Shown: positions 1 through 64,000 of the stretch, in pieces
How positions within the stretch are numbered: the first letter of the stretch is position 1
How the letters are laid out: every line of letters starts with the position of its first letter
Assembly (NCBI GenBank): GCA_002360635.1
Contig: DEQW01000003.1
Location: 370,552-434,551, forward strand
From: Flavobacteriaceae bacterium UBA3356
GTDB lineage: Bacteria; Bacteroidota; Bacteroidia; Flavobacteriales; Flavobacteriaceae
Direction of reading: 5' to 3'
DNA length: 64,000 nt
Notes under the pieces: model-generated
Told to the model about the DNA's origin: nothing
Databases searched by the model: none
The model's input: the letters and a program-made list of their open reading frames with translations, nothing else
Program-made: the position numbers and the translations under genes

Positions 1-433
1 TAGGAATCCCCCCAGAATGCAGCAACAAATAATCGCATTGTATCTTGCGGCTAGAAAGCCACCTGGTAGCAATAGAAACACCCTGCGAATACCCCATCGC
101 TATAAAATTTGGCATGACCTCCGGTTTCTCTACTTCCCAAACGGCATCGATATACTTTAATACATTCTTTGTTTCAGCTACGGTATTTTCTTTGGTAAGC
201 CAAGAAGCGCCAACGTGTTTAAAATTGCTGCCTTGATAATATTTTGAAGGTGCTTGAGGTATGATTATGTAATTTTCTTCGGGGTTTAAATGCTTAAAAT
301 ACTTTGCAAAATAACGGCTTAAGTATCCAAGCCCATGAAAAGCAATCCAAATATTTTTTGTTTTCGGAGTAAGTGTATTTACAGTAGTATATGTATTTGT
401 TGAAGTATACGAAACCTCTTTTTCGTTGGCCAT
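1..433 (-). CDS. alpha/beta hydrolase (esterase), 3' end runs off the window
   Basis: Not in ORF track; hand translation from ATG at 433: MANEKEVSY...IAFHGLGYL...MGYSQGVSIATRW...HSGGIP, with GxSxG nucleophile elbow. Confidence 0.85.
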   Translation of the reverse strand, partial: MANEKEVSYTSTNTYTTVNTLTPKTKNIWIAFHGLGYLSRYFAKYFKHLNPEENYIIIPQAPSKYYQGSNFKHVGASWLTKENTVAETKNVLKYIDAVWEVEKPEVMPNFIAMGYSQGVSIATRWLSSRKIQCDYLLLHSGGIP

Positions 434-459
434 TTGTATTTTGTATTTTTACAAAGTAA

Positions 460-888
460 ATGAAAGCTATGAAGTATACCAAAGAAGAAACGCTGGCAGG
501 TTTAAAAAAAATGTGCCAAAACACATTAATGGAAACATTGGAAATTGAGTTTATTGATGTGACCGAAGATACCCTTATTGCCAAAATGCCTGTTACCCCA
601 AAAGTACATCAACCAGACGGCGTGCTGCACGGTGGAGCTTCTGTTGCACTGGCTGAAAGTGTTGGCAGTGCCGCAGCCTTTATTTTTATGGATGCTGAAA
701 AGGTGAGCATTCGAGGAATTGAAATCGCCGCTAACCACGTTAAAAGTGTGCGGGATGGATTTGTTTATGCTCATGCAAAAGTGTTGCATCAAGGCCGTAC
801 CACACAGCTTTGGCAGATTAAAATTGTTAATGAAGAAGACCAATTGGTTTCTTTGGTAAAATTAACTACCTTAACCCTTGAAAACTAA
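460..888 (+). CDS. PaaI/hotdog thioesterase, likely DHNA-CoA hydrolase (MenI-like)
   Basis: HQPDGVLHGGASVALAES hotdog motif; directly upstream of menF-menD. Confidence 0.85.
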   Translation: MKAMKYTKEETLAGLKKMCQNTLMETLEIEFIDVTEDTLIAKMPVTPKVHQPDGVLHGGASVALAESVGSAAAFIFMDAEKVSIRGIEIAANHVKSVRDGFVYAHAKVLHQGRTTQLWQIKIVNEEDQLVSLVKLTTLTLEN

Positions 889-894
889 CCGCTA

Positions 895-1962
895 ATGAAT
901 TTAAAAATATTGCTTCAAAAAATTACCGAGCATTATAACAACCAAAAACCTTTTGTCCTTTATTCCCACCCTGAGAGCGATACAGTAGAGGTTTTGCTTC
1001 AGAAAAATTCAAAAAAATATACTTCCGAAGCGTTCGATAAGCGTGGAATTGTCATGGCTCCTTTTAAGTCTGGAGGTGTACCTATTTGCATTCCTTTAGA
1101 AGAATCTGAATATATATCTCACGAATTTTCAAAAGAAAATATACAAACTGAAACGGTTGATCCAAGTTTTAAAATTTTGGAAAAAGAAAGCTATATGCGG
1201 CTGGTTTCAAAAGCATTGACAGCTATAAACCATAAAAACACACATAAAGTAGTTGTTTCAAGAAAGAAAGAGTTTCCAATTTCAAATACCGATTTTTCAA
1301 GCTTTATACCCCGATTATTACATTTATACCCAACCGCATTTCGTTATGTGTGGTATCACCCGGAAACTGGCTTGTGGTGCGGCGCTAGTCCTGAAGTACT
1401 TTTAGTGACCAATGGGGAGTCTTTTACCACTATGGCACTTGCTGGTACTAAAAGAATAGAGGGTAAGGAATCACCGCAATGGACTCAAAAAGAAAAGAAT
1501 GAACAACAAGTAGTGACAGACGCTATAAGTAACTGCCTTCAAAAGGTTACTTCGGTTTTACGCGTTTCAAAAACATATACCCACGAGGCAGGTTCACTCG
1601 CACATTTACGCACAGATATTACCGGGATGCTTAAAAATAAAAAAACTACGTTGGCCACTATTACAGCTGCGTTGCACCCAACACCTGCGGTATGTGGTAC
1701 GCCCTTATCGGCAGCATTCAAATTTATAAATGAAAATGAAGGTTATGATCGGGAGTATTACACCGGATTTATCGGCTCTATAGACAATGGCGATTCAAGG
1801 TCTTGTTTATATGTAAATCTTCGTTGTATGAAAATAGAAGACAACAAAGCACACTTATATGTTGGGGGTGGTGTTACTTTTGATTCAGACCCCGAAGCAG
1901 AGTGGGAAGAGACCCAAAATAAATTGCAAACAATGTTGCAAGTAGTACAACCATTACTTTAA
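895..1962 (+). CDS. menF: isochorismate synthase (chorismate-binding enzyme)
   Basis: GASPE, TMALAGT, LHPTPAVCG, REYYTGFIG, YVGGG chorismate-binding motifs; precedes menD. Confidence 0.85.
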   Translation: MNLKILLQKITEHYNNQKPFVLYSHPESDTVEVLLQKNSKKYTSEAFDKRGIVMAPFKSGGVPICIPLEESEYISHEFSKENIQTETVDPSFKILEKESYMRLVSKALTAINHKNTHKVVVSRKKEFPISNTDFSSFIPRLLHLYPTAFRYVWYHPETGLWCGASPEVLLVTNGESFTTMALAGTKRIEGKESPQWTQKEKNEQQVVTDAISNCLQKVTSVLRVSKTYTHEAGSLAHLRTDITGMLKNKKTTLATITAALHPTPAVCGTPLSAAFKFINENEGYDREYYTGFIGSIDNGDSRSCLYVNLRCMKIEDNKAHLYVGGGVTFDSDPEAEWEETQNKLQTMLQVVQPLL

Positions 1963-1980
1963 AATTGATAGTTCAGTTTG

Positions 1981-1988
1981 TACCTTTG
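1981..1988 (+). promoter_or_regulatory. Bacteroidota -7 promoter element TACCTTTG (menD)
   Basis: Exact TAnnTTTG match 5 nt before ATG 1994. Confidence 0.6.
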
Positions 1989-1993
1989 TGCCG

Positions 1994-3658
1994 ATGAACT
2001 TTTCAACTAAACTTCTCTCGCAAACTGTAACACAACTTTGTTTATCTAAAGGTATAAATCAAATTGTTATTTCGCCCGGTTCCCGTAATGCCCCTTTAAC
2101 CATTGGTTTTACAGAACACCCTAAATTCAATTGTTTTAGCATTGTAGACGAACGTTGTGCTGCCTTTTTTGCATTAGGTATTGCACAACAAACCAAAAAG
2201 CCAACTGCTTTGGTGTGTTCATCTGGTTCTGCGTTACTGAATTACTTCCCTGCGATAGCCGAAGCTTTCTATAGCGATATTCCGTTAATTGTGCTTTCGG
2301 CAGACCGTCCGTCGGAATTATTGGAAATAGGGGACGGGCAGACCATTCAGCAAGAAGATGTTTATGGAAAACATATTCTATATAACGCTAATTGTAAAGA
2401 AGGCGACGAACACCAAACCCACAACAAAACCGAAATAAACATAGCACTTAATACAGCGATTGAGTTGCAAGGACCAGTACACGTTAACATTCCTTTTTCT
2501 GAACCTTTATATGATAAGGTGGATGAATTAAAAATAGATCCACAAAATGTTCCCGCGAGAAATGTTTCTGAAGAAATTTCTGAGGACTTACATAAGTTCG
2601 TTAAAGAATGGAACAGGAGCACAAAAAAATTAGTGTTAGTTGGTGTATTGGAACCAAACAGCATAGAAGAACGATTAATTAATGCCCTGGCGAAAGATGA
2701 AAGCGTTTTGGTCATGACCGAAGCAACCTCAAACCTACATCATAATAATTTTATCCCAGCTATCGATCAACTTATTACATCTTTGGACGAAGATGATTTT
2801 AAAGCATTGCAACCAGATATCCTACTTACATTTGGTGGGATGGTAGTTTCAAAACGAATCAAAAAATTTTTAAGAAACTATAAGCCTAACGCACATTGGC
2901 ACGTTGACACAAAAAAAGCGTATGACACCTATTTTTCATTAAATCAACACATTAAAACAACTCCAAATGTTTTTTTAAAAGCTTTTTTGCCCAAAACTGT
3001 AGAAATTAAAAGTACGTATCAAAAAAAGTGGCTGGCAGTTAAAAATGAACGGATTAAATCACATAGGGAATATATATTAAGAGCACCTTATTCAGATTTA
3101 AAAGTCTATAAAACCATTTTTAAATACCTTCCAAATAACATTCAATTACAAGTGGCCAATAGCGCAGCTATTCGATATGCACAATTATTCGATATTCCGT
3201 CTTCTGTTCAGGTGTTTTGTAACCGGGGAACAAGTGGTATTGATGGCAGTGTGAGTACAGCAGTAGGAGCGGCCTACGCTTCGCATTTACCCACCGTTTT
3301 GGTTACCGGAGATTTAAGCTTTTTTTACGATAGTAATGGTCTGTGGAATAATTACATTCCGAATAATTTTAAAATCATCTTAATTAACAATAGCGGTGGT
3401 GGGATTTTCAGGATTTTACCTGGAGCAAAAAACACCGAACATTTTAATCGTTTTTTTGAAACACAACATCAACTTTCAGCAAAACAATTGGCTGAAATGT
3501 ATCAATTTGATTATACTTCGGCCAATGATGAAACTAATTTAAATGAACAGTTGAGTAATTTCTTTTCTTCTTCAGAAAAACCAAAAATTTTGGAAGTTTT
3601 TACACCCTCAGAAGTGAATGATACCGTTCTACTAGACTATTTTAAGTTTATTAAATAA
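1994..3658 (+). CDS. menD: SEPHCHC synthase
   Basis: ISPGSRNAPL, DERCAAF, SADRP, NRGTSGIDG, GDLSFFYDSN...NNSGGGIF TPP motifs; ATG 1994 preferred over GTG 1988. Confidence 0.95.
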   Translation: MNFSTKLLSQTVTQLCLSKGINQIVISPGSRNAPLTIGFTEHPKFNCFSIVDERCAAFFALGIAQQTKKPTALVCSSGSALLNYFPAIAEAFYSDIPLIVLSADRPSELLEIGDGQTIQQEDVYGKHILYNANCKEGDEHQTHNKTEINIALNTAIELQGPVHVNIPFSEPLYDKVDELKIDPQNVPARNVSEEISEDLHKFVKEWNRSTKKLVLVGVLEPNSIEERLINALAKDESVLVMTEATSNLHHNNFIPAIDQLITSLDEDDFKALQPDILLTFGGMVVSKRIKKFLRNYKPNAHWHVDTKKAYDTYFSLNQHIKTTPNVFLKAFLPKTVEIKSTYQKKWLAVKNERIKSHREYILRAPYSDLKVYKTIFKYLPNNIQLQVANSAAIRYAQLFDIPSSVQVFCNRGTSGIDGSVSTAVGAAYASHLPTVLVTGDLSFFYDSNGLWNNYIPNNFKIILINNSGGGIFRILPGAKNTEHFNRFFETQHQLSAKQLAEMYQFDYTSANDETNLNEQLSNFFSSSEKPKILEVFTPSEVNDTVLLDYFKFIK

Positions 3659-3665
3659 CTTGTTT

Positions 3666-4079
3666 TTAAGAATCCAACAAGTCTTTCCCCCAGTTATAGG
3701 CTTCAGTAAGATTTGAAAAAGAAACAAAAGGCTTATTAAAAAAAGTAGCTTCAACTTCAGTGTTTTTTAATCCAATGTTGGTTTTTGCAACAACCGCAAT
3801 ACCTTTTAGAGTAGGTACTTTTTCCAAATATTTATAATCTTGTGGGATTAATGAATACGAGTTTATCCTATTGGAAATATATACCCAAGACGAAACTTTT
3901 AAATAAGTTAATCCTTTTACCAAAATAGGAAATGCATTTTTATAGGAAAGCGTAACACCTTCCTTAGCTTCTACAATAACAATATTGCCATAAAAATAAA
4001 TGGTGCCAATTTTACTGTCCATTATATTTTTTAGCACAGCTGTCTCTGGCAAGGTGTGATGGGAAGGGGTTACTTTCAT
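3666..4079 (-). CDS. conserved hypothetical protein (STAS/SpoIIAA-like fold plausible)
   Basis: 137-aa ORF; YISNRINSYS...P.DY and F..L.EA..W pattern typical of small flavobacterial STAS/SEC14-like proteins. Confidence 0.6.
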   Translation of the reverse strand: MKVTPSHHTLPETAVLKNIMDSKIGTIYFYGNIVIVEAKEGVTLSYKNAFPILVKGLTYLKVSSWVYISNRINSYSLIPQDYKYLEKVPTLKGIAVVAKTNIGLKNTEVEATFFNKPFVSFSNLTEAYNWGKDLLDS

Positions 4080-4153
4080 ATCACGTGAAGATAGTAAATA
4101 ATCTTAAACGATTAAAAATGTTTTTTTCATATTTTAATGAATGGTTAATATAG

Positions 4154-4161
4154 TACCTTTG
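4154..4161 (+). promoter_or_regulatory. Bacteroidota -7 promoter element TACCTTTG
   Basis: Exact TAnnTTTG match 5 nt before ATG 4167. Confidence 0.6.
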
Positions 4162-4166
4162 CAGCT

Positions 4167-4997
4167 ATGATTAATATAGGACAATACCAAACTTTTACAA
4201 TTTTAAGGGAAACCGATCCAGGTTTATATCTTGGTGACGGGGAAGAGAATGAAATTTTATTACCACATAAATATAAACCCGAAACATTTGAGATAGGGGA
4301 TAAGATTCAGGTTTTTGTTTACTTGGACAATGAAGAGCGCCCCATTGCAACTACACTTGAGCCGTATGTGACACTAAATGAATTTGCTTACCTACAATGC
4401 AGTGATGTAAACAAATATGGGGCCTTTATGGATTGGGGTCTGGAGAAACAGCTGTTTGTACCGTTTAAAGAACAAGCACGCCCAATGACAGCGGGTAGTT
4501 GGTACATTGTGTATTTATATTTAGATGATAAGACCAACCGTTTAGTGGGGTCCAGTAAAACAAATCGTTTTTTAGATAACAGCAATGTTACGATTGAAAA
4601 ATATGAAAAAGTAGATATTCTGGTCACTCATTTAACCGATAAAGGAGCCAATGTTATTGTAAATGGAAAACACCACGGACTTATCTATATTGATGAAATT
4701 TTTGAAGACATCCGCTCTGGAGATCGTCTAAAGGCTTACATAAAGAAAGTACGCGAAGACAATAAGATAGATGTGGTACTGCAAGCACCTGGCTACCGAA
4801 GTATAGAACCCAATGCCAATTATATTTTAGATGAATTAAAAGCTGCTGGCGGCTTTTTACCATTGCACGACAAAAGCGACCCCGAGACTATTAAAAATGA
4901 ATTAGGACTAAGTAAAAAAAGCTTTAAAAAAGCAATAGGAAGTCTTTACAAGGATAAGCAGATTGTTATAAAAAGTGATGGGATCGAATTAGTTTGA
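4167..4997 (+). CDS. CvfB family S1 RNA-binding protein
   Basis: GAFMDWGLEKQLFVP S1 repeat; C-terminal winged helix LSKKSFKKAIGSLYK. Confidence 0.85.
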   Translation: MINIGQYQTFTILRETDPGLYLGDGEENEILLPHKYKPETFEIGDKIQVFVYLDNEERPIATTLEPYVTLNEFAYLQCSDVNKYGAFMDWGLEKQLFVPFKEQARPMTAGSWYIVYLYLDDKTNRLVGSSKTNRFLDNSNVTIEKYEKVDILVTHLTDKGANVIVNGKHHGLIYIDEIFEDIRSGDRLKAYIKKVREDNKIDVVLQAPGYRSIEPNANYILDELKAAGGFLPLHDKSDPETIKNELGLSKKSFKKAIGSLYKDKQIVIKSDGIELV

Positions 4998-5013
4998 TAG
5001 CATTTAATCAATA

Positions 5014-5580
5014 TCAATATTCCCGTACCTGAATACTTATTGTACTTTTACTGTCTTTATTTTTATAAAGGTTTATACCAGATTGCCGGTAATACGGATT
5101 GTAATAATACGGATTGCCGTAATACGGATTTCCATAGTACGGCATCGTTTGGTTTGTATAAACTGAATTATTTACACGGGAATATTCATCATCACTATAA
5201 GCTTTAAACCTATTAGGCCCTTGTAGGCCTGGTTGTACAAATTGACTATTCAGTCGAGCTGCAAACGGATTGTTTCCAGTGGGTCTCGAATCTATAAAAT
5301 TATTGTCTTTTGAAGCTGCTTCAACCATATTAACAGGTTGCCAATACTCATTGGTTGAAACCGAAACAGGTGCTAGGTTAGGAGTGAAAACCGAAATATT
5401 TCCAAAATTTTGCCTGTCGCCAAATATCTTGTATGGCACCAACTCTAAACTTTTTATTTCCGGCGATGGCGTTGCTTCAATGGAAAAATACCGAATATCA
5501 AAATCCGATTGACCAATGGCCAATAGGGGAAAGATAAATAGTAAGAATGCAAAATTTTTCATCTTCAAAAATATAATCAA
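5014..5580 (-). CDS. secreted hypothetical protein with Tyr-rich repeats
   Basis: Signal-peptide-like N-terminus; (PYYGN)-like repeats near C-terminus. Confidence 0.65.
   Translation of the reverse strand: MIIFLKMKNFAFLLFIFPLLAIGQSDFDIRYFSIEATPSPEIKSLELVPYKIFGDRQNFGNISVFTPNLAPVSVSTNEYWQPVNMVEAASKDNNFIDSRPTGNNPFAARLNSQFVQPGLQGPNRFKAYSDDEYSRVNNSVYTNQTMPYYGNPYYGNPYYYNPYYRQSGINLYKNKDSKSTISIQVREY
5083..5142 (-). repeat. 4 x 15-bp imperfect coding tandem repeat (PYYGN PYYGN PYYYN PYYRQ)
   Basis: CCGTACTATGGAAAT / CCGTATTACGGCAAT / CCGTATTATTACAAT / CCGTATTACCGGCAA on minus strand. Confidence 0.85.
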
Positions 5581-5615
5581 ATTTCAAGCCAAACCTTCCT
5601 TTTTAAGGCGAAGGT

Positions 5616-6737
5616 TTATAATGCTAATTTCTTGGAAGTTCTTTTTGGCACTGCATCTTTATGTACCATAATACTAATGGTTTTTAGTTTCATAAAAGAT
5701 TCGCTAAAGTACACATATCCACCATTTGCATTTCGACTTTCATCGGTTCCCCAGCTATTTTTCACTTTATAATATTTTGTACCATTTTGGTCCCGCAACA
5801 TTCCAGTAATATGCATCAGGTGGTCGTCTGTCGTATTATAATTTTCAAATTCAGCTTGGCGGTACTCTTGTGTAATGTTTTTTTCTGGATAGACACCTTG
5901 TAGCGCTTTTATGTTATTTTCTGAATCTTCAGGTATCACCGCAACGCCATCTTTAGAAGAAAAAGTACGTTCGCTTACATCGCAATCCAACTCAACCGTG
6001 AAACCGTTTTGAAGTGCGTTGTCAATAGTCGCCATCATTTCGTTTAACGGAACATTATAAAAACTACCATTGCTCCAATTGTCAGGAATATTCAGTATAA
6101 ATTTTGAATAAAAAGGCGCTTGTGTAAACGAAGTGATACTTACGTAGTCTTCCGGAACAAGCTGCGTCATTTTTAAAAACGATTGCGGCGTAAATTCTTT
6201 CCCTTCAAACTGAAATGTTTTCGGGTTATTGCCCAAATACACATCTAACACGCTCGAAACAGCTTTTTTCCACTTGGGGCTTAGAGCTTTTGCAGGATTG
6301 TCAATATAGGTTTCAAGCATCGACTTTAAAACAGCGACCAATTCGGCGTGGTTATGGTTTTCTTCCGTAGCAAATAAACCACTGTACGCCTCTTGTGTTA
6401 CCAAACCATAATCACGAACAGAGTTAATTACATCGTGTGCCAATCCACCTTCGCTAAACTGCGCCTTACCTTGACGCATCACAAAATTTTCAGCTTTTTT
6501 AGGATAAGTATTACGCACAGTGTACATTTCAGAAAGGTTGATTTCTTTTCCGGTCAATCTAATTATTTCAGATTCTAAAAAAGAAGATGTGGAAAAGCTC
6601 CAACAGGTTCCCGTTCGGCCTTGGCTTATAACAGGTGTAGTTTCCAGATCAATTTCCGTAGTGAACTTATAAGCTTCTTGAGCGGTTATAGTTAGTGTTG
6701 TTAAGGCAATTCCGAATAAAAAAAGTAGCGTTCGCAT
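5616..6737 (-). CDS. C1B cysteine aminopeptidase (PepC/bleomycin hydrolase family), secreted
   Basis: QGRTGTCWSF (Cys), DDHLMHI (His), KNSWG (Asn); start ATG 6737 gives signal peptide MRTLLFLFG. Confidence 0.9.
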   Translation of the reverse strand: MRTLLFLFGIALTTLTITAQEAYKFTTEIDLETTPVISQGRTGTCWSFSTSSFLESEIIRLTGKEINLSEMYTVRNTYPKKAENFVMRQGKAQFSEGGLAHDVINSVRDYGLVTQEAYSGLFATEENHNHAELVAVLKSMLETYIDNPAKALSPKWKKAVSSVLDVYLGNNPKTFQFEGKEFTPQSFLKMTQLVPEDYVSITSFTQAPFYSKFILNIPDNWSNGSFYNVPLNEMMATIDNALQNGFTVELDCDVSERTFSSKDGVAVIPEDSENNIKALQGVYPEKNITQEYRQAEFENYNTTDDHLMHITGMLRDQNGTKYYKVKNSWGTDESRNANGGYVYFSESFMKLKTISIMVHKDAVPKRTSKKLAL

Positions 6738-6882
6738 AGAATTTAAAAATTGTTTGTTTTTATTAACCAAGTTTCTGGGCTTTAGTTCCTTAAGCACCTG
6801 ATAAAATAATTTAAAATACTAATGTATAATAGAATATGCTTAATCTAACATCTATAATCTAATAGCGAAGCGTTCTAATGTC

Positions 6883-6900
6883 TTAGTCGGACACGACTAA
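6883..6900. promoter_or_regulatory. perfect 7-bp inverted repeat upstream of menB
   Basis: TTAGTCG-GACA-CGACTAA immediately before a -7-like TATCTTTA (6906-6913). Confidence 0.4.
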
Positions 6901-6930
6901 ATTAGTATCTTTACCGTAAAAATATAAAAT

Positions 6931-7770
6931 ATGAGCACACCCAACTGGAAAACAGCTAAAGAATATTCAGATATTACCTATAAAAAGTCAAATGGCGTAG
7001 CCCGAATCGCATTTAACCGTCCCGATGTTCGCAATGCGTTTCGACCTAAAACCACTTCTGAATTGCTGGATGCTTTTCACGATGCACAAGAAGATACCAC
7101 TGTTGGGGTGGTATTATTATCTGCCGAAGGGCCTTCTTCTAAAGATGGCGTCTATAGCTTTTGTAGTGGTGGTGATCAAAAAGCACGCGGGCACCAAGGT
7201 TATGTAGGTGAAGATGGGTACCATCGCTTAAATATCCTGGAAGTTCAACGGTTAATCCGTTTTATGCCTAAGGCTGTAATTTGCGTGGTTCCTGGTTGGG
7301 CTGTTGGCGGCGGTCATAGTTTGCACGTGGTTTGCGATATGACGTTAGCTAGTAAAGAACATGCTATTTTTAAGCAAACCGATGCCGATGTAACCAGTTT
7401 TGACGGAGGCTACGGAAGTGCTTATTTAGCTAAAATGGTAGGGCAGAAAAAAGCACGTGAGATATTTTTCCTCGGAAGAAATTACAGCGCCCAAGAAGCT
7501 TTTGAAATGGGTATGGTAAATGCGGTAATCCCACATGACGAATTAGAACAAACTGCTTACGAATGGGCGCAAGAAGTGTTAGGAAAGTCACCAACTTCTA
7601 TAAAAATGTTAAAATTTGCAATGAACCTAACCGATGACGGAATGGTCGGGCAACAAGTGTTTGCTGGAGAAGCTACACGTTTAGCATACATGACCGAAGA
7701 AGCAAAAGAAGGTCGAGATGCCTTTTTAGAAAAAAGAAAACCTAATTTTGATAAAAAGTGGTTGCCATAA
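6931..7770 (+). CDS. menB: 1,4-dihydroxy-2-naphthoyl-CoA synthase
   Basis: FCSGGDQK, GWAVGGGHSLHVVCD, SFDGGYGS crotonase/MenB motifs. Confidence 0.97.
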   Translation: MSTPNWKTAKEYSDITYKKSNGVARIAFNRPDVRNAFRPKTTSELLDAFHDAQEDTTVGVVLLSAEGPSSKDGVYSFCSGGDQKARGHQGYVGEDGYHRLNILEVQRLIRFMPKAVICVVPGWAVGGGHSLHVVCDMTLASKEHAIFKQTDADVTSFDGGYGSAYLAKMVGQKKAREIFFLGRNYSAQEAFEMGMVNAVIPHDELEQTAYEWAQEVLGKSPTSIKMLKFAMNLTDDGMVGQQVFAGEATRLAYMTEEAKEGRDAFLEKRKPNFDKKWLP

Positions 7771-7773
7771 AAG

Positions 7774-8745
7774 TTAGGCAACCTTCAACTCTTTTTCCTT
7801 TTTTTCTTCTTTAATTTCTACTTCAAGTTTTTCCTTAGCCATTTCTTTGCGAATTTGCTTTACGGTTAAGGTGCTACCGTCGTGGCTCCAACCTGGAGGG
7901 CCAAATGCGTACATAAATTTGTGGTACCAGTTTTTGGACTTTTTCATATCCTGCCAAATGTTTTGGTATTCGTGCATTAAAATTACGTAGAGGTTATAAG
8001 AGTTTGGTGGGGTAGAAACACCGTATTGAATATCAATATCATCATCCAGCTCTTTCCAAGTGCCAAACATTCTATCAAAAGCATTTAAAATACCGCCGTG
8101 GTTTTTATCCATATACTCAATGTTGCAAGCATGGTGTACTTGGTGCATGGTGTGGGTGTTGATGAACTTTTCAATAAAACCTAAATTTTTAATGTATTTA
8201 GTGTGCAACTGAAACTGCCACAACGCTTCAATACCTAAGCAAACCACTAACATTTCTGGAGGGAAACCGATGATGACAATCCAAACATAGAAAAACGGTT
8301 TGTACAATATGGTGAACCAACCGTTTCTAACTGCAGTTCCCAAATTAAAATTATCGGATGAGTGATGAACAATATGTGCTGCCCAAAGAAAACGAACCAT
8401 GTGGTTTTGCCTATGAAACCAATAGTAAGTAAAATCATCTAACAACATACAGATTATCCAAACATACCAAGCATATCCAAAAGATTCGTAGCCCATAATA
8501 TTGGTGCGAACTCCATCTACAACAGGATTAAAAATATCGTACGCGAAATTAAAAACGAGGATGATGGAAACCGTTTTAATCAACGCTCCTAAAATAGCAG
8601 AGCCAATACCAAGTGATAAACTAGAAAAAAAGTCCTTCCATTTATAAAGGTTTTTATCATCAAAAACTTTACTGTATGAAAGCTCTAATGCAATAAATCC
8701 TAAAAAACAAGGTACCCCATATACTAACGGGTTTGTAAAATCCAT
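7774..8745 (-). CDS. sterol desaturase / fatty acid hydroxylase family protein
   Basis: His boxes HRQNH, HIVHH, HQVHH; TM segments. Confidence 0.9.
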   Translation of the reverse strand: MDFTNPLVYGVPCFLGFIALELSYSKVFDDKNLYKWKDFFSSLSLGIGSAILGALIKTVSIILVFNFAYDIFNPVVDGVRTNIMGYESFGYAWYVWIICMLLDDFTYYWFHRQNHMVRFLWAAHIVHHSSDNFNLGTAVRNGWFTILYKPFFYVWIVIIGFPPEMLVVCLGIEALWQFQLHTKYIKNLGFIEKFINTHTMHQVHHACNIEYMDKNHGGILNAFDRMFGTWKELDDDIDIQYGVSTPPNSYNLYVILMHEYQNIWQDMKKSKNWYHKFMYAFGPPGWSHDGSTLTVKQIRKEMAKEKLEVEIKEEKKEKELKVA

Positions 8746-8885
8746 TCTCTATTAATTATCAAAATTATTAATTTTTGGGACTAAAGTTTGCAAGATAAAG
8801 CTTATAAATTCAACTCAATATCATAACCAAACTTTTTCTAATAAATTGCTATATGAATATAGAAAATCACGCTAAAAAGAGCAAG

Positions 8886-9809
8886 TTATATCTCTTTTAC
8901 TACAAAAAAACCATCATTTCCTTGCGATTGGTATAGTGGCATAAAAATATAGGCATCCCATTCACTTTTAATGGGTTTACCATTATGATGCGCTAATAAC
9001 TCTCCCTTTTTAATTTGCTGAAAATTTTTATAACCAGGTTCCATGGAAAAGGTGTCATCGTTTTCAAGTCCGTGGCGGTATTCAATTTCAAATGTTTTTT
9101 GATTTTCTTTTTGCTTCTGAAGTTTTGAAACTGATTCTGGAAATTTTGAAAGCTCTTTAAGGTCTAAACCACAAGCTTCTTGCAGTGCAATCCAAATGGT
9201 GCCTTCGTGATTTATGATTGATTCTGGGTCATCATGTTGTCCGGCCTCTAGGACAAAACCAGTTAAACCCTGTCGGCTCATATATCCGTCTGTAGTTCCA
9301 TAAACGATATCTGAAAACCCCCTAATTATGTGAGTAGGGAAGCGGTGCGCCCAACTATCGTTATCGTGTACATCTTGTACCGAAGCATACGGTAAACTAT
9401 CTGATGAAGTAGTGTGGCAATCTAAAAAATAGCGCTTTGTATACTTTGAAGCAGGGTAGTTATTCAGTACTTCAATAATACTGAACATTTCCTCTTTTTC
9501 ATTGGTGTCTGTAATATGCTTTTCAATATTCTCTTTTGTCCACGTTCGGTTTAAATCTTCATCAATAAAGCGAACCTCTTTATTAAGTGCTTTTTTATTA
9601 CCGGCAACCCCAACAATAGTCCCTTTTATTTCAGGTTTTGAAACTGAAAGTTCAGCAAAGACTTTTTCTAAAGCGATAATTCCGCTGGGTTCATTACCGT
9701 GGATTCCCGCGGTAACAAACAGCAAAGGACCTTTGTTGTTACTACTATATTTTCCTATTATCCTTGAAATTTCTTTCTTCAAAATATTTCTTTTTAGCTT
9801 CAGAAGCAA
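8886..9809 (-). CDS. succinylglutamate desuccinylase/aspartoacylase (M14-like) family protein
   Basis: GIHGNE, DLNRTW, LDCHTT Zn/catalytic motifs; start codon uncertain (TTG). Confidence 0.85.
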   Translation of the reverse strand: MLLKLKRNILKKEISRIIGKYSSNNKGPLLFVTAGIHGNEPSGIIALEKVFAELSVSKPEIKGTIVGVAGNKKALNKEVRFIDEDLNRTWTKENIEKHITDTNEKEEMFSIIEVLNNYPASKYTKRYFLDCHTTSSDSLPYASVQDVHDNDSWAHRFPTHIIRGFSDIVYGTTDGYMSRQGLTGFVLEAGQHDDPESIINHEGTIWIALQEACGLDLKELSKFPESVSKLQKQKENQKTFEIEYRHGLENDDTFSMEPGYKNFQQIKKGELLAHHNGKPIKSEWDAYIFMPLYQSQGNDGFFVVKEI

Positions 9810-9834
9810 TTATTTAATTTCATTTATTATCTAT

Positions 9835-10887
9835 CTAGTCCATCGTTGCCAATTGCCGATTGGAAAGACTTTTTTTATAATGTGTTTTGTGTTCTATTTT
9901 TCGCTCTATGGCTTTGATTACTGTCTCGGTAAAATCTGGCAGGCCAATATCGTTGCAGTAATCCAATCCGCCGGGACTTAGTACATTTATTTCAATCAAC
10001 TTATCTTTAACGATGTCCAATCCAACAAAAAAGAGCCCGTCCCTAATTAACTTAGGTGCCGTAACATTAACAATTCGTTGCATTTCGTCAGTCAACTTTC
10101 CTTTTTCAGCTTTTCCGCCAAGTGCGAGGTTACTCCTAAATTCAGAATCATCCTTATTTACCCTCCGTATAACGGCTTGCTTGCCATCTTCTTCTAAAAT
10201 TTTACCATTCATTAAAATGACGCGTACATCGCCTTTTGAAACTTCTGGTAGAAACTCTTGTGCGATTACGTATCCCTTTTTGGTAATGGTTTCGATAATT
10301 TGATTGAGGTTCTTCTTGTCCTTATCAATTAAATAAACATTTTGACCTCCTGAACCTTCCAAGGGTTTTAATACCATTTTTTTGCCGTTGTCTTTCCAAA
10401 ACTTTAATAGATCCTCTTTGTTTCGGGTAATTAAACTATTTGGTTTTATAATGGAAGGTAACTCTTCAAAATATAGTTTGTCAATAAAGGCATGGGACAT
10501 GGCAAAAGCATCGTTTAATACCAGAACACCATTTTGCTGAATCATACGTGCAAAGGCAATTCCGCTATGTTCAGCCCAATGTCTATCATCTGTTTCCTCA
10601 GTAGGATTATTCCGAAGAAAAAGTACATCAAGATCTGAACTGCTAATCACTTTATATTTCAGTTCTTCATCCTGTACGCGTTCCCAAAATTTTTCTACTG
10701 TTCTAGATTTTGGTGTTTTCGGTACTTTTTTACACCGCAAACTGATGGGTTTGTCATGGTGAAAAATAAAATCACCTACACTCATTACATATAAATCGTG
10801 CCCTCTCTCGTGTGCTTTTTTCATTAACACTACCGAAGTTCCTATAGCTTCGGATTCTATATCGCTAATTACAAAACATATCTTCAT
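9835..10887 (-). CDS. glutathione-synthetase-like ATP-grasp ligase
   Basis: KPLEGSGGQNV, QEFLPE, FRSNLALGG, EINVLSPGG ATP-grasp motifs. Confidence 0.88.
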   Translation of the reverse strand: MKICFVISDIESEAIGTSVVLMKKAHERGHDLYVMSVGDFIFHHDKPISLRCKKVPKTPKSRTVEKFWERVQDEELKYKVISSSDLDVLFLRNNPTEETDDRHWAEHSGIAFARMIQQNGVLVLNDAFAMSHAFIDKLYFEELPSIIKPNSLITRNKEDLLKFWKDNGKKMVLKPLEGSGGQNVYLIDKDKKNLNQIIETITKKGYVIAQEFLPEVSKGDVRVILMNGKILEEDGKQAVIRRVNKDDSEFRSNLALGGKAEKGKLTDEMQRIVNVTAPKLIRDGLFFVGLDIVKDKLIEINVLSPGGLDYCNDIGLPDFTETVIKAIERKIEHKTHYKKSLSNRQLATMD

Positions 10888-10889
10888 TT

Positions 10890-12728
10890 TTATATCATTT
10901 TAGAAAGGGCCAGCCCTTGTTTTAGTTTATTTATTTTTTTTGTAAAGTCTTTTTGTTCAAAATACCTTGGTTTTAATTTAGGAGGTGTTAACAAGCCTCT
11001 GTCGGTTAAATCCTTGATTACATCTACATGTTTTAAGGCAAATTTTCCCGCCAAAAGAGGTTCCAGCTCGCCGCCATCGATTAAATAATCTCGAAGTTCA
11101 ACCAATCCTTTTAGGTAAATAATATCTTTTAAAAACCCACCTCCCTGAAACATCCTAGAGGTGATATTAAAAGCATGTTCCTTTGAAAACCCATATTCTG
11201 AATACAGTAAATTAAAGACTTGTTTAAAATCGGCCCCACTTAATAACGCATCGCCAGCAACTACACGTCCGGCTAAAATTCGAAGTCGATTGCCAGACAA
11301 CCCACCAATTAAATATTCTGAAAGTACGGCGATTCCTTCCTGAAGGGCGTCATAATCTGCAAAGCCTGCTGCCATTTGGCTTAGCGATTGTTGGCTTCCA
11401 TTAAAATAGGTTAACGCGTGGGTGCCAATTTCGTGCTGCAATAATGAGGCGGCACTATTTTTTGTCATTTTATAGTCTGAGGGTAAATACAACTCGCCCC
11501 GTGAGACCATTATAATGTTCACATCGTCCCGAATATGAACTTTCCCATTAAAATCAGCACTTTGATTTTTAAAATACTCAAACTCTTCTTGGGCTAATTT
11601 TGCAAATGCGTTTGCGTCAATAAGCTGACGTTCTTCTTGTGTATGGTCTTCAGAAATATTTTGAAGAATAAGCTTAGCTTCGGTCAATACATTTTTTTCA
11701 AGTCCTTTGTACAAACGAACACTACTATAAAAGAAATTTTTTGAGTCACGTTCTTTCAACATAGTAAGTTGATGGTCTATTTCTTCACGTTTTTCATCAA
11801 AGAGATAGGAAAGTGCAGGATCATCAATTTCATCAATCCTTAGGTTGTATAACTTACGTTTCAGCAAATCTGGATCTACCGGCAGCAAACGATAGTGATA
11901 GGTGTTTATTTCTTCAAAATTAGTTTCAAAAAAACGTTCTCTAAGGGCTTGAATATTTACAGGTGCTACTAATAGCAAAAATTGATAACTGGATTCAATT
12001 TCGGTAAGTTGTTTGTCAATTTTAAATACTTCGGAATGAATATCACGTTTTCCTAATGCATGAAAATTAGCCAGTTTTGACGTAGTCTGTACCCTTACAA
12101 ACTCAAAAATGGCTTTTTGAATTGCTTCTACAAAATTGTCCCTAAACTTTCTGAAGTAAACAGGATACATGTTATCATGTACATCACGATAAACGGGGGG
12201 GACTTCAAGACCTATTAAAGTTCCTCCTTTTGCTTTGATGTCTTCAATGCTAAAAAGCGGTGTAACTTCTTCAAGTTGACGTTGTTTAGTTTGCTCAATG
12301 CGTGCCGTAAGTTGTACGTTGTATTTTCTACTCGGGATTTTACAGAGCTCGTCTTTTAAAACATCTAACGAGACAGGTAATTTGTGCGAAGGTCCTCGTA
12401 TTACAAACTCGGTGCTATTGGTGTTTCCACTGAAAATTTCCAATAGTATAAAAGAACCGAATTTGCTAGCCATTTTTTCGGTAAGCTTTGAAATAAACTC
12501 TTGAAAAAAATCAAAATTTTCCTCTCCAATAATTAAATAGGAAGCACCGCTTCGAGCCAAGCGTAAAGTAGCTTTATCATCTGGTTTTTTTCTATAAATA
12601 AGTAGGGATGGTACATCGTGTTCCAAAAATAGATACCCGTCATGCGGCAATGGACAAACAGTGCGCTCGCCGGGGGTTAAATCGTTTAAAATTTGTTCTG
12701 TTTTTTTTGAAGTTTCAGATACCTTCAT
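10890..12728 (-). CDS. QEGLA-motif / DUF1704 zinc metallopeptidase (MATCAP-like)
   Basis: HEIGTH (HExxxH) followed by LQEGIA. Confidence 0.85.
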   Translation of the reverse strand: MKVSETSKKTEQILNDLTPGERTVCPLPHDGYLFLEHDVPSLLIYRKKPDDKATLRLARSGASYLIIGEENFDFFQEFISKLTEKMASKFGSFILLEIFSGNTNSTEFVIRGPSHKLPVSLDVLKDELCKIPSRKYNVQLTARIEQTKQRQLEEVTPLFSIEDIKAKGGTLIGLEVPPVYRDVHDNMYPVYFRKFRDNFVEAIQKAIFEFVRVQTTSKLANFHALGKRDIHSEVFKIDKQLTEIESSYQFLLLVAPVNIQALRERFFETNFEEINTYHYRLLPVDPDLLKRKLYNLRIDEIDDPALSYLFDEKREEIDHQLTMLKERDSKNFFYSSVRLYKGLEKNVLTEAKLILQNISEDHTQEERQLIDANAFAKLAQEEFEYFKNQSADFNGKVHIRDDVNIIMVSRGELYLPSDYKMTKNSAASLLQHEIGTHALTYFNGSQQSLSQMAAGFADYDALQEGIAVLSEYLIGGLSGNRLRILAGRVVAGDALLSGADFKQVFNLLYSEYGFSKEHAFNITSRMFQGGGFLKDIIYLKGLVELRDYLIDGGELEPLLAGKFALKHVDVIKDLTDRGLLTPPKLKPRYFEQKDFTKKINKLKQGLALSKMI

Positions 12729-12783
12729 TATTCTTCTTGTTATTGCTTGATCTATGCTTAATAATTTTATCTAAGCATAAGAT

Positions 12784-12814
12784 AAAAAAACGCCTCGATG
12801 AGACCGAGGCGTTT
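12784..12814 (-). terminator. intrinsic terminator after displaced asnB 3' end
   Basis: 10-bp stem AAACGCCTCG/CGAGGCGTTT, 7-nt loop, U-tract on minus strand. Confidence 0.8.
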
Positions 12815-12879
12815 AAAAATTATTTAACGCTAAATTAGCAACCAAAGAGCTATTTGTTAAATTAATAGCTTAAAAATGA

Positions 12880-13079
12880 TTACTTGCTATACGCATCACT
12901 ATGAACGTTTGCAACAGCCCGTCCACTAGGGTCGTTCATGTTTTTAAAACTTTCATCCCATTCTAACGCTGCAGGACTGCTACAGGCTACTGAAGGAACA
13001 GATGGCACACTCAACGCCGCCGTATCACTGGGGAAATGTTCAGTAAAAATAGAACGGTAATAAAACTCTTCTTTGCTGG
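12880..13079 (-). pseudogene. asnB: duplicated 3' fragment of asnB (ends ...AVANVHSDAYSK*)
   Basis: 12889-13079 matches 17581-17771 at 183/191 nt, in frame, with its own stop at 12880-12882. Confidence 0.92.
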
Positions 13080-13158
13080 CAAGTCAACAGCATTTTATTG
13101 ATAAATTAATATCAAAAAATAAAATTTGTATTTTTAATCTTAAAAATACTGACAGAGT

Positions 13159-13893
13159 ATGATTCAAAATATTCAAGAGTTCTTGAACGATATAAAACAT
13201 AAATTTGAGGACGAGAGTTTTCAGGTAAGTGATTTTTCCAGTATTGCACACTTTCCTTTAAATTCTAAGCAATGCATTTACATTATGGATTGGCCAACTG
13301 GTAGGATAACATATAAAAGGAACATATATAAAATATTGGGATATGATGATGATGAATTTAATATAGACATGCTTCTTAACATTGCACACTCCGACGACTT
13401 AAAAATCATCAAACGGATTACTCAAGCCGTTGTGAATCATCTTACGAGCCATACCAAGTTTTCTTACGAAGACACTTCACTAATTTTGATATATAGATTT
13501 CGAAAAAAAGATGGAACTTATATAAAAATATTGAGACAATCCACCTTATTCGAAAAATCAAGTAATGGTATGTTAAAGAGTAATTTATCTATTTTGACGG
13601 ATATTTCATTTGCCGATACCGATGATTATGTAAGTTGGGAATTCCTTGCTCCTCAAATTGAAGAAGAAAATTTTAGAAAAGAAGTCTATAGGGAATTTTC
13701 AAATCTTTTTACAAGGAGGGAAGTGACCATTATAGAGCTTATAGCGGAAAAATATACTACCAAGGATATTGCTGAAAAACTGTTTATTAGTGAGCATACG
13801 GTCAATACCCATAGAAAGAATATTTTAAAAAAAGGAAATTGCCATAATGCAGGTCAACTCATTGCATTTTGTAAAAAAGTAGGCGTGTTATAA
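13159..13893 (+). CDS. PAS-fold + LuxR-type HTH transcriptional regulator
   Basis: C-terminal FTRREVTII...IAEKLFISEHTVNTHRKNILKK LuxR HTH; PAS-like YRFRKKDGTYI; no receiver domain. Confidence 0.88.
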   Translation: MIQNIQEFLNDIKHKFEDESFQVSDFSSIAHFPLNSKQCIYIMDWPTGRITYKRNIYKILGYDDDEFNIDMLLNIAHSDDLKIIKRITQAVVNHLTSHTKFSYEDTSLILIYRFRKKDGTYIKILRQSTLFEKSSNGMLKSNLSILTDISFADTDDYVSWEFLAPQIEEENFRKEVYREFSNLFTRREVTIIELIAEKYTTKDIAEKLFISEHTVNTHRKNILKKGNCHNAGQLIAFCKKVGVL

Positions 13894-13927
13894 ATTGTGT
13901 TATATCAAAATTAGATACTAAGAAAAT

Positions 13928-14734
13928 ATGAGATTTGTTAGAAAAACAATATTAACTAATGGACAGGGTATTTCATATTTGGATAATGAAATTCAATCAA
14001 AGACCACTATTCTTTTTGTTCACGGAAATTCATTAAACAACACCAGTTTTAAAAATCAATTTAACGATAAGGATTTAAACAAATACAGGTTGGTGGCAAT
14101 AGATTTACCCGGGCATGGTGAATCTGAATGGAATAAGGACTATTCAATCCCCCAAATGACCACCGATATTGCAACTTTTTGCAATCAACTAAGGCTAATC
14201 AATTTTATAATTGTTGGCCATTCCTTAGGCGGACATTTGATAATACAATCACTATCAAAATTGAAGAGTTGTAAAGGTGCATTATTAATAGGAACACCGC
14301 CAGTTAAGAGACCATTAAATATCGATATAGCATTTATGCCACATCCCGTAATTCCTTTACTATTTAAAGCAGAACTTACAGCTGAAGAACTGGAATTATT
14401 TGCAGAAAGCGTTTGTGCCCCTCAAAATAAAAAGTATGTCATAAAAAGTATTACTGTCACAGATCCGAAATTTAGAGAAAAGATGATGACTTCAATTATG
14501 CAGGGAGATTTAAAAGATGAAATCCTTATTCTTGAAAAAATAAAAACCCCAGTGGCATTGGTTTATGGGGAAAATGATGAGCTGGTAAATAAAAAATACG
14601 TTAGAAGTTTAAACCTTTCTAATCTTTTTGAACAAAACCCCATATTTATAAAAAATTCTTGGCATGCTTCACATATGAGTAATAGTAATATTTTTAATAA
14701 AGTTTTGAAAGAGTGTGTTTTGGAATTTAATTAA
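13928..14734 (+). CDS. alpha/beta hydrolase, AidH-like (AHL-lactonase-like)
   Basis: HGNS, DLPGHG, GHSLGGH, GTPPV, GENDE, NSWHA. Confidence 0.8.
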   Translation: MRFVRKTILTNGQGISYLDNEIQSKTTILFVHGNSLNNTSFKNQFNDKDLNKYRLVAIDLPGHGESEWNKDYSIPQMTTDIATFCNQLRLINFIIVGHSLGGHLIIQSLSKLKSCKGALLIGTPPVKRPLNIDIAFMPHPVIPLLFKAELTAEELELFAESVCAPQNKKYVIKSITVTDPKFREKMMTSIMQGDLKDEILILEKIKTPVALVYGENDELVNKKYVRSLNLSNLFEQNPIFIKNSWHASHMSNSNIFNKVLKECVLEFN

Positions 14735-14871
14735 AGCTTTATAAAATTGTTATGCGCCCGTTTAATCAAGCAAGTTTGTAAAGCGTATTTTTGTTTTTTA
14801 AATGAATATCTGGTACAGAGTAAATTTATATTTATAAACTGCAAATATTTGTTAGCGGGGAATATGTTTTT

Positions 14872-17241
14872 TTAAAGTTTTATAAACTTGCGTACAATAG
14901 ATTCCTTTTGTCCTGTAAATAACAGAAGGTAAATCCCATCTTCCAAATTATCTATCTCAATACGGTCTGTTTTAGGTAACATTTTTATTAGCCTGCCACG
15001 TAAATCATAAAGCTCAATCTTCTGTATATTATTAAATTCAGGTAACTGGATAAATATTTCGGTGTGAGCGGGGTTTGGATAAATTTGCAAATTCTTAAAG
15101 AAGTTTCCTTCTACACTCAGCGGGTCTTCTACCGATAAAATAGAAGCTGCACGTATAATAACAAGGTCTGGCACAGAAGGATTTGTGATATTGCAGGTAT
15201 AAGTACCACTGTCTTTCACCTGAGAATCCATAATAGTGTATATACTTTCTGTTGCTCCCGTAATTACGGCGCCATCTTTGTACCATTGATAGACATTCCC
15301 ACCAGATTTAAGTGTATAATCTGATTTATTAATTAATGAAGCCATGCCCTCTGGGATATCATCTATTACAAGAGTAATATCATCGCCAACTTCTGCTGAA
15401 ATGCTTTCTTCTTCGTCCATTGTTTTCTGTGGACTGTAGATAAAAGTGGGGATATTGTCATTTAGTATATTAAACACCCCTTCAAAGTCTACAAACTGAT
15501 AATTGTTTTTGTCAATACGTAAAAAGTTCAGATCGAGGTTGGTTAAGAAATCAATATTGCCATGCAGCTCATTATTGCTAAAATCAATGAATGATAAGTT
15601 TTCAAACGTACTAATATTTTCAGAAATCTCTCCAAAATTAGACGTACCTGCCATCCTTAAGAGCTGTAGATTGTCAAGGCCGCTAATGGGTTCAAGATTT
15701 CCACCAATATTCCAATTTCGTAAATTTAAAACCTCCAGATTAGGCAGAAGATCAGAAAATGTGTTAGGAAGGCCGTCACCCGGTTCAAAAATATCACCAT
15801 TTGTGTTTAAAACTGCAAAAGAGCGTAATTTATTCAGGCTAGTAAACGCAGCGGAAGATAAGTCAGGATTAAGATTATTATCAATAAATTCCATCCCACT
15901 TATGTGTTCTACACCTTCATATACATTCGTGGAAATGCCGAACCACTCTCGGATGGGTTCTGAAGAAAGCCAATTGGTATTAGTCACCCAATTTTCACCA
16001 TTAGTATCGTTGTAGAAGTTGGTCAAAGCCCCCCTTTCATTCTCTGGGATAGGCGCGGCTTCATCCATTATATAAACTTGAGATTGTAGTGTAGGAAGAA
16101 GCCCCCAGATTAGGACATCCCCTTTGGCGCCCTCCACACCAAAATTCCCAAGCTCAATATTATTTTCTTCAAAATTATTGTTATTAATATAATTTTTAAG
16201 TTCATAAGACTGTGTGTCATATATGTAGACTGAAATAGTTTCTGTACCTATAATAAGGTTGTTTTGATCAAAGGAGATACCTCTTCCAAAATTACCATCC
16301 TGCTCTAATGGTAAAAGTTGTAATTGCTCATTCTCGGTATATATTGTTGTTCCTGGTATTGAACTAATATCTTCATATATATATACGGCTCCTTTACCAT
16401 TATTTTTGAAGGAACTTATAGCTAATGTGCCATCTTCGCTACTTTCTACCCATGACCCAAACTCATCACCAGAAACACCATCTGATGGAGTAACAAATTG
16501 TTGAGTATCTGTATAAAATATTCGAGGAGGGTTTTGCCGCTCTGTAACACTAAATATATTAACGATACCACTGGTATTAGCTCCTCCTTTAGGAGAGGAT
16601 AATATAAATTCATAGTCGCTCCATGTAAGATCAAGACCGGTACTTGCAGCACCTTGACCTATAAATTCTTGTTCTAGAACCCAAGTATTAAATTCCGAAT
16701 CAAAAGCATAAGTAGCAGCATGACCAGATAACCCATTACGAAAAGGGTCACTTACAGCAATTCTCACACCGTCGTTAAAACCAGAATTAAAAGTCAGTCT
16801 TTCTGACACCGCAGTTTTATAACCGGGATAATCTATAAAGGTTTCGTGCCAATCAAAATTATTAGAACTAAGGCTATATATATAAAGTCCGTCCAAACTG
16901 GTAACAGAAAACACATTTAATGTAGGCGATATACTGATATCAAAACCATATTGGTCGCTAGGGGTATTATTTTCTGGTCTAAAACTCCTTTCAAATTCCC
17001 AAGAAGTTCCATTCCATTCATATAAATAGACAACTCCAACTTGGGGAGATTGACTTGAATCCTCTGATGCCGAAATAATCATTTTATTACCCCCTGCTCC
17101 TCCTACCTCTATCTTTCGTCCAAAAGCTGTCGACTGTGTTCCAAAATTGGGGTCCGTTATCGTTTCTTTGGGATAGTACAAATCTTGCGCCTGCGTGTAA
17201 AATACGGTTAAGCTTAATACTACTAGTAAAAAAATCTTCAT
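14872..17241 (-). CDS. T9SS type A cargo: FG-GAP-like propeller + LRR + Ig-like domain
   Basis: Signal peptide; FG/YG repeats (SDQYGFDISI, GDEFGSWV, GNFGRGIS); ALTNFYNDTNGENW + LRRs; YQWYKDG...DSGTYTC Ig; CTD IYPNPAHTE...IELYDLRGRLI...LEDGIYLL. Confidence 0.88.
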   Translation of the reverse strand: MKIFLLVVLSLTVFYTQAQDLYYPKETITDPNFGTQSTAFGRKIEVGGAGGNKMIISASEDSSQSPQVGVVYLYEWNGTSWEFERSFRPENNTPSDQYGFDISISPTLNVFSVTSLDGLYIYSLSSNNFDWHETFIDYPGYKTAVSERLTFNSGFNDGVRIAVSDPFRNGLSGHAATYAFDSEFNTWVLEQEFIGQGAASTGLDLTWSDYEFILSSPKGGANTSGIVNIFSVTERQNPPRIFYTDTQQFVTPSDGVSGDEFGSWVESSEDGTLAISSFKNNGKGAVYIYEDISSIPGTTIYTENEQLQLLPLEQDGNFGRGISFDQNNLIIGTETISVYIYDTQSYELKNYINNNNFEENNIELGNFGVEGAKGDVLIWGLLPTLQSQVYIMDEAAPIPENERGALTNFYNDTNGENWVTNTNWLSSEPIREWFGISTNVYEGVEHISGMEFIDNNLNPDLSSAAFTSLNKLRSFAVLNTNGDIFEPGDGLPNTFSDLLPNLEVLNLRNWNIGGNLEPISGLDNLQLLRMAGTSNFGEISENISTFENLSFIDFSNNELHGNIDFLTNLDLNFLRIDKNNYQFVDFEGVFNILNDNIPTFIYSPQKTMDEEESISAEVGDDITLVIDDIPEGMASLINKSDYTLKSGGNVYQWYKDGAVITGATESIYTIMDSQVKDSGTYTCNITNPSVPDLVIIRAASILSVEDPLSVEGNFFKNLQIYPNPAHTEIFIQLPEFNNIQKIELYDLRGRLIKMLPKTDRIEIDNLEDGIYLLLFTGQKESIVRKFIKL

Positions 17242-17493
17242 AATGTTAACGTTTAAATTATAAATATTTGGAAACCCATATAATGAAAATAAATAATCTG
17301 AATAAAGGCTATACAGTTAATTGCTCTTAAGCCTCAGATTGTGCATCGTCTCTGCTTTGTTTATCGTCATTTGGTTATTTTTTTATAACCTATTGATTTA
17401 TACAATAAAATTAAGATAAGTAATAGCAGAAATCAATACCTATTGGTGGGTATTTTTTAAAGATTAAGCTTAGTTTCTTTTTATGTTCCCAAG

Positions 17494-17527
17494 AAAAACC
17501 CCAAAGACCTTTAAGATCTTTGAGGTT
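17494..17527 (-). terminator. intrinsic terminator after functional asnB
   Basis: AACCTCAAAGATC-TTAAA-GGTCTTTGGGGTT then U-rich on minus strand (G-U wobbles fit this strand). Confidence 0.65.
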
Positions 17528-17577
17528 CACATAAATTACCCGTTTATAAGAAGCGGTTTTGGAAATTGGCTTTAAAA

Positions 17578-19242
17578 CTAATACGCATCACTATGAACCT
17601 TTGCAACAGCCCGTCCACTAGGGTCGTTCATGTTTTTAAAACTTTCATCCCATTCTAACGCTGCAGGACTGCTACAAGCAACCGAAGGAACAGATGGCAC
17701 ACTCAACGCCGCCGTATCACTTGGAAAATGTTCAGTAAAAATAGAACGGTAGTAAAACTCTTCTTTACTGGTAGGGGTTTGTATAGGAAATTTAAAATGG
17801 GCGTTTTCCATTTGTTCATCACTTACTTTCTCGTTAACCATTTCTTTTAATGTGTCAATCCAGCTGTAGCCGACACCATCACTAAATTGCTCTTTTTGGC
17901 GCCAAGCAACGCTTTCGGGAAGCATATCTTCAAATGCTTTTCGTAGTACCCATTTTTCCATACGTTCGCCGTTTATCATTTTATCATCTGGGTTTAAGCG
18001 CATGGCTACATCCATAAACTCTTTATCTAAAAAAGGAACACGGCCTTCAATACCCCAAGCAGCTAAACTTTTGTTGGCTCGTAAGCAATCGTACTGGTGT
18101 AATTTATCCAATTTTCTAACGGTTTCTTTGTGCAACTCTTCTCCATTTGGTGCTTTGTGAAAGTATAAGTAGCCACCAAAAATTTCGTCGCTCCCTTCAC
18201 CACTTAAAACCATTTTTATTCCTAACGCTTTTATTGCACGAGCCATTAAAAACATAGGTGTAGAAGCGCGGATAGTAGTAATATCATAGGTTTCTAAATG
18301 GTAAATAACATCACGAATCGCATCAATCCCTTCTTGAATGGTAAATTTTATTTCGTGATGTACCGTATCTAAATGATCGGCTACTTTTTGAGCGGCAGCT
18401 AGATCTGGGCTTCCTTCCAGACCAATGGCAAAAGAATGTAACCTTGGGTACCAAGCATTTTCTTTGTCACCGGTTTCAATACGTTTGTCTGCATATTTTT
18501 TGGCAACAGCTGAGGTAATGGAAGAATCCAATCCACCGGAAAGTAAGACCCCGTATGGCACATCACTCATTAATTGACGATGCACAGCCGCATCTAAAGC
18601 ATTGCGCAACTCTTCAATGCTGGTTTCATTGTCTTTTACAGCGTCATATTCCATCCAATCGCGGGTGTACCATTTTTTTAATTCGCCTTCTTTACTGTAG
18701 AGGTAATGGCCAGGGGGGAAGAGTTCGATTTTGGTGCAAATACCTTCCAAAGCTTTTAATTCTGAAGCTACGTAAAAAGTTCCATTTTGATCCCAGCCCA
18801 TATACAGTGGAATGATTCCCATATGGTCGCGGGCGATTAAATATTCATCATTTTCAACATCATAAATGGCAAAGCCGAAGATTCCGTTTAATTCATCTAA
18901 AAAGTCGCCTCCTTTTTCTTTAAAGAGGGGTAAGATTACTTCGCAATCAGATTTTGTTTGAAATTCATACTTCCCTTCAAACTGCTTCCGTAATTCCAAA
19001 TGGTTATAAATTTCACCATTGGCAGCCAATACAAACTTCTTGTCTTTACTGAAAAGTGGCTGTTTTCCTGAAGTAGGATCTACAATTGCTAAACGCTCGT
19101 GGGCCATAATGGCTTTGTCGTTATCGAAAATTCCACTCCAATCCGGCCCCCGGTGACGGATACATTTACTCATTGACAATACCTGCAAGCGCAAGGCTTC
19201 TGCTGGCTCTTTTAGTTTAAAGGCACATACAATTCCACACAT
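17578..19242 (-). CDS. asnB: asparagine synthase B (glutamine-hydrolysing)
   Basis: N-terminal MCG nucleophile, RHRGPD, LSGGLDSS, SGEGSDE, EGRVPFLD. Confidence 0.97.
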   Translation of the reverse strand: MCGIVCAFKLKEPAEALRLQVLSMSKCIRHRGPDWSGIFDNDKAIMAHERLAIVDPTSGKQPLFSKDKKFVLAANGEIYNHLELRKQFEGKYEFQTKSDCEVILPLFKEKGGDFLDELNGIFGFAIYDVENDEYLIARDHMGIIPLYMGWDQNGTFYVASELKALEGICTKIELFPPGHYLYSKEGELKKWYTRDWMEYDAVKDNETSIEELRNALDAAVHRQLMSDVPYGVLLSGGLDSSITSAVAKKYADKRIETGDKENAWYPRLHSFAIGLEGSPDLAAAQKVADHLDTVHHEIKFTIQEGIDAIRDVIYHLETYDITTIRASTPMFLMARAIKALGIKMVLSGEGSDEIFGGYLYFHKAPNGEELHKETVRKLDKLHQYDCLRANKSLAAWGIEGRVPFLDKEFMDVAMRLNPDDKMINGERMEKWVLRKAFEDMLPESVAWRQKEQFSDGVGYSWIDTLKEMVNEKVSDEQMENAHFKFPIQTPTSKEEFYYRSIFTEHFPSDTAALSVPSVPSVACSSPAALEWDESFKNMNDPSGRAVAKVHSDAY

Positions 19243-19279
19243 AATTTCTATATTTTATTGGTTAGTAGTTTTAAAACAC

Positions 19280-19313
19280 AAAAAACCCGTCAAGTTAAAA
19301 AAACCTGACGGGC
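19280..19313 (-). terminator. attenuator terminator upstream of asnB
   Basis: RNA CCCGUCAGG-loop-CUUGACGGG followed by UUUUUU, about 38 nt before asnB ATG. Confidence 0.85.
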
Positions 19314-19335
19314 TATATATTGCGACAAGTTTTTG

Positions 19336-19386
19336 CTACGGCAACGGGTTATTATTATTGTTATTATTTAAGTTGAAAAGTAACAT
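19336..19386 (-). CDS. asnB leader peptide MLLFNLNNNNNNNPLP* (16 aa, 8 Asn)
   Basis: Hand translation from ATG 19386; seven consecutive Asn codons; directly precedes antiterminator/terminator pair. Confidence 0.85.
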   Translation of the reverse strand: MLLFNLNNNNNNNPLP

Positions 19387-19515
19387 ACTACTTGTTTTTG
19401 TCTTTTATGATTATTTGTAAATATTCAATAAAAAAATCGAGGATTCCAAATTTTAATCATCAATTATTTTGTTTTTTGCAATTAAAATCGATTTTAAGTG
19501 CTTTAAAATAAAGGC

Positions 19516-20040
19516 TTAACGATCGAATAAAATTATTTCGATTGGAAGGGCTTTTTCTGGAATTTCGTTTCCATTTATATCATAAAAAGCATGTTTTACA
19601 CTTGTATCTTTCCGAAGGTGTACACGATATATTTCTCTTTCAGGAAAATAAACTGTGATAAAATCGGCATACTTTACATCAAAATCTTTGTAATCAAATT
19701 GAAGTTTCAACCGGACTGTTTCAGGGATGGTTCCTGCTTCCATATATTCTGAATGAAATATCAATGTACCATCTGTTAGATACGAAGCTGAAGAACCGGG
19801 ATTTCCATCTTCTTCAAATTTTGAAATATACCGTACGGCTTTATCATCTGTGGCATCAAATCCTTTTTGAAGCTGCCATTCTGATATAAACCCACCCGGA
19901 AAAAGTGTGTCTTGGTTTGTTAGTACCGCTTGTGGAACTTCAGATTCAGCAATGGTTGGCTGAGATAAATTGACATCTTGGGCTTTCGTAAATAAAGGAA
20001 AAAAAAGTAATAATATAATTAGTAAAGTACTGTTTTTCAT
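19516..20040 (-). CDS. secreted hypothetical protein (PepSY-like/BLIP-like repeats plausible)
   Basis: Signal peptide; EVPQAV...FP and TIPETV...DY duplicated pattern; -7 TATATTTG at 20073-20080. Confidence 0.6.
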   Translation of the reverse strand: MKNSTLLIILLLFFPLFTKAQDVNLSQPTIAESEVPQAVLTNQDTLFPGGFISEWQLQKGFDATDDKAVRYISKFEEDGNPGSSASYLTDGTLIFHSEYMEAGTIPETVRLKLQFDYKDFDVKYADFITVYFPEREIYRVHLRKDTSVKHAFYDINGNEIPEKALPIEIILFDR

Positions 20041-20106
20041 AGTCGTTATCTTTATAAATTCAATAAAAGATACAAATATAACAGCTAGAAAAACAGTACT
20101 TTATGA

Positions 20107-22521
20107 CTATCTTAACTTTGGAAAGTCTTCTGGGTTTGCTTCGTGAATAATGGCATATACTTTTTCAAAAATATCTTCTACAGATGGTTTTGTAAAATAA
20201 TCACCATCGGTTCCATATGCTGGGCGGTGCGCTTTTGCAGTCAACGTTTGTGGTTTGCTATCTAAATGGCGATATCCATTCTGCTTTTCTACAATGGTAT
20301 TTAAAATATATGCAGCAGCACCTCCCGGTACATCTTCATCTACCACTAATAATCTATTGGTTTTGGCGACACTTTTTACCATATCCTCATTAAGATCGAG
20401 CGGAAGTAAGGATTGTACATCGATAATTTCAGCATTAATACCAACTTGTTGCAGTTCTTTAGCAGCTTCTTCAACAATGCGTAGTGTACTTCCGTAGGAA
20501 ACCAAGGTGATATCTTCACCTTCTTTTATGGTTTCAACTACACCAATTGGTGTGCGGAATTCCCCCAAATTATTAGGCATTTTTTCTTTTAATCGGTAGC
20601 CGTTTAAACATTCAACAATTAAAGCAGGTTCGTCAGTTTCTAACAACGTATTGTAAAAACCGGCAGCCTTTGTCATATTTCTAGGAACTAAAATATACAT
20701 ACCACGCAAGAGATGAATTAACCCACCCATTTGCGAACCACTGTGCCAAATACCTTCTAAGCGATGCCCTCTCGTACGGACAATAAGCGGTGCTTTTTGC
20801 GTGCCGTTCGTTCGGTAACGGAGTGTTACCAAGTCATCACTCATAATTTGCAGACAGTACAGCACATAATCTAAATATTGGATTTCGGCGATAGGGCGGA
20901 GGCCTCTCATAGCCATCCCGATACCTTGTCCTAAAATAGTCGCTTCACGAATACCTACGTCGGCAACTCGTAATGCTCCATATTTTTCTTGCATGCCTTC
21001 CAAACCTTGATTTACATCACCAATTTCACCACTATCTTCACCAAAAATTAGCGTGTCTGGATGTTTACTGAAAATAGCATCAAAATTATCACGAAGTACC
21101 ATACGACCATCAACATCTTTTGCGTCATCGTCATATTCTGGTTTTACTTCGGAAATTGTTTTTGCATTCTCTTCTGCTTCAGAATATAAATGAGCGCTGT
21201 ATTTTGGCTGAATTAACTCGTAGTAATTCTCAATCCAGTCAATTAGTTGTCTTTTTTCTGAAGAATCTTCAGTAGTAACGTAACGTAATGCTTTTCTGGC
21301 AGCACCTAATATAGTTTTACGAAGTGGTTCTGTATCAGAAGCCAAATCGTTCTTTATTTTTTCAATGAAGTTTTTATTCTGGCTGCTTTCGGCTAAGTTA
21401 CCTAAAAGTGTTACCGCTTCTTTTTGTTCTTTCTTTTGTGGTGCTAAAAAGGCTTTTAACGCTGCTTTTTTACCATCACGAACTTCTTTTTTGATTACTT
21501 TTTCTATTTCAGAAAGCTCTTCGTCTGTAGCGATGTCATTTTCAATCATCCACTTACGCATCTGTACATTACAGTCGTGCTCGGCTTCCCATTCTAAGCG
21601 TTCTTTGCTTTTATACCGTTCGTGACTACCACTAGTACTGTGACCTTGTGGTTGGGTCAATTCTTGAACGTGAATTAATACTGGAACGTGTTCTTCCCGT
21701 GCAATTTTTCCTGCTTTTTGATACGCTTCGACCAATTCAGGATAGCTCCATCCTTTCACACGGATAATTTCGTAACCTTCTTCATTTTCGGTACGTTGAA
21801 ATCCTTTTAATATTTCAGAAATATTCTCTTTAGTAGTTTGGTGTTTTGCGTGAACCGAAATTCCGTATTCATCATCCCAAACATTGACAACCATAGGTAC
21901 TTGCAATACACCCGCGGCATTGATAGTTTCCCAAAACAGTCCTTCACTCGTACTTGCGTTACCAATGGTACCCCAAGCAACTTCATTTCCGTTGATAGAG
22001 AAGTTGGTTTTATCTTCAATGCCTTTAACGTTTCTGAAAATTTTTGAAGCTTGTGCCAATCCCAATAAACGCGGCATTTGCCCTGCAGTTGGCGAAATAT
22101 CGGCACTACTGTTTTTTTGAGCGGTTAAGTTTTTCCAGCTTCCGTCTTTATTTAAACTATGTGTTGCAAAATGTCCTCCCATTTGGCGTCCAGCGCTCAT
22201 TGGGTCTGCATCTAGATCTGAATGCCCGTACAAACCTGCAAAAAATTGTTGAACGGTCAACTCACCAATCGCCATCATAAACGTTTGGTCGCGGTAGTAG
22301 CCACTTCGCCAATCGCCATTTTTAAATGCTTTTGCCCAAGCCAATTGTGGAACTTCTTTACCATCACCAAAGATTCCGAATTTTGCCTTTCCCGTCAATA
22401 CTTCGCGACGGCCTAAAAGGCTACATTCACGGCTTGTTACTGCCAGCTTATAATCAGAAAGTACTTCTGCTTTAAAATCTTCAAAGGAAAGGTCACTATT
22501 GGTTTTTGGGTCTGTTTGCAT
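20107..22521 (-). CDS. fused alpha/beta E1 2-oxoacid (branched-chain) dehydrogenase
   Basis: TPP-binding GNASTSEG...N region, FGEDSG, GIREATILG, C-terminal transketolase-C domain; -7 TACTTTTG at 22540-22547. Confidence 0.92.
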   Translation of the reverse strand: MQTDPKTNSDLSFEDFKAEVLSDYKLAVTSRECSLLGRREVLTGKAKFGIFGDGKEVPQLAWAKAFKNGDWRSGYYRDQTFMMAIGELTVQQFFAGLYGHSDLDADPMSAGRQMGGHFATHSLNKDGSWKNLTAQKNSSADISPTAGQMPRLLGLAQASKIFRNVKGIEDKTNFSINGNEVAWGTIGNASTSEGLFWETINAAGVLQVPMVVNVWDDEYGISVHAKHQTTKENISEILKGFQRTENEEGYEIIRVKGWSYPELVEAYQKAGKIAREEHVPVLIHVQELTQPQGHSTSGSHERYKSKERLEWEAEHDCNVQMRKWMIENDIATDEELSEIEKVIKKEVRDGKKAALKAFLAPQKKEQKEAVTLLGNLAESSQNKNFIEKIKNDLASDTEPLRKTILGAARKALRYVTTEDSSEKRQLIDWIENYYELIQPKYSAHLYSEAEENAKTISEVKPEYDDDAKDVDGRMVLRDNFDAIFSKHPDTLIFGEDSGEIGDVNQGLEGMQEKYGALRVADVGIREATILGQGIGMAMRGLRPIAEIQYLDYVLYCLQIMSDDLVTLRYRTNGTQKAPLIVRTRGHRLEGIWHSGSQMGGLIHLLRGMYILVPRNMTKAAGFYNTLLETDEPALIVECLNGYRLKEKMPNNLGEFRTPIGVVETIKEGEDITLVSYGSTLRIVEEAAKELQQVGINAEIIDVQSLLPLDLNEDMVKSVAKTNRLLVVDEDVPGGAAAYILNTIVEKQNGYRHLDSKPQTLTAKAHRPAYGTDGDYFTKPSVEDIFEKVYAIIHEANPEDFPKLR

Positions 22522-22692
22522 AGTCTGTGTTTTGAGTTACAAAAGTAGCGAAATCAGCCGGATTTTGCAATGTAATATTTTTACTGAATTGTTAATATTT
22601 ATCGGTAAACAGTATCAATTTTCTAATTTAGGCACTTGTTTTAACAAGCTTGCTGTGAAAACTGAAAATTATTTTTCTGATAAAGGGGGCTT

Positions 22693-25503
22693 TTAGTACC
22701 ATTTTCTGGTAAATAAACCCAGCAAAGTTCTGAGATCGAGTGTGACAATAAAGCGGATGCGTTGGTCATAATTTTCCAATGCAGGTTCCCAACCTAAATT
22801 GGAATAAAGCGGGAAGTAGAGTTCAAAATAATCGGCAACCAAACTCAATCGGATTCCTGTGTCAAACACTCCTTGTGTGCCTCGATCGGTGTTGTGTATT
22901 AAACCAACATCACCATAAGCATAGACCCATTTCCAGATATTGGTACTAGCATTTAACGTAGTTATCCAGCTATTGGCAAACTTTGGTTTTAACTGGGACT
23001 TAAAACCACCTTCGGCTACAATTAATTGCTGACTAAACAGACCGCTTTGCTCACTCCTTCCGTAGTAATTGTAATCAAAAAGGTAATCTGTTGGTCTATC
23101 TAAGGCAAAACTGAAAAAATCTTCATTTTCTCGTGTGTCATTAAAAAGAAAAGCACCCGCAAAAAAACGAAGGTTTAGTTGACGGTTGTTTAAAAAGAGT
23201 TTTCGGTATTCCAGCGTAGTAGAAATCTTACTGAATTTTGCTGAAATTTCATAATCAACAATACCTTTAAAATAGTTAATTAAATTAGGGTTAGAATACA
23301 CATATTGAAGATTAAAAACGCTGTAATTAGGTTCCTGATTGGGGTCGTTTGGGTTGTCATCCCTAATTACATTTACACTCCTAAGATTAATAAATTGCTT
23401 TTCATTATCCCGTAAATCTTTGTTTCGGAAAGCGAAGGTCATAAATGGGGTGTAGCGTCTGTAAAACAAATCCCGGTCATACGAAAAATAACTCCCTGCA
23501 AAACCATATCGCATTGAATATAAAGACTCTTTATCTAAGTTTTGAGTATAAACAAGAGAACCACTTCCTATTATAGTATTGGATTTAAGCCCAATTTGTG
23601 GTGTCAATTTATAATGAAACCCTTTTGGCAAAACCGTTTTATTATACACTTTAGGGCCTACCACAAAGCCATCATACAAGTTGTACTGAAACTCTGGCAT
23701 AAAAAATACCTGATTGTAGCGAGAATCACCAACATCTTGAAACAACCTAAATTGAAACGGACGGTTAAACAATCCTTTTACAGCTTTATAGTTGTTGCGT
23801 TGGTTGTATTCTGGGATGGTTTTTTCATAGTTTAGAACCAACTTCCCGACGTCTTTTTTTGGTACCGTAACCGTTGCAATGCTGTCAATGGGTAACAACC
23901 ACTTTTTAAATAAAATACTGTCATTGTTAATTCCGTAGAGCGAAACAGGCATGCTGTTTTTACGGGTATTCTTAACAGTTACTTTAAGGGAATCACCTTG
24001 TTTTTCAACATTTTTTATCCTGAAATCAATTGTTGTACGGGAATCTATATAATCAGTAAAAAACCAGTTAACAGGTAAGGTTGTGTTTTTCTGAAGTGTT
24101 TCTTTAAAAACTATCGGATCAATAGGTTTTAATTTGTTTTCAGAATAAAAATCTTTAATGCTTTTTGAAATCGTTTCTTTCCCTAAATAATCTGAAAGGT
24201 ACTTTATTCCAGCGCCACCATAATAATCGTTTGCTATATTTTTATTGAATTTCAGCAATGAATCGCGAGAGGTAGTTAAGGATTGTTGTAAGTTGTTTCG
24301 GGCGACATTTTGGTACAACAAAGGGTATTGATCGTTAAACTCTAAGTCGGCTGCGTGTGCCCAACGAATAACCCAAAAGTTGCTTAGACTTCCTAAAATT
24401 TTCATTTTAGGGTAATATGTGTCAACATACTCCATCATTAAATGGATTTGCAAAGCACCGATTAACCAACTGTCCTTACGGGGGTTGAGTGAAAGGGATG
24501 ATTCTAGATATTTTCTGGTTATGGTTTTAAGTTGTTCCATATCATACTCAAAACCAGCAGGGAAGGGGCTTATAAAGTCAGGAAGTTGGTTAAGGCCGTA
24601 CACTGGGCTATTTCGATAATCTGCTTCGCTAATCACCATTTTTTTAAATGGATACTCCCCAAGATTGTCATCTAAAAAATGTACAATTCTGTCAATTGCC
24701 AATGCACTAATTTGAGGTGAAATTTTTTCGTCCTTTAAGTTGGTTACAATGGTAAGCTTATCGGTTTCTATAGTTTCAAAAGAGGAATCTTTTTCAAGAA
24801 ATAGAGTTGCTTGGTTACGTTCTTTACCTTGTAATAAAATGGCTTTTTGATTTTCAGAAATTGTTTCTGAAATAATATTAAAATCTGAAGTAAGTTTATA
24901 CTCTTTCGGAACTTTAAAGCTTATTGTAAAAGAGGAAGGCGTTAAAAATAGGTCGTCTGTATTTTTATTACTGTACGCTTGCCAATCATTATCAAAAACC
25001 GCAGGTGAAATATACCAGTATTTCAGTTTATAATTGTTGTTTTCTGTCACTCCAAAGCGTGTAAACTTAGTACTTGGCAACTTTACAGTGTACATTAAAT
25101 TTACGGTAAAATTTTCTCCCGGCAGTATTGGGTTTATGGGAGTAATTTTAATAATATCGGTAGCTTTTCCACGTTTCCAATTTAATGGGGTATTTGTTGC
25201 ACCTGTAATGCTGTGAACAGTTGTTTTACCCCTATCTTCTTTTTTTTCAAAATGAAAAGAACTGTTGTAATTTTCAGCAAACCGTTTTGCCAAGGGTGTG
25301 GTTTTACTCGAAAAACTATTGGCCCAATCGTTTAAAAAAACGTCTTGCCAGGCAATATTTGATGTATTCTTAAATACAATTTGCTGGTTTATTTGAATGC
25401 TTTTTGTTTCAGGCTTTAATTCTGCCTCAATAGAAATTTCATATTGAGCGGACATGGTGACCACGAATAAAAAACATGTAAATAAGAAAAGCTTTTTAAG
25501 CAT
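22693..25503 (-). CDS. M1-aminopeptidase-like exported protein lacking HEXXH, with C-terminal beta-rich domain
   Basis: Signal peptide; M1-like N-terminal pattern (FLNDWANSF, YWYISPAVF); no HExxH; aromatic beta-strand-rich C-terminus. Confidence 0.7.
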   Translation of the reverse strand: MLKKLFLFTCFLFVVTMSAQYEISIEAELKPETKSIQINQQIVFKNTSNIAWQDVFLNDWANSFSSKTTPLAKRFAENYNSSFHFEKKEDRGKTTVHSITGATNTPLNWKRGKATDIIKITPINPILPGENFTVNLMYTVKLPSTKFTRFGVTENNNYKLKYWYISPAVFDNDWQAYSNKNTDDLFLTPSSFTISFKVPKEYKLTSDFNIISETISENQKAILLQGKERNQATLFLEKDSSFETIETDKLTIVTNLKDEKISPQISALAIDRIVHFLDDNLGEYPFKKMVISEADYRNSPVYGLNQLPDFISPFPAGFEYDMEQLKTITRKYLESSLSLNPRKDSWLIGALQIHLMMEYVDTYYPKMKILGSLSNFWVIRWAHAADLEFNDQYPLLYQNVARNNLQQSLTTSRDSLLKFNKNIANDYYGGAGIKYLSDYLGKETISKSIKDFYSENKLKPIDPIVFKETLQKNTTLPVNWFFTDYIDSRTTIDFRIKNVEKQGDSLKVTVKNTRKNSMPVSLYGINNDSILFKKWLLPIDSIATVTVPKKDVGKLVLNYEKTIPEYNQRNNYKAVKGLFNRPFQFRLFQDVGDSRYNQVFFMPEFQYNLYDGFVVGPKVYNKTVLPKGFHYKLTPQIGLKSNTIIGSGSLVYTQNLDKESLYSMRYGFAGSYFSYDRDLFYRRYTPFMTFAFRNKDLRDNEKQFINLRSVNVIRDDNPNDPNQEPNYSVFNLQYVYSNPNLINYFKGIVDYEISAKFSKISTTLEYRKLFLNNRQLNLRFFAGAFLFNDTRENEDFFSFALDRPTDYLFDYNYYGRSEQSGLFSQQLIVAEGGFKSQLKPKFANSWITTLNASTNIWKWVYAYGDVGLIHNTDRGTQGVFDTGIRLSLVADYFELYFPLYSNLGWEPALENYDQRIRFIVTLDLRTLLGLFTRKWY

Positions 25504-25520
25504 ATTGGGGAGTGTGTATT

Positions 25521-26210
25521 TTAGAAGTTAGGACTAAGATTATATTTATCATAAAACTGATTTAATATATCTAGTACTTCATCTTCGTGATCTACTATGT
25601 GCACGAGCTCCAAATCTTCTGGACTTACATTGTTGTTTGCCTCAAGCAGCGTTTCTTTTACCCAATCCCATAAGCCGCTCCAGAACTTTGTACCTACTAA
25701 TATTAACGGGAACTTATCTATTTTATGGGTTTGTATAAGGGTGAGAGCTTCAAAAAACTCGTCTAAAGTCCCAAAACCACCTGGCATAACCACAAACCCT
25801 TGAGAATATTTAACGAACATAACTTTACGCACAAAAAAGTAATCAAAATCTATGCTTTTATCACTATCAATATACGGGTTATCGTGTTGCTCAAAGGGTA
25901 ATGTGATGTTTAACCCTACTGAAGTTCCGCCGGCCAAATGTGCCCCTTTGTTACCAGCTTCCATAATACCAGGGCCACCGCCAGTAATTACCCCATAGCC
26001 ATTATTGGTTATTTTTTCGGCAATTCGCTCAGCTAATTTATAATACTTGTGGTCTGGCTTGGTGCGAGCAGATCCGAAAATAGAAACACAAGGTCCAATT
26101 TTACTCAGTTTTTCGTAACCTCCTACAAATTCGCCCATTATTTTGAAGATGGCCCAAGAATCATTGGTTTTTACGAGGTTCCAGTTTTTATTTTTTTGTT
26201 CGTTTCTCAT
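25521..26210 (-). CDS. LOG family (TIGR00730-type) nucleotide phosphoribohydrolase
   Basis: FGSAR, GGGPGIMEA, PGGFGTLDE. Confidence 0.92.
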   Translation of the reverse strand: MRNEQKNKNWNLVKTNDSWAIFKIMGEFVGGYEKLSKIGPCVSIFGSARTKPDHKYYKLAERIAEKITNNGYGVITGGGPGIMEAGNKGAHLAGGTSVGLNITLPFEQHDNPYIDSDKSIDFDYFFVRKVMFVKYSQGFVVMPGGFGTLDEFFEALTLIQTHKIDKFPLILVGTKFWSGLWDWVKETLLEANNNVSPEDLELVHIVDHEDEVLDILNQFYDKYNLSPNF

Positions 26211-26327
26211 GTTTATGTCTTTTGTATTCCCACTTTTTTGGTATTCCTACAAAGGTTTTGGAACACTCAGTGTACCATCTTGCAGAATATTTATGCCTTT
26301 AGTATCCAACATCTGTCATCTTTCTTC

Positions 26328-29162
26328 TCACGAATGTAATTCTTTTTTAAGAAAACGTGCTGTATGGCTTTTCTTGTTTTTAATAATTTCCTCGGGAGTT
26401 CCTGTGGCGATTACTTTTCCTCCTTTTTTACCGCCTTCAGGACCAATATCAATTATATAGTCTACCGTTTTTATAACATCTAGGTTATGTTCAATAATAA
26501 GTACGGTGTTGCCTTTTTTAACCAATTCATTCAATACCAACATTAATACTCTAATATCTTCGAAATGCAAGCCTGTTGTGGGTTCATCGAGGATGTAAAA
26601 TGTATTTCCTGTTCCTTTTTTAGAGAGTTCTGTTGCCAATTTTACACGTTGTGCTTCCCCTCCTGAGAGTGTGGTAGATTGTTGCCCTAGCGTAATATAG
26701 CCAAGCCCTACATCTTGAATGGTTTTAAGTTTTCTATAAACTTTTGGGATGTGTTCAAAGAACTCACACGCCTCGTTAATGGTCATGCTCAGCACATCAT
26801 ATATTGAGTTGCCTTTATAACGAATTTCGAGTGTTTCCCGGTTAAAACGCTTTCCTTGACAGGTCTCGCATTCTACATAAACATCGGGTAAAAAGTTCAT
26901 TTCAATAACCTTTAAACCTGCCCCTTTACAGGTTTCACAACGCCCGCCTTTTACATTAAAACTGAAACGCCCTGGTTTATAACCCCTAATCATCGATTCA
27001 GGGATTTTAGCGAATAAACTCCGTATTTCTGAAAAAACACCAGTGTAAGTCGCCGGATTAGAACGTGGTGTTCGACCAATGGGCGATTGGTTAATGTCAA
27101 TCACTTTATCAAGATGCTCTAATCCTTCAATCTTTTTGTATGGCATCGGCTTTTTAACGCCGTTGTAAATTTCGGCATTTAAAATAGGGTAGAGCGTTTC
27201 GTTTATTAGCGTAGATTTCCCACTTCCTGAGACTCCTGTAATTCCAATCATAGTTCCTAAGGGAAACTCGACCGTTACTTTTTTTAAGTTGTTTCCAGTG
27301 GCGCCTGAAAGTTTTAAGCTTTTTCCGTTTCCTTCCCGTCTTTTGTTGGGGATTTCAATTTCCTTGCTTCCGCTAAGGTATTCTGCGGTAAGGGTTTTAT
27401 GCTTTAACAACTCTGAAGGGGTTCCTTCCGAAACAATTTCACCACCGTGTTTTCCAGCAGCAGGGCCAATATCTATTACATAATCGGCGCTTTCAATCAT
27501 TTCTTTGTCGTGTTCCACCACAAGTACCGAATTGCCAATATCGCGAAGGGAAACTAGCGATTCAATTAATTTTTTATTATCACGTTGATGTAGGCCAATA
27601 CTAGGCTCATCGAGAATATAAAGCACCCCGACTAATTGCGAACCAATTTGCGTAGCCAACCTAATACGTTGTGCTTCCCCACCGGATAAGGATTTTGAGC
27701 TTCGGTCCAGCGCTAAATAGGTCAATCCTACATCAACCAAAAATTGGATACGTGTTCGGACTTCCTTTATAATTTCAGAACCAATTTTAAGTTGTGTTTC
27801 ACTTAAGTCTTTTTCAATATTTTTAAACCAGCTTGCCAGTTCGATGATGTCCATATGGGCAAGTTCGGCTATGTTTTTATCGTTCACTTTAAAAAATAGC
27901 GACTCTTTTCGCAATCGGCTTCCTTCGCACTCTGGACAAACTACTTTGTCCATATATTCTTTTGCCCAACGCTGAAGCGAGCGGGATTCGTTTGCTTCAA
28001 AAGTATTTTGTAAAAAAGTGGCAACTCCTTCAAAATCTATTTTATATTTTCGGGTAATCCCAAGGGTTTTTGAGTCTACTTCAAAAGCTGAGTTTCCACC
28101 GTGGAAAATCATTTCTTTTGCTTCCTTCGGAATTTTACTGAATGGGTCGCTTAATTCAAAATCAAACTTTTGTGCAATCAATTCAAGTTGTTTAAAAACC
28201 CAATTTTTCTTTTGGGGGCCGTGTGGTGCCAATGCTCCTTTCTTGATAGATAAGCTTTCATCTGGAACAATTTTATTGAGGTTTACTTCGTATAAAGTCC
28301 CTAATCCTTTACAATTTGGGCACATTCCTTTAGGTGAATTGAAGGAAAAATTATTCGGCTCAGGATTCGGGTACGAAATTCCAGTGGTTGGGCACATTAA
28401 AGAACGACTAAAAAATCGAGCTTTATTGGTCTCGTTATCCAAAACCATTAGCACATCGTCGCCGTGATACATGGCGGTATTTATGGTTTCGCTAAGGCGT
28501 TTGCTGTTCTCTGTTTCAGTTGAAACTTTTAAGCGGTCAATTACAATCTCGATATCGTGGGTTTTATAGCGGTCTGTACGCATTCCCTTTACAATATCTT
28601 TTACCTCGCCGTCAACCCTAACCTTTACAAAACCTTGCTTGGCAATTTGCTCAAAAAGTTCACGATAGTGTCCTTTTCTGGAGCGGATAACGGGAGCCAG
28701 AACACTTATTTTTTTACCATTAAACTCTTCAATAATCAGGTTTTTAATCTGCTCATCGCTATAACTTACCATTTTTTCACCCGTATTGTAACTATACGCA
28801 TCGCTGGCACGAGCATATAATAAACGTAGAAAATCGTAGATTTCGGTAATGGTGCCAACAGTAGAGCGAGGGCTTTTACTGGTGGTTTTTTGTTCAATGG
28901 CAATAACAGGGGAGAGACCATCAATTTTATCAACATCTGGACGCTCTAAGTTTCCTAAAAATTGGCGAGCATATGCTGAAAAAGTTTCAATATAACGCCG
29001 CTGTCCTTCCGCGTAAATGGTATCGAAAGCTAAAGAAGATTTTCCACTACCCGAAAGACCTGTAATGACAACTAATTTATCCCTTGGAATTTTAACATCA
29101 ATGTCCTTTAAATTATGGACACGCGCCCCTAAAACTTCAATAAAATCATCATTTTTTGCCAT
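26328..29162 (-). CDS. uvrA: excinuclease ABC subunit A
   Basis: Two Walker A ([18 protein letters not shown]), LSGGEAQR x2, CxxC zinc fingers; ATG 29162 preferred. Confidence 0.98.
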
Positions 29163-29168
29163 AGTTTG

Positions 29169-29176
29169 CAAAGGTA
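29169..29176 (-). promoter_or_regulatory. Bacteroidota -7 promoter element TACCTTTG (uvrA)
   Basis: Exact TAnnTTTG match 6 nt before ATG 29162. Confidence 0.6.
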
Positions 29177-29248
29177 CTCATTTGAACTTAAATTTTAGAA
29201 CTTGGTTTGGCTTGCGTGAATTGTTTTTCTGAAGAAAATGAAAACGGA

Positions 29249-30268
29249 TTAATTGTTTACTGAATTGTTTAAAAAACGAAAAAAAGTAGTGCTAATAAAG
29301 AATACGACACTAATTACAAAAGCATAGCTAATTATCAATGAAAGTATATTGAGGCTAAAAAGAAAATATGCTAGAGGGAGCAAAACACCAAAAAAGACCA
29401 ACAATAAAAATATAAAGTATAAATAGCGGGAAATAGAGGGTAGTTTTTCGGACGATTTTTCTTGCAGCTGATACAGCTTTGGTAAAACTTCAGTGGTGAT
29501 ATACTCTCCTAGTTTTGATAAAAAAACTTCATTAAACGAAGAGTCTTCAAAAGCTTTGTTATCTATGGAGATGGCGTGCATCATTATTTTTTCTTGATGC
29601 CTTTCGTAAATAGCCTCCAAGTCCAATGCATCTTTGTAGGTTCCATATTTATACCCAAAATAATACCATAGGCCAGAACCACACTTGTGTTCTAACCATT
29701 TTTGAATAAGCTCTTTTTTGTAAGATTCTGGTTTGGCAATGGTTTCAGGAATGTGTTTTTGCTTAGTGTCTGTTTGTAATAATGATTTTAATTCCAAATA
29801 CAGATTTTCAGTATCTGCGTAATTATTTTTTTCTTGTAAAAACTCAATGGCCAATTTTGACTTTCCTTTGTAAAACTCCTTTACCTGAAAAAAGGTAAGC
29901 CCGGCAAATTCTTCATCAATATACTCTTTCAATCCCGGTAACCACATTTTCGACCTAAGTAAAATCTCTATGATTTCTCTAAAGTCGTGCATTTTTTTAT
30001 TCAAAACCTCTAAACCACTAACTCCTATCTTTTTTTCTTTTTTTAGGTTTACTGCAAATAAGATTAAATACAACAATATAAAAGTGGAAAGAAAACCACT
30101 TATACTGATAAAAATTGAAGAAAGGTCGACTAACTGGTTTTCAAACTGAAGTACTAAGGTTGTTTTTTTCCAAAGGATAAAAGTTAGTCCAATACAAAGA
30201 AACCCACTAAAAACAAGTGGAATAAGGGTATATAAATCTTTAAAAAAAGATTTTTTCTTCATAGGCAT
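29249..30268 (-). CDS. hypothetical membrane protein (2 TM + soluble core + 2 TM)
   Basis: 339-aa ORF with hydrophobic segments at both ends. Confidence 0.65.
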   Translation of the reverse strand: MPMKKKSFFKDLYTLIPLVFSGFLCIGLTFILWKKTTLVLQFENQLVDLSSIFISISGFLSTFILLYLILFAVNLKKEKKIGVSGLEVLNKKMHDFREIIEILLRSKMWLPGLKEYIDEEFAGLTFFQVKEFYKGKSKLAIEFLQEKNNYADTENLYLELKSLLQTDTKQKHIPETIAKPESYKKELIQKWLEHKCGSGLWYYFGYKYGTYKDALDLEAIYERHQEKIMMHAISIDNKAFEDSSFNEVFLSKLGEYITTEVLPKLYQLQEKSSEKLPSISRYLYFIFLLLVFFGVLLPLAYFLFSLNILSLIISYAFVISVVFFISTTFFRFLNNSVNN

Positions 30269-30508
30269 TTGGCAAAAAAAGTACTTTTTTATGCAAAAGC
30301 ATAGGAGATTAACAATAAGCCACTTACCAAGTAGAACTTGTGTTAAATTAAAGAATAAATGTTTTGTGTGATATAATTAGGCTCCCCAGCTTTATAAAAA
30401 TTTAACTCTCTCAAAATTAACTATTTTTCCTACAAAATGTAGTAAAATACTTACAATTAGATGTAAAGGTTAAAAGTATCGATTAAGTGTAGCTATTTGT
30501 TTTCCGTG

Positions 30509-32224
30509 TCAAAAACCTTTTGCCGTATCGTCACCTCTTTTATCGGCACCGCCCTCTAATTTCCCATTTGGCAATACTAAAATACCGTCCACTTTGCCTA
30601 TAACAGGTGTTTCTTTCTTATTTATAATATAGTCTTTTGTCAACAAGCTATCCACCAATTTTTCTGAAAAACCCTCAGGTTCAAAAGTAATCTCGTCTGG
30701 AAACCATTGATGGTGAAAACGCGGAGCGTTGACTGCTTCCTGCATGTTCATGTTAAATGCCGACACATTTAAAATAGTTTGCAGTACCGAAGTGATAATT
30801 GTAGAGCCGCCCGGTGTTCCAACACTCATCCAAAGGCTATCGTTTTTTTCAACAATAGTTGGCGTCATCGAGCTTAACATTCGTTTTTGAGGTTCAATGG
30901 CGTTTGCTTCGCCACCAATTAAGCCAAACATATTGGGTTCTCCAGGTTTAGCACTAAAATCGTCCATTTCATTGTTTAGGAAAAACCCCAAATCTTTCAC
31001 ATATAATTTCGAACCATATGCAGCATTAAGCGTAGTGGTAACTGCAACTGCATTGCCTAATTGATCAACGATGGAATAATGTGTGGTTTCGGTACTTTCG
31101 TAGCCTTGCACGTTACCAGGATTTATTTCGGTTGAAGGGGTTGCAGCTTCAAAGGAAAAATTTTGCATTCTTTCTTTTGCATAGTTTTTTGATAGTAAGG
31201 AGTCTGTTGGGATGGTTACAAAATCGGGATCGCCCAAATAATGGCTTCTATCCGCATAGGCTCTGCGTTCGGCTTCGGTAAGTAGTTGAATGTATTTAGC
31301 CGAATTATGACCATAGGTTTCAATGGGATATGGTTCAATCATATTTAAAATTTGTCCCAATACAATTCCGCCACTCGATGGTGGTCCCATTGAAATCACT
31401 TTTAGGTCTTTGTATTGAAAAACAACAGGTTCTCGCCATTCAGCTTCATACGTTTCGAGGTCTTCCTCTGTGATAATCCCTCCTTTTTTCTGAATAAAAC
31501 CGGTCAATTTTTTTGCTGTTTCCCCTTCATAAAAACCTGCCCGCCCTTTTTTTATAATTCGCTGTAAAGTATTGGCAAGCGCTTCGTTTTTTAGTGTATC
31601 ACCAGCAAGATACTTTTTTGTATAGATGGACTCTTCGCCATTAACTTCTTTGAAAATGGGTCCGTATTCGTTGAACCGGTCTACTTGGTCTTCGGTCAAA
31701 GCAAAACCGGAATTAGCAAGGTCTATTACTGGTTGTAAAATAACTTCCATAGGTAAGGACCCCAGTTTTTCGTGAACGGCAAAAATTCCTGCAATCGTTC
31801 CAGGGACGCCAACCGCCAATCCTCCTGTTTTGCTTTGTTCTGTATTGTAAACCCCATTTTCGTCTAAATACATATCGCGACCAGCTGCTTTTGGCGCTCT
31901 CTCTCGGTAATCAATACTTCCTAGTTCGCCGTATTGGGTTCGATAGACTATAAAACCTCCACCGCCTAAATTTCCGGCATAGGGATAGGTTACGGCCAGT
32001 GCCATTTCTGTAGCAATCATTGCATCGAAAGCATTACCACCTTTTTTTAAAATTTCAACACCAATTTTTGAAGCTTCTTTGCGAGCCGACACAACCATTG
32101 CACTATCGGCAACTACTGGTTTTACAGGCTTTCTTTCAACTTTAAAGGACGTTTCCTTTATTTCAGGGACTTGTTTACAAGAAAGGATTAATAAAAATAA
32201 AAGAAGGTAGGGGAGTGCTTTCAT
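30509..32224 (-). CDS. ggt: gamma-glutamyltransferase (lipoprotein)
   Basis: Lipobox LILSC; GGNAFDA, ETTHYS (Thr nucleophile), LNNEMDDF, LSSMTPT, GTPGGS. Confidence 0.96.
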   Translation of the reverse strand: MKALPYLLLFLLILSCKQVPEIKETSFKVERKPVKPVVADSAMVVSARKEASKIGVEILKKGGNAFDAMIATEMALAVTYPYAGNLGGGGFIVYRTQYGELGSIDYRERAPKAAGRDMYLDENGVYNTEQSKTGGLAVGVPGTIAGIFAVHEKLGSLPMEVILQPVIDLANSGFALTEDQVDRFNEYGPIFKEVNGEESIYTKKYLAGDTLKNEALANTLQRIIKKGRAGFYEGETAKKLTGFIQKKGGIITEEDLETYEAEWREPVVFQYKDLKVISMGPPSSGGIVLGQILNMIEPYPIETYGHNSAKYIQLLTEAERRAYADRSHYLGDPDFVTIPTDSLLSKNYAKERMQNFSFEAATPSTEINPGNVQGYESTETTHYSIVDQLGNAVAVTTTLNAAYGSKLYVKDLGFFLNNEMDDFSAKPGEPNMFGLIGGEANAIEPQKRMLSSMTPTIVEKNDSLWMSVGTPGGSTIITSVLQTILNVSAFNMNMQEAVNAPRFHHQWFPDEITFEPEGFSEKLVDSLLTKDYIINKKETPVIGKVDGILVLPNGKLEGGADKRGDDTAKGF

Positions 32225-32805
32225 AGCTCTTTTAGTTTTTCTTCTGAAAAAATAATCAATTCATCAAAAAAAGAAGTGAACTCTGTTTCAAACTCAGTGT
32301 AATATTGTTCGAGCTCTAAAACAGCAAAATTCATCTTCGACTTTCCTTTGGTGCGAACGTTCATTTGGTCTAAAATTGTACTGATACCCCTAACGGTAGC
32401 ATAATTCAATAACCAATTATCTGCAATCATATAAGGCATCATTCGTTGAATTCGTGTTGGGAGTATAGTGAAATTATTCCGAAGCAAATCGTAAAAATTT
32501 TCTACATATTCATCTAACGGAAGCTCATGATATTGGTTCCAGTTTTTAGCTAAAAAATGATCGTATAAAATATCCACAATCACACCGCTGTAATGACTGT
32601 AATTTTTATGAAGCCTTGCTGTGCTTTGTTTTACAATTGGATGGCTGTCTGTGTATGTGTCTATTTCTCGGTGTAATAATATACCTTTTTGAATTTTAGG
32701 CGGAAACTTTTTATACTTTTTGCCTTTAATGCCATCGGCTATAAAGTTTCCTATAGTAATGCCTTCATCTTCACCGGAAAGATAGATATGTGCCAAAAAA
32801 TTCAT
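32221..32805 (-). CDS. acpH: acyl carrier protein phosphodiesterase
   Basis: MNFLAH, GNFIADG, HREID.YTD, DILYDHFLA. Confidence 0.92.
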   Translation of the reverse strand: MNFLAHIYLSGEDEGITIGNFIADGIKGKKYKKFPPKIQKGILLHREIDTYTDSHPIVKQSTARLHKNYSHYSGVIVDILYDHFLAKNWNQYHELPLDEYVENFYDLLRNNFTILPTRIQRMMPYMIADNWLLNYATVRGISTILDQMNVRTKGKSKMNFAVLELEQYYTEFETEFTSFFDELIIFSEEKLKEL

Positions 32806-32877
32806 CGGGACAATTTACAAAATCATGAGGTAGTAATGCGTTTTAAAAAAAGTATATTTGCTTAAAAATTTGAATTC

Positions 32878-34263
32878 ATGACATTGATAAAATCTATTTC
32901 GGGAATACGTGGAACCATTGGTGGTTCGCAAGGTGAAAATTTAACGCCAATAGATGCTGTAAAATATGCAGCAGCCTATGGGAGTTGGGTGAAAAAACAG
33001 CGGAAAAAAGATGAATATCGCGTGGTAGTAGGGCGTGATGCCCGTATTTCTGGGGAGATGGTACAACAATTAGTCATGAACACACTTGTAGGAATGGGGA
33101 TCCACGTGATTGACCTTAATTTATCGACCACACCAACCGTTGAAATGGCTGTAATGATGGAACACGCCGATGGCGGAATTATATTAACAGCAAGCCATAA
33201 CCCAAAACAATGGAATGCTTTAAAATTATTAAATAAAGACGGGGAATTTTTAAATGCTGAAGCCGGACAGGAAATCTTGAATATTGCTGAAGCTGAGAAC
33301 ATCAATTTTTCTGAAGTGGATGATTTGGGAAAAATTACTAAGAACGATGCTTATATAGATTTACATATTGATGAAATATTGGAATTACCCTTAGTAAATG
33401 CTAATGCTATAAAAAAGGCAAACCTTAAAGTGGTTGTGGACGGTGTAAACTCAACTGGAGGAATTGCGGTTCCAATGCTTCTTAAAGCGTTAGGTGTTCA
33501 AACTGTTGAGTTGTTTTGTGAGCCTACGGGCGAATTCCCACACAATCCAGAGCCTTTAAAAGAGCATCTGACCGACTTAATGAAAAAAGTGGTGGACGAA
33601 CACGCCGATTTTGGTATTGTGGTAGATCCCGATGTGGACAGATTAGCTTTTGTGGATGAAAAAGGTGAAATGTTTGGTGAAGAATATACCTTGGTTGCCG
33701 TTGCCGATTATGTTTTACAGCACAATCCTGGGAATACCGTTAGCAATATGTCATCTTCCCGTGCATTACGCGATGTGACCGAAAAGTATAACGGAACCTA
33801 TACAGCAAGCGCCGTTGGCGAAGTGAACGTAGTACAGAAAATGAAAGACACCAAAGCTATCATCGGTGGCGAAGGAAATGGCGGGATCATTTATCCTGAA
33901 TTGCATTACGGGAGAGACAGCTTGGTAGGTATTGCTTTATTTTTGAGCCATTTAGCCAAAGAAAAAATTGCAGTTAGCGAACTTAGAAAACGCTATCCAT
34001 CGTATTATATGAGCAAGAAAAAGATTGAATTAACGCCACAATTAGACGTTGATAAAATTCTGAAATCAATTGAAAGTAAATATGCTTCAGAAGAAATAAA
34101 CACAATCGATGGCGTTAAAATAGATTTTGCTGAAAATTGGGTACACCTTCGAAAATCGAACACTGAGCCTATTATCAGAATTTATACAGAAGGGCCATCT
34201 CAAAAAGACGCCGATGCGTTGGCAGAACGGTTTATTACGGAAATTAAGGCGATAGCGGGGTAG
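32878..34263 (+). CDS. glmM: phosphoglucosamine mutase
   Basis: SGIRG, TASHNP phosphoserine loop, DPDVDR metal loop; -7 TATATTTG at 32853-32860. Confidence 0.88.
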   Translation: MTLIKSISGIRGTIGGSQGENLTPIDAVKYAAAYGSWVKKQRKKDEYRVVVGRDARISGEMVQQLVMNTLVGMGIHVIDLNLSTTPTVEMAVMMEHADGGIILTASHNPKQWNALKLLNKDGEFLNAEAGQEILNIAEAENINFSEVDDLGKITKNDAYIDLHIDEILELPLVNANAIKKANLKVVVDGVNSTGGIAVPMLLKALGVQTVELFCEPTGEFPHNPEPLKEHLTDLMKKVVDEHADFGIVVDPDVDRLAFVDEKGEMFGEEYTLVAVADYVLQHNPGNTVSNMSSSRALRDVTEKYNGTYTASAVGEVNVVQKMKDTKAIIGGEGNGGIIYPELHYGRDSLVGIALFLSHLAKEKIAVSELRKRYPSYYMSKKKIELTPQLDVDKILKSIESKYASEEINTIDGVKIDFAENWVHLRKSNTEPIIRIYTEGPSQKDADALAERFITEIKAIAG

Positions 34264-34276
34264 GTTTTCTTAGCTT

Positions 34277-34312
34277 TGAGTTGATGAGTTGATGAGTTAA
34301 TGAGTTGATGAG
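34277..34312 (+). repeat. 8-bp tandem repeat (TGAGTTGA) x about 4.5
   Basis: tgagttga tgagttga tgagttaa tgagttga tgag. Confidence 0.85.
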
Positions 34313-34370
34313 ATTTGAGCTAGTGAGCATATAAACTTTAAAATCCAACTGCCAAACCGTAATTTAAGGA

Positions 34371-34516
34371 TGTCTGAGTGATTTTATGGTTAAAATAGAT
34401 GACTTGAAGTGGAAAACTTCATTTTCATAAAATTGTATCGAAGACAAACTGTAATACGGCTGGCGGTTGCTTCGATAAAATTCCGCAGAAAAAGCGGAAT
34501 CACCTACTCAAAAAGC
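34371..34516. repeat. two inverted hairpin elements sharing a GAGT...ATCGAAG internal loop (REP-like/Flavo-1-like candidate)
   Basis: 34371-34446 TGTCTGAGTGATTTTATG...CATAAAATTGTATCGAAGACA; 34469-34516 similar motif on minus strand. Confidence 0.55.
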
Positions 34517-34595
34517 AAGGCAAGCTGGCTCAGCCACCTTTTTCTGTAAATTGCACCTAAACCGTCATTCGTACCTCGAAAATCATACTTCGTTC

Positions 34596-35465
34596 TTACA
34601 ACCTGTGCTTCCAACGTTTGTGCGACCAGAGGTAAAACTCAGGTTGCTCTTTAATTTGCTTTTCAATCTCCGTTAAAAACATACGGGTGATTTCAAAATC
34701 GGGATGTTCTTTTGGGTTTTCGGTAAGCAGTTCAAAAGAAGTTTTGTAATAACCCCTTTTTACTTTTTTTACTTTTAAATACACAGCGGCAAAGTCCAGT
34801 CGCTTTGCTATTTCTTCAGTGCCAGTAAACACAGGTACATCAATACCCATAAACGTATCACGGTGTTTGTAAGCATTGCGTTTTGGGGTTTGGTCTGAAA
34901 GTATGAGCGTAACGGTTTCAATATTTCGTTTTGCCTCCCTAAACAATTGGGGTACAATTTTTTTATTACTTACAATATTTCCACCAAAACGTTCGCGGGT
35001 TCCTTTAACTAACGAGTCGAAATAAGGATTGTCTAGTTTTTTATAAACTGCATAGCATTTATAACTTGTTTTTTTGTTTAATATCCCGGTCCATTCCCAG
35101 TTGGCGTAATGACCGCTCATAAGCAAGGTGCTTTTACCTTTTGCTTTTAAATCTTCTAACAGTTCTAAATTTTCAAACTGAAAGCGCTTGCTTATTTCTT
35201 TATCAGAAATGGTAAGACTTTTTATGGTTTCAAAAATGACATCGCATAAATGTTTGTAAAATCCTTTTGTAATGCGGTTTATTTCCTCAGAAGAATACGC
35301 TGGGAAAACCAGTTTTAAGTTGTTTTTAACTACTTTTTTTCGGTAGCCAATTATATAATATGTAATTATGTACAGCACTGACGATTTGATGTACAACACC
35401 CACATAGGCAGGATGGAAACCAGCCAAAGTATGGGATACAGCAAATAATAAAGTAGCCGTTGCAT
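34596..35465 (-). CDS. lipid A biosynthesis acyltransferase (LpxL/HtrB family)
   Basis: GHYANWE, LSDQTP, WSHKRWK; ATG 35465 preferred. Confidence 0.9.
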   Translation of the reverse strand: MQRLLYYLLYPILWLVSILPMWVLYIKSSVLYIITYYIIGYRKKVVKNNLKLVFPAYSSEEINRITKGFYKHLCDVIFETIKSLTISDKEISKRFQFENLELLEDLKAKGKSTLLMSGHYANWEWTGILNKKTSYKCYAVYKKLDNPYFDSLVKGTRERFGGNIVSNKKIVPQLFREAKRNIETVTLILSDQTPKRNAYKHRDTFMGIDVPVFTGTEEIAKRLDFAAVYLKVKKVKRGYYKTSFELLTENPKEHPDFEITRMFLTEIEKQIKEQPEFYLWSHKRWKHRL

Positions 35466-35531
35466 AGGTAGATTTACCACAAAACTAACTAATTTTATTG
35501 CATAACAACCGTTTAATTTTATTGAAAAGAT

Positions 35532-36182
35532 ATGCCAGAACTCCACATTGCCACCATTATAATCATTGCAGCCAATGTAATTATCTCGTTAAAAGGCTTT
35601 AATGATTTTTCTTTTTTTGAAAAGTATAAATTCAACATTGCTGGAATTCGCCGAGGAGAACAAATACGAATGGTAACTTCAGGCTTTTTACATGTAGATT
35701 GGGCACATTTGTTTTTTAATATGTTTACCCTGTTCTTTTTTGCCAATGTGGTGATCAGTTCGGTTGGGGTAATCAAATTCGTACTAATATATTTGGCCAG
35801 TTTAATTGTCGGTAATTTACTGTCCTTCTTTTTTCATAAAGATGAGTACCATTACAGTGCTGTAGGGGCAAGTGGTGCTGTTACCGGGGTTTTATATTCG
35901 GCGATATTATTTTATCCAGATATGGGATTGTACCTGTTTTTTATCCCAATTGCCATACCCGCTTGGATTTTTGGTATCCTATACTTACTGTATTCCATCT
36001 ACGGAATGAAAAGTAGGTTAGGTAATATTGGTCACGATGCACACTTTGGCGGGGCTATTGCAGGGTATGTATTAACTATTGCCTTTGCACCTATCTTGTT
36101 GCAAACGCAATTATGGATCGTTGCCGTATTGGCCATTCCTATTATTTTATTATTTGTATTACATAAACTCGGAAAAATTTAA
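35532..36182 (+). CDS. rhomboid intramembrane serine protease
   Basis: HLFFNM, GASGA, HFGGAIAG. Confidence 0.93.
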   Translation: MPELHIATIIIIAANVIISLKGFNDFSFFEKYKFNIAGIRRGEQIRMVTSGFLHVDWAHLFFNMFTLFFFANVVISSVGVIKFVLIYLASLIVGNLLSFFFHKDEYHYSAVGASGAVTGVLYSAILFYPDMGLYLFFIPIAIPAWIFGILYLLYSIYGMKSRLGNIGHDAHFGGAIAGYVLTIAFAPILLQTQLWIVAVLAIPIILLFVLHKLGKI

Positions 36183-36193
36183 AAAAGAATATT

Positions 36194-36883
36194 ATGAAAA
36201 AAACAGTTCAAATTTTAGTTATTCTCTTAACAACCACGATGATGACACACGCTCAAAACACACAACAACCTACCGTATCGGTTACTGGAGAAGGTATTGT
36301 AAAAACCGTTCCAGATGAAGCTAACATAGATATTCGTGTAGAAAACACAGGTAAGGATGCCACCATAATTAAACAAGAAAATGACCGTACCGTTTCAAAA
36401 GTGCTTTCGTTTATCAAGAAAATGGGTATAGACGATAAAGATGTAAAAACACAATACATCAGGTTGAATAAAAACTACGACTATAACAGTAAAACGTATA
36501 ATTACAGCGCTAACCAGGCGATTTCAATTAAGTTGAAAGATCTTTCAAAATATGAAGATTTAATGAATGGCTTATTGCAGAGTGGTATTAACCGTATTGA
36601 TGGCGTTAGCTTCTCGGCTTCAAATGAAGACCAATTAAAATCACAAGCTAGAAAAAAAGCAGTTGAAAACGCTAAAATGAAGGCAGAAGAATATGCCGGT
36701 GTATTAAATCAAACCATTGGTAAAGCCGTGTTGATTAGTGAATTTCAACAACCTGATTATCCACAACCAAGAATGTATAAATCGGCTATGATGGAAGGGG
36801 ATGCTTCTGGTGGACAGCAACCAATAGCGCCAGGGGAAATTGAAATGAGAACTACTGTAAACGTTAGTTTTTTATTGAATTAA
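36194..36883 (+). CDS. SIMPL (DUF541) domain protein
   Basis: VSVTGEG...PDEA, AVENAKMKAEEYA, PIAPGEI. Confidence 0.9.
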   Translation: MKKTVQILVILLTTTMMTHAQNTQQPTVSVTGEGIVKTVPDEANIDIRVENTGKDATIIKQENDRTVSKVLSFIKKMGIDDKDVKTQYIRLNKNYDYNSKTYNYSANQAISIKLKDLSKYEDLMNGLLQSGINRIDGVSFSASNEDQLKSQARKKAVENAKMKAEEYAGVLNQTIGKAVLISEFQQPDYPQPRMYKSAMMEGDASGGQQPIAPGEIEMRTTVNVSFLLN

Positions 36884-36907
36884 CGATAAATAGCACGTAA
36901 ATAATTA

Positions 36908-36945
36908 AAAAAGCCTTGAAATGAATTTTCGTTTCAAGGCTTTTT
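36908..36945. terminator. bidirectional intrinsic terminator
   Basis: 14-bp perfect stem AAAAAGCCTTGAAA/TTTCAAGGCTTTTT between convergent genes. Confidence 0.9.
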
Positions 36946-36964
36946 CTTTTTTATAGCTGTAAGT

Positions 36965-38086
36965 TTATTCACTGCCTAGCAGTGATTCCATTTTGGCTCC
37001 TAGAGCTGGACCACGAAGATTTTTGTCTATTATCTTTCCATTTTCATCTAAAAGGAAGGTGGCTGGAATCGCTCTTACATTATACTGTCTTGCAATGGGA
37101 TCTTGCCAAAACTGAAGATTTGATACGTGATACCAATCCATATTGTCATCGGCGATAGCCTTTATCCATTTGTCTTTTTGTTTCTGGCGGTCTAAGGAAA
37201 CACTTATAATGTTTAGACCTTTGTCGTGGTACTTTTCATAAACTTTTACAACATTTGGGTTTTCAACTCTACAAGGTTTGCACCAAGAAGCCCAAAAATC
37301 GATAATCGTGTATTTTCCCATGGCTTCTTTTAAAGAAAGCATTTCGCCTTCTGGAGTAGGAGCGCTAAAGTTTGGCGCTATTGAGCCAATATCTGCTTTT
37401 CTAGCATTGGCAATCATTGCTTCAACCTGTGTTACAATAGGAGAGGACGAAACTTTTGGTGAAAGGTTATTTAAAACTTCACTAGCCTCTTCGGCAGTCA
37501 TTTCTTTACGAGTAAGCATTTCAGAAAGAAGCATTACCGAGAAGATTGAGTTTTTGTTACTTTTTATAAACTCTTTTTTAAACTTGGTTTCTTCTTTTGT
37601 TAAAGCCATATTCTCCTCCTGAATTTGCTTAATAGCTTCAACATCTCCATTTTGTTGAGCTGTTCTAAACGCTTTCATTTGAGCCTGCTTTTCTTCATTA
37701 ATGCTGCGCATTTCTTCAGAAAAAGAAGTAAAAGCTTCATTTTGCTTCCCTCCAGAAACAAAAGAAGAGCCGATACTGTCTTTGTAAAGCGTGGCTTTCA
37801 AATCTTCATTTTCAGGAAAATAAACAATATTTGCCTGAACACCTTCTACGTTAATATAATTAACAGAACTACTGTCACTTTTTGGGTAAGTACCTTCAAA
37901 AGTTCCGTTTGTAATACTAAGTGTATCGATTGCTTTTGGTTGGTTACTATCTTTAATGCTGTACACATATACTTTGGTGCCGTCGTCAAAATTCTTGGCA
38001 GTTCCTTGTAGCTTGTATGTATTGCTGTCTCCTGCACAGGAAATTAAAAGTGTTGCTGTAAGTAATGTAGCTAATAATCGTCTCAT
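36965..38086 (-). CDS. TlpA-family disulfide reductase lipoprotein (DUF4369 + thioredoxin)
   Basis: Lipobox LISC, DFWASWCKPC, IPATFLLD; ATG 38086; -7 TATTTTTG at 38107-38114. Confidence 0.92.
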   Translation of the reverse strand: MRRLLATLLTATLLISCAGDSNTYKLQGTAKNFDDGTKVYVYSIKDSNQPKAIDTLSITNGTFEGTYPKSDSSSVNYINVEGVQANIVYFPENEDLKATLYKDSIGSSFVSGGKQNEAFTSFSEEMRSINEEKQAQMKAFRTAQQNGDVEAIKQIQEENMALTKEETKFKKEFIKSNKNSIFSVMLLSEMLTRKEMTAEEASEVLNNLSPKVSSSPIVTQVEAMIANARKADIGSIAPNFSAPTPEGEMLSLKEAMGKYTIIDFWASWCKPCRVENPNVVKVYEKYHDKGLNIISVSLDRQKQKDKWIKAIADDNMDWYHVSNLQFWQDPIARQYNVRAIPATFLLDENGKIIDKNLRGPALGAKMESLLGSE

Positions 38087-38230
38087 AATAGGTATATTTG
38101 TAAACGCAAAAATAACAGTATTTGTTTCTGAAAAAAAATGCAACTCTCAAATTATTGTTAATTTGTTAAAACGATTTATTTTTTAGAAATAAAATTATAC
38201 TTTACAATAAAATAACAAGTAGGTAATTAG

Positions 38231-40609
38231 TTGATAATGAAAACACAAAACGGTGAATTTCCTTTAAAGGTACAAGTGAGCTTTAGTAAGCTTTTTAATA
38301 AGTATCGTGCGCAACTGGATGCTCCTCAAGAAATGATTAGGGAGCGTGCAAAAGCTGTTTTGGAAATAGCCGAACAATATCCTATCCTAGAAAAAGGGAT
38401 TACAACCAAGGCTCAATTTGAAAAGTACGATGAGCAAATCGATATTGTTTTGGACGAGTTATTTTCTTCTATTTTACAAGAAAATGAAATAAAACTGGCC
38501 ACAGTTCCTTTTCAGGAGTTTGTTTTCAAATCATCTAAACGATATAAAAACATTATTGCGGCAGCAGGAGAGGAATTTATACCACAACTTGCCAATTTTG
38601 ATGATGACTACACTTATATAATGAGCTGTAGCATTATTTTAAATGTACATTATGGGTATAACGTGGATTTTAAACGTCCGTTGCATTACACAATACCAGA
38701 TGCCGATGGTGTAAATCATACCTATCGTACTTTATATAATGGAGATTTTGTTGACCTAATACCAACTGATAAGGCGGTTGATATTACAGATGCAGATGTT
38801 GAAGAGCTGTTGGACGGTTTTGATAATATTGCACTGTGGAAAGAAAAATTTCCGCCCGGAAGTTGGATTTTTAAAGGCTTTGTAATTGCCAATATGTTCG
38901 ATGTTACCTTAGATGCATCTATTTCGGACTTTAAATCCAATTTATTACGTAATAATCCCGAAACTGAAGATAACACTAAAACGTTTGAATCTATCTTCAA
39001 ATCTATTTTTCAACTTCAGGAACTTAAAATTGGTTTTTCAGAATTTAATGAAGAAGATCAATTGTTCGAAAAATTTATCTTTAAGAATATCGACAGCTTC
39101 ATATTAAATGAAAAAGACAAACAGAATTGCCAAACAGCGCTTTGTGACGCATCGTATTACAAACTTTTTAAACAAAAAGAGTTTTATTGTATATCGAACG
39201 TGCCAAAATACCATAAGCTGTACCCCGATAATATTTTATATAAAAAACTGTTGGATCAAGGCATTAAAAGTGCCATTTTAGCATCTATTGTAAATAAAGA
39301 AAACAAAGTATTGGGGATTTTAGAATTAGTATCTCCTAATATTAACGACCTTAACTCTATAAACGCCAACAAGCTACATACAATTATGCCCTTCTTGGTA
39401 GATTCAGTAGTTCGTGGAAAAAAACAAATTGAGAACAAACTCGAGTTAATCATTCAAGAAGAATGTACGTCCTTGCACCCCAGTGTACATTGGAAATTTA
39501 GAAAAGAAGCTAAACGTTACTTAAACTCCATCTCACAAGGGAACCCTACGTACTTTAAAGAAATTATTTTTGAAGACGTACACCCACTATACGGTCAAAT
39601 TGACGTTAAAGGTTCTTCGGAAGCAAGGAATAATGCGACTATAAAAGACTTAATACTTCAACTGAAACAAATTAAGGAAATAATCAAGAAAATAAATAAC
39701 CTTGAACCACTTCCTATTTATGAACATTTAGAGTTTAGAATAACAAACTATCTTACAGATCTTAAAGAAGGCTTGCAAGTAGATAGCGAGCGTCAAGTGC
39801 TTAAGTTTTTGAGAACAGAAATAGTTCCTTTATTTAAGCATTTAGGTACTAAAAATGAAAATTTAAAGAATTTAATAAAAAACTATAACGAACAGGTAGA
39901 TGAAAATAGCGGTTTAATTTATAAGTACCGTAAGGACTATGATGATGCTGTAATGATCATCAATAAGCGTATGGCTTCAATTATTGATAAAAAACAAATT
40001 GAAGCTCAAAAAATGTATCCGCATTATTTTGAACGTTTTAAAACCGATGGAGTAGAGCACAACTTATATATTGGCGAAGCCATCACCAAAAATAAAAATT
40101 TCAATAAAGTTTATCTGTATAACTTGAGATTATGGCAATTACAGGTAATGTGCGAAATGGAAAACAATTACTACAAGCTTAAAGAGCAATTGCCCATGCA
40201 ATTAAATGTAGCTTCTATGATCTTGGCTTTTAATGGTTCTTTGTCACTTCGGTTTAGAATGGACGAAAAACGCTTTGATGTAGACGGAACTTACAATGCA
40301 CGTTATGAGGTTGTGAAAAAACGGGTTGATAAGGCAAACATTAAAGGAACTGAGGAGCGTGTTACGCAAGAAGGTAAAATTGTCATTATTTATTCTCAAA
40401 GAGAAGATGAAAAAGAGTATTTAAAGTATATTTCATTCCTTCAACACAAAAAACAGCTAGATAAAGATGTTGATATTGTAGAACTTGAAGATCTACAAGG
40501 TGTTACAGGTTTAAAAGCCATACGTGTAAGTGTTCTTTACTCTAAAGACAAGGACAATAAAAAAGAATACTATACTTACAACGATTTAATTACTGAAATC
40601 AATAATTAA
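38231..40609 (+). CDS. GAF-domain protein with C-terminal class III nucleotidyl-cyclase-like motifs
   Basis: GAF signature GIKSAILASI...VLGILELVS; IDVKGSS (D458), FKTDGV (D606), KRFDVDGTYNARYE; cyclase call is an inference. Confidence 0.75.
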   Translation: MIMKTQNGEFPLKVQVSFSKLFNKYRAQLDAPQEMIRERAKAVLEIAEQYPILEKGITTKAQFEKYDEQIDIVLDELFSSILQENEIKLATVPFQEFVFKSSKRYKNIIAAAGEEFIPQLANFDDDYTYIMSCSIILNVHYGYNVDFKRPLHYTIPDADGVNHTYRTLYNGDFVDLIPTDKAVDITDADVEELLDGFDNIALWKEKFPPGSWIFKGFVIANMFDVTLDASISDFKSNLLRNNPETEDNTKTFESIFKSIFQLQELKIGFSEFNEEDQLFEKFIFKNIDSFILNEKDKQNCQTALCDASYYKLFKQKEFYCISNVPKYHKLYPDNILYKKLLDQGIKSAILASIVNKENKVLGILELVSPNINDLNSINANKLHTIMPFLVDSVVRGKKQIENKLELIIQEECTSLHPSVHWKFRKEAKRYLNSISQGNPTYFKEIIFEDVHPLYGQIDVKGSSEARNNATIKDLILQLKQIKEIIKKINNLEPLPIYEHLEFRITNYLTDLKEGLQVDSERQVLKFLRTEIVPLFKHLGTKNENLKNLIKNYNEQVDENSGLIYKYRKDYDDAVMIINKRMASIIDKKQIEAQKMYPHYFERFKTDGVEHNLYIGEAITKNKNFNKVYLYNLRLWQLQVMCEMENNYYKLKEQLPMQLNVASMILAFNGSLSLRFRMDEKRFDVDGTYNARYEVVKKRVDKANIKGTEERVTQEGKIVIIYSQREDEKEYLKYISFLQHKKQLDKDVDIVELEDLQGVTGLKAIRVSVLYSKDKDNKKEYYTYNDLITEINN

Positions 40610-41814
40610 GACATTCTAGAACCGCCTAAATAGAAAGATATAGCGAAAGCTAGTATCGATATAATAGTTCCTGTAACAAATATGGTATAGGTCCATCTTA
40701 AAATACGATATTTACGATCTAACACCTTACCTAAAAAGTACAAATCTTTGGTTAATGCAGTATAAACGTAATCACGGTCTTTAAGTAATTCTTGCATTGC
40801 CCATTCGTATTCTTGAAGTTCCATGCGATGGAAATTTCCGAAGAAAGCTAGGTTTACACTTTTATTGTCAACATCTTCTTTCGTGAACTCGCCTCTCGTA
40901 ACATTGGGGCGTGTAGCTATTACCGATAAAATCATTGTAATAGCACTGAAAATAACGAATATTGCCGTCGGTATTATTAAATAATCGTTGGAAGGATTGT
41001 CTAGTTTTGAAAGTAAATTAGAGAGTACCAACGAAATGATAATGGCATTTACCGAAAGCAGTATGTTTGCTTTGGTATCGGCAATATCACTTAATTTAAT
41101 GTGGTTTCTAAGCGCAGTTCTATAAAAGGTTTGAATGCCTCGATCTACGCTTTTATCTTTATATTTAGCCTTTAATTGGGCTTTAACTTCTTCTTTCTTT
41201 ATTTTCTTTTTTATTTTTTTGTTCTTGCCTATTAAATCAGCCAAGTTTTCTTGTTTGGTATTTTGCCAATTGTTTAAAGCATAAGAAGTATAAAACTTGT
41301 GTTTGTTTATAAGAAGATCGATGTTTTCGTCCCGCCATTCTTGAGGGGTATAGTTTTTAATGTTCTGGGCAATGTATTCTTGCCTTAAAAACTCACTGGC
41401 CTCTTCAAAATAGTCTTTCCCAAAATGCGAAGAGTCTGCATCGCGCATTATTTCCTCCATATGATCTTTGGGAGTTGTGTTTTTAAACTTGGTAGCCATG
41501 ATGCATTTTTCAACGCCATCGATAATGTCTTTTTCAACATCTTTAGACTCCAGAAACTCACGTGCAATTTTTACGCTCTCTTCTTCGTGGCCTTCCCGTT
41601 TAACAATGTATCCCGTGTCGTGCAGTATGGCGGCCAATTTAAGGATGGTGGCATCTTTAACAGAAATTTGTGAGTCTTCAATAATTTCGTTTATACTTTT
41701 ATAAACACGTTTTGTGTGCGAATAGTTATGATAAACAAAGGTGTTGGGTAACTTTTCCTTAAAGAGGTTAAGTACAAAATTATCCGCTTCTTCAATTATA
41801 TCTTTGTCGCTCAT
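40606..41814 (-). CDS. HD domain + Pycsar-effector-like (DUF5706/PycTM) membrane protein
   Basis: YHN..H, AAILHDTGY, DADSSH HD motifs; ADTKANILL, RP, LAFFG, RKY..LR plus three TM helices. Confidence 0.88.
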   Translation of the reverse strand: MSDKDIIEEADNFVLNLFKEKLPNTFVYHNYSHTKRVYKSINEIIEDSQISVKDATILKLAAILHDTGYIVKREGHEEESVKIAREFLESKDVEKDIIDGVEKCIMATKFKNTTPKDHMEEIMRDADSSHFGKDYFEEASEFLRQEYIAQNIKNYTPQEWRDENIDLLINKHKFYTSYALNNWQNTKQENLADLIGKNKKIKKKIKKEEVKAQLKAKYKDKSVDRGIQTFYRTALRNHIKLSDIADTKANILLSVNAIIISLVLSNLLSKLDNPSNDYLIIPTAIFVIFSAITMILSVIATRPNVTRGEFTKEDVDNKSVNLAFFGNFHRMELQEYEWAMQELLKDRDYVYTALTKDLYFLGKVLDRKYRILRWTYTIFVTGTIISILAFAISFYLGGSRMS

Positions 41815-41869
41815 AAAATCTCAGTTTTAAATATCCAAATTACTAAAAATACCACGCTTTAATTTGCTT

Positions 41870-44800
41870 ATGAAAAAAATTAACATCTTTATAACTTTTA
41901 TCACTGCACTATTGTTTTTCTCTTGTGCAACCTACCAACCTCAATACTCTTCAACCTACCAGACCAATTCTTTTTCTAGTGATGGAAAAGAAGTAGAAAA
42001 AACATTCTACTTAATGGGCGATGCGGGTTATTTATCCATAGGTGAAACAGAAAAAAACTTAGCGCTACAATCTTTCAAAAAGTATATAGCAGATAAAAAC
42101 ACAGAAAATGATAATCTGTTATTCCTTGGAAACAGCTTTTTTCCAGAAGGGCTCCCCGAAGATGATAGTCCTGAAAAAGAGAAAGCAAAACAAATTATAA
42201 AGCAGCAATTAGACGCTATTGAAAGTTTTAAAGGTACTGTTAATGTGTTGCCGGGTAACCTCGATTGGAAATCTGGTGTTGATGGTCTAGAATTAGAAGA
42301 AGACTTGTTGAAAGAAGCTTTAAATTCAGATTCTGTGTTAGAACCAAATAACGGATGTCCACTTGAAGAAGTGGAAATCAACGATTCGGTTCATTTAATA
42401 ATGATCGACACACAATGGTATATAGAAAACTGGGACAAGCACCCAAAAATGAATGACAAATGCCAGATTAAAAACCGAGCTAAGTTTTTAGTTGAACTAG
42501 AGGGCGAGCTTAAAAAAGCAAAGCAAAAAACAATAATCTTAGCGATGCACCACCCATTGTACACCAATGGTAAACATGGAGGGAAATTCCCAGCCAAAAA
42601 TCATTTACTGCCAGTTCCAGGTTTGGCATCCTTAATTACGCAAGTAAGAAGCCAAGGGGCAATATCTTCACAAGACAGATATAATGAAGCTTACAGCGAA
42701 TTAATGGGCAGAATTGAAGTGTTGGTGAAAGATCATAAAAATTTGGTTCTCGTTTCAGGTCACGATCGTTCATTGCAATATATTGAAGGAGCCAATGCAA
42801 AACAAGTTATTTCGGGATCTGCAGGAGATGCCACAGCTGCAGCTTTGGGTGAAAACGGAGAATTTTCATATGGTGGACAAGGTTTCAGTAAAGTGACTAT
42901 TTACAAAGATGGTTCAACTTCAGTTACATTTTTTAAAGCTGAAGAAGATGGAAGTTCAACCATTGTATTTGAAAAGGAAATTATAGCTCCAGAAAGAAAA
43001 TATAACGTTTCAAAATTACCAAATACATTTCCTAAAACCGTAAAAGCTGCTGTGTATAGCGATAGCTTGGTAAATAGAAGCAGTTTCTTTAAGACAGTTT
43101 GGGGCGACCATTATCGTAAAGTGTACGGCAAAGAAGTGTTAGCACCAACAGTAGATTTAGATACACTATACGGCGGCCTGACCGTAGAACGTGCTGGCGG
43201 AGGCCACCAAACAGTTTCACTTCGTTTAGTAGATAAAGAAGGTCACGATTATAATATGCGGGCGTTAAAAAAGAGTGCGGTACAATTTTTACAGACCGTA
43301 ATTCTTAAAAATGAAGTAATTGAAAGTGACTTTAAAAACACGCTCCCAGAAGACTTAATTTTAGATTTTTATACGGCGGCCCATCCATATGGAGCTTTTG
43401 CCATTCCAAAATTGGCAGATGCGGCAAAAGTGTTCCATACCAACCCCAAGTTGTTTTATGTTCCCAAACAAAAGGCGCTTGGTAAGTTTAATGAAACGTA
43501 TGGAGATGAATTGTATATGATTGTTGAACGTCCTGACGAAGAATATGACGAGGCTATTTTTGATTACGCTGAAGATATTATTAGTACCGATGATGTACTT
43601 GAAGAAATAAGAAAGGATGAAGAAAATAAAATAAACCAGAAAGCATACATTCGTGCCCGGATGTTCGATATGTTGATTGGAGATTGGGATCGCCATAACG
43701 ATCAGTGGCGATTTGCCTTACAAGAAGATGAAGACGGAAATAAAATATACACGCCAATCCCACGGGATAGAGATCAGGTTTTTGCAAACTTTGATGGCGG
43801 ATTGTTAGATGCAGTACGTACATTGTTTAGTACGGCTCGGCAATTTCAAGTGTACGGGCCAGAATTAAAACATACCAAGTGGTTTAATAGTGCCGGAATA
43901 AAGTTAGACCGCGCATTAGCCGAAAACTACGGAAGAGAAGAATGGATGGCTCAAGCAGAATACATTAAAGAAAATGTAACCGATGAAGTTATAGAAAATG
44001 CGTTTAATGATTTGCCTAAAGAAGTGCAAGATGAAACTGCTGAAGAAATTAAAGAAAACCTAAAAGGAAGGCGCGATAATATTGTAAGAATTGCTTCAGA
44101 ATATTACGACTACTTTTCAAATCTTCAAATTTTAACGGGTACCGATAAGGATGATATTTTCGAAATCACCCGACTTCCAGAAGGAAAAACAAATATCAAG
44201 GCTTATAGAATAAAAGATGGTGAAAAAGGAGACCTTATTCTTGATAGGACGTTTTCAAAAGATGACACCAAAGAGCTTTGGGTTTATGGACTCGATGATG
44301 ATGATGTTTTTGAAGTAAAAGGAAAAGGTAGCCGTCCAATTTTTACCCGAATTATTGGTGGACAAAATAACGACACCTACGATATTGAAAACGGAAGTAG
44401 AATAAAGGTTTATGACCAAAAAAGTAAGAAAAACACCATTAAAAATAAAGGTGGTGCAGCTTTTAGGATTACCAATAATTACAATTTCAATACCTACGAT
44501 TATATAAAAGAAAACAAAACCATAAACCTCTTATTACCGGCGTTTGGTTACAATGCAGATGATGGATTTTTAATTGGACTTTCTGATACGTTTACCGTTC
44601 ATGGCTTTCAGGAAAACCCATTTAAACAAAAGCATAGTGTAAAAGCAGGGTACTATTTTGCTACTGAAAGCTTTGATGTAAATTATAGCGGTGAGTTTGC
44701 CAATATTTTCTCAGATTGGAATTTCCTCTTAGAAGGACATTTCCGTAACCCAAATTTTTCTGAAAACTTTTTTGGCTTCGGAAATGAAACTGAAAATTTT

Positions 44801-45556
44801 GATGACGATCTAGGGAACGATTATAACCGAGTGCGTATAGGAAGTTATGGCGGCGCATTAGGAATTAAAAAAGATGGACGATATGGAAGTGCAATTGAGT
44901 TTAAAGCAAAATTTGAAGGTGTTGAAGTAGAAGATACCGACGGTAGATTTATTTCAGATATTGGATACCTAGATGTTGAGGAAAGAAAGTATTTTGCATC
45001 AGCTGAAGGTACATACACCTATGAAAGTTTTGACAATAAAGCCAATCCTGGTAGGGGAATGCATGCAAGTTTAACAGCAGGAGGAACTCAAAACATCGAT
45101 GATAGTGATCGTATTTTTGGATATGTAATTCCGAAATTAACTTTTTACAACGCATTGACAAAAGACAAAAAGCTGGTTTTAAACACCAAAGCAGTTGGTC
45201 ACTTTAACGTCGGAAATAATTTTGAGTTTTACCAAGGAGCCCAATTGGGTAGAGACTATGGTCTTCGAGGGTACCGTAGGGATCGCTTTACCGGTCGTAG
45301 TGCCGTAGCTGGAGGAGCAGATCTACGATACAGCTTTAATAGTTTTAGAACTGCCGTAACACCAATACAAATAGGTGTATTTGCTGGATATGATGCTGGT
45401 AGGGTATGGGTTCCTAATGATACTTCAGATGTATGGCACGATAGCTATGGTGGTGGTTTTTGGATTAATGCTGCCGATTTATTAAGTGGTACTGTTAATA
45501 TTTTTACATCAGATGAAGGTGTTCAGTTTTCTTTTAAAGTAGCTTTTTCAATGTAA
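41870..45556 (+). CDS. metallophosphoesterase(degenerate)-kinase-like-Omp85 lipoprotein, paralog 1
   Basis: Lipobox FFSC; GDAG/GNS/GNLD/HHP/GHDR; GGGHQT, ALKK, DRHNDQW, PRDRDQVF; barrel LRGYR..RF.G. Confidence 0.85.
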   Translation: MKKINIFITFITALLFFSCATYQPQYSSTYQTNSFSSDGKEVEKTFYLMGDAGYLSIGETEKNLALQSFKKYIADKNTENDNLLFLGNSFFPEGLPEDDSPEKEKAKQIIKQQLDAIESFKGTVNVLPGNLDWKSGVDGLELEEDLLKEALNSDSVLEPNNGCPLEEVEINDSVHLIMIDTQWYIENWDKHPKMNDKCQIKNRAKFLVELEGELKKAKQKTIILAMHHPLYTNGKHGGKFPAKNHLLPVPGLASLITQVRSQGAISSQDRYNEAYSELMGRIEVLVKDHKNLVLVSGHDRSLQYIEGANAKQVISGSAGDATAAALGENGEFSYGGQGFSKVTIYKDGSTSVTFFKAEEDGSSTIVFEKEIIAPERKYNVSKLPNTFPKTVKAAVYSDSLVNRSSFFKTVWGDHYRKVYGKEVLAPTVDLDTLYGGLTVERAGGGHQTVSLRLVDKEGHDYNMRALKKSAVQFLQTVILKNEVIESDFKNTLPEDLILDFYTAAHPYGAFAIPKLADAAKVFHTNPKLFYVPKQKALGKFNETYGDELYMIVERPDEEYDEAIFDYAEDIISTDDVLEEIRKDEENKINQKAYIRARMFDMLIGDWDRHNDQWRFALQEDEDGNKIYTPIPRDRDQVFANFDGGLLDAVRTLFSTARQFQVYGPELKHTKWFNSAGIKLDRALAENYGREEWMAQAEYIKENVTDEVIENAFNDLPKEVQDETAEEIKENLKGRRDNIVRIASEYYDYFSNLQILTGTDKDDIFEITRLPEGKTNIKAYRIKDGEKGDLILDRTFSKDDTKELWVYGLDDDDVFEVKGKGSRPIFTRIIGGQNNDTYDIENGSRIKVYDQKSKKNTIKNKGGAAFRITNNYNFNTYDYIKENKTINLLLPAFGYNADDGFLIGLSDTFTVHGFQENPFKQKHSVKAGYYFATESFDVNYSGEFANIFSDWNFLLEGHFRNPNFSENFFGFGNETENFDDDLGNDYNRVRIGSYGGALGIKKDGRYGSAIEFKAKFEGVEVEDTDGRFISDIGYLDVEERKYFASAEGTYTYESFDNKANPGRGMHASLTAGGTQNIDDSDRIFGYVIPKLTFYNALTKDKKLVLNTKAVGHFNVGNNFEFYQGAQLGRDYGLRGYRRDRFTGRSAVAGGADLRYSFNSFRTAVTPIQIGVFAGYDAGRVWVPNDTSDVWHDSYGGGFWINAADLLSGTVNIFTSDEGVQFSFKVAFSM

Positions 45557-45578
45557 ATCAAGAATATTAATATTGCTT

Positions 45579-48500
45579 ATGCGTTTCAAAAAGACAGCCC
45601 TTTTTTTAACTTTTATAACACTAGTAAGTGCTTGTGCTTCCTATGAACCTCAGTATAAAAACCCTGAGGCAGAGGCGTTATTTCCTTCAGATAAAAAAAT
45701 AGAACGAACTTTTTATTTAGTTGGTGATGCTGGTATTTCGCCTGCAAATAGAATGAGCAAGGGGCTTACTGTTTTTAATAATTATTTGAAAGAACACCCA
45801 ACTAAAACAAGTGATCACGCAATCTTTTTGGGCGATAATATTTACGATAACGGGATGCCCGCAGAAGGCCATCCAGATAGGGAAATCAGTGAATACTATA
45901 TGGACAACCAGTTTAAAGCATTAGAAGACTTTAAAGGGCAAACCTATATTATTCCCGGAAACCACGAATATTATTCAGGAGGGCTTGTCGGGCTTAAGCG
46001 CGAACAAGAGTACGTTCAAAAACATTTAGACTCTTTGTCTTTTCAGCCTACAGGAGGATGTCCATTGATAAATTTTTCAGTTTCAGAAAATGTTGAATTA
46101 TTAATTCTTGACTCACAATGGTATCTTGAAGACTGGAATAGCGATCCAGATTTCAACAAAAACTGCGAAATTAAAACGCGTGAAAAACTGTTTATTGAAA
46201 TAGCCAATGAACTTGAAAAGAATAAAAATAAAACGGTTCTTTTTGCTATGCACCATCCTATGTTTACCAATGGTACACATGGTGGCTATTTTGCTTTAGA
46301 AAAACATTTGTACCCTACACAAAGTAAGTTTCCATTGCCTATACTTTCATCTTTAGTGGTGCAAATACGTTCACAGGGTGGAGTGTCAGTTCAAGATAGG
46401 TACAATGAACTTTATAACAAGTTGATGAACCGTTTGGCTTCTTTAGCTAAAGATCATGGTCGGGTGGTTTTTACTTCTGGTCACGAACATACTCTTCAGC
46501 ACGTAGAAAAAGAGGGATTGGTACAAATACTTTCAGGTTCAGGTGGTAAATCATCACATGCGGCTTTAGGACAGAATGGGGTTTTTAGTTATGGTGGACA
46601 AGGCTTCGCTATTTTTGATATTTTAGAAGATGGATCTTCATTTGTAAGGTATTATGGTGGAACGGAAGACGACCAACCAAAACTGTTGTTTCAGAAAGAA
46701 GTATTTCCTTCTAATAAAACCTACCCTGCTTCTGTCTTGCCAAATAATTATGAGGCTACCAAAGAAGTTGCTATTTACGAGCAAGATAGTGTTAGTGAGG
46801 CCTTGTTTTTCAAAACAGTTTGGGGTGCTAAATATAAGGACGCCTATACTAATAAAGTCACAGCAAAAATTACATCATTAGATACACTTTATGGTGGTCT
46901 AGAAGTAATACGGGAAACAGGTAATGAAGAATATGATGCTTTAATTTTGGAAGACAAAAGAGGCAATAGGTACCGAATGCGTGCAATGAAGCAAAATGCT
47001 TTGGAGTTTTCACAAAAAATAGTTTTTGAAGAAGATACAGAAACTGAAAAAATAGATAAAGAAGACTCAAAAGTAGCTCCTAAAAATACCTTTGGCGTAG
47101 ATTTTTATACCGCAACCCATCCGTATGCACCACTTGCTCTCCCAACATTGGCAAAGGCTGCCAATATTTTTCATAATCAGACAGAACTATTCTATATCCC
47201 CAAACAAAAACAATTAGGAGTTTACAATGAAAAATTTGGAGACGCCCTTTATTTACTTACTACACAACCTGCTGAAAGCACTAAAGGTGAACCTCTTTTT
47301 GAGTATCCCGACGATATTGAAACAGCAGATGATATTCTTATAAAACTTCGAAGAGGCCGAGAGGTTTCAATAGATGAAGAAAACTTTATACGTTCCCGTT
47401 TATTTGATATGCTCGTGGGCGACTGGGATAGGGAACCAGGCCACTGGCGATGGGCAGAATACTTACGTCAAGATAGTGTAAATGTCTTTGTTCCCATACC
47501 AAGAAACAGGGATGATGCTTTTTCTAGCTTTGAAGGAAATGTGCTTGATATTGCAAGATCTATATTTGGTAGAACCTATGAAAAACAGGTGTATAATGAA
47601 AACCTACGAGACATACGATGGTTTAATAAAGAAGGAATTATATTAGACCGTGCTCTTCTAAAAAAATCAGGAAGGGAAGAATGGATTAATGCTGCAAAAA
47701 ACTTACAAAAAGTAATTTCAGACTCTATTATTGAAACCGCTTTTTCAACCATTCCCCGAAGCGTAAATAATGAATCTTTACAAGATATAATTACCGCCTT
47801 AAAAGGGAGAAGGGACAATCTTGAAAAAATTGCCGACAGGTATTACTCTTATTTGGCAAAATTACAAACTATTGAAGGAACCAATAAAAGAGACTTCTTT
47901 CAGGTAACTAGGTTGGCTGATGGAAAAACAAATGTACGGACTTACAATTTTCCTTCAGACGATAGAGGGATGTTAGTGGCAGACCGAACATTTCTTGCTT
48001 CAGAAACAAATCAGATTTGGATTTATGGTTTGGATGAAGAAGATATTTTTGAAGTGACTGGAACGGGCGATAATCCAATATTTGTAAGGTTAATTGGTGG
48101 TCATGGCAATGATGTGTATCGACTGATTGAAGGAAAAAAAGTAAAGGTGTATGATCACGAAAGTAAAGAAAATACCGTTGAGGTTAAAAATGGAGGGAAT
48201 TTACGACTTACCGATGTATATACCTTAAATACATACGACTACCGGAAAAACATTCAAAACACACATGCGTATGCCGCGGCATTTGGTTACAACCCTGATG
48301 ATGGGTATAGAGCCGGATTACAGTATGTTTATCAAGTAAACAGCTTTCAGCAAAACCCTTTTTCACGCCGACATAGTTTAAATGTTGGTTACTATTTTGA
48401 CAGCGATAGTTTCGATGTAAGTTATGAAGGAGAAATAGCCAATATTAGAAATACACTGAATTTAAGTTTCGGTGGTCGTTTTACAGGTCCTACTTACGTG

Positions 48501-49295
48501 GTAAATTACTTTGGTTACGGAAATGAAACTATCAATCCAGAAGACGATTTAGGCTTTAATTATAACAGGGTTCAAGTACAAACGCTTATGGCAAAAGCGG
48601 GATTGCTGCGAAACTCAAACTTTGGTAGCTTTTTTAAATTGCAAGGTAAGTTTGAAGCAATTCGTGTAAATGACGATATACCAGGTATTACAAATATTCG
48701 CAGAGTTGATAAAACTGAAAATTTTGATCCATATGGTACCCTTGAAGGTATTTATAATTACCGTAGTTTTGACAACTTTAGAAATCCAACTATTGGTATG
48801 ATGTTCGACCTAAACACGGGTGTAACAGGTAATTTCGATAATTTTAAAAGAGTATTTGGGTTTTTGAAGACCCGGCTTGGTTTTTACAATAGCCTAACCA
48901 CCAATAAAAAGTGGGTGTTAAAGACTAATGTTCGGGCAAAGTTTAACTTCGGGAGTCAATTCGAATTTTTCCAAGCCATTAATTTAGGTGCAAACACAGG
49001 CCTTCGTGGTTTTAGGGAAGAGCGTTTTTCTGGAAAATCTTCATTGGTAGGAAGTGCCGATGTTCGTTACAGTTTTGATGAATTTAAAGTTGGGCTAATT
49101 CCGTTGCAAATAGGTCTTTATGGCGGAGCCGATTTAGGCCGTGTATGGACCCCTGAATTTGATTCAGAGAAATGGCACAACTCGTATGGCGGAGGCCTTT
49201 GGATTAATGGTAGCGGTGGTTTAACCGGTTCAGCTAGCCTATTTCACTCTGTAGAAGGAGCTCGCTTGGTATTCGGCTTAGGATTTGACTTTTAA
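45579..49295 (+). CDS. metallophosphoesterase(intact)-kinase-like(degenerate)-Omp85 lipoprotein, paralog 2
   Basis: Lipobox VSAC; GDAG/GDNIY/GNHE/HHP/GHEH all intact; kinase motifs altered; LRGFR..RF.G and C-terminal Phe. Confidence 0.85.
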   Translation: MRFKKTALFLTFITLVSACASYEPQYKNPEAEALFPSDKKIERTFYLVGDAGISPANRMSKGLTVFNNYLKEHPTKTSDHAIFLGDNIYDNGMPAEGHPDREISEYYMDNQFKALEDFKGQTYIIPGNHEYYSGGLVGLKREQEYVQKHLDSLSFQPTGGCPLINFSVSENVELLILDSQWYLEDWNSDPDFNKNCEIKTREKLFIEIANELEKNKNKTVLFAMHHPMFTNGTHGGYFALEKHLYPTQSKFPLPILSSLVVQIRSQGGVSVQDRYNELYNKLMNRLASLAKDHGRVVFTSGHEHTLQHVEKEGLVQILSGSGGKSSHAALGQNGVFSYGGQGFAIFDILEDGSSFVRYYGGTEDDQPKLLFQKEVFPSNKTYPASVLPNNYEATKEVAIYEQDSVSEALFFKTVWGAKYKDAYTNKVTAKITSLDTLYGGLEVIRETGNEEYDALILEDKRGNRYRMRAMKQNALEFSQKIVFEEDTETEKIDKEDSKVAPKNTFGVDFYTATHPYAPLALPTLAKAANIFHNQTELFYIPKQKQLGVYNEKFGDALYLLTTQPAESTKGEPLFEYPDDIETADDILIKLRRGREVSIDEENFIRSRLFDMLVGDWDREPGHWRWAEYLRQDSVNVFVPIPRNRDDAFSSFEGNVLDIARSIFGRTYEKQVYNENLRDIRWFNKEGIILDRALLKKSGREEWINAAKNLQKVISDSIIETAFSTIPRSVNNESLQDIITALKGRRDNLEKIADRYYSYLAKLQTIEGTNKRDFFQVTRLADGKTNVRTYNFPSDDRGMLVADRTFLASETNQIWIYGLDEEDIFEVTGTGDNPIFVRLIGGHGNDVYRLIEGKKVKVYDHESKENTVEVKNGGNLRLTDVYTLNTYDYRKNIQNTHAYAAAFGYNPDDGYRAGLQYVYQVNSFQQNPFSRRHSLNVGYYFDSDSFDVSYEGEIANIRNTLNLSFGGRFTGPTYVVNYFGYGNETINPEDDLGFNYNRVQVQTLMAKAGLLRNSNFGSFFKLQGKFEAIRVNDDIPGITNIRRVDKTENFDPYGTLEGIYNYRSFDNFRNPTIGMMFDLNTGVTGNFDNFKRVFGFLKTRLGFYNSLTTNKKWVLKTNVRAKFNFGSQFEFFQAINLGANTGLRGFREERFSGKSSLVGSADVRYSFDEFKVGLIPLQIGLYGGADLGRVWTPEFDSEKWHNSYGGGLWINGSGGLTGSASLFHSVEGARLVFGLGFDF

Positions 49296-49315
49296 GAAAC
49301 CCCATAACTTATTGT

Positions 49316-52300
49316 ATGAAATTATCCCCATTTTACTTAATACTTTCTTTTCTGCTTTTAGCTTCTTGCGCTACATCAAAACTACAAACACGATTAGATA
49401 GAACAATTGATGATACCTATAACGAAGAAAATGTAGTAAATACTATTTATGTAACAGGAAATGCTGCTAAAAATAATGAAACAACTTTGTCTGTTTTAAG
49501 TAAAACGATTGCGAATAATGCTTCCAAAGAAAAAAGCGTTCTTTTTATTGGGGATAATATAGATGCTGAAAACGGCGAGGAAGAAAAACTTAAAAAGCAG
49601 CTTGATCCTCAAATTCGAGTAGTAAAAACTACTGGGGCTACCCCTTATTTTTTACCAGGAAATTACGAATGGGATTTCAATAAAACCAAAGGGCTGGAAA
49701 CAATTGAAGATTACTTAAAAGAAAATTTTGAAGATGGCGATATCCTAACCCCAAATAACGGTTGCCCTTTAGAGAGTATTGAGCTTTCAGAAAACATACA
49801 ATTAATAGCGGTGGATAGCCAATGGTTTATTGAAGACTGGGACAAGAACCCCAATATGAATGATAAATGCCAGATTAAAACACGTGAAAAACTTCTCTTG
49901 GAAATTGCTGGTGAAATAAAGAAAAGCGCCAATAAAATAATAATTTTTGCGATGCACCATCCTATGTTCACGAATGGTTTTCATGGAGGGCGATTTTCAT
50001 TTCGGGATCATATTTTTCCATTGCAAGGTAACATTCCATTGCCGGGTGTAGGAACACTCATTACCGAAATTCGTTCACAAGGTGGTGTGTCTAAGCAAAA
50101 CCGCTTTAACTATCGGTATAGTGAGCTTATGAAGGAACTTGAAATCTTACTGAATAAGCCCGACCATCGTATTCTAATAGTTTCAGGGCACGAGGAAAAC
50201 CTTCAGTATATCGAAGAAGGAAACTTTAAACAGTTGGTTAGTGGCGCTGCATCTACTACTAAACCAGTTTCGTTAAGTGACAATGGTATTTTTTCATACG
50301 GAAAACAAGGCTTTGCTTCTGTTGAAATAACAGATAAAGGAAGTGTTTGGGTCTCTTTTCATGCTTCGGAAGAAAAAAAAGACACATCAAATCTATTATT
50401 CAGAAGAAAAATTTTCCAGCCAATTGAAGAGCCAAAAACCGAATCGTATCCCAAAACATATCCGCGAACGTATACCGCTTCAGTTTACGATATTGAAAAA
50501 GTAGAAAAATCTGATTTTTTCAAATCCTTTTGGGGGCAACATTATCGAGATGTTTATGGAACGAAGGTAAAGGCATCTACAGCTTTACTAGATACTCTTT
50601 ATGGGGGATTAGAAGTGGTAAGGCCAGGAGGCGGACATCAAACGCGTTCCTTAAGGTTAGTGACAAAAGATGGTAAAGAATATAATATGCGTGCCCTTAA
50701 AAAGAGTGCTGTTCAACTATTGGAAACAACAACTTTTAATGGAATTGACGCTGAAAAATATTTCAGCAATACAGTACCGGAGGATTTAATTCTAGATTTT
50801 TACACAGCAGCACATCCCTATGGGGCATTTGCAATTCCAAAACTGGCCAAAGCGGCGGGTGTATATTATACCACGCCAGAATTGTATTACGTACCTAAGC
50901 AGCAGCGTTTAGAAAAGTATAATGAAGGCTACGGTAATCAATTGTATATGATTGTAGAACGTCCTGCGGAAGAGTATGAAAACCGTAAAAGCTTTGGATA
51001 TCCAGATAATGTGGAAAGCACAGACGACTTATTGGAAAAACTCAGGGAAGACGAGGACCATACCTTAGACGAAGCGACGTATATTCGAGCACGTATTTTT
51101 GATATGTTGATTGGCGATTGGGACAGACATAGCGATCAATGGCGTTGGTCAGAGTTTGAAGATGAGGATGGGAAGTTACAGTTTATACCCATTCCACGGG
51201 ATCGAGATCAGGTTTTTGCCAATTTTGACGGTAGCTTTTTAAACTTACTTAGAAAGTTATCTGGTTCAATAAATCAGTTCGGTATTTATAACGAAGATAT
51301 TAAGGATGTCGCTTGGTTTAATAAAGCAGGTTCAAAGTTAGACCGTGCCCTTATTAAACGAAGTGATAAGTCAACTTGGATTGAGGAAGCTAAAAAAATG
51401 CAAAAAGCAATTGACGAAGAAATTTTAGACAACGCTTTTAAGGACCTTCCTGTGGAAGTACAAGACACAACTAGTAGCGAGATAAAAAAATCATTTCTAA
51501 AAAGAAAAGAAAACCTTGTAAACATTGTAGAACGCTATTATCACGAGTTTATAAAATTTCAAATGTTGACAGGAACCGATAAAGATGATCATTTTGTTAT
51601 AAACCGTCAGCCCAATGGAAAAACACAAATAACTGCCTATAGAATAAAAGATGGGGAAAAAGGCGATGTATTGTTTGATAGGGTTTTTAACTCAGAAGAA
51701 ACAAAAGAGATTTGGTTGTATGGATTGGACGATGATGATGTTTTTGAAGTAAACGGTGTAGCAGAAAAAGCAATTTTAATACGATTAATAGGAGGGCAAG
51801 ATGATGATATTTATAACATTTCAGAAGGAAAAAAAATTGTAGTGTATGATAATAAAGATGATGAGGTAGAAATAAAAAATAAAGGTGGAGCCCGTTTTAA
51901 AACCACTAATATTTATGAAGCCAATAGCTATGATTACACGAAGAAGAAATCTTCTGCCAGTACCATTAGCTTGAAAACACTGTATAATAACGATACAGGA
52001 GTTTCTTTAAAAGCTTCTTACACGAATGATAAGTTTAACTTTATAAAAAACCCATACAGCAAAAGAACCAATATTTCACTTGATTATAATTTTCAAACCA
52101 CAGGATTTGATATTGACTTTTTAAAAGGGTTTGCGGCGGTAGTTAACGATTTTAATTTTGTGATAGATGGTAGGTATACCTCTTTAGATTATACTGAAAA
52201 CTTTTTTGGCTTCGGAAATGAAACAATTAATCCTGAAGATGATTTAGGGCTAAACTACAACCGTATTCAAATGGAAGGAATTCACGGCGGGCTGGCACTT

Positions 52301-52987
52301 GAAAAAGAAACAGATTATGGAAGTTTTTTTCAGTTAAAATTGAACCTAAATACAATAAAGTTAATTAATAATGAAAGTAATTTCTTGTTAGATGCAGCAG
52401 CAGAAGAATATACATTGCGGTCTTACTTTGCTGTTCCTGAAATTACTTATAGCTATAAAAATTATGATGCAGCTTATTTCCCAACCAAAGGAATGTTTTT
52501 TTCTGCCGCAGTAGGAGGGATTGATAATTTAAAATCGAATGATATTACTGGCTTTTTAAAGTCTTCCGTTTTGTTTTACAATTCACTATTAAGTAATAAC
52601 AGGCTTGTTTTGGAGACTGGGGCTTCTACACATTTGCAAGTAGGAGACAGGCCTGAATTTTACCAAACAGCGACTTTAGGAGCAAAAACAGGGTTAAGAG
52701 GGTACCGTGAGGGTAGATTTAAAGGCTTCAATAGCTTTTTAGGCAAAAGTGATTTATTGTATACGTTTCAACCCATAAAAACAGCTTTATTCCCTGTAAC
52801 GGTTAGAATACGTGGAGGGTACAATATAGGTCGTGTTTGGGTAAAAAGAGATACTTCAGAAAAATGGTACGATGCCTACGGTGGCGGATTTGATGTTTTA
52901 TGGACCAACGCCATAGTAGGAAGCTTTACGGCATTTAAAGGAGAAGAAGGAACTCGATTGTCTTTTGCACTTAAAATAAGCTATTAA
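49316..52987 (+). CDS. metallophosphoesterase(degenerate)-kinase-like-Omp85 lipoprotein, paralog 3
   Basis: Lipobox LASC; GNAA/GDNID/GNYE/HHP/GHEE; GGGHQT, ALKK, DRHSDQW, PRDRDQVF; LRGYR..RF.G, C-terminal Tyr. Confidence 0.85.
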   Translation: MKLSPFYLILSFLLLASCATSKLQTRLDRTIDDTYNEENVVNTIYVTGNAAKNNETTLSVLSKTIANNASKEKSVLFIGDNIDAENGEEEKLKKQLDPQIRVVKTTGATPYFLPGNYEWDFNKTKGLETIEDYLKENFEDGDILTPNNGCPLESIELSENIQLIAVDSQWFIEDWDKNPNMNDKCQIKTREKLLLEIAGEIKKSANKIIIFAMHHPMFTNGFHGGRFSFRDHIFPLQGNIPLPGVGTLITEIRSQGGVSKQNRFNYRYSELMKELEILLNKPDHRILIVSGHEENLQYIEEGNFKQLVSGAASTTKPVSLSDNGIFSYGKQGFASVEITDKGSVWVSFHASEEKKDTSNLLFRRKIFQPIEEPKTESYPKTYPRTYTASVYDIEKVEKSDFFKSFWGQHYRDVYGTKVKASTALLDTLYGGLEVVRPGGGHQTRSLRLVTKDGKEYNMRALKKSAVQLLETTTFNGIDAEKYFSNTVPEDLILDFYTAAHPYGAFAIPKLAKAAGVYYTTPELYYVPKQQRLEKYNEGYGNQLYMIVERPAEEYENRKSFGYPDNVESTDDLLEKLREDEDHTLDEATYIRARIFDMLIGDWDRHSDQWRWSEFEDEDGKLQFIPIPRDRDQVFANFDGSFLNLLRKLSGSINQFGIYNEDIKDVAWFNKAGSKLDRALIKRSDKSTWIEEAKKMQKAIDEEILDNAFKDLPVEVQDTTSSEIKKSFLKRKENLVNIVERYYHEFIKFQMLTGTDKDDHFVINRQPNGKTQITAYRIKDGEKGDVLFDRVFNSEETKEIWLYGLDDDDVFEVNGVAEKAILIRLIGGQDDDIYNISEGKKIVVYDNKDDEVEIKNKGGARFKTTNIYEANSYDYTKKKSSASTISLKTLYNNDTGVSLKASYTNDKFNFIKNPYSKRTNISLDYNFQTTGFDIDFLKGFAAVVNDFNFVIDGRYTSLDYTENFFGFGNETINPEDDLGLNYNRIQMEGIHGGLALEKETDYGSFFQLKLNLNTIKLINNESNFLLDAAAEEYTLRSYFAVPEITYSYKNYDAAYFPTKGMFFSAAVGGIDNLKSNDITGFLKSSVLFYNSLLSNNRLVLETGASTHLQVGDRPEFYQTATLGAKTGLRGYREGRFKGFNSFLGKSDLLYTFQPIKTALFPVTVRIRGGYNIGRVWVKRDTSEKWYDAYGGGFDVLWTNAIVGSFTAFKGEEGTRLSFALKISY

Positions 52988-53000
52988 CCATTAGAAAAAC

Positions 53001-53026
53001 AAAAAGCCCGCAAAAGAGCGAGCTTT
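53001..53026 (-). terminator. intrinsic terminator of dps (possibly bidirectional)
   Basis: Minus-strand RNA AAAGCUCGC-UCUUUU-GCGGGCUUU then U-tract. Confidence 0.75.
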
Positions 53027-53046
53027 AAATTTTAAGCTTTATTTAA

Positions 53047-53538
53047 TTATGCTTCGGGATGATTGTCACTAGCTTTCATAGACCATGCATCTAACATCCA
53101 GCTTATTTTTTCAACATCGGCAATATAAGCACCAATCATATCAATAGTTCCTTCGTCATCAGCTTTTTCAGCTTTATCGATTACAGCCCGCATTTGATTT
53201 AATATTTTTCCGTGGTCGTCTAAAAGAATTTTCACCATTTTGGCATCTTCTGTGCGAGAAGGAGATTCTTTTAAATTTGACATATCAAGGTAATCAGTAT
53301 AATTGCTTACAGGTTGAAAACGTAAAGTTAAAATTCGTTCTGCAATTTCATCTACTTTTAATTTTGCGTCATCGTACATTTCTTCGAATTTCTCGTGAAG
53401 ATCGAAAAAATTTCTTCCAACAATGTTCCAATGGAAGTTACGAAGCTTTTGATAGTATAAATGATAATCTGCTAACAGCACATTTAGTTCTTTTGCAGTT
53501 GCAGTTGTTTTGTCCTTGTCTAAGTTTAAATAGCTCAT
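53047..53538 (-). CDS. dps: Dps DNA-protection / mini-ferritin
   Basis: FHWNI.G..FF.LHEKFEE, DEIAER; ATG 53538; -7 TAAATTTG at 53556-53563. Confidence 0.95.
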   Translation of the reverse strand: MSYLNLDKDKTTATAKELNVLLADYHLYYQKLRNFHWNIVGRNFFDLHEKFEEMYDDAKLKVDEIAERILTLRFQPVSNYTDYLDMSNLKESPSRTEDAKMVKILLDDHGKILNQMRAVIDKAEKADDEGTIDMIGAYIADVEKISWMLDAWSMKASDNHPEA

Positions 53539-53745
53539 AATTTTTTTGTTTTTATCAAATTTACAAAGACATAGACACGACAGCAATTTTTATAGGCTGT
53601 TTAGTTTTTTTTTAACGTTGAAAACGAGCAAAATTTTACTATAACAGCAACTTTTATTTAAAAGGAGAAAAGCAATAATCTCTTTAAAGATTTGTTATCT
53701 TTGCGCGTTAATAAAACAAGAATTGTATTGATTTATAAATTTTTA

Positions 53746-56190
53746 ATGGCAAAAGCAAATTTTAGCATAAAAAAAGTATTGCTGTTTCTTCTGTTCACGC
53801 TTTGTTTCACAGCAGGCGATATGGTTGCACAGACTGTTCCGTCCTCATCAATATTATCTGCAGATGTAGAGGATCTTACCGACGAGCAAATACAATCTTA
53901 CTGGGAGCGGGCCAAGCAACAGGGGTATACGATGGAACAGCTAAAGGCTATGGCAGCAGCAAGGGGTGTTTCTCCCACAAAAATTGCTGAATTGGAGCGT
54001 AGGTTAAACCAAATGGGATCTTCTACAAAAACGTTGGAAGGTGAACAGATAGATAGTTCATTAAATATTGACAATAAAGCACCAATTGGGTTTACTGGAA
54101 ATGAAGTAAAAGAAGGGGTAACCAAAGACCCAATTTTTGGCTACGATTTTTTTAATAACCAAAACATATCCTTTACACCTAACATGAATTTGGCCACTCC
54201 AGCCAATTATGAATTAGGGCCTGGCGACGAAGTTTCCATAAATTTATGGGGAGCTGCAGAAAACAATTATAATGTAGAGGTTGACAGAGAGGGAGCGGTA
54301 CGAATTTCAAATATTGGCCCAATCTATGTGAGTGGGCTGACAATGCAAGAAGCTTCTGCTAAAATTAAAGGTAAACTCAAAAGGATATACTCTGGGATCA
54401 ATGCTTCAGACAATAGCCCTTATAAGGTTTTTCTTAGTGTTTCACTTATAAATGTTAGAACGGTTCAAGTAAATATTATAGGTGAGGTTAAAGTTCCTGG
54501 AACATACTCGTTAAGTGCCTTATCTACAGTTTTAAATGCTTTATATGCTTCTGGCGGTCCAACAAAGCAAGGTACATTCAGGGAAATTAAATTGGTTAGA
54601 AATGGAGACAAAATAACTCATTTTGATGTTTATGATTATTTAATAAACGGTTCACAAGTTGGAAATAAAACACTTCAAGACCAAGATGTAATAATCATCT
54701 CTCCATACATTTCAAGAGTGAAAATAAACGGAAGCGTTAAGCGTACGGGCACTTATGAGCTAAAACCAGGAGAAACATTGAGTGACCTTTTAAAATTTAC
54801 AGGCGGGTTTACTTCCAATGCCTATAAAGAACGAGTTGTTTTAGAACGCATTGAAGGTGATAGGAGAGTGGTAAAAGAAATACTGGTTGATAAGGAGAGT
54901 GAAACACCATTACAAGATGGAGATATACTTACTGTAAATGAAATTATAGACAAATTTGAAAATAAAATAACAATTGCTGGTGCTGTTTATAGACCTGGTA
55001 AATATGAATTTACACCAGGGCTCACTATAAAAGATTTAATCAATAAAGCTGCGGGAGTAAATGATAGAGCCTTTTTAGAAAGAGGTCTATTGTTCAGTAC
55101 AGAAGATGGCGTAACGGAAACAGCGACACCTTTTTCAGTTTCTGAAGTGCTTTCAGGTTCTAAGAGTATACAGCTACAACCAGACGACAGGGTACAAATC
55201 TTTAATAAATATGATTTAACAGAAAGCTACACTTTATCTATTGACGGTGCTGTTAACAACCCAATAAAAATTCCTTATGTTCAGAACATGACAGTAGAAG
55301 ATCTTGTCCTTCTTGGAGGTGGGTTTACCGACGGTGCAAACGAAAATAAAATAGATATATATAGAAGGGTAGATGATGATTCTTACGAAACATTAAGCGA
55401 AAATTTTAAAGTTTCTGCAAATGGCAAATTAACGCTTGAAGATGGCTCAAATTTTATACTACAACCAAACGATAGGGTTTCGGTTCGGTATTTAAAGGGT
55501 TTTTCTGAACAAATAAAGGTTTCAGTTACTGGAGAAGCTAATTATCCCGGAAATTACACAATAGAAAGGAAGAATGAGAAAATTTCAGATCTATTGGAAA
55601 GAGCCGGAGGCATAACACAGTACGCTTTTATTGAAGGTGCCACATTGGTTAGATTAAACCCTTTTTACAAAGAAGAGACACAACGAGAAACTTTTGAAGG
55701 GTTAGCCGAGAAGGAAGAAGTTACCGGAACTGAGGACGATAACCTAAAAAACCGTAGAGAATTTAGAGTAGGAATTAATCTAGAAAAGATTATTGATAAT
55801 GAAGACTCTAAACATAATTTAGTTTTAAAGAGTGGAGACCAACTGATAATCCCATCGACCAAGCAAACTGTAAAAGTAGAAGGGGAAGTATTGGTCCCTT
55901 CTTTGGTACGTTTTGAAAAAGGAATGACCTTAAAAGATTACATAAGTAAATCGGGTGGTTTTTCATCAGACGCTAAAAAAGGAAAAACCTATGTGGTATA
56001 TGCTAATGGGGACATCGCTTCAACCAAACATTTTTTATTCTTTAGGAGTTATCCAAGATTAGAGCCAGGTGCCGCCATATTAGTCCCTGCTAAACCAGAA
56101 AATAAAAATAAATTATCTGCACAAGAAGTGGTGGGTATAAGTACTGGTTTAACAACATTGGGACTTTTAATAGATAGATTGCTTCAATAA
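53746..56190 (+). CDS. SLBB-repeat polysaccharide export protein (Wza/KpsD-like)
   Basis: YELGPGDEV, multiple GEVKVPG/GSVKRTG/GAVYRPG SLBB repeats; -7 TATCTTTG at 53696-53703. Confidence 0.9.
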   Translation: MAKANFSIKKVLLFLLFTLCFTAGDMVAQTVPSSSILSADVEDLTDEQIQSYWERAKQQGYTMEQLKAMAAARGVSPTKIAELERRLNQMGSSTKTLEGEQIDSSLNIDNKAPIGFTGNEVKEGVTKDPIFGYDFFNNQNISFTPNMNLATPANYELGPGDEVSINLWGAAENNYNVEVDREGAVRISNIGPIYVSGLTMQEASAKIKGKLKRIYSGINASDNSPYKVFLSVSLINVRTVQVNIIGEVKVPGTYSLSALSTVLNALYASGGPTKQGTFREIKLVRNGDKITHFDVYDYLINGSQVGNKTLQDQDVIIISPYISRVKINGSVKRTGTYELKPGETLSDLLKFTGGFTSNAYKERVVLERIEGDRRVVKEILVDKESETPLQDGDILTVNEIIDKFENKITIAGAVYRPGKYEFTPGLTIKDLINKAAGVNDRAFLERGLLFSTEDGVTETATPFSVSEVLSGSKSIQLQPDDRVQIFNKYDLTESYTLSIDGAVNNPIKIPYVQNMTVEDLVLLGGGFTDGANENKIDIYRRVDDDSYETLSENFKVSANGKLTLEDGSNFILQPNDRVSVRYLKGFSEQIKVSVTGEANYPGNYTIERKNEKISDLLERAGGITQYAFIEGATLVRLNPFYKEETQRETFEGLAEKEEVTGTEDDNLKNRREFRVGINLEKIIDNEDSKHNLVLKSGDQLIIPSTKQTVKVEGEVLVPSLVRFEKGMTLKDYISKSGGFSSDAKKGKTYVVYANGDIASTKHFLFFRSYPRLEPGAAILVPAKPENKNKLSAQEVVGISTGLTTLGLLIDRLLQ

Positions 56191-56191
56191 T

Positions 56192-57292
56192 ATGGAAAAT
56201 GATAACACATCTGAAAAATCGGTATTTCAAGTAGATACTTTTGATATATTAAAGATATTATACAGCTCCAGAAAGATTATCTTAAAATTTCTTGTCGTTT
56301 TTGTTATTTTAGGAATTTTAGTTGCCTTTTTACTGCCTAAGGAATATACATCTTCTTCTGTTTTTGTTACGCAAGTTTCTTCTTCCAAAAAACTAGGAAA
56401 AAAAATAAGTGGAATTGCAAATTTAATAGGAGTCAATGTTGGAGATTCAGGTAGTGATGTAATACTGCCAATGCAATATCCATTAATTGTAGAAAGCACA
56501 CCTTTCAAAAAACAAATATTAGAATCTAAAATACCCGTAAAGGAACAAGACAGCTCTGTTTCTGTTTCCTATTATCTTACTGATATTAGAAAACCTGGTG
56601 TACTGAGTAACATAAAGGGTTACACAATTGGTTTGCCAGGTAAAATTATTGGATTGTTTAAAAGCCCTAAAGTTGAAGAAACTATCAACGCTCAGGACTC
56701 TACTTCCTTTTATTTAAATTCAAATGAAAAACAACAACTTGATTATTTGTATTCAAATTTTTCAGTAAACATCAATGATGTTGATGGTTATATAGAAATC
56801 TCTACTACGTTCCCAGAGGCAAAAGCATCGGCTAAGCTTGCAAGTAATATACAGAACTTGCTTCAAAAATTTATTATTGAATACAATATTAAAAAAGCAA
56901 GACAGGAATTAGAGTACATCGACGAACGCTTTAAAGAAGCAGAGAAAGATTATTTTAATAAAAGAGCTGCATTGGCAAATTATAAAGATAGGAATGTAAA
57001 CGTTATAAGTAATTTGGCTCAAAATAGATTAGAACAATTACAAACAGAGTATAGTTTGTCTTCTAACATTTATTCTCAGTTAGCGGGAGAATTTGAAACA
57101 GCTAAACTAAACGTAAAAAAAGATACACCTGTTTTTACAATAATTAAGCCTGCAACCATCCCAATAGAACCTTCATCACCTAATAAATTATTGGTACTCG
57201 TTCAATTTATTTTAATAGGATTTTTGCTAGGGGCTTTTTATATTTTATTTAAACATTTTTATCCAGCAATAAAAGATAAAATTACAAAATAG
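56192..57292 (+). CDS. Wzz/polysaccharide co-polymerase chain-length determinant
   Basis: N-terminal TM + LPKEYTSSS, coiled coil, IIKPATIPIEPSSPNK + C-terminal TM. Confidence 0.88.
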   Translation: MENDNTSEKSVFQVDTFDILKILYSSRKIILKFLVVFVILGILVAFLLPKEYTSSSVFVTQVSSSKKLGKKISGIANLIGVNVGDSGSDVILPMQYPLIVESTPFKKQILESKIPVKEQDSSVSVSYYLTDIRKPGVLSNIKGYTIGLPGKIIGLFKSPKVEETINAQDSTSFYLNSNEKQQLDYLYSNFSVNINDVDGYIEISTTFPEAKASAKLASNIQNLLQKFIIEYNIKKARQELEYIDERFKEAEKDYFNKRAALANYKDRNVNVISNLAQNRLEQLQTEYSLSSNIYSQLAGEFETAKLNVKKDTPVFTIIKPATIPIEPSSPNKLLVLVQFILIGFLLGAFYILFKHFYPAIKDKITK

Positions 57293-57332
57293 CTATTCCT
57301 ATGATTTTGGTTTAGCTTAAATAGATACTAAA

Positions 57333-58127
57333 GTGAATTTAATAGATATAGCAATTCAAGCTTCACTGGAAGCGGGAGAAGAAATTATGAACGTTTATAG
57401 TACTTCAAACTTTGAAGTGGAAACAAAAAATGATGACTCTCCTTTAACCATTGCAGATAAACGTGCCAACGACATAATAATTTCTTATCTAAAACAAACC
57501 GATATTCCTATTATCAGTGAAGAAAATAAACAAATGAAGTTTTCTGAACGAAAAAACTGGGATAAATGTTGGATAGTAGACCCTTTAGATGGGACTAAAG
57601 AATTTATAAAGAAGAATGGTGAGTTTACGGTTAATATAGCACTAATTGAAGACGGAATTCCAATTTTAGGTGTATTATATGTTCCAGACTTTAAAACACT
57701 ATACTTTACTGAAGTTGACACCAAAAAAGCTTTCAAAGTTCAATTGGAAAATCATGATACATCTTTACGTGACATATATGCAAATGCTTCTGAAATAAAA
57801 CCGGTGAAAAACAAAGATAAAGCACGTATAGTAGGAAGCCGCTCGCACTTAAATGAAGAGACAAAAAAGTATATTGATACCATTTCAGAAAATGAAGAGG
57901 TGGAAATTGTATCAAAAGGAAGCTCTCTAAAATTCTGTTTGGTTGCAGAAGGTAAAGCCGATTTATACCCTCGTTATGCTCCAACAATGGAGTGGGATAC
58001 AGCAGCAGGGCATGCTATCTGTCAGGCTGTAGGTGTAACCGTAACAGCGCTCCCTGCAAACAAACCTTTGCAGTACAATAAAGAAAATTTATTGAACCCT
58101 TGGTTTTTGGTATCTAACCGAAGCTAA
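57333..58127 (+). CDS. cysQ: 3'(2'),5'-bisphosphate nucleotidase
   Basis: SPLTIAD, SEE, DPLDGTKEF, SRSH, GSSLKFC, WDTAAG; GTG start. Confidence 0.95.
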   Translation: MNLIDIAIQASLEAGEEIMNVYSTSNFEVETKNDDSPLTIADKRANDIIISYLKQTDIPIISEENKQMKFSERKNWDKCWIVDPLDGTKEFIKKNGEFTVNIALIEDGIPILGVLYVPDFKTLYFTEVDTKKAFKVQLENHDTSLRDIYANASEIKPVKNKDKARIVGSRSHLNEETKKYIDTISENEEVEIVSKGSSLKFCLVAEGKADLYPRYAPTMEWDTAAGHAICQAVGVTVTALPANKPLQYNKENLLNPWFLVSNRS

Positions 58128-58132
58128 TAAGT

Positions 58133-58585
58133 ATGGGTAAGTACAAACAAGAATCACATTACAGGAGTATATTAAAAGGGATTTCTTGGCGTATTATTGC
58201 AACGGCCGATACTATTTTGGTTGTTTTTTTAATTACCTGCTTAAATGGTAATTGTAGTATAGACAGTGCCATAAAGATTGGTTTTTTTGAATTTTTTATT
58301 AAACTCACTGTTTATTATGTACATGAGCGAGTTTGGCAAAAAATATTACTTGGAAAAGAAGTAAACCCACGCCAAACATTATACAAAACCATTTCTTGGC
58401 GAATTATTGCAACAACGGGAACCTTTATTATTTCAGGTCTAGTATTAAATGCTTTTGATGAGATAGCACTTTATGTTGCCTTAGCAGAGTTGGTTTCCAA
58501 GTTTATATTATATTATATACACGAACGTATTTGGTTACGATTACCATTGGGAAGAGTTAGAAATTTCTTTGTTAGGAAAAAATAA
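58133..58585 (+). CDS. tandem DUF2061 membrane protein
   Basis: Twice K.ISWRIIAT...YY.HER.W. Confidence 0.88.
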   Translation: MGKYKQESHYRSILKGISWRIIATADTILVVFLITCLNGNCSIDSAIKIGFFEFFIKLTVYYVHERVWQKILLGKEVNPRQTLYKTISWRIIATTGTFIISGLVLNAFDEIALYVALAELVSKFILYYIHERIWLRLPLGRVRNFFVRKK

Positions 58586-58594
58586 AAAAGTAGT

Positions 58595-59188
58595 ATGCAA
58601 GAAAACATTATTCCACACGATTTTAAAATAACCAAAAAGAAAAGGTCTGAATTAAAAGAGCACAATTCATTTCTTATCTGGTTTACTGGCTTGTCTGGTT
58701 CTGGAAAATCCACCATTGCTAATGCATTAGAGCAAGAGCTATATAACCAAAAAATACATACATATACCTTAGATGGTGATAATGTTAGAAAAGGGCTTAA
58801 CAATGACTTAGCTTTTACACCAGAAGATCGCACCGAAAATATTCGTAGAATTGCTGAAACTGCAAATTTATTTGTCGATGCAGGTGTAGTTGTATTGGCA
58901 GCGTTTGTTTCGCCTTACAAAAAGGACCGCGAATTGATAAAAAAAACGGTCAAAGATGTTAACTTTATCGAAATTTTTATTGACACACCGATTGAAGAGT
59001 GTGAGAAAAGAGACGTAAAGGGATTGTACGCAAAAGCAAGAAAAGGGTTGATAAAAGATTTTACCGGAGTAAACGCACCGTATGAAGCTCCTGACAACGC
59101 AACTATAACAATCGATACAACGAAGGTTTCCGTTTCAGAATCTGTTGAAATAATAATGAAAGCAATAAAACCCAAATTAGAATTATAA
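58595..59188 (+). CDS. cysC: adenylyl-sulfate kinase
   Basis: [32 protein letters not shown]. Confidence 0.96.
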   Translation: MQENIIPHDFKITKKKRSELKEHNSFLIWFTGLSGSGKSTIANALEQELYNQKIHTYTLDGDNVRKGLNNDLAFTPEDRTENIRRIAETANLFVDAGVVVLAAFVSPYKKDRELIKKTVKDVNFIEIFIDTPIEECEKRDVKGLYAKARKGLIKDFTGVNAPYEAPDNATITIDTTKVSVSESVEIIMKAIKPKLEL

Positions 59189-59195
59189 AGAAACT

Positions 59196-60101
59196 ATGAG
59201 CAAGTATTATTTAAATTATCTAGACGAATTAGAGTCTGAAGCAATTTACATACTACGGGAAGTATGGGCACAATTTGAAAACCCGGTCATTCTTTTTTCC
59301 GGGGGTAAAGATTCTATTTTGGTAACACATTTAGCTAAAAAAGCATTTTATCCTTCAAAAATACCATTTCCATTAATGCATGTGGATACAGGACACAATT
59401 TCCCTGAAACCATTCAGTTTAGAGATGATTTAATAGAAAAATTTGATGCACAATTAATTGTTGGTTCGGTACAAGAATCAATCGATCAAGGTCGTGTAGC
59501 TGAAGAAAAAGGGAAGAATGCCACCCGAAATGCATTGCAAATCACTACCCTTTTAGATGCTATAGAAACCAATAAAGTGGATTGTGCCATTGGAGGTGGT
59601 CGTCGTGATGAAGAGAAAGCTAGGGCAAAAGAACGGTTCTTTTCACATAGGGACGATTTTGGACAATGGGATCCTAAAAACCAGCGTCCAGAACTGTGGA
59701 ACATTCTTAATGGAAAGCATTTTGAAGGTGAACACTTTAGAGCTTTCCCAATAAGCAATTGGACCGAAATGGACGTGTGGAATTATATAAAAAGAGAAAA
59801 TATAGAAATACCATCCTTGTATTACGCGCATGAAAGAGAAGTAGTATGGCGCAATGATTCTTGGATACCAGTTTCAGAATATTTAAAACTGGAAGAAGGC
59901 GAAGAAATCGTTACCAAGAAAATCCGTTTTAGAACATTGGGTGATATAACTATTACTGGAGGCATGGAATCTGATGCCGATACGTTAGAAAAAATTGCTA
60001 TGGAGGTTTCTGCCATGAAACAAACAGAACGAGGTAATCGTACTGATGATAAGCGTAGCGAAACATCGATGGAGGACAGAAAAAGACAAGGATACTTTTA
60101 A
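59196..60101 (+). CDS. cysD: sulfate adenylyltransferase subunit 2
   Basis: FSGGKDS, GGRRDEEKARAKER, RFRTLG, RKRQGYF. Confidence 0.97.
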   Translation: MSKYYLNYLDELESEAIYILREVWAQFENPVILFSGGKDSILVTHLAKKAFYPSKIPFPLMHVDTGHNFPETIQFRDDLIEKFDAQLIVGSVQESIDQGRVAEEKGKNATRNALQITTLLDAIETNKVDCAIGGGRRDEEKARAKERFFSHRDDFGQWDPKNQRPELWNILNGKHFEGEHFRAFPISNWTEMDVWNYIKRENIEIPSLYYAHEREVVWRNDSWIPVSEYLKLEEGEEIVTKKIRFRTLGDITITGGMESDADTLEKIAMEVSAMKQTERGNRTDDKRSETSMEDRKRQGYF

Positions 60102-60124
60102 AAAAATAAAGAAGCAGTAGCATA

Positions 60125-61381
60125 ATGGAAATAAAAGAAAATCAATTATTACGATTTACAACGGCAGGAAGTGTAGATGATGGTAAAAGTACCTTAATAG
60201 GAAGATTACTTTTTGATAGTAAAGCCATTTTTGAAGATCAATTACAAGCTGTGGAAACAACCAGTAAGCGAAAAGGTCACGAAGGGGTTGATTTAGCTTT
60301 ATTTACTGATGGTTTAAAAGATGAAAGAGAACAAGGTATTACTATTGATGTTGCCTACCGTTATTTTACTACCCCAAAGCGAAAGTTTATAATTGCCGAT
60401 ACTCCAGGCCACATACAATACACCCGTAATATGGTTACTGGAGCATCTACGGCCAATGCAGCCTTAATTTTAATCGATGCTCGGCATGGAGTTATTGAAC
60501 AAACTAAACGTCACGCTTTTATTGCCTCTTTACTTCAAATACCACATATTGTTGTTTGTGTCAACAAAATGGATTTGGTAGATTTTTCAGAAGAAGTATA
60601 TAACAATATCATTACTCAATTTGAAGAATTTTCTTCAAAGTTGTATGTAAAAGATATCCGGTTTTTACCTATTAGTGCTTTATTGGGTGATAATGTTGTG
60701 AACCGTTCAGAAAATATGGACTGGTATCAAGGAGCTCCATTATTGTATACCTTGGAAAATATTCATATTAGCAGCGATATTAACAAAATTGATGCACGTT
60801 TTCCAGTACAAACAGTATTGCGCCCACAAAGTGAAGGGTTTATAGATTACCGTGGTTACGCAGGAAGGGTTGCAAGTGGTATTTTTAGGCCAAATGACGA
60901 AGTAGCGGTAATGCCTTCAGGCTTTACATCAAGAATAAAATCTATTGATACTTTTGATGGCGAGTTAAAAGAAGCTTTTGCCCCAATGTCTATATCTATT
61001 ACATTAGAAGATGATATTGATGTAAGCCGGGGTGACATGATTGTAAAGGTTAATAACAAACCGGAAGCAGAACAGGAGTTTAGCGCGATGATTTGCTGGC
61101 TAAATAATGAGCCCTCAAAACCTCGGGCGAAATATACTATTATGCACACCTCTAATGAGCAAACAGCTATGATTAAAAGTGTACTGTATAAAATAGATAT
61201 TAACACCTATGACCGTGATGAAGAGGATAAAGATTTGAAAATGAATGATATTGCCCGTGTGACTATACGAACAACTCGTAGGCTAATGGTCGATGAGTAC
61301 CGTGATAATAGAAATACAGGAAGTTTTATATTAGTAGACGATGTTACAAACGAAACCGTAGCTGCTGGTATGATATTGTAA
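60125..61381 (+). CDS. cysN: sulfate adenylyltransferase subunit 1
   Basis: GSVDDGKST, EREQGITIDVAY, DTPGH, NKMD. Confidence 0.96.
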   Translation: MEIKENQLLRFTTAGSVDDGKSTLIGRLLFDSKAIFEDQLQAVETTSKRKGHEGVDLALFTDGLKDEREQGITIDVAYRYFTTPKRKFIIADTPGHIQYTRNMVTGASTANAALILIDARHGVIEQTKRHAFIASLLQIPHIVVCVNKMDLVDFSEEVYNNIITQFEEFSSKLYVKDIRFLPISALLGDNVVNRSENMDWYQGAPLLYTLENIHISSDINKIDARFPVQTVLRPQSEGFIDYRGYAGRVASGIFRPNDEVAVMPSGFTSRIKSIDTFDGELKEAFAPMSISITLEDDIDVSRGDMIVKVNNKPEAEQEFSAMICWLNNEPSKPRAKYTIMHTSNEQTAMIKSVLYKIDINTYDRDEEDKDLKMNDIARVTIRTTRRLMVDEYRDNRNTGSFILVDDVTNETVAAGMIL

Positions 61382-61406
61382 ATACTTTTTTACTTTCTTA
61401 AAAAAT

Positions 61407-62166
61407 ATGAAAAAAATTCTTATTACCTCTATCGGTAGGACTGGAACAAAGAGTTTAGCGTATTTTTTAGATGACATATCTGGTGTTCAATGTTTTCATC
61501 ATAAGGAAGGGAATAAAGACTTACCATTTCTCTTCTTATCGCAGCTAAAGGATTATTCTAATATCACCACAGAATTACCTTAAAAAGCGGAATAAAGTTG
61601 CAGAAAAAGCAAAGGCAAACTTTTATATAGAGGTTAATCCTTACTTTCGTTTTGCTAATACGGAAATTTTACAAAAACTAGGCTGGAAGAAAATATTCAT
61701 CGTTCGTCATCCTAAATCTTATCTTGAAAGTGTATATAAGCGCACCTTATTTACTGGTGAAGATTATATAATTAATCAATACCCAAACGATGATGATTTT
61801 TTTTCTGAAAAGTGGAATACAATAACCCGTTTCGAAAAACTGTGTTGGTACTATAAAAAGGTTCACGACTATATTTTAGATACTGAAACACCATTTTATC
61901 ACTTTGAAGACCTAGTAAAAAACCCTGATACACTTAAAAGTTTAGTAGAAGCAATCGGGATTGATACTTTAAAAATTAATTCATTTAAACTACCTAAGCG
62001 AAATACTTCAAAACAGTATAAATTCCGACACGTAATAAAAGAAAGTCTAAAAGGTAAAGCAACAAAAGTGTCACCTCTTATTTGGAGCTCATTAACAGCC
62101 AAAGAAAAGGAAACCTATGAAACACATTGTCTACCTTTGGCAAAACGATTAGGTTATGTTTTATAG
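61407..62166 (+). pseudogene. frameshifted sulfotransferase
   Basis: ATG 61407 frame has ITSIGRTGTKSL (5'-PSB) but stops at 61581-61583; +1 frame open 61549-62166 carries IFIVRHP (3'-PB) and FEDLVKNP. Confidence 0.8.
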
Positions 62167-62803
62167 TACTTGGTGGTTATATCAAAAAGTGTATTTAGAT
62201 AGTTTTATACGCCCTTACATGTTAAATAGATATCTTGCTCAAGTTAAAGATGGAAGTAGACCGTTATTTATTCATATAAATAAAACAGCCGGTTCTTCTA
62301 TAGCAAAAAGCCTAGAAATTACCGAGGCACATTTTACGTTAGGCGAATACGAAAATATTTATAGAAATAAATTTGACGAAGATCTTCCGCAGAATATTAA
62401 TATTTGGACATCCATTAGAAATCCTTTTGATAGAGTAGCTTCAGAATACCACTACCGCATTAAAACCAACCAAAATAAAATGCAAGTAAACCCTATATCT
62501 TTTGATGATTGGATAAAAAAAGTGTTTGTTGAAAAGGACCCCAGTTATAGAGATCGAGAAATTATGTTTATGAGTCAAAACGAGTGGGTTAAAGGCACTA
62601 AAAATTATAACATCAATTTTATTCGGTTTGAAAATTTACAAGAAGATTTTCAAAAATTAGCAAATGAATATAAAGTAAACCCTTTACCTTGGAAGAAAAA
62701 GTCTGATAATTTAAACTATAAAGAAACGTTTTCAAATATTTCAAAAGAAATTATTTTTCAAGTTTTTAAAGAAGATTTGGACCAATTTAATTATTCCTTT
62801 TAA
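62156..62803 (+). CDS. sulfotransferase family 2 protein
   Basis: FIHINKTAGSSI, IRNPFDRVASEY, IRFENLQEDF; start may be 62219. Confidence 0.88.
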   Translation: MFYSTWWLYQKVYLDSFIRPYMLNRYLAQVKDGSRPLFIHINKTAGSSIAKSLEITEAHFTLGEYENIYRNKFDEDLPQNINIWTSIRNPFDRVASEYHYRIKTNQNKMQVNPISFDDWIKKVFVEKDPSYRDREIMFMSQNEWVKGTKNYNINFIRFENLQEDFQKLANEYKVNPLPWKKKSDNLNYKETFSNISKEIIFQVFKEDLDQFNYSF

Positions 62804-62985
62804 TGATACTTCCTGAATATAAAGCACTGTTCATCCACATACCAAAAGCAGCTGGGCAAAGTATCGAAAATTTTCTTTTAGAAAGCTTAAACAAAGATCG
62901 TAAAGTAGATGGATCAAAATATTTATTAAGAAACAATAATAATTCCAATAAAGGACCCATATGGTTGGCTCATCTTTCAACTTAA
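62803..62985 (+). pseudogene. truncated sulfotransferase family 2 remnant
   Basis: FIHIPKAAGQSIE...GPIWLAHL then TAA at codon 61; no RNP motif recoverable downstream. Confidence 0.8.
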
Positions 62986-63117
62986 GAACATATTAAACAA
63001 AGGGTTTTTGAACATTTAAACTATTAATTAGGCTGTTAAAACAATTTTCAAACTAGCTAAAATATTTATTTTTTGTAGTATCAATATTTATCTAATCTTT
63101 ACAAAAGATTCTGAAGA

Positions 63118-64000
63118 ATGATAAAATCTCTTTTTAAATCTTTTGGATATAAAACAGTGCAGACGGTTGTTCTTACGCTGTATTCTGTTTTGTTAATCCC
63201 CATACTTTTAAACTACTGGGAACTTAAGGTGTATGGAGCATGGATAGCTCTTTTTACAGTATTCAATTTAATACAAGTAATAGAATTTGGCCATGCAACT
63301 TATATCGGAAACCAATTTAACGCCATTGTAAAAGAAAATACTGAAAAAGCAAAAATAGTATTAGGATCAGCTTTGCGAGCTAATTTTTTAACAGGTTTTA
63401 TCCAGATTACTATCGTTTTTCTATTATTTAAAAGTGGTTTCCTGAAATTTTTGTTAGATACAGACATAAGTGATAAAACAATAGCTACGGTATTGACGAT
63501 ACTTTTTTTGTATAGAATGCTAGCAGGTTCATTTAGAGGAATTATTGTTAAGATTTTAAATCCCTTTGGTTTAATTTATAAATCATTTCAATTTGCCACT
63601 TGGGAAAAGATTATTGACTTTTTTATACTGGTAATTGCTGCTATTACCGATATTACACTCATTCAACTAGCTATTGTATGGTTTGTAGTAAAATCTGTTT
63701 ATTCAATTGGGTTACTGTTTATTTTGAAACGATTATTGCCCGATTTCTTCCCATGGTGGAAATGCGGTAGTTTTAAATTGGGAATTGAAAACTTTAAAAA
63801 TTCCATTCCTTTTATATTCAGTAACTTTTTAGAAAGGTTACGAAACGACGGAATTGTCCTAATCATTTCTGCTTTTATAGGAACCACATTTTTACCATTA
63901 TTTGTAGCAACGAGAGCTATAGTAAATTTCGGACTTAAGATTTCCGAAATAATTCTAAATCCGTTAAGTCCCGAGATCATTAACTTGTATGTGAAAAATA
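63118..64000 (+). CDS. Wzx-like polysaccharide flippase (runs off window)
   Basis: Hand translation from ATG 63118 open to the end: LLIPILLNYW...YGAW...EFG, multiple TM helices. Confidence 0.82.
   Translation, partial: MIKSLFKSFGYKTVQTVVLTLYSVLLIPILLNYWELKVYGAWIALFTVFNLIQVIEFGHATYIGNQFNAIVKENTEKAKIVLGSALRANFLTGFIQITIVFLLFKSGFLKFLLDTDISDKTIATVLTILFLYRMLAGSFRGIIVKILNPFGLIYKSFQFATWEKIIDFFILVIAAITDITLIQLAIVWFVVKSVYSIGLLFILKRLLPDFFPWWKCGSFKLGIENFKNSIPFIFSNFLERLRNDGIVLIISAFIGTTFLPLFVATRAIVNFGLKISEIILNPLSPEIINLYVKN

What the first reader, a model, noticed from the sequence alone, without database searches (positions are those of the whole stretch)
12880..17771. 191-bp asnB 3'-end duplication brackets an integrase-less islet
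Seen: 12889-13079 vs 17581-17771 differ at 8/191 nt; 7 changes are synonymous third positions and 1 is K to N, so both copies evolved as functional asnB ends. The orphan copy ends HSDAYSK* with its own terminator (12784-12814); the functional copy ends HSDAY* with a different terminator (17494-17527). Inference: a circle carrying a foreign asnB 3' end integrated Campbell-style, restoring the gene and displacing the native end. No integrase or transposase lies inside, so it was mobilised in trans, by homologous recombination, or has lost its recombinase. asnB would be a protein-coding integration hotspot.
Basis: partly seen in the sequence, partly recalled or inferred. Interest (0 to 1): 0.68.

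Follow-up and report, generated by a model that had tools for sequence, protein, structure and literature searches.

The report
Gene cassette displacing asnB's end
A 4.5-kb block of three accessory genes was spliced into the tail of the asparagine synthetase gene of a marine flavobacterium, which rebuilt the gene's end and pushed the old end downstream; this is a real example of a known scar, integrase-free "insertion with long target duplication", at a gene-swapping hot spot.

Summary
Positions 12889-13079 and 17581-17771 are a 191-nt direct repeat with 8 differences, 7 of them synonymous and one K/N.

In four congeners (the genus is Marixanthomonas) the two flanks are contiguous and overlap by exactly 191 nt. 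There asnB ends ...YSK* with the 12.8-kb terminator and abuts the MATCAP/QEGLA operon. So the 4.5-kb islet plus the new stop and terminator is an insertion, and the orphan is the native end.

The islet has no recombinase or tRNA gene, and the nearest tyrosine recombinase is 142 kb away.

The cargo is not an alien element. It is a divergent version of a three-gene module (PAS-LuxR, alpha/beta-hydrolase, T9SS surface protein) that sits in this same locus in other congeners. There it is bracketed by a duplicated menB 3' end.

asnB and menB are convergent neighbours in at least 36 species, 22 bp to 20 kb apart. Orphan 3' ends occur at both genes at about 1% of species: asnB in 4 of 287, with repeats of about 100 to 280 nt, and menB in 3 of 380.

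The best reading is host homologous recombination anchored in the conserved gene end, most simply a single crossover with a circularised fragment. It is a new member of a known kind and of moderate interest.

The parts
17578..19242 (-). Functional asnB (glutamine-hydrolysing asparagine synthetase, 554 aa), ending ...VAKVHSDAY*. It is the only strong Asn_synthase gene in the genome.
   Evidence: ORF. Pfam GATase_7 plus Asn_synthase, E = 5e-89. 95% nt identity to G007 and G002 over the gene body. Only strong PF00733 hit in the genome.
17581..17771 (-). Repeat copy 1: the last 63 sense codons of the functional asnB.
   Evidence: It is 97.9% identical to G007 and 98.4% to G002. K553 (AAG) is unique among 8 congener sequences.
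17242..17577 (-). Non-native asnB 3' UTR, with a terminator hairpin at about 17494-17528, and the spacer up to the start of the T9SS gene. This is the left end of the inserted DNA.
   Evidence: It is absent from all congeners, and homology to them stops right after the TAT codon. The hairpin folds at -18.8 kcal/mol. Similarity to the native UTR is not above chance.
14872..17241 (-). Cargo gene 3: a T9SS-exported surface protein of 789 aa with a signal peptide, FG-GAP repeats, an LRR-like region, an Ig domain and a Por_Secre_tail.
   Evidence: Pfam. Full-length collinear alignment at 26% identity with the 711-aa protein in the same position in congener G006. Nearest database relative is 66% identical and lies in another context.
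13928..14734 (+). Cargo gene 2: an alpha/beta-hydrolase of 268 aa.
   Evidence: Pfam Abhydrolase_1/6. 45% identical to the G006 counterpart.
13159..13893 (+). Cargo gene 1: a PAS plus LuxR/GerE-type HTH regulator of 244 aa.
   Evidence: Pfam PAS_3 plus GerE. 50% identical to the congeners' copy. 61% identical to Algibacter sp. PT7-4.
13080..13158 (.). Right end of the inserted DNA: 79 AT-rich bases upstream of the LuxR gene, joined at 13079/13080 to the interior of asnB. In the circle model this is the closure junction.
   Evidence: Homology between the two asnB copies and to the relatives ends at 13079. There is no menB remnant here or elsewhere in the islet. The junction is assembled identically in an independent MAG.
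12880..13079 (-). Orphan (displaced, native) asnB 3' end: 65 codons plus a stop, ...VANVHSDAYSK*, with no 5' part and no start codon.
   Evidence: It is contiguous with the same downstream DNA as in the intact asnB of G007, G002, G003 and G001.
12784..12814 (-). Native asnB intrinsic terminator, now downstream of the orphan.
   Evidence: Terminator scan. Fold at -17 kcal/mol. Conserved in six congeners.
8886..12728 (-). Native downstream neighbour: the MATCAP/QEGLA peptidase, ATP-grasp ligase (GSH-S-like) and AstE/AspA-like operon. This is context, not cargo.
   Evidence: Pfam. Syntenic and 95% identical in G007.
6931..8745 (.). Far flank of the variable locus: menB (6931-7770, plus strand) converging on a sterol-desaturase-family gene (7774-8745, minus strand). 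In this genome it is the 'empty' form of the site where congeners carry the LuxR-hydrolase module plus an orphan menB end.
   Evidence: Compared with G005, G006 and G389.

Best explanation
This Marixanthomonas genome gained a 4.5-kb three-gene accessory module: a PAS-LuxR regulator, an alpha/beta-hydrolase and a T9SS-exported FG-GAP/LRR/Ig surface protein. The module was inserted into the last 191 nt of asnB by recombination anchored in the conserved end of the gene and carried out by the host's own recombination enzymes. No element-encoded integrase was involved.

The simplest path is as follows. A DNA fragment from a related flavobacterium carried the end of its asnB plus the genes downstream. 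It closed into a circle and crossed over once with the chromosomal asnB (Campbell-type).

The result:
- asnB was rebuilt with a new last few codons, a new stop and a new terminator.
- The native end and its terminator were left 4.7 kb downstream as a dead fragment.

asnB is the cell's only asparagine synthetase gene, so only insertions that restore the reading frame persist.

Shown: the insertion, the displaced native end, the lack of a recombinase, and the recurrence at both flanks of the locus.

Inferred: the circular intermediate, dependence on host recombination, and the identity of the donor.

The event is one case of cassette turnover in a family-wide variable gap between the convergent core genes asnB and menB. 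It belongs to the described class 'insertion with long target duplication'.
For: 1. Empty site. In G007, G002, G003 and G001, window 6900-13079 and 17581-23999 are contiguous and the two alignments overlap by exactly 191 nt. asnB there is 556 aa, ends YSK* and abuts the MATCAP gene. The cargo DNA is absent from these genomes.

2. Both flanks are equally close to G007 (95% and 94%), so only the 4.5 kb is new.

3. No recombinase. The islet encodes only LuxR, the hydrolase and the T9SS protein. There is no tRNA gene. The nearest Phage_integrase hit is 142 kb away. The cargo matches no plasmid or phage.

4. The cargo is a module that belongs to this locus.
- G006 has menB-LuxR-hydrolase-T9SS-desaturase-asnB. 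G005 has the same pair between menB and the desaturase.
- The proteins align over their full length at 50%, 45% and 26% identity.

5. Mirror-image scars. In G005, G006 and Marinirhabdus (G389) the module lies between menB and an orphan menB 3' end beside the desaturase.
- In G005 the orphan is 88% identical to the functional end.
- It is followed by the same DNA that follows menB in the window.

6. Recurrence without an integrase and with varying repeat lengths.
- asnB orphans: G055 (276 nt, 94%, one-gene cargo), G322 (about 100 nt, two-gene cargo), G131 (at least 230 nt, 85%).
- The menB control gives the same rate, 3 of 380 against 4 of 287.

7. Both copies carry mostly synonymous differences (P = 1e-4), so the two ends evolved as working genes.

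8. Allele pattern. At the 5' sites the functional copy has the G007/G002 alleles. At the 3' end the orphan has them. This fits a reciprocal crossover inside the longest identical stretch, 77 nt between repeat positions 94 and 172.

9. Experimental precedent. In E. coli, DNA with one-sided homology mostly integrated as a circle by single crossover and duplicated 109-950 bp of the target (PMC3240628). The class 'insertion with long target duplication', with no mobility genes, is documented (PMC2853133).

10. An independent MAG contig (DORY01000262.1) carries the same UTR-cargo-orphan-MATCAP arrangement at 100% identity.
Against: - No donor was found, so the circle-closure junction at 13079/13080 cannot be checked for microhomology. 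Exact-pattern and protein scans of genome and metagenome contigs gave nothing.
- The allele polarity is only suggestive. Either copy's distance to G007/G002 is compatible with ordinary 5% divergence.
- The cargo is far more divergent than its asnB arm. LuxR is 50% identical to congeners and 61% to Algibacter, whereas the arm is 96% identical. This needs an unsampled congener donor or more than one step.
- Excision, a circle and dependence on host recombination were not tested.
- The arm boundary in menB is nearly the same (nt 716-735) in three genomes of two genera. A site-specific enzyme would also produce this, although common descent or a portable arm explains it too.
Confidence: 0.6

Rival explanations
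1. The islet is a site-specific element without its own enzyme (CIME-like or decayed). The 191-nt repeats would be attL and attR, and the islet was inserted by a tyrosine or serine recombinase that is encoded elsewhere or has since been deleted.
For: - The architecture is that of islands inserted in 3' ends of protein genes: direct repeats, a restored gene end and its own terminator.
- The genome encodes 9 tyrosine-recombinase hits that could act in trans.
- The menB arm starts at almost the same nucleotide in three genomes.
Against: - None of seven asnB or menB cases has a recombinase in the sequence seen.
- asnB repeat lengths vary from about 100 to 276 nt, with different 5' boundaries.
- Two different target genes are used by the same kind of cargo.
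- The cargo is a locus-resident chromosomal module.
- The nearest integrase is 142 kb away.
- There is no second asnB-like att copy in the genome.
Confidence: 0.15
2. The insertion was one-ended and needed no circle. A linear donor fragment, or a broken or stalled chromosome end copying from it, paired with asnB only at its extreme 3' end. Its other end joined illegitimately 191 nt upstream, which duplicated the recipient's own segment (HFIR-like or template switching). The synonymous differences arose later, when the functional copy was overwritten by ordinary allelic recombination with a G002-like relative.
For: - The functional copy is unusually close to G002 (98.4% against 94.7% for the gene body). 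Only its last 20 nt, the stop and the UTR are clearly foreign.
- HSDAY* is the usual asnB end in other genera. LuxR is closest to Algibacter. A distant donor with only short homology is therefore conceivable.
- HFIR is documented.
Against: - Described HFIR events usually delete recipient DNA. In the E. coli test, duplications came from circles.
- It needs two further events, the allelic import and private mutations.
- The orphan carries alleles shared with G003 and G001 at three sites. These fit donor DNA as well as native DNA.
Confidence: 0.15
3. The polarity is reversed. The block desaturase-AstE-ligase-MATCAP plus the asnB fragment was brought in from a G007-like donor and placed between menB and LuxR. 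The recipient natively had menB-LuxR-hydrolase-T9SS-asnB.
For: - G006 shows that menB-LuxR-hydrolase-T9SS-(desaturase)-asnB without the MATCAP operon exists in the genus.
- The functional asnB copy is the one closer to G007/G002.
Against: - Six of seven congeners, including the four closest, have asnB next to the MATCAP operon.
- The functional copy's K553, its stop and its UTR are unlike those of every congener.
- There is no identity discontinuity around 7774-13079.
- Congeners with LuxR beside menB keep an orphan menB end. The window has none.
Confidence: 0.04
4. The structure is an assembly artefact, produced by a collapsed or chimeric join at a repeat.
For: - The genome is a 12-contig draft.
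- The MAG scaffold has an N gap and mixed alleles inside the orphan copy.
Against: - The two copies differ at 8 sites and in their downstream DNA, and they lie inside an 853-kb contig.
- An independent MAG assembles UTR-cargo-orphan-MATCAP identically and breaks exactly at the repeat edge.
- The same design is seen in other genomes.
Confidence: 0.02

Closest known systems
Insertion with long target duplication (Nobusato et al. 2000, Gene 259:99; Furuta, Abe & Kobayashi 2010, PMC2853133)
   Same: - A gene block under 20 kb is present in one genome and absent at the same site in a close relative.
- It is flanked by a long direct duplication of the target. That paper lists repeats from 46 to about 420 bp, of variable length.
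- There are no mobility genes in the insert.
   Different: - The described cases were screened for restriction-modification cargo and are mostly within one species. Here the cargo is a regulator, a hydrolase and a surface protein.
- The duplicated target is the coding end of an essential biosynthetic gene.
- The two copies differ by synonymous changes.
Campbell-type single crossover of a circular molecule with partial homology (suicide-plasmid integration; E. coli conjugation test, PMC3240628)
   Same: It produces exactly this structure. The homology arm is duplicated in direct orientation around the insert. In that experiment, 109-950 bp duplications were the majority outcome for one-sided homology.
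   Different: That is a laboratory substrate carried on a plasmid. Here the circle is inferred and must have formed from chromosomal DNA of a relative.
Islands and prophages inserted in the 3' ends of protein genes with a restored end (e14 and phage 21 in icd; SGI1 in trmE; CIMEs, which lack an integrase)
   Same: The gene end is duplicated, the functional copy is rebuilt by the element, and the old end is displaced.
   Different: - Those use an integrase and a fixed core site.
- Here no integrase was found in seven cases, the repeat lengths vary, and two different genes are targeted by the same kind of cargo.
Core-gene-flanked variable loci exchanged by flanking homology (minimal mobile elements of Neisseria; named from my own knowledge)
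   Same: Two conserved genes (asnB, menB) bracket a gap that holds different cassettes in different species, from 22 bp to 20 kb.
   Different: Classical exchange there is a clean double crossover that leaves no scar. Here single-sided events leave orphan gene ends.
C-terminal displacement in rhs, CDI and T6SS effector loci (Jackson 2009; Kirchberger 2017, PMC5361080)
   Same: A new 3' end with its downstream genes displaces the old 3' end, which stays as an orphan. Homology-facilitated recombination is proposed for those loci.
   Different: There the new end encodes a different toxin domain and is the point of the exchange. Here the new end encodes nearly the same protein and is only a by-product.

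Membership tests
Insertion with long target duplication | The insert is absent at the same site in a related genome, whose single target sequence aligns with both repeats. | tested here: met
   In four congeners the two flank alignments overlap by exactly 191 nt. Nucleotide alignment.
Insertion with long target duplication | The direct duplication is longer than 30 bp and variable in length between cases. | tested here: met
   191 nt here. 276, about 100 and at least 230 nt in G055, G322 and G131. About 120 nt at menB.
Insertion with long target duplication | The insert is under 20 kb and carries no integrase, transposase or other mobility gene. | tested here: met
   4501 nt with three genes, none of them mobility-related. 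No tRNA gene.
Insertion with long target duplication | The cargo is a restriction-modification system. This was the screen criterion of the describing papers. | tested here: not met
   The cargo is a PAS-LuxR regulator, an alpha/beta-hydrolase and a T9SS surface protein.
Site-specific integrative island, IME or CIME at a gene 3' end | A tyrosine or serine recombinase lies in or beside the element. For a CIME, a cognate one lies elsewhere. | tested here: not met
   None in the islet or the window. The nearest PF00589 hit is 142 kb away. Whether any resident enzyme is cognate was not tested. Serine recombinases were not searched genome-wide.
Site-specific integrative island, IME or CIME at a gene 3' end | A fixed att core shared by elements at the same target. 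| tested here: inconclusive
   The 5' boundaries in asnB differ: about codon 463 in G055, 492 here and about 522 in G322. All end at the stop codon. The menB boundaries are nearly equal.
Site-specific integrative island, IME or CIME at a gene 3' end | Excision to a circle and an empty site. | not testable with these tools
Campbell-type homologous single crossover | The duplicated segment equals the homology arm, and the two copies are direct and flank the insert. | tested here: met
Campbell-type homologous single crossover | Reciprocal distribution of donor and recipient alleles on either side of the crossover. | tested here: inconclusive
   The pattern fits a crossover between repeat positions 94 and 172, but it is within normal divergence.
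Campbell-type homologous single crossover | Dependence on RecA or host recombination. | not testable with these tools
   Needs genetics.
Homology-facilitated illegitimate recombination | One homologous anchor plus a microhomology junction at the other end, usually with deletion of recipient DNA. | tested here: inconclusive
   An anchor is present. The junction cannot be judged without the donor. The outcome here is a duplication, not a deletion.
Core-gene-flanked variable locus (MME-like hot spot) | The same two conserved genes flank different gene content in different genomes. | tested here: met
   asnB and menB are convergent, 22 bp to 20 kb apart, in at least 36 species. Different contents in G000, G002, G005, G006, G007 and G389.

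The most novel reading that the evidence does not exclude
The PAS-LuxR/hydrolase/surface-protein module may be a self-propagating cassette that needs no integrase and carries a 'portable homology arm'.

- Recombination between its flanking repeats would release a circle holding the cargo plus one copy of the 3' end of the adjacent core gene, menB or asnB.
- That circle could re-insert by a single crossover into the same gene of any relative, always recreating the same arm boundary.

This would explain three things: the near-identical menB arm start in two genera, the mirror-image asnB case here, and possibly the long-unexplained mechanism behind 'insertion with long target duplication' in general.
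Probability: 0.2. Interest if true: 0.6.

Novelty: new member of a known kind. Interest (0 to 1): 0.38.

Why it matters
The finding gives a clean natural example of an accessory gene block entering a genome with no integrase or transposase. It has filled and empty sites in cultured congeners (Marixanthomonas and Marinirhabdus), and the conserved end of an essential gene serves as the landing homology.

It also shows that the gap between asnB and menB is a family-wide cassette-exchange site in Flavobacteriaceae, and that both flanking genes carry the same kind of scar. Orphan gene ends are therefore a usable marker for such events.

The molecular mechanism of 'insertion with long target duplication' has not been established experimentally since it was described in 2000 (my own knowledge of the literature). 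This locus offers a simple construct to test it: a 191-nt asnB arm plus a marker.

In practice, annotation pipelines should not read such orphan ends as pseudogenes of a second asnB. Island finders that require an integrase will miss this class.

Tried and rejected
1. Donor search. An exact 22-mer across the new stop/UTR junction found nothing in genome contigs or metagenome contigs. LuxR protein scans of metagenome and genome contigs found no close relative. The T9SS protein has only itself and a 66% homologue in an unrelated context. The donor lineage is unsampled.

2. Plasmid or phage origin. There is no blastn match to the cargo.

3. Homology of the new UTR to the native UTR. MAFFT suggested it, but the local alignment score equals the shuffle mean. 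Rejected.

4. A menB remnant inside the islet, which would have shown a G006-like donor layout. None was found.

5. tRNA or a known RNA as target. There are no tRNA genes. The only Rfam hit is a sub-threshold match on the terminator.

6. A recombination breakpoint upstream of 17771 in the asnB body. Identity to G007/G002 rises from 94-95% to 97-98% over the last 500 nt, but without a sharp edge. Not conclusive.

8. A first alignment with three loci on the wrong strand was discarded and redone.

9. Literature. No paper in the library combines asnB, integration site and genomic island.

Full report
**1. The observation**

The window is G000:C3:370552-434551, from a 3.14-Mb, 12-contig genome.

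The repeat:
- The repeat finder gives one long direct pair, 12889-13079 and 17581-17771: 191 nt, 96% identical, 4692 nt apart.
- A self-BLAST of the whole genome finds no further copy.

Read on the minus strand, both copies are the last 63 sense codons of asnB.
- The functional gene (17578-19242, 554 aa; Pfam GATase_7 plus Asn_synthase) ends ...VAKVHSDAY*.
- The orphan ends ...VANVHSDAYSK*, with its stop at 12880-12882.

The differences:
- All eight lie at third codon positions. Seven are synonymous and one is AAG/AAC.
- Only 20.6% of random substitutions here would be synonymous, so P is 1e-4 for 7 or more out of 8.

The terminators:
- The native hairpin plus T-run at 12788-12814 is found by the scan and folds at -17.0 kcal/mol.
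- The hairpin behind the functional copy (about 17494-17528) is missed by the simple scan. It folds as a 15-bp stem at -18.8 kcal/mol, with no shuffle folding as well.

**2. It is an insertion, and the orphan is the native end**

The genus has seven other species genomes. A 20-kb query around the site gave two alignments each in G007, G002, G003 and G001.
- One alignment ends at window 13079 and the other starts at window 17581.
- In each genome the two overlap by exactly 191 nt. In G007, for example, they are C5:73819-79995 and C5:79805-86225.
- These genomes therefore hold the empty site.

In those genomes:
- asnB is 556 aa and ends ...VANVHSDAYSK*. It is followed by the same UTR and terminator as the orphan, and then by the MATCAP/QEGLA gene.
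- G004 also ends YSK*, G005 ends YSN* and G006 ends YQK*.
- None has the HSDAY* end, K553 or the 17.5-kb terminator.

Two further points:
- Both flanks are equally close to G007, at 95% and 94%.
- The cargo DNA gives no match in G001, G002, G003, G004 or G007.

The reverse reading is that the MATCAP block plus the asnB fragment was inserted between menB and LuxR. It would require the four closest and two further congeners to be derived, so it is unlikely.

**3. What is inside**

The islet holds three genes:

| Coordinates | Strand | Product |
|---|---|---|
| 13159-13893 | + | PAS plus LuxR/GerE regulator |
| 13928-14734 | + | alpha/beta-hydrolase |
| 14872-17241 | - | 789-aa protein with signal peptide, FG-GAP repeats, Ig domain and the T9SS sorting tail |

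- No recombinase, transposase or tRNA gene is present.
- The only Rfam hit is a sub-threshold match on the terminator.
- The genome has nine Phage_integrase hits, and the nearest lies 142 kb from the islet.
- G+C dips to 30-31% over the LuxR and hydrolase genes, against 35-40% in the flanks.
- The cargo matches nothing in the plasmid and phage collections.

**4. The cargo belongs to this locus**

In congener G006 the order is menB, LuxR, hydrolase, a 711-aa T9SS FG-GAP/LRR/Ig protein, a desaturase and asnB.

In G005 the order is asnB, MATCAP, ligase, AstE, desaturase, a 557-aa lipoprotein, hydrolase, LuxR and menB.

The window's three proteins align over their full length with the G006 ones, in the same order and orientation. 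Identity is only 50%, 45% and 26%. The islet is therefore a highly divergent version of a module that lives in the same menB-asnB interval in relatives.

A profile search named the relatives:
- G005 is Marixanthomonas spongiae HN-E44.
- G389 is Marinirhabdus gelatinilytica DSM 101478.
- The window's LuxR is closest, at 56-61% identity, to Algibacter and Mariniflexile proteins. There the LuxR-hydrolase pair is not next to menB or asnB.

**5. Mirror-image scars at menB**

In G005, G006 and G389 the module lies between menB and an orphan menB 3' end of 34-42 codons. The orphan sits directly beside the desaturase gene.
- In M. spongiae the orphan is 88% identical to the functional end (14 differences in 120 nt) and its reading frame is intact.
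- It is followed by the same DNA that follows the functional menB in the window, where the menB and desaturase stops are 3 bp apart.
- In Marinirhabdus the two copies are identical over 121 nt.
- In G002 the menB-desaturase junction instead holds a 164-aa membrane-protein ORF.

So the same design (new gene end, cargo, displaced native end) occurs at the other flank of the locus, with the same kind of cargo.

**6. Recurrence and a control**

I searched the 65 C-terminal residues of asnB in six frames in 401 species of the family. Of these, 287 have the gene end, and four have a second, orphan copy.

| Genome | Repeat | Cargo |
|---|---|---|
| Window (G000) | 191 nt, 96% | three-gene module |
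| G055 | 276 nt, 94%; the orphan has acquired a stop | one 251-aa secreted protein |
| G322 | about 100 nt, decayed | FabI-like plus FabH-like genes |
| G131 | at least 230 nt, 85%, frame intact; the orphan sits at a contig start | response regulator, histidine kinase, T9SS LRR protein |

- No recombinase is visible in any of them.
- The 5' boundary of the repeat differs between cases.
- All repeats end at the stop codon. That is expected if homology between donor and recipient simply stops where the conserved gene stops.

The same search with the menB C-terminus is the control.
- It found extra fragments in 3 of 380 genomes, the same order of magnitude.
- That sample did not include G005 and G006.

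The two tables also show that asnB and menB are convergent neighbours in at least 36 species. The gap between them runs from 22 bp (G202) through 0.6-5 kb (many genomes) to 18-20 kb (G389, G178).

The hot spot is therefore the gap between two conserved, convergent genes, not a site peculiar to asnB.

The genome itself holds two more islets bracketed by diverged direct repeats:
- 640 nt at 95% identity around a methylase-like gene;
- 204 nt at 94% identity in an ICE-like region.

**7. Mechanism**

A structure in which the target segment is duplicated in direct orientation around the insert is what a single crossover gives, when it occurs between the chromosome and a circle carrying that segment.

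An E. coli study was designed to detect homology-facilitated illegitimate recombination. In it, 56 of 60 events were such single crossovers, and 14 of these clones were sequenced. In them, circles with a truncated arm had duplicated 109-950 bp of the target (PMC3240628).

Kobayashi's group described the natural class as 'insertion with long target duplication'. Its features are inserts under 20 kb, repeats longer than 30 bp and of variable length, no mobility genes, and occurrence mostly in competent species (PMC2853133). The window meets every structural criterion. Only the cargo differs, because it is not a restriction-modification system.

The allele pattern fits a reciprocal crossover:
- At repeat positions 4, 46, 49, 88 and 94 the functional copy carries the G007/G002 allele and the orphan another allele, partly shared with G003 and G001.
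- At position 172, at the stop and in the UTR, the orphan carries the congeners' state and the functional copy is unique.
- The inferred exchange lies in the longest identical stretch, 77 nt.

This evidence is weak. Both copies are within the normal 5% distance from G007 and G002.

A rival reading fits too. The orphan could be wholly native, and the functional copy could have been overwritten later by allelic recombination with a G002-like strain.

What is robust is narrower. The last codons, the stop and the terminator of the functional gene came with the cargo. The native end was displaced.

The arm is 96% identical to the native sequence, while the cargo is far more divergent. The immediate donor was therefore probably an unsampled congener that already carried this module beside asnB. 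No donor was found.

asnB is the only strong asparagine synthetase gene in the genome. Selection would therefore keep only insertions that restore it.

**8. Assembly**

An independent MAG contig (GCA_003514105.1, DORY01000262.1) is 100% identical over the compared parts.
- It starts 8 nt after the functional repeat.
- It then runs through the new UTR, the cargo, the orphan and the MATCAP operon to menB.
- Its orphan copy contains an N gap and functional-copy alleles at five sites. I take this for short-read mixing at a repeat, but it could be real gene conversion.

**9. Verdict**

The insertion, the restored gene and the displaced native end are shown. A Campbell-type route is the best fit but is not proven.
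- The 'hotspot' is the asnB-menB gap, with the conserved gene ends serving as homology anchors.
- Earlier notes of this scan list many such integrase-free islets at other gene ends. They are leads, not support.
- This is a new member of a known kind. It is of moderate interest, mainly as a clean, testable case for a mechanism that has not been established experimentally.

Noticed in passing
L031 (G005, Marixanthomonas spongiae) about 11050-11170, minus strand; L030 (G006) 14303-14416; L048/L056 (G389, Marinirhabdus gelatinilytica) about 6373-6705 / 14168-14485: Orphan menB 3' ends of 34-42 codons, with frames intact, lie beside the desaturase gene. The PAS-LuxR/hydrolase module sits between them and the functional menB. 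All three start at about nt 716-735 of menB.
   Followed up: partly
G000:C3:652298-652937 and 658125-658763 (outside the window): A 640-nt direct repeat at 95% identity, being two copies of a gene of about 200 aa, brackets 5.2 kb. That stretch includes a 743-aa DNA-methylase-like ORF. It may be a second 'insertion with long target duplication' in the same genome, this time with restriction-modification-like cargo.
   Followed up: partly
G000:C4:233535-233738 and 240119-240321 (outside the window): A 204-nt direct repeat at 94% identity brackets 6.4 kb of hypothetical genes. It lies inside a region that is duplicated at 84-91% identity on contig C5 (ICE-like, with ssb- and radC-like genes).
   Followed up: no
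L047 (MAG contig DORY01000262.1), orphan copy; aligned to window 12880-13079: The MAG's orphan asnB copy has an N gap. After the gap it carries the functional-copy alleles at five sites and the orphan allele at position 172. This is either short-read mixing at the repeat or real gene conversion in the population.
   Followed up: no
L033 (G002) 13140-13634: G002 has a 164-aa membrane-protein ORF between menB and the desaturase, where the window has a 3-bp gap. This is another cassette slot in the same locus.
   Followed up: no
G202:C1:1397475-1397885: Here the asnB and menB ends are only 22 bp apart, the minimal form of the locus. The asnB frame is open for only 258 aa, so the gene may be broken or mis-sequenced.
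   Followed up: no
L049-L055 (Algibacter, Mariniflexile and MAGs): The closest relatives of the window's LuxR (56-61% identity) also sit next to the hydrolase. They are often followed by a second LuxR paralogue and T9SS-type proteins, away from menB and asnB. The regulator-hydrolase pair is thus a conserved unit beyond this locus.
   Followed up: partly
window 13000-15000: G+C falls to 30-31% over the LuxR and hydrolase genes. It is 35-40% in the flanks and 36% in the T9SS gene.
   Followed up: no

Follow-up and report, generated by a model that had tools for sequence, protein, structure and literature searches.

The window is the whole stretch of DNA that was analyzed, 64,000 nt from the marine flavobacterium Flavobacteriaceae bacterium UBA3356, whose genome has a G+C content of 36%. 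On its minus strand lies asnB, which codes for a glutamine-hydrolysing asparagine synthase B and matches NF006949 over the full length of its ORF (19242-17578; 934 bits, cut-off 499). An upstream ORF ends with a stop codon at 19516, and a short Asn-rich ORF followed by a hairpin and a U-run is found between the two genes. The asnB ORF begins 38 nt past that U-run. The features of the region are as follows.

19447..19450, minus strand: putative −33 promoter element TTTG (within TTTGGAA), a consensus match; a TTTGGAAA-like element recurs at a matching position in many of 54 leaders
19418..19425, minus strand: putative −7 promoter box AATATTTA, a match to the Bacteroidota sigma-A consensus TAnnTTTG
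19390..19395, minus strand: candidate segment 1, ACAAGU, able to pair with ACUUGU of segment 2 and paired with 19331-19326 in the minimum free energy (MFE) fold
19336..19386, minus strand: leader ORF MLLFNLNNNNNNNPLP and stop, 16 codons plus TAG, read from the sequence
19348..19368, minus strand: run of seven Asn codons (AAT AAT AAC AAT AAT AAT AAC), the proposed sensing site, read from the sequence
19339..19350, minus strand: 3′ end of the leader ORF, AACCCGUUGCCG, possible outer strand of an extended antiterminator (constrained folds, shuffles)
19323..19333, minus strand: segment 2, AAAACUUGUCG, the 5′ strand of the putative antiterminator, with its core at 19333-19326 (conserved pairing)
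19300..19310, minus strand: segment 3, CGUCAGGUUUU, common to the antiterminator and the 5′ arm of the terminator (conserved pairing, folding)
19280..19314, minus strand: predicted intrinsic terminator, with the stem at 19314-19284, the loop at 19301-19297 and the U-tract at 19285-19280 (consensus scan, folding, covariation)
17578..19242, minus strand: asnB, 554 codons for asparagine synthase B (NF006949), the gene proposed to be regulated

The leader ORF (19386-19336, minus) reads ATG TTA CTT TTC AAC TTA AAT AAT AAC AAT AAT AAT AAC CCG TTG CCG TAG. Asparagine is specified by 8 of the 16 codons, 7 of them uninterrupted, and the eighth (19374-19372) lies outside the run. The sequence-only reading, which proposed an asparagine-sensing attenuator here, had described this minus-strand ORF with seven consecutive Asn residues and mixed AAT/AAC codons, and we recovered it unchanged. 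The stop codon is followed by C19335 and A19334, and then by segment 2 (19333-19323). No ORF of at least 60 codons overlapped the leader when both strands were checked. The whole 3.14-Mb genome has only eight ATG ORFs of 8-40 codons with at least four consecutive Asn codons, and among these eight a terminator-like hairpin lies 3′ of the asnB leader ORF only.

A separate consensus scan recovered the terminator placed between the leader ORF and asnB by the earlier reading: 13 pairs (6 of them G-C) between arms 19314-19302 and 19296-19284, a 5-nt loop and then a T-run. The hairpin folds at −19.4 to −19.8 kcal/mol, and the terminators of 17 leaders fold at −14.7 to −22.9 kcal/mol. The 158-nt leader as a whole folds at −35.8 kcal/mol (z = −4.4 relative to dinucleotide shuffles). 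The distance from the stop codon to the terminator is only ∼20 nt, and a 12-nt spacer is given between segment 2 and the terminator hairpin. In an alignment of 55 sequences fitted to a covariance model (alignment A3, 54 distinct rows), 96.9% of the terminator cells are paired, changes occur on both sides at 7 of 11 pairs, and the covariation score was matched by none of 500 shuffles; the covariation counts, for this hairpin and for the antiterminator alike, are drawn from related sequences, and a number of the changes probably arose once and were passed on within a clade.

Segments 2 and 3 pair at 10 of 11 positions, including one G-U, and segment 3 overlaps the 5′ arm of the terminator, as the earlier reading had it. 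Across the 54 sequences the antiterminator is an 8-bp core, (A/G)AAACUUG : CA(A/G)GUUU(U/C), which is paired in nearly all of them; two further pairs (C-G and G-C) are present in only about half. The outermost pair of the core (column 15:52) is A-U in 28 sequences, G-C in 18 and G-U in 5. Since its 3′ partner sits in the terminator loop, the terminator is unable to explain the co-variation at this position. The antiterminator covariation score was reached by none of 500 shuffles, and slid registers fall to 25-62% paired. The antiterminator had been left out of the covariance model, and thus the alignment is unbiased towards it. When the nascent RNA from the stop codon to the terminator loop was folded, the 2:3 hairpin was formed in 17 of 17 leaders, with energies of −4.4 to −11.0 kcal/mol. 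Folding of alternative structures, a check set beforehand, yielded mutually exclusive 2:3 and terminator hairpins in masked and constrained folds.

A search of the interval 18800-19900 against Rfam 15 (4227 models) at E ≤ 10 returned five chance-level matches (IR_84, L20_leader and others), all far below the gathering scores, and the leader thus belongs to no curated RNA family. A T-box leader was considered and rejected: there is no T-box match at E ≤ 10 and only ∼20 nt separate the stop from the terminator. A riboswitch or a protein-binding aptamer was rejected on the same short distance from the stop codon to the terminator.

The asnB loci of 80 species genomes, nearly all from Flavobacteriaceae, were confirmed by tblastn; a clear poly-Asn uORF lies upstream of asnB in 15 of them and a weaker one in 2. 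We built a covariance model (R1) on the region from the last ORF codons to the U-run and applied it to 401 sampled Flavobacteriaceae genomes. Scores were bimodal: 43 genomes from ∼32 genera, our own included, gave exactly one match of at least 52 bits, and everything else fell below 50 bits. All 43 strong matches have an Asn-rich uORF ending at the 5′ edge of the model and asnB ∼80-350 nt downstream, so that the poly-Asn uORFs which the earlier reading proposed to look for upstream of asnB in related genomes are present in 43 of 401 Flavobacteriaceae. Seven weaker matches (below 50 bits) were examined, and neither an Asn-rich uORF nor asnB accompanied any of them. Whenever a carrier genus had been sampled twice, the element was found in both genomes; Aequorivita, Mesonia and Luteirhabdus are among the carriers. 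In a second sample of 401 genomes across the order, R1 gave no strong match outside Flavobacteriaceae. On this sampling the element is a lineage-specific invention, carried by about a tenth of the sampled Flavobacteriaceae species.

The leader ORF is present in all 54 distinct homologues, with an ATG start in 53 and GTG in one. The peptides have 11-19 residues, 4-10 of which are Asn, and are poorly conserved outside the Asn run and the last residue. The three codons between the run and the stop vary widely (PLP, GNP, ELP, QFP, GTP, AKT, ART, RMP and others), but 50 of 54 leaders have exactly three of them. Every leader ends in TAA or TAG with a C after it (54/54), and in 48 leaders the stop and AACUUG are 4 nt apart. 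L006 and L120 have a tail of only two codons and 7 nt beyond the stop, so that segment 2 keeps its distance from the Asn run. Because the sequence drifts while frame and length are held, selection appears to act on translation and geometry. We infer translation of the leader ORF from this comparative evidence.

Promoter-like elements precede the ORF. At ∼25-30 nt before the leader ATG there is a conserved [G/A]ATATTT[G/A] box, with TTTGGAA ∼21 nt further upstream, and both recur across the leaders. In the window transcription is predicted to start near 19413. A study of Flavobacterium psychrophilum gives TTTG and TAnnTTTG, the latter at −12 to −5, as the Bacteroidota sigma-A consensus (PMC9723704). 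Most of the leader-less asnB relatives (L010-L080) have a −7 box of the TAnnTTTG type (GATATTTG, CATCTTTG and similar) 25-30 nt before the asnB ATG, and with it a short 5′ untranslated region. Since the leader-less loci have the same kind of −7 box directly before asnB, the leader-terminator module appears to have been inserted between the promoter of asnB and its ORF in one sublineage. The genes upstream of the leader form at least two unrelated clusters (29 and 18 loci) plus singletons. Since these genes differ between loci, the terminator would not be the end of a particular upstream gene, and the element travels with asnB.

These observations bear on the simplest alternative, namely that the hairpin is an ordinary terminator of the upstream gene, constitutive or controlled by a protein or a small RNA, and that the Asn ORF is functionless low-complexity, AT-rich sequence. 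AAT repeats arise easily in a genome with 36% G+C, and the terminator is strong by itself. However, in the window it lies ∼200 nt beyond the stop of the upstream ORF (19516), after the conserved promoter-like box; among the loci the upstream gene varies and the element stays with asnB; start codon, Asn enrichment, tail length and stop context are kept across 54 leaders despite the divergence of the tail codons; and the antiterminator covaries. We consider an ordinary terminator highly improbable.

The positions of ORF, segment 2 and terminator were then compared with the space occupied by a ribosome. Toeprints and footprints from E. coli indicate that the ribosome shields ∼12-13 nt on the 3′ side of the first base in the A site; these E. 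coli values set the footprint limits used here for a Bacteroidota host. Counted from the last Asn codon (first base), segment 2 starts at +17 nt; counted from the stop codon, its core occupies positions +5 to +12. By these values a ribosome decoding any of the Asn codons would reach no further than 19338, and segment 2, which begins at 19333, would stay exposed. If UAG occupied the A site instead, the footprint would cover 19333-19326 exactly. Masked folds gave the corresponding structures. Placing the A site at either end of the Asn run (first or last codon) gave the 2:3 hairpin in the nascent RNA. Placing it on the stop codon left segment 3 unpaired with segment 2 and gave the terminator in the complete RNA. 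When the RNA was folded with no ribosome, ACAAGU (19395-19390) paired with ACUUGU of segment 2 and the terminator was formed.

At equilibrium the terminator is favored in the window (−23.8 kcal/mol, against −19.9 kcal/mol for the antiterminated form and −7.3 kcal/mol for 2:3 alone), so antitermination would have to be kinetic. In the trp system the terminator is likewise the more stable structure and the switch is kinetic.

The data are consistent with the following sequence of events. The sigma-A-type promoter (−33 TTTG, −7 AATATTTA) would start a transcript ∼27 nt before the 16-codon leader ORF. When Asn-tRNA is plentiful, the ribosome would reach UAG and its footprint would cover segment 2 (19333-19326). 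Segment 3 would then pair with segment 4, and the polymerase would be released at the U-tract (19285-19280), short of asnB. Under a shortage of Asn-tRNA, the ribosome would stall on an Asn codon (19374-19372 or 19368-19348), with segment 2 outside the ribosome. Free segment 2 would capture newly made segment 3, thereby removing the 5′ arm of the terminator and allowing read-through into asnB. Upon a stall on the first few Asn codons, the 3′ end of the ORF could also pair with the 3′ arm of the terminator, giving a longer, nearly iso-energetic antiterminator. In an untranslated leader, segment 2 may be taken up by the conserved CAAG that precedes the start codon, which would make termination the default outcome.

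The genome provides the physiological setting for such a circuit. asnB is the single asparagine synthase above the cut-off in the genome, and asnA was absent when the genome was searched. With a single asnB and no asnA, the attenuator would govern the whole asparagine pathway. An asparaginyl-tRNA synthetase (asnS; TIGR00457, 597 bits) is encoded in the genome, and therefore the charging of tRNA-Asn would report free asparagine.

Five of six sequence-level features of a leader-peptide attenuator were found: a leader ORF, cognate codons, an intrinsic terminator, a mutually exclusive antiterminator and appropriate spacing. As a candidate for the sixth, a segment 1 or 1:2 pause hairpin that sets termination as the default, there is the conserved CAAG, with duplex energies not clearly better than those of shuffles. 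The trp/his-type ribosome-stalling architecture that the sequence-only reading had recognized in one locus is supported by 54 distinct leaders, in uORF, terminator, antiterminator, spacing and linkage to asnB. We therefore propose ribosome-mediated transcription attenuation of the leader-peptide type, in which transcription of asnB follows the supply of charged tRNA-Asn, and we put the probability of this reading at roughly 85%. We infer the response of asnB to asparagine, like the ribosome footprint sizes, from sequence and from E. coli values, respectively.

An attenuator of this architecture might read something other than free asparagine, such as general translation capacity or the decoding by tRNA-Asn (e.g., the queuosine status of its GUU anticodon at NAU vs. 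NAC codons). Every leader-peptide attenuator responds to the global speed of translation too. The 54 leaders contain 270 AAT and 99 AAC codons; the wobble-read AAT thus makes up 73% of leader Asn codons compared with 58% in the long ORFs of the genome, but this excess is modest and the comparison covers one genome only, and for these reasons we set the codon bias aside as the basis for a claim. In addition, the regulated gene is always asnB, the sole asparagine synthase, and with an asparaginyl-tRNA synthetase present charging tracks asparagine. A signal other than free asparagine is very unlikely in our view.

A function in trans, as for rnTrpL/peTrpL of Sinorhizobium, could instead be the main role of the element, exerted by its 16-residue peptide or by the short terminated RNA, with control of asnB in cis being secondary. 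Trans roles of an attenuator RNA and its peptide are documented (PMC7968998, PMC7298713), and the terminated RNA would be structured and ∼130 nt long. However, the peptide is poorly conserved outside the Asn run and last residue, no target suggests itself, and the element is found in one copy per genome, always before asnB. We regard a primarily trans-acting product as very unlikely, and cis control of asnB by ribosome stalling remains the preferred reading.

AACCCGU (19350-19344), near the end of the leader ORF, is complementary to ACGGGUU (19290-19284) in the 3′ arm of the terminator, a match noticed in the earlier reading that holds at the level of the sequence. In constrained folds, 19350-19342 is joined to 19292-19284. 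With 2:3 imposed, the last ∼12 nt of the ORF pair with the 3′ arm, giving the −19.9 kcal/mol structure compared with −23.8 kcal/mol for the terminated one. At least five outer pairs can be formed in 48 of 54 leaders, and in four leaders the extended antiterminator fold is the MFE structure. The duplex between ORF end and 3′ arm has a mean energy of −8.2 kcal/mol, compared with −5.1 kcal/mol for shuffles, and it beats 95% of shuffles in 22 of 54 leaders (sequence kinship uncontrolled). These results lend a measure of support to the pairing noticed in the earlier reading. The outer helix differs in sequence among clades: AACCCGU:ACGGGUU occurs in two registers, and leaders with the stem CCGCCAAG have CGCCAAG:CUUGGCG. 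An outer helix between the ORF 3′ end and the terminator 3′ arm is moderately supported by these folds, and it can form only if the ribosome is stalled early in the Asn run.

A CAAG motif at −8 to −6 of the start codon, complementary to CUUG of segment 2, is present in 35 of 54 leaders, compared with ∼5 expected within −16 to −1. For the duplex between segments 1 and 2, the fraction of shuffles with an energy at least as good ranges from 0.02 to 0.66. Since candidate segment 1 precedes the start codon, a ribosome stalled in the Asn run would leave it uncovered, unlike in the classical model. It may make termination the default of an untranslated leader, or it may be part of the initiation region.

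The last residue of the leader peptide is Pro in 39 and Thr in 15 of 54 leaders; with the stop codon and the C after it, this ending occupies 19335-19341 in the window. Both a C-terminal Pro and a C after the stop codon slow termination in E. coli. By analogy, the Pro/Thr-stop-C ending could keep the terminating ribosome positioned on segment 2. Another explanation would be that the CCG/CCU codon is retained for its pairing with the terminator 3′ arm.

A more specific reading, towards which we lean with only a little more confidence than doubt, is that this is the first asparagine-specific ribosome-mediated attenuator, and that it arose in a sublineage of marine Flavobacteriaceae by insertion of a leader ORF and terminator between a promoter and asnB, with a two-helix antiterminator (segment 2 taking the 5′ arm and the ORF end taking the 3′ arm) and a Pro/Thr-stop-C ending that holds the terminating ribosome.

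Other observations concern the surroundings of asnB. A 15-bp hairpin with a U-run, absent from a simple consensus terminator scan, lies at 17496-17528 (minus), ∼50 nt past the asnB stop; it is likely the asnB terminator, and asnB appears to be monocistronic. A 191-nt copy of the asnB 3′ end (17581-17771) is found at 12889-13079, 4.5 kb downstream of asnB, with differences at 8 of 191 positions, which suggests an insertion that duplicated its target at the 3′ end of asnB. Translation initiation in Bacteroidota is largely independent of Shine-Dalgarno (SD) pairing. A conserved ACUAACCAA box lies at 19258-19266 (minus), ∼15-25 nt upstream of the asnB start and between the attenuator terminator and asnB. 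A loose version of it is present in 12 of 17 leader-bearing loci vs. 5 of 62 leader-less loci, and the box may be part of an SD-independent initiation region. The absence of an SD is noted in PMC9723704.

Candidate leaders for other amino acids are encoded in the same genome, each with a strong terminator hairpin after it: MKQIALHHHIFSTLLRGNIGML (HHH) before hisG (C3:778768-778836, minus), MNANNKHTWWHMLHT (WW) before a trpE-family gene (C6:35899-35946, minus) and MYNTSLYWWHPYKL (YWW) before the gene for DAHP synthase (C5:165257-165301, minus). The Rfam model Bacteroid-trp (RF01692) had no match in this genome, so that the candidate before the trpE-family gene went undetected by it. Leader-peptide attenuation seems to be in general use in this lineage. 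A small ORF with a Leu run (C4:188038) was tried as a second leader and rejected: no gene lies downstream, and it is probably a gene C-terminus with its terminator.

Attenuation by leader peptides is a textbook mechanism, yet examples have been described for a limited number of amino acids only, namely Trp, His, Phe, Leu, Thr and Ile/Val, and recently Cys, Arg and a few others. Asparagine synthesis in well-studied bacteria is under the control of proteins (AsnC) or T-boxes. The earlier reading had noted that asparagine is not among the textbook attenuator amino acids and that prior reports should be checked. In the full-text literature we found no published asparagine-codon leader controlling asnB or any asparagine synthase, and no earlier description of the element; subscription journals lay mostly outside that search, and an older report is possible. 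The asnB leader is apparently an undescribed, asparagine-specific new member of the leader-peptide attenuator class. It would mean that the mechanism was invented again for a new amino acid, in Bacteroidota, where translation is initiated differently and few cis-regulatory RNAs have been characterized. If the proposal is correct, asparagine joins the amino acids sensed by leader peptides, in a phylum that initiates without SD pairing. The element would also provide (i) a compact (∼135-nt) candidate Asn-responsive switch; (ii) a comparative set of 54 variants with strict spacing rules for studies of the coupling of ribosome and RNA polymerase; and (iii) an annotation rule for an element missed by gene callers and by Rfam.

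The Asn-specific T-box leaders of Firmicutes (asnS/asnA) bind the tRNA directly through a structured RNA of 200-300 nt and need no translation. As is proposed for the asnB leader, they sense uncharged vs. charged tRNA-Asn and place a terminator before an asparagine-related gene; in contrast, the asnB leader has only ∼20 nt between the stop codon and the terminator.

Short uORFs rich in one amino acid, as in the asnB leader, are known elsewhere. The polycysteine leaderless uORFs of mycobacteria are proposed or shown to be sensors of Cys supply (bioRxiv 10.1101/834739). In Staphylococcus aureus the Arg-sensing rbfL acts on translation, and the Asn-rich sORF7 precedes a gene of unknown function, with no mechanism given (PMC13009471). 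None of the three controls asnB through a terminator/antiterminator pair.

Other leaders are known within the phylum. According to PMC9723704, leader-peptide attenuation has been reported for Flavobacterium psychrophilum, with ilvE and trp leaders, and asnB is listed there without a leader. Bacteroid-trp (RF01692) and the ilvE leader share with the asnB leader the phylum, the proposed mechanism and the order of TAnnTTTG promoter, leader ORF and terminator; the amino acids (Trp and Ile) and the sequences differ from those of the asnB leader.

The classical leader-peptide attenuators are those of enterobacterial amino-acid operons, trpL, hisL, pheL, thrL, leuL and ilvL. The asnB leader has in common with them a leader ORF with cognate codons, a terminator before the first structural gene, an antiterminator that shares a strand with the terminator, a terminator that is the more stable structure and, as proposed here, a choice of hairpin made by the ribosome position. 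In contrast to them, the asnB leader combines an amino acid and a gene outside the classical set with a Bacteroidota host and bears no sequence or Rfam relationship to them; its candidate segment 1 precedes the start codon instead of being part of the ORF, and the 3′ end of its ORF may pair with the 3′ arm of the terminator.

Follow-up and report, generated by a model that had tools for sequence, protein, structure and literature searches.

The window analysed here is a stretch of 64,000 nucleotides from Flavobacteriaceae bacterium UBA3356. It carries a gene, HD-PycTM, whose product joins an HD domain to a membrane module of the PycTM type, together with a convergent neighbour, GAF-790, and a divergent gene for an Omp85-type barrel protein, which has two further tandem paralogues. 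The features are as follows, in window coordinates.

38231-40609, plus strand: GAF-790, a soluble protein of 792 aa (open reading frame), convergent with HD-PycTM
38231-39430, plus strand: N-terminal half of GAF-790, a PAS/GAF-like tandem (AF2 and Foldseek)
39431-40606, plus strand: C-terminal half of GAF-790, a conserved domain without family match (invariant columns)
40250-40336, plus strand: invariant motif RFRMDEKRFDVDGTYNARYEVVKKRVDKA in the C-terminal half of GAF-790 (alignment columns)
40606-40609: stop-codon overlap TTAA of the convergent HD-PycTM and GAF-790 genes
40606-41814, minus strand: HD-PycTM gene, 402 aa (open reading frame, Pfam HD and PycTM)
41230-41814, minus strand: YedJ-type HD phosphohydrolase domain, aa 1-195, predicted cytoplasmic (Pfam, invariant residues, AF2)
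41080-41229, minus strand: Lys-rich helical linker, aa 196-245 (sequence; one long helix in the AF2 model)
40609-41079, minus strand: PycTM (pJV1-SpdB3 3TM) module, aa 246-402 (PF18967, PADLOC, hydropathy, motifs)
41002-41070, minus strand: TM1 of the PycTM module, aa 249-271 (hydropathy)
40906-40986, minus strand: TM2 of the PycTM module, aa 277-303 (hydropathy)
40696-40905, minus strand: conserved loop of the PycTM module, predicted cytoplasmic, 75 aa between helices 2 and 3
40621-40695, minus strand: TM3 of the PycTM module, aa 374-398 (hydropathy)
41815-41863: short divergent spacer separating HD-PycTM from the first barrel gene, 49 bp long if this gene starts at the TTG and 55 bp if at the ATG (41870)
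41864-45556, plus strand: 1230-aa protein with a lipoprotein-type phosphoesterase, a middle domain and an Omp85-type barrel, divergent from HD-PycTM
45573-49295, plus strand: second tandem barrel paralogue (a Metallophos match occurs among the two further copies)
49316-52987, plus strand: third tandem barrel paralogue (as for the second)

The overlap of the two stop codons, first noticed in the sequence-only reading, was confirmed as TTAA. The terminator scan found no terminator-like site near these shared bases, and in the promoter scan promoter-like sites were rarer than in shuffled sequence. Because the two genes converge, they form no operon and are not co-transcribed in this genome, and an HD-PycTM/GAF-790 operon in this window was rejected. 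The sequencing runs that an RNA-seq look-up found to contain this sequence were of DNA only. Genes within ~10 kb encode a gamma-glutamyltranspeptidase, an ACP phosphodiesterase, a phosphoglucomutase-type mutase, a lipid A acyltransferase, a rhomboid, a SIMPL protein and a thioredoxin-like protein. Over this distance the surroundings are of the housekeeping kind, with no mobile or defence genes, as had been stated earlier. A defence-island reading of the window was rejected.

The description of the HD-PycTM product as intact HD motifs fused to a three-helix domain of the DUF5706 type is borne out by Pfam, invariant residues and hydropathy. The HD model PF01966 matches aa 31-129 at an E-value of 6.2e-9 (36.6 bits, cut-off 22), and NCBIfam HDIG scores just under its threshold (26.7, cut-off 27.6). 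The metal residues H29, H33, H65-D66, H76 and D125 show no variation even in relatives as distant as 33% identity, and D127 varies little; with its model over threshold and the H..HD..D ligands intact, the protein belongs to the YedJ-like branch of the HD superfamily. Its HD domain is modelled by AF2 at a pLDDT of 85-97 and matches 2pq7 (1.5e-8), 3djb, 3gw7 (YedJ) and 3dto in a profile search of the PDB; 3b57 is a further PDB relative. The linker leads into a conserved juxtamembrane motif, RGIQTFYR..LSDIADTKANI, which is kept in alignments A4 and A5. Beyond it, PF18967 matches aa 273-382 at 9.6e-38 (129.3 bits, cut-off 27.2), which together with three transmembrane helices places the module in the PycTM family. 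PADLOC matches it with both its PycTM and its CBASS 2TM models, and the motifs RPxV, NxxFFGNF and LGxVLxRKYRxL are common to HD-PycTM and to stand-alone PycTMs of the clusters. The loop is the most conserved stretch of the whole protein. AF2 confidence for the membrane part is 45-77, and a Foldseek search with the model returned HD folds at weak E-values and nothing PycTM-like among solved structures. The protein has 6714 relatives, with 74-83% identity across Flavobacteriaceae genera.

The divergent phosphoesterase/Omp85-type barrel partner was absent from the earlier pairing of HD-PycTM with GAF-790. Its gene is the most constant neighbour of PycTM or HD-PycTM across the phylum. It adjoins HD-PycTM in 62 of the 79 informative Flavobacteriaceae loci, a head-to-head layout being found in 62 of these 79, and lies within 6.5 kb in 77 of them; a barrel gene lies at most 5 kb from a PycTM-type gene in ~50 of 201 sampled genomes, which come from many families. 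The two further copies in the window are 44-47% identical to the first. Of 78 informative Flavobacteriaceae loci, 75 have GAF-790 next to HD-PycTM. In six genomes from other families GAF-790 and a PycTM gene are at most 15 kb apart, and in L006, L009, L010, L114 and L120 the two genes are co-directional and tightly spaced. All 30 sampled genomes that bear GAF-790 also have a PycTM protein. Linkage in other genomes, which had been proposed as a check on the pairing, was thus found both as adjacency and as co-occurrence. HD-PycTM itself is present in 14/14 sampled genomes of the same family, with synteny conserved over 80 loci. The gene belongs to the core genome and represents, in Flavobacteriaceae, a Bacteroidota module that is inherited vertically; its constant partners are the barrel protein or proteins plus, in Flavobacteriales and several other lineages, GAF-790.

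This inheritance bears on whether the protein could serve a non-canonical antiphage system, that is, a Pycsar variant whose effector has its own HD domain. Similarity to PF18967 and to the PADLOC PycTM and CBASS 2TM models speaks for such a system, as does the NCBI label of relatives, ‘Pycsar system effector family protein’; with PF18967 at 9.6e-38, HD-PycTM has the domain by which a Pycsar effector is recognised (PF18967 3TM or CNBD-TIR). However, the patchy, island-type distribution typical of defence genes is not seen in a gene carried by every sampled genome of the family, with family-wide synteny and phylum-wide linkage. A Pycsar cyclase usually shares an operon with its effector; there is no PycC next to HD-PycTM, the convergent neighbour matching neither PADLOC PycC nor Pfam PF00211, and no mobile or defence gene nearby. 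A canonical Pycsar locus stands on another contig of the same genome, with PycC (4e-155), a 2TM effector and an E1-E2 protein, and its effector is 16% identical to the PycTM half of HD-PycTM. An antiphage role is accordingly very improbable, and the earlier suggestion of a domesticated function is well supported by the core status, the synteny, the housekeeping flanks and the separate Pycsar locus.

Beyond domain content and linkage, the readings rest on comparative inference. What is new here is the placement of this PycTM and HD subfamily with respect to cyclases in other Bacteroidota. There, the same PycTM subfamily lies directly downstream of class III cyclases or is fused to them, and the same HD subfamily likewise occurs next to such cyclases or in fusion with them. 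In the Balneolaceae order, a barrel gene is followed by a cyclase-TPR gene and then by a stand-alone PycTM, 36-40% identical to the PycTM part of HD-PycTM; in L128 a separate HD gene comes after the PycTM. Relatives include cyclase-PycTM fusion proteins, a cyclase-HD fusion, operons of the order cyclase, HD, YitT and an HD-YitT fusion located after a REC-cyclase, and cyclases occur in the clusters L008, L131 and L137. These fusions and adjacencies argue for HD-PycTM as a membrane output that is linked to cyclic nucleotides and brings a hydrolase of its own, although the support is indirect, coming from other lineages. Literature searches on DUF5706, PycTM, PF18967, HD, YitT and cyclase yielded no description of an HD-PycTM module. 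On balance, the evidence leans towards an everyday Bacteroidota membrane module, probably cyclic-nucleotide-linked and coupled to an envelope partner, that does not serve defence.

No cyclase is encoded in the HD-PycTM cluster of this genome, and the candidate sources of a signal are GAF-790 or one of four class III cyclases elsewhere in the genome. Seven sampled trio-bearing genomes have no PF00211 or DUF2652 match even at E<=1; thus, a class III product is not the universal ligand, unless GAF-790 or another enzyme makes it.

GAF-790 has no transmembrane segment. Direct searches found nothing in Pfam, NCBIfam, PADLOC or PDB sequences; no Pfam GAF model matches it, and it is the source databases that call its relatives ‘GAF domain-containing protein’. 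Foldseek relates the N-terminal half to phytochrome PAS-GAF(-PHY) structures (E 1e-5, probability 1.0), with TM-scores that are low (0.15-0.18) because the query is multidomain. With the whole model, the top 50 Foldseek matches were all PAS/GAF sensors and none was a cyclase, so that the fold of the C-terminal half could not be judged from this search. For that half, 1102 representatives were found; among the best 150 of these, nearly all are of ~790 aa and match in the C-terminal half, the shorter ones resemble fragments, and no other domain architecture occurs.

The sequence-only reading took this neighbour to be a putative cyclase, and four kinds of search gave no match to one. A Pfam scan of 13 diverse members at E<=10 returned nothing beyond noise, and a profile of the C-terminal half against the PDB returned noise only. 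A six-frame PF00211 search left GAF-790 unmatched even at E<=1 in 10 genomes; it recovered the four class III cyclases of this genome, all outside this cluster. By hhalign, the C-terminal half (whole, its end part alone, or with the helical insert spliced out) scored 12-18 against three class III cyclase profiles (P 0.08-0.5; probability 0.1-0.7%), which is the level of the N-terminal half used as a negative control; true cyclases reached 99-100%. Hence, of the cyclase-effector pair proposed earlier, the pairing of the genes stands and the cyclase identity of GAF-790 is unsupported. The Balneolaceae cyclase-TPR protein was considered as a GAF-790 homologue and rejected, the two not being homologous.

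It is possible, if doubtful, that GAF-790 has a cryptic cyclase, split or highly diverged, as its C-terminal half, which is gated by PAS/GAF and whose product directly activates HD-PycTM; the HD domain would then switch the signal off, and the whole would be a domesticated Pycsar-like pair. The adjacency of the two genes is near-universal in Flavobacteriaceae and survives rearrangement, and a cluster holds GAF-790 or a class III cyclase almost alternatively (GAF-790 only in 11 inspected clusters, cyclase or DUF2652 only in 6, both in 1). GAF-790 is present in all nine PycTM-positive genomes without PF00211, and the 47 genomes that lack GAF-790 all have PF00211; the hypergeometric probability of 9e-5 is uncorrected for phylogeny, with at least three lineages involved. 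The C-terminal half also has invariant Asp, Arg, Lys and His motifs of an enzyme-like kind. Its AF2 secondary-structure order (453-768, minus the insert 495-595) can be read as b1-a1-(b2-b3)-a2-b4-(arm)-a3-b5-a4-b6-b7, which would be colinear with the b-a-b-b-a-b catalytic fold of a class III cyclase (two metal Asp residues and an Asn/Arg pair), and in a greedy hhalign alignment D458, KTDG and RFDVDG fall in the same order as motifs of cyclases, at a noise-level score. However, besides the negative searches and the sensor-only Foldseek matches, YNARYE has an N-to-R spacing unlike that of the class III VNxAxR, and the motif segments have a pLDDT below 50. GAF domains are classical binders of cNMPs, so GAF-790 could equally receive the signal. 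Somewhat more speculative still is the idea that GAF-790 founds a new type of sensor-gated nucleotide second-messenger synthase, which either has diverged beyond recognition from class III cyclases or has no relation to them, and which feeds a PycTM-type channel and, through it, the outer-membrane phosphatase/kinase-like barrel. A housekeeping trans-envelope circuit of this sort in Bacteroidota would be the type of system that gave rise to the Pycsar, Pucsar and CBASS 3TM effectors.

Some recurrent neighbours in the clusters point to phosphate or polyphosphate chemistry and were counted against the nucleotide reading: PPK1 (L010, L137), a SixA-like histidine phosphatase (His_Phos_1; L132, L137) and phytase-like/SdiA-regulated propellers (L007-L010, L012, L131, L133, L134, L137, L139). 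They would suit a phosphate/polyphosphate or envelope-maintenance module that uses no nucleotide messenger, in which HD would be a phosphohydrolase tethered to the membrane, with polyphosphate or some other phospho-compound as its substrate, and PycTM an anchor or conduit to the outer-membrane phosphatase/kinase-like barrel. Such a module would also be in keeping with the barrel gene as the strongest partner, with a weak resemblance, in both structure and sequence, to domain III of PPX/GppA, and with the seven trio-bearing genomes that have no recognisable cyclase. It is nevertheless unlikely, since it leaves unexplained the cyclase-PycTM and cyclase-HD fusions and the cyclase genes that lie exactly between barrel and PycTM genes. 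A loop that is the most conserved segment would be unexpected in a mere anchor, and PPK1 is clustered in only 2 of ~26 inspected non-Flavobacteriaceae loci.

In the preferred reading, that of a cyclic-nucleotide-linked module, HD-PycTM is predicted to be an inner-membrane protein in which a cytoplasmic, metal-dependent HD phosphohydrolase is joined by a basic helical linker to the three-helix PycTM module. The hexameric PucTM/PycTM effectors serve as the model here: like them, the module probably forms oligomers in the membrane and probably changes state upon binding of a cytoplasmic nucleotide signal. That signal would probably be hydrolysed or sensed by the HD domain fused to the module, and it is proposed that the response would therefore limit itself. 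What results would be a membrane output that is regulated, does not kill the cell and is coupled to the envelope partner.

To our knowledge, the only role known for PycTM-type 3TM proteins is that of suicide effectors in antiphage systems. Here, a PycTM branch is kept phylum-wide as a core gene; it carries a fused hydrolase of its own and is linked to an outer-membrane enzyme barrel. If the proposed mechanism is true, it would give a defence-type pore module a non-lethal physiological role, provide a natural system for the gating and resetting of such modules, and offer a clue to the origin of defence effectors. Two widespread proteins, GAF-790 (over 1000 representative clusters) and the YedJ-type HD domain, are candidates for new nucleotide or phosphate chemistry. 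The Pycsar label that NCBI already attaches to these core proteins is a warning about annotation transfer.

Among known systems, the PycTM/PucTM effectors of Pycsar and Pucsar (PF18967, formerly DUF5706) have the same three-helix module and the same conserved, predicted cytoplasmic loop; PucTM assembles as a 3TM hexamer within a cGMP system (preprint 10.64898/2026.08.12.744502). HD-PycTM differs from them in its HD fusion, its linkage to the barrel, its core synteny and the lack of a PycC alongside, and its expected outcome is regulation rather than abortive infection. The CBASS ‘2TM’ effectors (PADLOC PDLC00700, PDLC00691 and others) match the C-terminal half of HD-PycTM at E-values of 1e-8 to 1e-13, but there is no CD-NTase nearby, and the defence effector that this genome has elsewhere matches far better (1e-63). 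By both sequence and fold, the HD domain comes closest to the YedJ-type hydrolases (E. coli YedJ 3gw7; 2pq7, 3djb, 3dto, 3b57, 2pjq), with which it has the H..HD..D metal site in common. These are soluble proteins of ~200-240 aa, the PDB relatives being uncharacterised and without assigned substrate, whereas the HD domain here is anchored by a membrane module and is coupled to cyclases in relatives. GAF-790 resembles the class III cyclases with tandem-GAF or phytochrome sensors, such as cyanobacterial CyaB1 and CyaB2, in having a predicted N-terminal PAS/GAF-like tandem and a C-terminal conserved domain, but this C-terminal domain matches no cyclase profile and carries a helical insert of ~100 aa. 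Finally, the Csm6 enzymes of type III CRISPR systems degrade their own cyclic-oligoadenylate activator. Their folds and messenger are different and their context is defence, yet the logic proposed for HD-PycTM is the same, with a receptor/effector and its off-switch in one polypeptide.

HD-PycTM is encoded tail to tail with GAF-790 and divergently from the first of a row of genes for an outer-membrane-type barrel protein:

38231-40609, plus strand: GAF-790 open reading frame, 792 aa
40606-41814, minus strand: HD-PycTM open reading frame, 402 aa
41864-52987: three tandem paralogues of the 1230-aa phosphoesterase/Omp85-type barrel protein, 44-47% identical

The two domains that a sequence-only reading had given HD-PycTM are both present. 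Its HD motifs are indeed intact, since Pfam places PF01966 at residues 31-129 (E 6.2e-9) and the metal residues are invariant: H29, H33, H65-D66, H76 and D125 are kept in 24 close and 13 distant relatives, down to 33% identity, and D127 is nearly invariant in the same set. The C-terminal half is matched by PF18967 at residues 273-382 (E 9.6e-38) and by the PycTM and CBASS ‘2TM’ effector models of PADLOC; with the three membrane helices seen in hydropathy (249-271, 277-303 and 374-398) it is the three-TM, DUF5706-type module that had been proposed. Six residues make up the periplasmic turn, and a basic cytoplasmic loop of 75 residues, the best-conserved stretch of the protein, joins helices 2 and 3. 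A Lys-rich helix connects the two halves. A word-indexed search gave 6714 relatives, the best of them 74-83% identical between genera (for example Aequorivita, Altibacter, Ulvibacter, Patiriisocius and Rasiella). The initial sequence observation is thus confirmed, while the interpretation placed on it is partly supported.

The stop codons of HD-PycTM and GAF-790 overlap in a common TTAA at 40606-40609, as had been noted. The tail-to-tail arrangement makes a single transcript impossible. No terminator-like hairpin was found between or near the two genes in a scan of 38000-42100, and each transcript probably extends into the coding region of the other gene. For about 10 kb either way, the genes flanking HD-PycTM have ordinary metabolic and envelope functions. 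Most relatives have one barrel gene, against the three found here.

The same genome carries three PF18967 genes, and the other two lie in quite different settings outside the window:

contig C5, about 252.1-254.7 kb (L005:5921-8160), minus strand: canonical defence-type locus
contig C2 (L004:7799-15001), minus strand: signalling-type operon

Three proteins are encoded at the C5 locus: a 194-aa 2TM/PycTM effector (1e-63 with PADLOC), a 328-aa PycC (4e-155) and a 234-aa E1-E2 protein (3e-96). The locus resembles the E1-E2-associated Pycsar-like subclade described in a 2026 preprint (10.64898/2026.08.12.744502). In the C2 operon a cyclase-PycTM pair comes under two-component control: beside a 713-aa protein, the operon codes for a histidine kinase with four GAF domains (982 aa), a receiver of 124 aa, a receiver-class III cyclase of 346 aa and a short PycTM of 200 aa. 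The PycTM half of HD-PycTM is only 16% identical to the C5 and C2 copies. The contrast among three PycTM contexts in one genome makes a defence role for HD-PycTM very unlikely. The suggestion that the gene is domesticated rather than antiphage is well supported by its housekeeping flanks, its core-gene spread and the separate canonical defence locus on C5.

Of 201 Bacteroidota genomes, sampled evenly, 79 have a PycTM-type match of the HD-PycTM subfamily, among them all 14 from the family of the window's genome. GAF-790 occurs in 30, every one of which also has the PycTM protein (hypergeometric 1e-14, uncorrected for phylogeny), and the 1230-aa barrel protein in 88. Comparison of coordinates places a PycTM-type gene and a barrel gene within 5 kb of each other in about 50 genomes, spread over many families, and the barrel gene is on this count the most constant partner of PycTM-type genes. 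In a set of 80 named Flavobacteriaceae loci that ranges from Aequorivita to Tenacibaculum, GAF-790 adjoins HD-PycTM in 75 of the 78 that are informative (73 convergent, 2 upstream and co-directional), so the expected linkage of the two genes in other genomes was found. Of 79 informative loci, 62 have the barrel gene next to HD-PycTM and 77 have it within 6.5 kb. The order itself is not fixed: HD-PycTM, GAF-790 and barrel follow each other on a single strand in L006; GAF-790, HD-PycTM and barrel do so with gaps of 19-85 bp in L114 and L120; and L009 has the order HD-PycTM, propeller, barrel, GAF-790, to which L010 adds an inserted PPK1. The retention of linkage through rearrangement argues for a functional unit. 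The pairing of HD-PycTM with GAF-790 is thus real, but belongs to a larger module. One complete genome of the same family (G055, 2.6 Mb) is without GAF-790, the barrel gene and any PF00211 class III cyclase, which appear to have been lost together; it retains only a shortened and diverged HD-PycTM (residues 6-317, 38% identity).

In some clusters outside the Flavobacteriaceae, PPK1 and a SixA-like histidine phosphatase directly follow HD-PycTM:

L010:7330-9372; L137:8103-10709; L132:6423-6929: polyphosphate kinase 1 / SixA-like histidine phosphatase genes

Such polyphosphate-related neighbours do occur in the genomes sampled, but not often. The window's genome has its sixA-ppk1 pair elsewhere, on C3 at about 761.5-764.1 kb.

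GAF-790 had been taken for a putative cyclase, and here the sequence searches are negative. It matches no Pfam, NCBIfam or PADLOC model and no PDB sequence. Precomputed annotation assigns many of its relatives to PF27174, an accession that postdates the Pfam copy searched. GAF-790 has no hydrophobic segment and so is soluble. In an AlphaFold2 model (30 sequences, mean pLDDT 75), residues 1-400 form a well-predicted PAS/GAF-like tandem, which Foldseek matches to PAS-GAF(-PHY) modules of bacteriophytochromes (E about 1e-5), and residues 400-792 form long helices with a small unit of alpha/beta type. Conservation is highest in the motifs PLYGQIDVKGSS, YPHYFERFKTDGVEHNLYIG and RFRMDEKRFDVDGTYNARYEVVKKRVDKA, which all lie in segments with pLDDT below 50. 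No nucleotide-cyclase family was found by Pfam at E<=10 in the C-halves of 13 diverse members, and a C-half profile matched nothing among all PDB sequences. A six-frame whole-genome search with PF00211 recovered four other cyclases and not the GAF-790 gene, which was also unmatched at E<=1 in ten genomes. By hhalign, a 130-sequence C-half profile matched a 30-sequence class III profile with a probability of 0.1%; two further cyclase profiles, and the C-half without its helical insert, scored 16-18 (P 0.08-0.2). In the negative control the N-half did equally well, and genuine divergent cyclases reached 99-100%. D458, KTDG and RFDVDG can be made colinear with cyclase motifs in a greedy alignment, at a score no higher than that control, and the order of secondary structures in the C-half can be read as a class III topology, with the motif segments at pLDDT below 50. 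An exhaustive C-half search gave 1102 representative proteins, and nearly all of the best 150 of these have the ~790-aa architecture. As far as sequence can answer, the result is negative: GAF-790 is not demonstrable as a cyclase. Of the cyclase-effector pair first envisaged, then, the conserved pairing stands, but GAF-790 matches no cyclase profile.

The evidence linking the module to cyclases comes from lineages other than that of the window. In Balneolaceae (L128, L129, L136), a barrel gene is followed co-directionally by a gene for a 650-aa protein, with an N-terminal class III cyclase domain and then TPRs, and by a stand-alone PycTM gene (188-212 aa); one genome continues with a separate, co-directional HD gene (204 aa). 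These stand-alone proteins are 36-40% identical to the PycTM half of HD-PycTM and have in common with it the motifs IADxKANI, RPxV, NILFFGNF and LGxVLxxKYxLL. Other Balneolaceae proteins of 355-369 aa (P0468, P0500 and about 20 more) fuse a cyclase (residues 1-150) to a cluster-type PycTM (residues 232-341). Smaller cyclases, of 355-386 aa, lie within the cluster in L008, L131 and L137, and L134 has a DUF2652 protein there; DUF2652 belongs to the nucleotide-cyclase clan, a placement that hhalign supports weakly (E 0.014). A class III cyclase is fused to HD in a 528-aa protein (L140:1688-3274). Cyclase-PycTM, cyclase-HD and HD-PycTM all exist as fusions, the classical mark of three components in a single pathway, and a cyclic-nucleotide link of the module seems well motivated on these comparisons.

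The YedJ-type HD domain seen in HD-PycTM is also found in other Bacteroidota fused to, or directly before, a YitT (5TM) and DUF2179 membrane protein with a class III cyclase alongside: as an operon of TPR-cyclase, HD and YitT/DUF2179 (L141:4346-5809), as an HD-YitT pair next to a divergent cyclase (L142:4313-5774), and as REC, REC-cyclase and an HD-YitT-DUF2179 fusion (L135:1813-3273). Alongside HD-PycTM, this makes a second way of combining HD with a membrane module.

The window's genome encodes four class III cyclases, two of them of cluster type, all unlinked to the window cluster, as are its propeller and two PPK1 genes. Nine of 77 genomes with cluster-type PycTM are PF00211-negative; GAF-790 is present in all nine, and each of the 47 GAF-less genomes has a PF00211 hit (9e-5 uncorrected for phylogeny, at least three lineages). 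Seven of the nine lack DUF2652 even at lax thresholds. GAF-790 stands without a cyclase in 11 clusters, a cyclase without GAF-790 in 6, and 1 cluster has both. That GAF-790 and cyclases are near-alternatives, together with the genomes lacking PF00211, is the best argument that GAF-790 may supply or control the signal, a circumstantial case. The same pattern would be explained just as well if GAF-790 were not the source but a receiver or regulator that binds nucleotides.

In the mechanism we propose, the PycTM part would form a membrane oligomer, by analogy with PucTM, which is hexameric (10.64898/2026.08.12.744502), and its state would be set by a cytoplasmic nucleotide that the HD part may hydrolyse or sense. 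The output would be physiological and non-lethal, tied to the outer-membrane phosphatase/kinase-like barrel.

No description of HD-PycTM or its module was found in the literature searched. HD-PycTM adds a housekeeping form to a known family of effectors, within an envelope module that spans the phylum. The closest known relatives of its membrane half are the PycTM/PucTM effectors, and those of its N-terminal half are the YedJ-type HD hydrolases, themselves uncharacterised. Pycsar requires an adjacent PycC and has a defence-type distribution, whereas HD-PycTM has neither; it thus belongs to the PycTM protein family but not to the Pycsar system.

Follow-up and report, generated by a model that had tools for sequence, protein, structure and literature searches.

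We identified a protein-kinase-like (PKL) domain held between a phosphatase-type domain and an outer-membrane barrel in a predicted lipoprotein, P1, encoded in a 64,000-nucleotide window (the whole stretch of DNA analysed) from Flavobacteriaceae bacterium UBA3356. We consider it probable (about 0.6) that the domain represents a new, exported PKL family, nearest to the branch of CtkA, HipA and PI4K-II, that it is a genuine and probably catalytic member of this superfamily, and that it carries out phosphoryl transfer in the periplasm. PKL enzymes are thought to act where ATP is found: the cytoplasm, the lumen of eukaryotic secretory organelles, and host cells. A kinase fold at this site is unexpected because this side of the envelope is, to our knowledge, without an ATP pool.

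P1 is one open reading frame in the ORF list of the window. Its parts are as follows:
41864/41870..45556, + strand: P1, lipoprotein, 1230 aa counted from the TTG (ORF list, homologue names, lipobox)
41996..43033, + strand: purple-acid-phosphatase-type metallophosphoesterase domain, metal ligands lost (ligand table, pairwise alignment, PDB profile match)
43061..44134, + strand: putative PKL domain, aa 400-757 (AF2 model, Foldseek, family clusters, CtkA profile match)
44135..44503, + strand: all-beta Asp/Gly-rich linker with RTX-like repeats (YGLDDDDVFEV, IGGQNNDTYDI; DSSP of the AF2 model)
44504..45556, + strand: Omp85/BamA-type outer-membrane beta-barrel (NCBIfam Omp85_fam, PDB profile match)

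The order of domains is thus a degenerate phosphoesterase, the kinase-like domain, the beta-rich linker and the Omp85-type barrel. The true start of P1 is likely the ATG at 41870, because its homologues begin MKKINIF. It is followed by a lipobox (FFSC) with Cys21. Homologues with 58-98% identity carry the names 'phosphoesterase' or 'BamA/TamA family'; public names and Pfam agree with an earlier remark that only the two terminal domains of such proteins are annotated. The barrel matches NCBIfam Omp85_fam (E 1.1e-15, aa 984-1202) under the subfamily cut-off of 200 bits, and the family profile matches BamA barrels in the PDB (E 1e-7 to 1e-5). The linker has no Pfam family match and consists solely of strands in the AF2 model (residues 360 to 475, DSSP). 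Searches for expression of the P1 sequence returned matches in DNA and metagenome runs only.

The family profile also matches purple acid phosphatases in the PDB. The phosphoesterase domain of P1 itself has no Pfam match, whereas its tandem paralogue P2 matches Metallophos. Pairwise alignment of the two gives GNSFF in P1 for GDNIY in P2, GNLDW for GNHEY and GHDRS for GHEHT. Thus, the metallophosphoesterase domain of the preliminary description is present, but this copy has lost its metal ligands.

All four kinase-like motifs are in frame in P1, in the place and order in which they were first described:
43196..43213, + strand: Gly-rich loop GGGHQT, aa 445-450 (conservation; family consensus GGGxQ[TS]xSL)
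43256-43273, + strand: MRALKK, aa 465-470 (translation of P1)
43259..43273, + strand: basic pair R466...K470 (conservation, DSSP; family consensus R-[ST]-[LIV]-x-K)
43664..43708, + strand: helix end and putative catalytic loop FDMLIGDWDRHNDQW, aa 601-615 (conservation, CtkA profile alignment)
43760..43783, + strand: PRDRDQVF, aa 633-640 (conservation, DSSP)

The interval first proposed for the domain, 43190-43790, holds this motif-bearing core, but the whole domain extends from about 43061 to 44134. In the model, the GGGxQT loop falls between strands 45-51 and 58-63, the opening pair of the N-lobe (DSSP). R466 lies in the third strand (model 68-73, DSSP) and K470 three residues beyond, just outside the strand. 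The lysine noted in MRALKK is a conserved one, and is exactly the second K (K470), in the family pattern R-x-x-x-K; R466 and K470 are a candidate basic pair for binding nucleotide phosphates, and either of them may contact the nucleotide. GDWDRHNDQW (nt 43679-43708, aa 606-615) comes directly after FDMLI, and the loop with D609, the candidate catalytic base, follows a long helix (592-605) in the AF2 model. Q614 occupies the position of the Mg-binding Asn of kinases (DxxxxN), a conservative replacement, and is Gln in 94% of family members. D635 and D637 directly follow the beta-hairpin strands 615-621 and 627-633 (model 221-227 and 233-239, DSSP), which in the predicted structure is the position of the metal-binding Asp of DFG.

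Conservation was scored in one representative each of 139 clusters formed at 50% identity. G414, K470, R599, D602, D607, R610, D637, G645, D682 and R736 are conserved in 99-100% of these, and G445-G447, Q449, R466, D609, H611, D613, Q614, W615 and D635 in 86-98%; single values are 100% for K470, 96% for R466, 99% for D637, 94% for D635 and 91% for D609. The motifs of P1 are more than chance, since these positions are conserved among the cluster representatives. The same four motifs were found in loci of about 15 Bacteroidota families.

The AF2 model of the domain has a pLDDT of 92.5 and a pTM of 0.92. In a Foldseek search of the PDB, all top 50 matches are PKL proteins, kinases or pseudokinases, among them COQ8A (5.5e-5), HipA (6.9e-5, probability 1.00), Rio2, HipT and PI4K-II-alpha. 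The preliminary description had placed a hidden kinase fold within such proteins, between their metallophosphoesterase and Omp85 parts; that fold is recovered here, and by the structure search suggested there. At the level of fold, the predicted structure belongs to the PKL superfamily, its bilobal fold being recognised by structure comparison. The TM-scores are low (0.2-0.4), thus the domain is a distant branch. We find it very hard to credit that the kinase resemblance is due to chance and that the region serves as a structural spacer. None of the curated family models picks it up, but the AF2 prediction and Foldseek both give PKL, conservation is concentrated at the catalytic positions, and of all PDB entries it is a kinase that the family profile matches best, with its catalytic loop in the alignment.

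The domain stands nearest to CtkA/HipA-type kinases and to PI4K-II, rather than to PI3K proper or CotH. The best PDB match of the 39-member family profile is CtkA of H. pylori (E 0.052), covering the catalytic loop and the C-lobe. Searches of the middle region of P1 with Pfam, NCBIfam and phmmer against the PDB returned nothing relevant, and no Pfam family at threshold. The commonest weak Pfam matches among the 39 members, both below the cut-off, are CotH (PF08757; 4 members, best E 0.012) and then HipA_C (PF07804; 2 members, best E 0.035); PI3_PI4_kinase (PF00454) gave no match even at E up to 10, and the motifs read DRHxDQ and DRD. When the family profile was aligned by hhalign to E. coli HipA, and to a HipA profile built from 10 Bacteroidota members, Prob stayed below 1%, with E-values of 0.2-0.4; the local alignment, though non-significant, centres on the catalytic loops and pairs the P1 loop with D309, H311 and N314 of HipA. 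The sequence-profile ties to known kinases (hhalign, CtkA at E 0.05, Pfam) are all statistically non-significant. Of the DRHxxN signature that had been ascribed to PI3/PI4-kinases, HipA and CotH, the likeness to CtkA/HipA and PI4K-II stands, that to PI3K proper and CotH does not, and the Asn is a Gln.

P1 is the first of three tandem copies in the window. The other two are:
45573..49295, + strand: P2, tandem paralogue, 43% identical to P1 (ORF list, Pfam, alignment, ligand table)
49316..52987, + strand: P3, third tandem paralogue (ligand table, motif comparison)

In P2, all phosphoesterase ligands are intact and the kinase-like domain is degenerate: the G-loop is gone, Q and N stand in for K470 and D635, and the catalytic loop has become GDWDREPGHW. 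In P3, the kinase-like motifs are intact (GGGHQT, MRALKK, GDWDRHSDQW, PRDRDQVF) and the phosphoesterase ligands are gone (GNAA, GNYEW, GHEEN). Kinase residues are thus missing only from the paralogue that retains the phosphatase ligands. Aequorivita shows the same split between paralogues, and the single-copy orthologues of Croceibacter and Tamlana retain both residue sets. This complementarity argues that both sets are under functional selection. Judged by their residues, P1 and P3 look kinase-competent and phosphatase-dead, and P2 phosphatase-competent and kinase-dead. The three genes would be natural separation-of-function alleles, two that look kinase-only and one phosphatase-only.

Many members of the PKL superfamily are pseudoenzymes, and the domain could be a pseudokinase that binds a nucleotide, polyphosphate or a lipid head group and so regulates or positions the phosphatase and the barrel. 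The canonical Asn is replaced by Gln, the glycine of DFG is missing (DRD), the fold in P2 tolerates the loss of catalytic residues, and JAK2 JH2 domains are among the Foldseek matches. We nevertheless regard a pseudokinase as rather unlikely. K470, D607, D609, R610, D635 and D637 are near-invariant across the phylum, which is more than binding usually needs, and the catalytic residues decay only where the other paralogue keeps them.

The family comprises 2059 representative clusters at 50% identity and is present in 160 of 401 Bacteroidota genomes, so that the gene is a core gene in 40% of the genomes of the phylum. The best 80 matches of a scan of genome contigs are all from Flavobacteriaceae, and the genus Flavobacterium is among the carriers of the family. 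The PKL domain, phosphoesterase and barrel may be fused in full or in part, or encoded by three adjacent genes, as in locus L061; this indicates that they are functionally coupled. Several shorter representatives are fragments of full-length proteins, and an architecture was counted only where a complete ORF in a genome confirmed it.

The fused forms all have a lipobox, and stand-alone forms (423-540 aa) have either a lipobox or a membrane anchor at the N-terminus. All forms of the domain are accordingly predicted to be exported, in agreement with the extracytoplasmic location first suggested for it. In 159 lipobox-bearing members, the lipobox Cys is not followed by an acidic surface-export signal; the residues there read C-A-T-Y-x-P-Q-Y in consensus, and D/E reach at most 8%. 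Since no such signal follows the lipobox, the PKL domain of P1 most likely faces the periplasm.

It is improbable, in our view, that the kinase-like domain is instead a surface-displayed passenger, exported with the phosphoesterase by the Omp85 barrel in the manner of type Vd systems, and acting there on substrates from the environment with extracellular ATP or another donor. N-terminal enzyme domains followed by a C-terminal Omp85 barrel resemble PlpD, and P1 has an RTX-like Asp/Gly beta linker; such linkers are typical of secreted, Ca-folded proteins, and marine Bacteroidota show many lipoproteins at the cell surface. There is, however, no POTRA between passenger and barrel: in the 120 residues before the barrel of P1, DSSP gave no beta-alpha-alpha-beta-beta unit of the POTRA type and Pfam no POTRA match. 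The missing acidic signal also speaks against display. Stand-alone homologues with an N-terminal membrane anchor only would be held at the inner membrane, facing the periplasm, and the conserved partners of the gene are inner-membrane and periplasmic proteins.

Two genes of the conserved neighbourhood lie upstream of P1:
40606..41814, - strand: HD-PycTM inner-membrane protein (Pfam PycTM 9.6e-38 and HD 6.2e-09; PADLOC PycTM/2TM effector models)
38231..40609, + strand: 792-aa 'GAF' protein (AF2 model, pLDDT 82.9; Foldseek)

The HD-PycTM gene is head-to-head with P1, with about 50 bp between them. In 87 of 124 genomes, PycTM is found no more than 6 kb from the PKL domain, and the number rises to 106 when the distance is widened to 20 kb; across the phylum, HD-PycTM is a genomic partner of the kinase-like/Omp85 gene. 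The 792-aa protein has neither a Pfam match nor a PADLOC model match. Its top Foldseek matches are phytochrome-regulated adenylate/guanylate cyclase, soluble guanylate cyclase, DosP and phytochrome PAS-GAF, and the model suggests that it is probably a divergent nucleotide cyclase with a PAS/GAF sensor attached. A homologue is found within 12 kb of the PKL gene in 41 of 63 genomes; in other lineages, class III cyclase genes recognisable by Pfam fill its slot. Among 20 sampled loci, the PKL gene is adjoined by a cyclase or a 792-aa homologue in 11, by a propeller lipoprotein in 12 and by PPK1 in 5. PPK1 also adjoins it in locus L046, which has PAP2 as well. The window holds no propeller and no Pfam-type cyclase. 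We read the PKL gene as belonging to an undescribed conserved envelope module.

This setting also bears on the chemistry of the domain, which might be nucleotidyl transfer, as in SelO, polyphosphate-dependent phosphorylation, regeneration of ATP from polyphosphate, or phosphodiester hydrolysis. Such activities would suit an ATP-poor compartment, the clustering of PPK1 and PAP2 in the loci above, the Gln in place of Asn and the extra invariant Asp, D607. We hold them to be improbable, since the residue set agrees with that of ordinary phosphotransferases, enzymes of the SelO type are not known to carry the Asp of the catalytic loop, and we know of no PKL enzyme that uses polyphosphate. PPK1, present in 344 of the 401 genomes, is also unlinked in this genome, where it lies 350 kb from P1.

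For a domain engaged in ordinary phosphoryl transfer in the periplasm, the likeliest reading, the following mechanism could apply. The PKL domain, the phosphatase-type domain and the Asp/Gly-rich linker would hang from the periplasmic face of the outer membrane, as P1 is predicted to be exported, carries a lipid anchor at Cys21 and ends in an Omp85 barrel. The GGGxQT loop with R466 and K470 would grip the phosphates of a nucleotide-type donor, and Q614 with D635 and D637 would coordinate Mg2+. D609 could then activate a hydroxyl on a lipid, glycan or protein of the envelope to accept the phosphoryl group, and the purple-acid-phosphatase-type domain would take the phosphate off again. In this genome, the two activities would be divided between the paralogues. 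The module would comprise the PKL gene, the inner-membrane HD-PycTM and the sensor cyclase, and elsewhere also the propeller lipoprotein, PPK1 and PAP2; these partners may be the best candidates for control or supply of the phosphoryl donor.

More tentatively, and with doubt, the PKL domain may be the outer-membrane end of an envelope-spanning phosphoryl-transfer system controlled by cyclic nucleotides. The cytoplasmic PAS/GAF sensor cyclase would produce a cyclic nucleotide, which would gate HD-PycTM, a tamed relative of the phage-defence pore. The gate would admit a donor, either NTP or polyphosphate made by PPK1, to the periplasm, where the lipid-anchored, Omp85-tethered kinase and its partner phosphatase would reversibly phosphorylate an outer-membrane or periplasmic substrate. 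If so, phosphorylation would be regulated in the periplasm of a Gram-negative bacterium.

The family adds to the PKL superfamily a domain that usually accompanies a phosphatase on an Omp85 barrel. If active, it would bring phosphoryl-transfer chemistry to the periplasm or the outer membrane of Bacteroidota, and its linkage to PycTM, the sensor cyclase and sometimes PPK1 provides concrete candidates for delivery of the donor. Thousands of records labelled only 'phosphoesterase' or 'BamA/TamA family' can be corrected. The locus also places Pycsar-type components (cyclase and PycTM) in a conserved module outside defence.

Several known proteins and systems resemble parts of the locus. The metallophosphoesterase of Riemerella anatipestifer, which is cited in PMC10281475 and which later reviews count among type IX secretion effectors, appears unrelated to the Omp85-fused family and was set aside. 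SEAE1 is a previously unannotated Bacteroidota PKL protein, 'PI-kinase-like' and missed by Pfam (bioRxiv 10.64898/2026.09.18.752743). By its description, it resembles our family in having a D-x-x-x-x-N loop, followed after about 25 residues by D-x-D as a metal/ion-pair motif, and a lipid phosphatase as its neighbour, but according to its authors it is intracellular and stand-alone (bioRxiv 10.64898/2026.09.18.752743). The spacing from Lys to Asp is 76 residues in SEAE1 and 139 in the PKL domain, and its description has no barrel, lipobox or PycTM link; SEAE1, as described, would be a different, cytoplasmic PKL family and was set aside (bioRxiv 10.64898/2026.09.18.752743).

The domain shares its kinase-like fold with CtkA (JHP0940), HipA and HipT. 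Like CtkA, which is an exported kinase, and HipA, it has the loop pattern hydrophobic-G-[DN]-x-D-R/x-H-x-x-[NQ]-W after a long helix with a conserved Asp, and a metal-binding Asp about 24-26 residues past the catalytic loop. It differs from both in the large helical insertion, of 139 residues, that separates the Lys from the catalytic loop, in Gln for Asn, in DRD for the DFG-like motif and in its fusion or linkage to a phosphatase and an Omp85 barrel. The N-terminal domain, the HipB partner and the toxin-antitoxin context of HipA are all absent. PI4K-II-alpha (PDB 4hnd) gives one of the best TM-scores (0.40 on target), and the loop D-R-x-x-D-[NQ]-W appears to resemble the PI4K-II loop. PI4K-II is cytosolic, unlike the exported PKL domain, in which we identified no lipid-kinase activation loop.

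P1 shares with the type Vd proteins PlpD and FplA (patatin-POTRA-Omp85 barrel) an N-terminal enzyme and a C-terminal Omp85-type barrel in one polypeptide. It has neither POTRA nor patatin, and bears a lipid anchor at its N-terminus and a pair of enzyme-type domains; unlike in type Vd systems, its passenger is probably not translocated. Pycsar, composed of the PycC cyclase and the PycTM effector, resembles the locus in its bona fide PycTM domain and in the co-located cyclase or cyclase-like sensor. We rejected the identification of the locus as a Pycsar defence system because it is syntenic and widespread and its 792-aa protein is without a PADLOC match. In contrast to a defence island, it lies in syntenic housekeeping DNA in about 40% of Bacteroidota genomes, its PycTM is mostly fused to HD, and it has a third, invariant partner, the outer-membrane kinase-like protein.

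The interval 43190-43790 is internal to a single long ORF encoding P1 (41864..45556, + strand, 1230 aa), the first of three tandem paralogous lipoproteins (P1, P2 and P3) that combine a phosphoesterase, a kinase-like domain (aa 400-757 of P1) and an Omp85-type barrel. The ATG at 41870 is the likely start because homologues begin with MKKINIF. All four motifs from which the preliminary description had proposed a hidden atypical kinase are present where it had placed them, within this ORF (P1 numbering throughout):

43196-43213, + strand, GGGHQT, aa 445-450
43256-43273, + strand, MRALKK, aa 465-470
43664-43708, + strand, FDMLIGDWDRHNDQW, aa 601-615
43760-43783, + strand, PRDRDQVF, aa 633-640

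The domain is indeed hidden from annotation. P1 has no Pfam match over the whole protein, and its middle 360 residues have no counterpart in Pfam or among PDB sequences. The sole NCBIfam match of P1 is a weak C-terminal Omp85 barrel, Metallophos is the sole Pfam match of P2, and the public names of P1 homologues ('phosphoesterase', 'metallophosphoesterase', 'BamA/TamA family outer membrane protein') pass over the middle region. Weak matches of four PADLOC models for PDC-M03A fall on the P1 catalytic-loop region, 43595-43726 (aa 578-621), and on aa 589-743 (best E 7.3e-5); this candidate defence protein may have a related kinase-like loop. P1 ends in ...KVAFSM (45545-45556), with a non-aromatic last residue, and the last residues of P2 and P3 are F and Y; outer-membrane barrel C-terminal signals usually end in an aromatic residue such as F or Y. 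A low-complexity, hydrophobic 111-aa ORF antisense to the kinase-like region (43361-43696, minus strand) is almost certainly spurious.

Structure prediction upholds the kinase fold. An AlphaFold2 model of P1 residues 395-885, built on an alignment of 85 sequences, has a mean pLDDT of 92.5 and a pTM of 0.92, and its 50 best Foldseek matches in the PDB are all protein-kinase-like (PKL) structures. They include COQ8A/ADCK3 (E 5.5e-5), HipA (E 6.9e-5, probability 1.00), PI4K-II-alpha (TM 0.40 on target), Rio2, HipT, a bacterial Ser/Thr kinase, JAK2 pseudokinase domains and aminoglycoside/macrolide phosphotransferases. The order of secondary structure also fits a kinase: the N-lobe runs from a strand through the G-loop and a second strand to a third with R466, directly followed by K470 and then helices; a long helix (aa 592-605, bearing R599 and D602) leads into the DRH loop, and a beta-hairpin precedes D635-R-D637. 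Chance resemblance to a kinase, a rival reading, is very unlikely. The TM-scores of the matches are low (0.2-0.4), and because of this we place the domain on a distant PKL branch. Past residue 753 the model is all-beta as far as the barrel, with Asp/Gly-rich RTX-like repeats, and it contains no POTRA unit between the kinase-like domain and the barrel.

Sequence comparisons suggest a kinship to known kinases that is borderline but coherent. The top PDB match of a profile of 39 domain members sampled phylum-wide is CtkA of H. pylori (E 0.052), in an alignment that begins at the catalytic loop and extends over the C-lobe; D609, R610 and H611 fall on equivalent CtkA residues. Among individual members, CotH kinase was the Pfam family matched by most (4 members, best E 0.012), followed by HipA_C (2 members, best E 0.035). 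Since these matches are below threshold and hhalign of the family against HipA was not significant, the domain falls outside every curated kinase family. It represents a new family within the PKL superfamily, nearest the CtkA/HipA/PI4K-II group; of the PI3/PI4-kinase, HipA and CotH types named earlier, HipA and PI4K-II come closest, not PI3K proper or CotH.

Searched by itself, the P1 middle region gathers 3647 proteins among 90%-identity clusters and, at the 50% level, 2059 cluster representatives. Across 139 diverse representatives, G414, K470, R599, D602, D607, R610, D637, G645, D682 and R736 are 99-100% conserved, and G445-447, Q449, R466, D609, H611, D613, Q614, W615 and D635 are 86-98% conserved. 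These most conserved positions are the residues of the motifs first noticed plus a few others; the lysine assigned to MRALKK proves to be its second K, K470. Loci from ~15 Bacteroidota families keep the consensus GGGxQ[TS]xSL, R-[ST]-[LIV]-x-K, [FL]D[LM]x[LI]GDWDRHxDQW and P[IV]PRDRD[QN][AV]F.

The paralogues follow P1 with gaps of ~20 bp, and all three have a lipobox cysteine:

45573..49295, + strand, P2, full-length paralogue, 43% identity to P1
49316..52987, + strand, P3, full-length paralogue

In P2 the nine purple-acid-phosphatase-type ligand positions (GDAG, GDNIY, GNHEY, MHHP, GHEH) are all present, and its kinase-like domain no longer has the G-loop, K470 (Q in P2), H611, D613, Q614 or D635. 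P1 and P3 keep all 17 scored kinase-like positions and have lost at least three phosphatase metal ligands each. A pseudokinase or binding module is an unlikely rival reading of the domain: P2 shows that the fold can lose these residues, yet they are nearly invariant phylum-wide and decay only where another paralogue keeps them. A tandem pair in Aequorivita sp. H23M31 divides the residues in the same way, and the single-copy orthologues that Croceibacter and Tamlana have at the equivalent locus retain both sets. Because both are fully intact in 62 of the 205 full-length relatives, the ancestor looks bifunctional and the paralogues subfunctionalised. Indirectly, these residue patterns suggest that each set has a function on which selection acts and that one chain need not carry both activities. 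Fusion, adjacency and paralogue complementarity couple the kinase-like domain to the purple-acid-type phosphatase and the Omp85 barrel.

All inspected forms of the domain carry export features: lipoprotein signals in fused forms, an N-terminal hydrophobic anchor in stand-alone proteins of 423-425 aa, and lipoboxes in forms of 528-540 aa. In a three-gene version the kinase-like, phosphoesterase-lipoprotein and barrel proteins are separate and each is exported. At this locus (L061 9251-13297, genome G149) three consecutive genes encode PKL (545 aa), MPE lipoprotein (403 aa) and Omp85-type barrel (395 aa) proteins, an order that differs from the fused one, which makes this a 'Rosetta stone' arrangement rather than a broken fusion. 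The proposed extracytoplasmic kinase fold fused to an outer-membrane barrel is supported. Most fused members carry a non-acidic C-A-T-Y-x-P-Q-Y (41924-41950 in P1), a candidate sorting signal or contact site. Whereas the surface-export signal of Bacteroidota lipoproteins is acidic, the conserved A-T-Y-x-P-Q-Y after the lipobox Cys is almost free of Asp/Glu in 159 lipobox-bearing members, and in BamA, TamA and FhaC the domains N-terminal of the Omp85 barrel are periplasmic. On these grounds we prefer a domain that faces the periplasm and is held at the outer membrane by both ends; its main rival is a PlpD-like surface passenger.

Upstream of P1 lie two further genes:

40606-41814, minus strand, HD-PycTM, an inner-membrane protein of 402 aa, head-to-head with P1
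38231-40609, 'GAF domain' protein of 792 aa

The kinase-like gene is genetically tied to the inner-membrane PycTM protein (PycTM being an effector domain type of the Pycsar anti-phage system) and to a sensor cyclase. Among 401 sampled Bacteroidota genomes, 160 (68 of 179 genera) have the kinase-like domain and 166 have PycTM; where positions are listed for both, the genes are at most 6 kb apart in 87/124 genomes and at most 20 kb apart in 106/124. The 792-aa protein occurs in 64/401 genomes, within 12 kb of the kinase-like gene in 41/63, with seven families represented. The copy in the window has no Pfam match; its AlphaFold2 model (pLDDT 82.9) is closest to a phytochrome-regulated adenylate/guanylate cyclase, and the next matches are DosP, soluble guanylate cyclase and PAS-GAF modules. 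Because the match to sensor cyclases is full length, the model suggests a divergent C-terminal cyclase domain, and in other lineages Pfam-recognisable class III cyclases take this slot. Across a table of 20 loci, the kinase-like gene adjoins HD-PycTM or PycTM in most, an SdiA-regulated-type propeller lipoprotein in 12, a class III cyclase or 792-aa-protein homologue in 11, and PPK1 in five. Examined apart, L046 (1560-11152, G347) is a co-directional run of six: propeller lipoprotein (SdiA-regulated-type), phosphatase-kinase-barrel protein, HD-PycTM, PPK1, membrane class III cyclase and PAP2 phosphatase. This cluster is rich in phosphate chemistry. In the source genome of the window PPK1 is 350 kb distant, and no propeller gene lies within the window. 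L045 (5992-12471, G028) comes from a family in which the PycTM partner is short (192 aa, without the HD domain); a class III cyclase of 646 aa that contains TPR separates it from the kinase-like gene, and the module thus includes a Pycsar-like pair. At L008 (1918-6653, G279) a membrane-anchored kinase-like protein of the stand-alone form (423 aa) is encoded near a membrane pyrophosphatase-like gene and convergent with the gene of an 836-aa outer-membrane protein; these neighbours are absent from the other three loci of stand-alone forms. The P1-P3 locus keeps its synteny and belongs to housekeeping DNA rather than to a defence island.

The kinase-fold domain is exported and conserved and has the full complement of kinase-type catalytic residues. 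GGGxQT with R466/K470 would bind a nucleotide-type donor, candidates being NTP, polyphosphate or other, Q614 and D635/D637 would hold Mg, and D609 would act as the base. The domain would thereby transfer phosphate to an envelope substrate, the phosphatase would reverse this, and cyclase and PycTM together would supply the donor or control it. We consider the reading as a whole somewhat probable (roughly 0.6).

We regard the P1 domain as founding a new family within the kinase-like superfamily, one that is exported and part of an undescribed envelope module. A literature search found no paper pairing Omp85 with 'kinase-like', and a preprint of 2026 that deals with new Bacteroidota PKL families describes a cytoplasmic one, different from that of P1 (bioRxiv 10.64898/2026.09.18.752743). 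Non-kinase chemistry on a kinase-like scaffold, a further rival, is unlikely. Four features are specific to the family: Gln in place of the Mg-binding Asn, DRD where usual kinases have DFG, an extra invariant Asp, D607, and a helical N-lobe insertion of ~100 residues.
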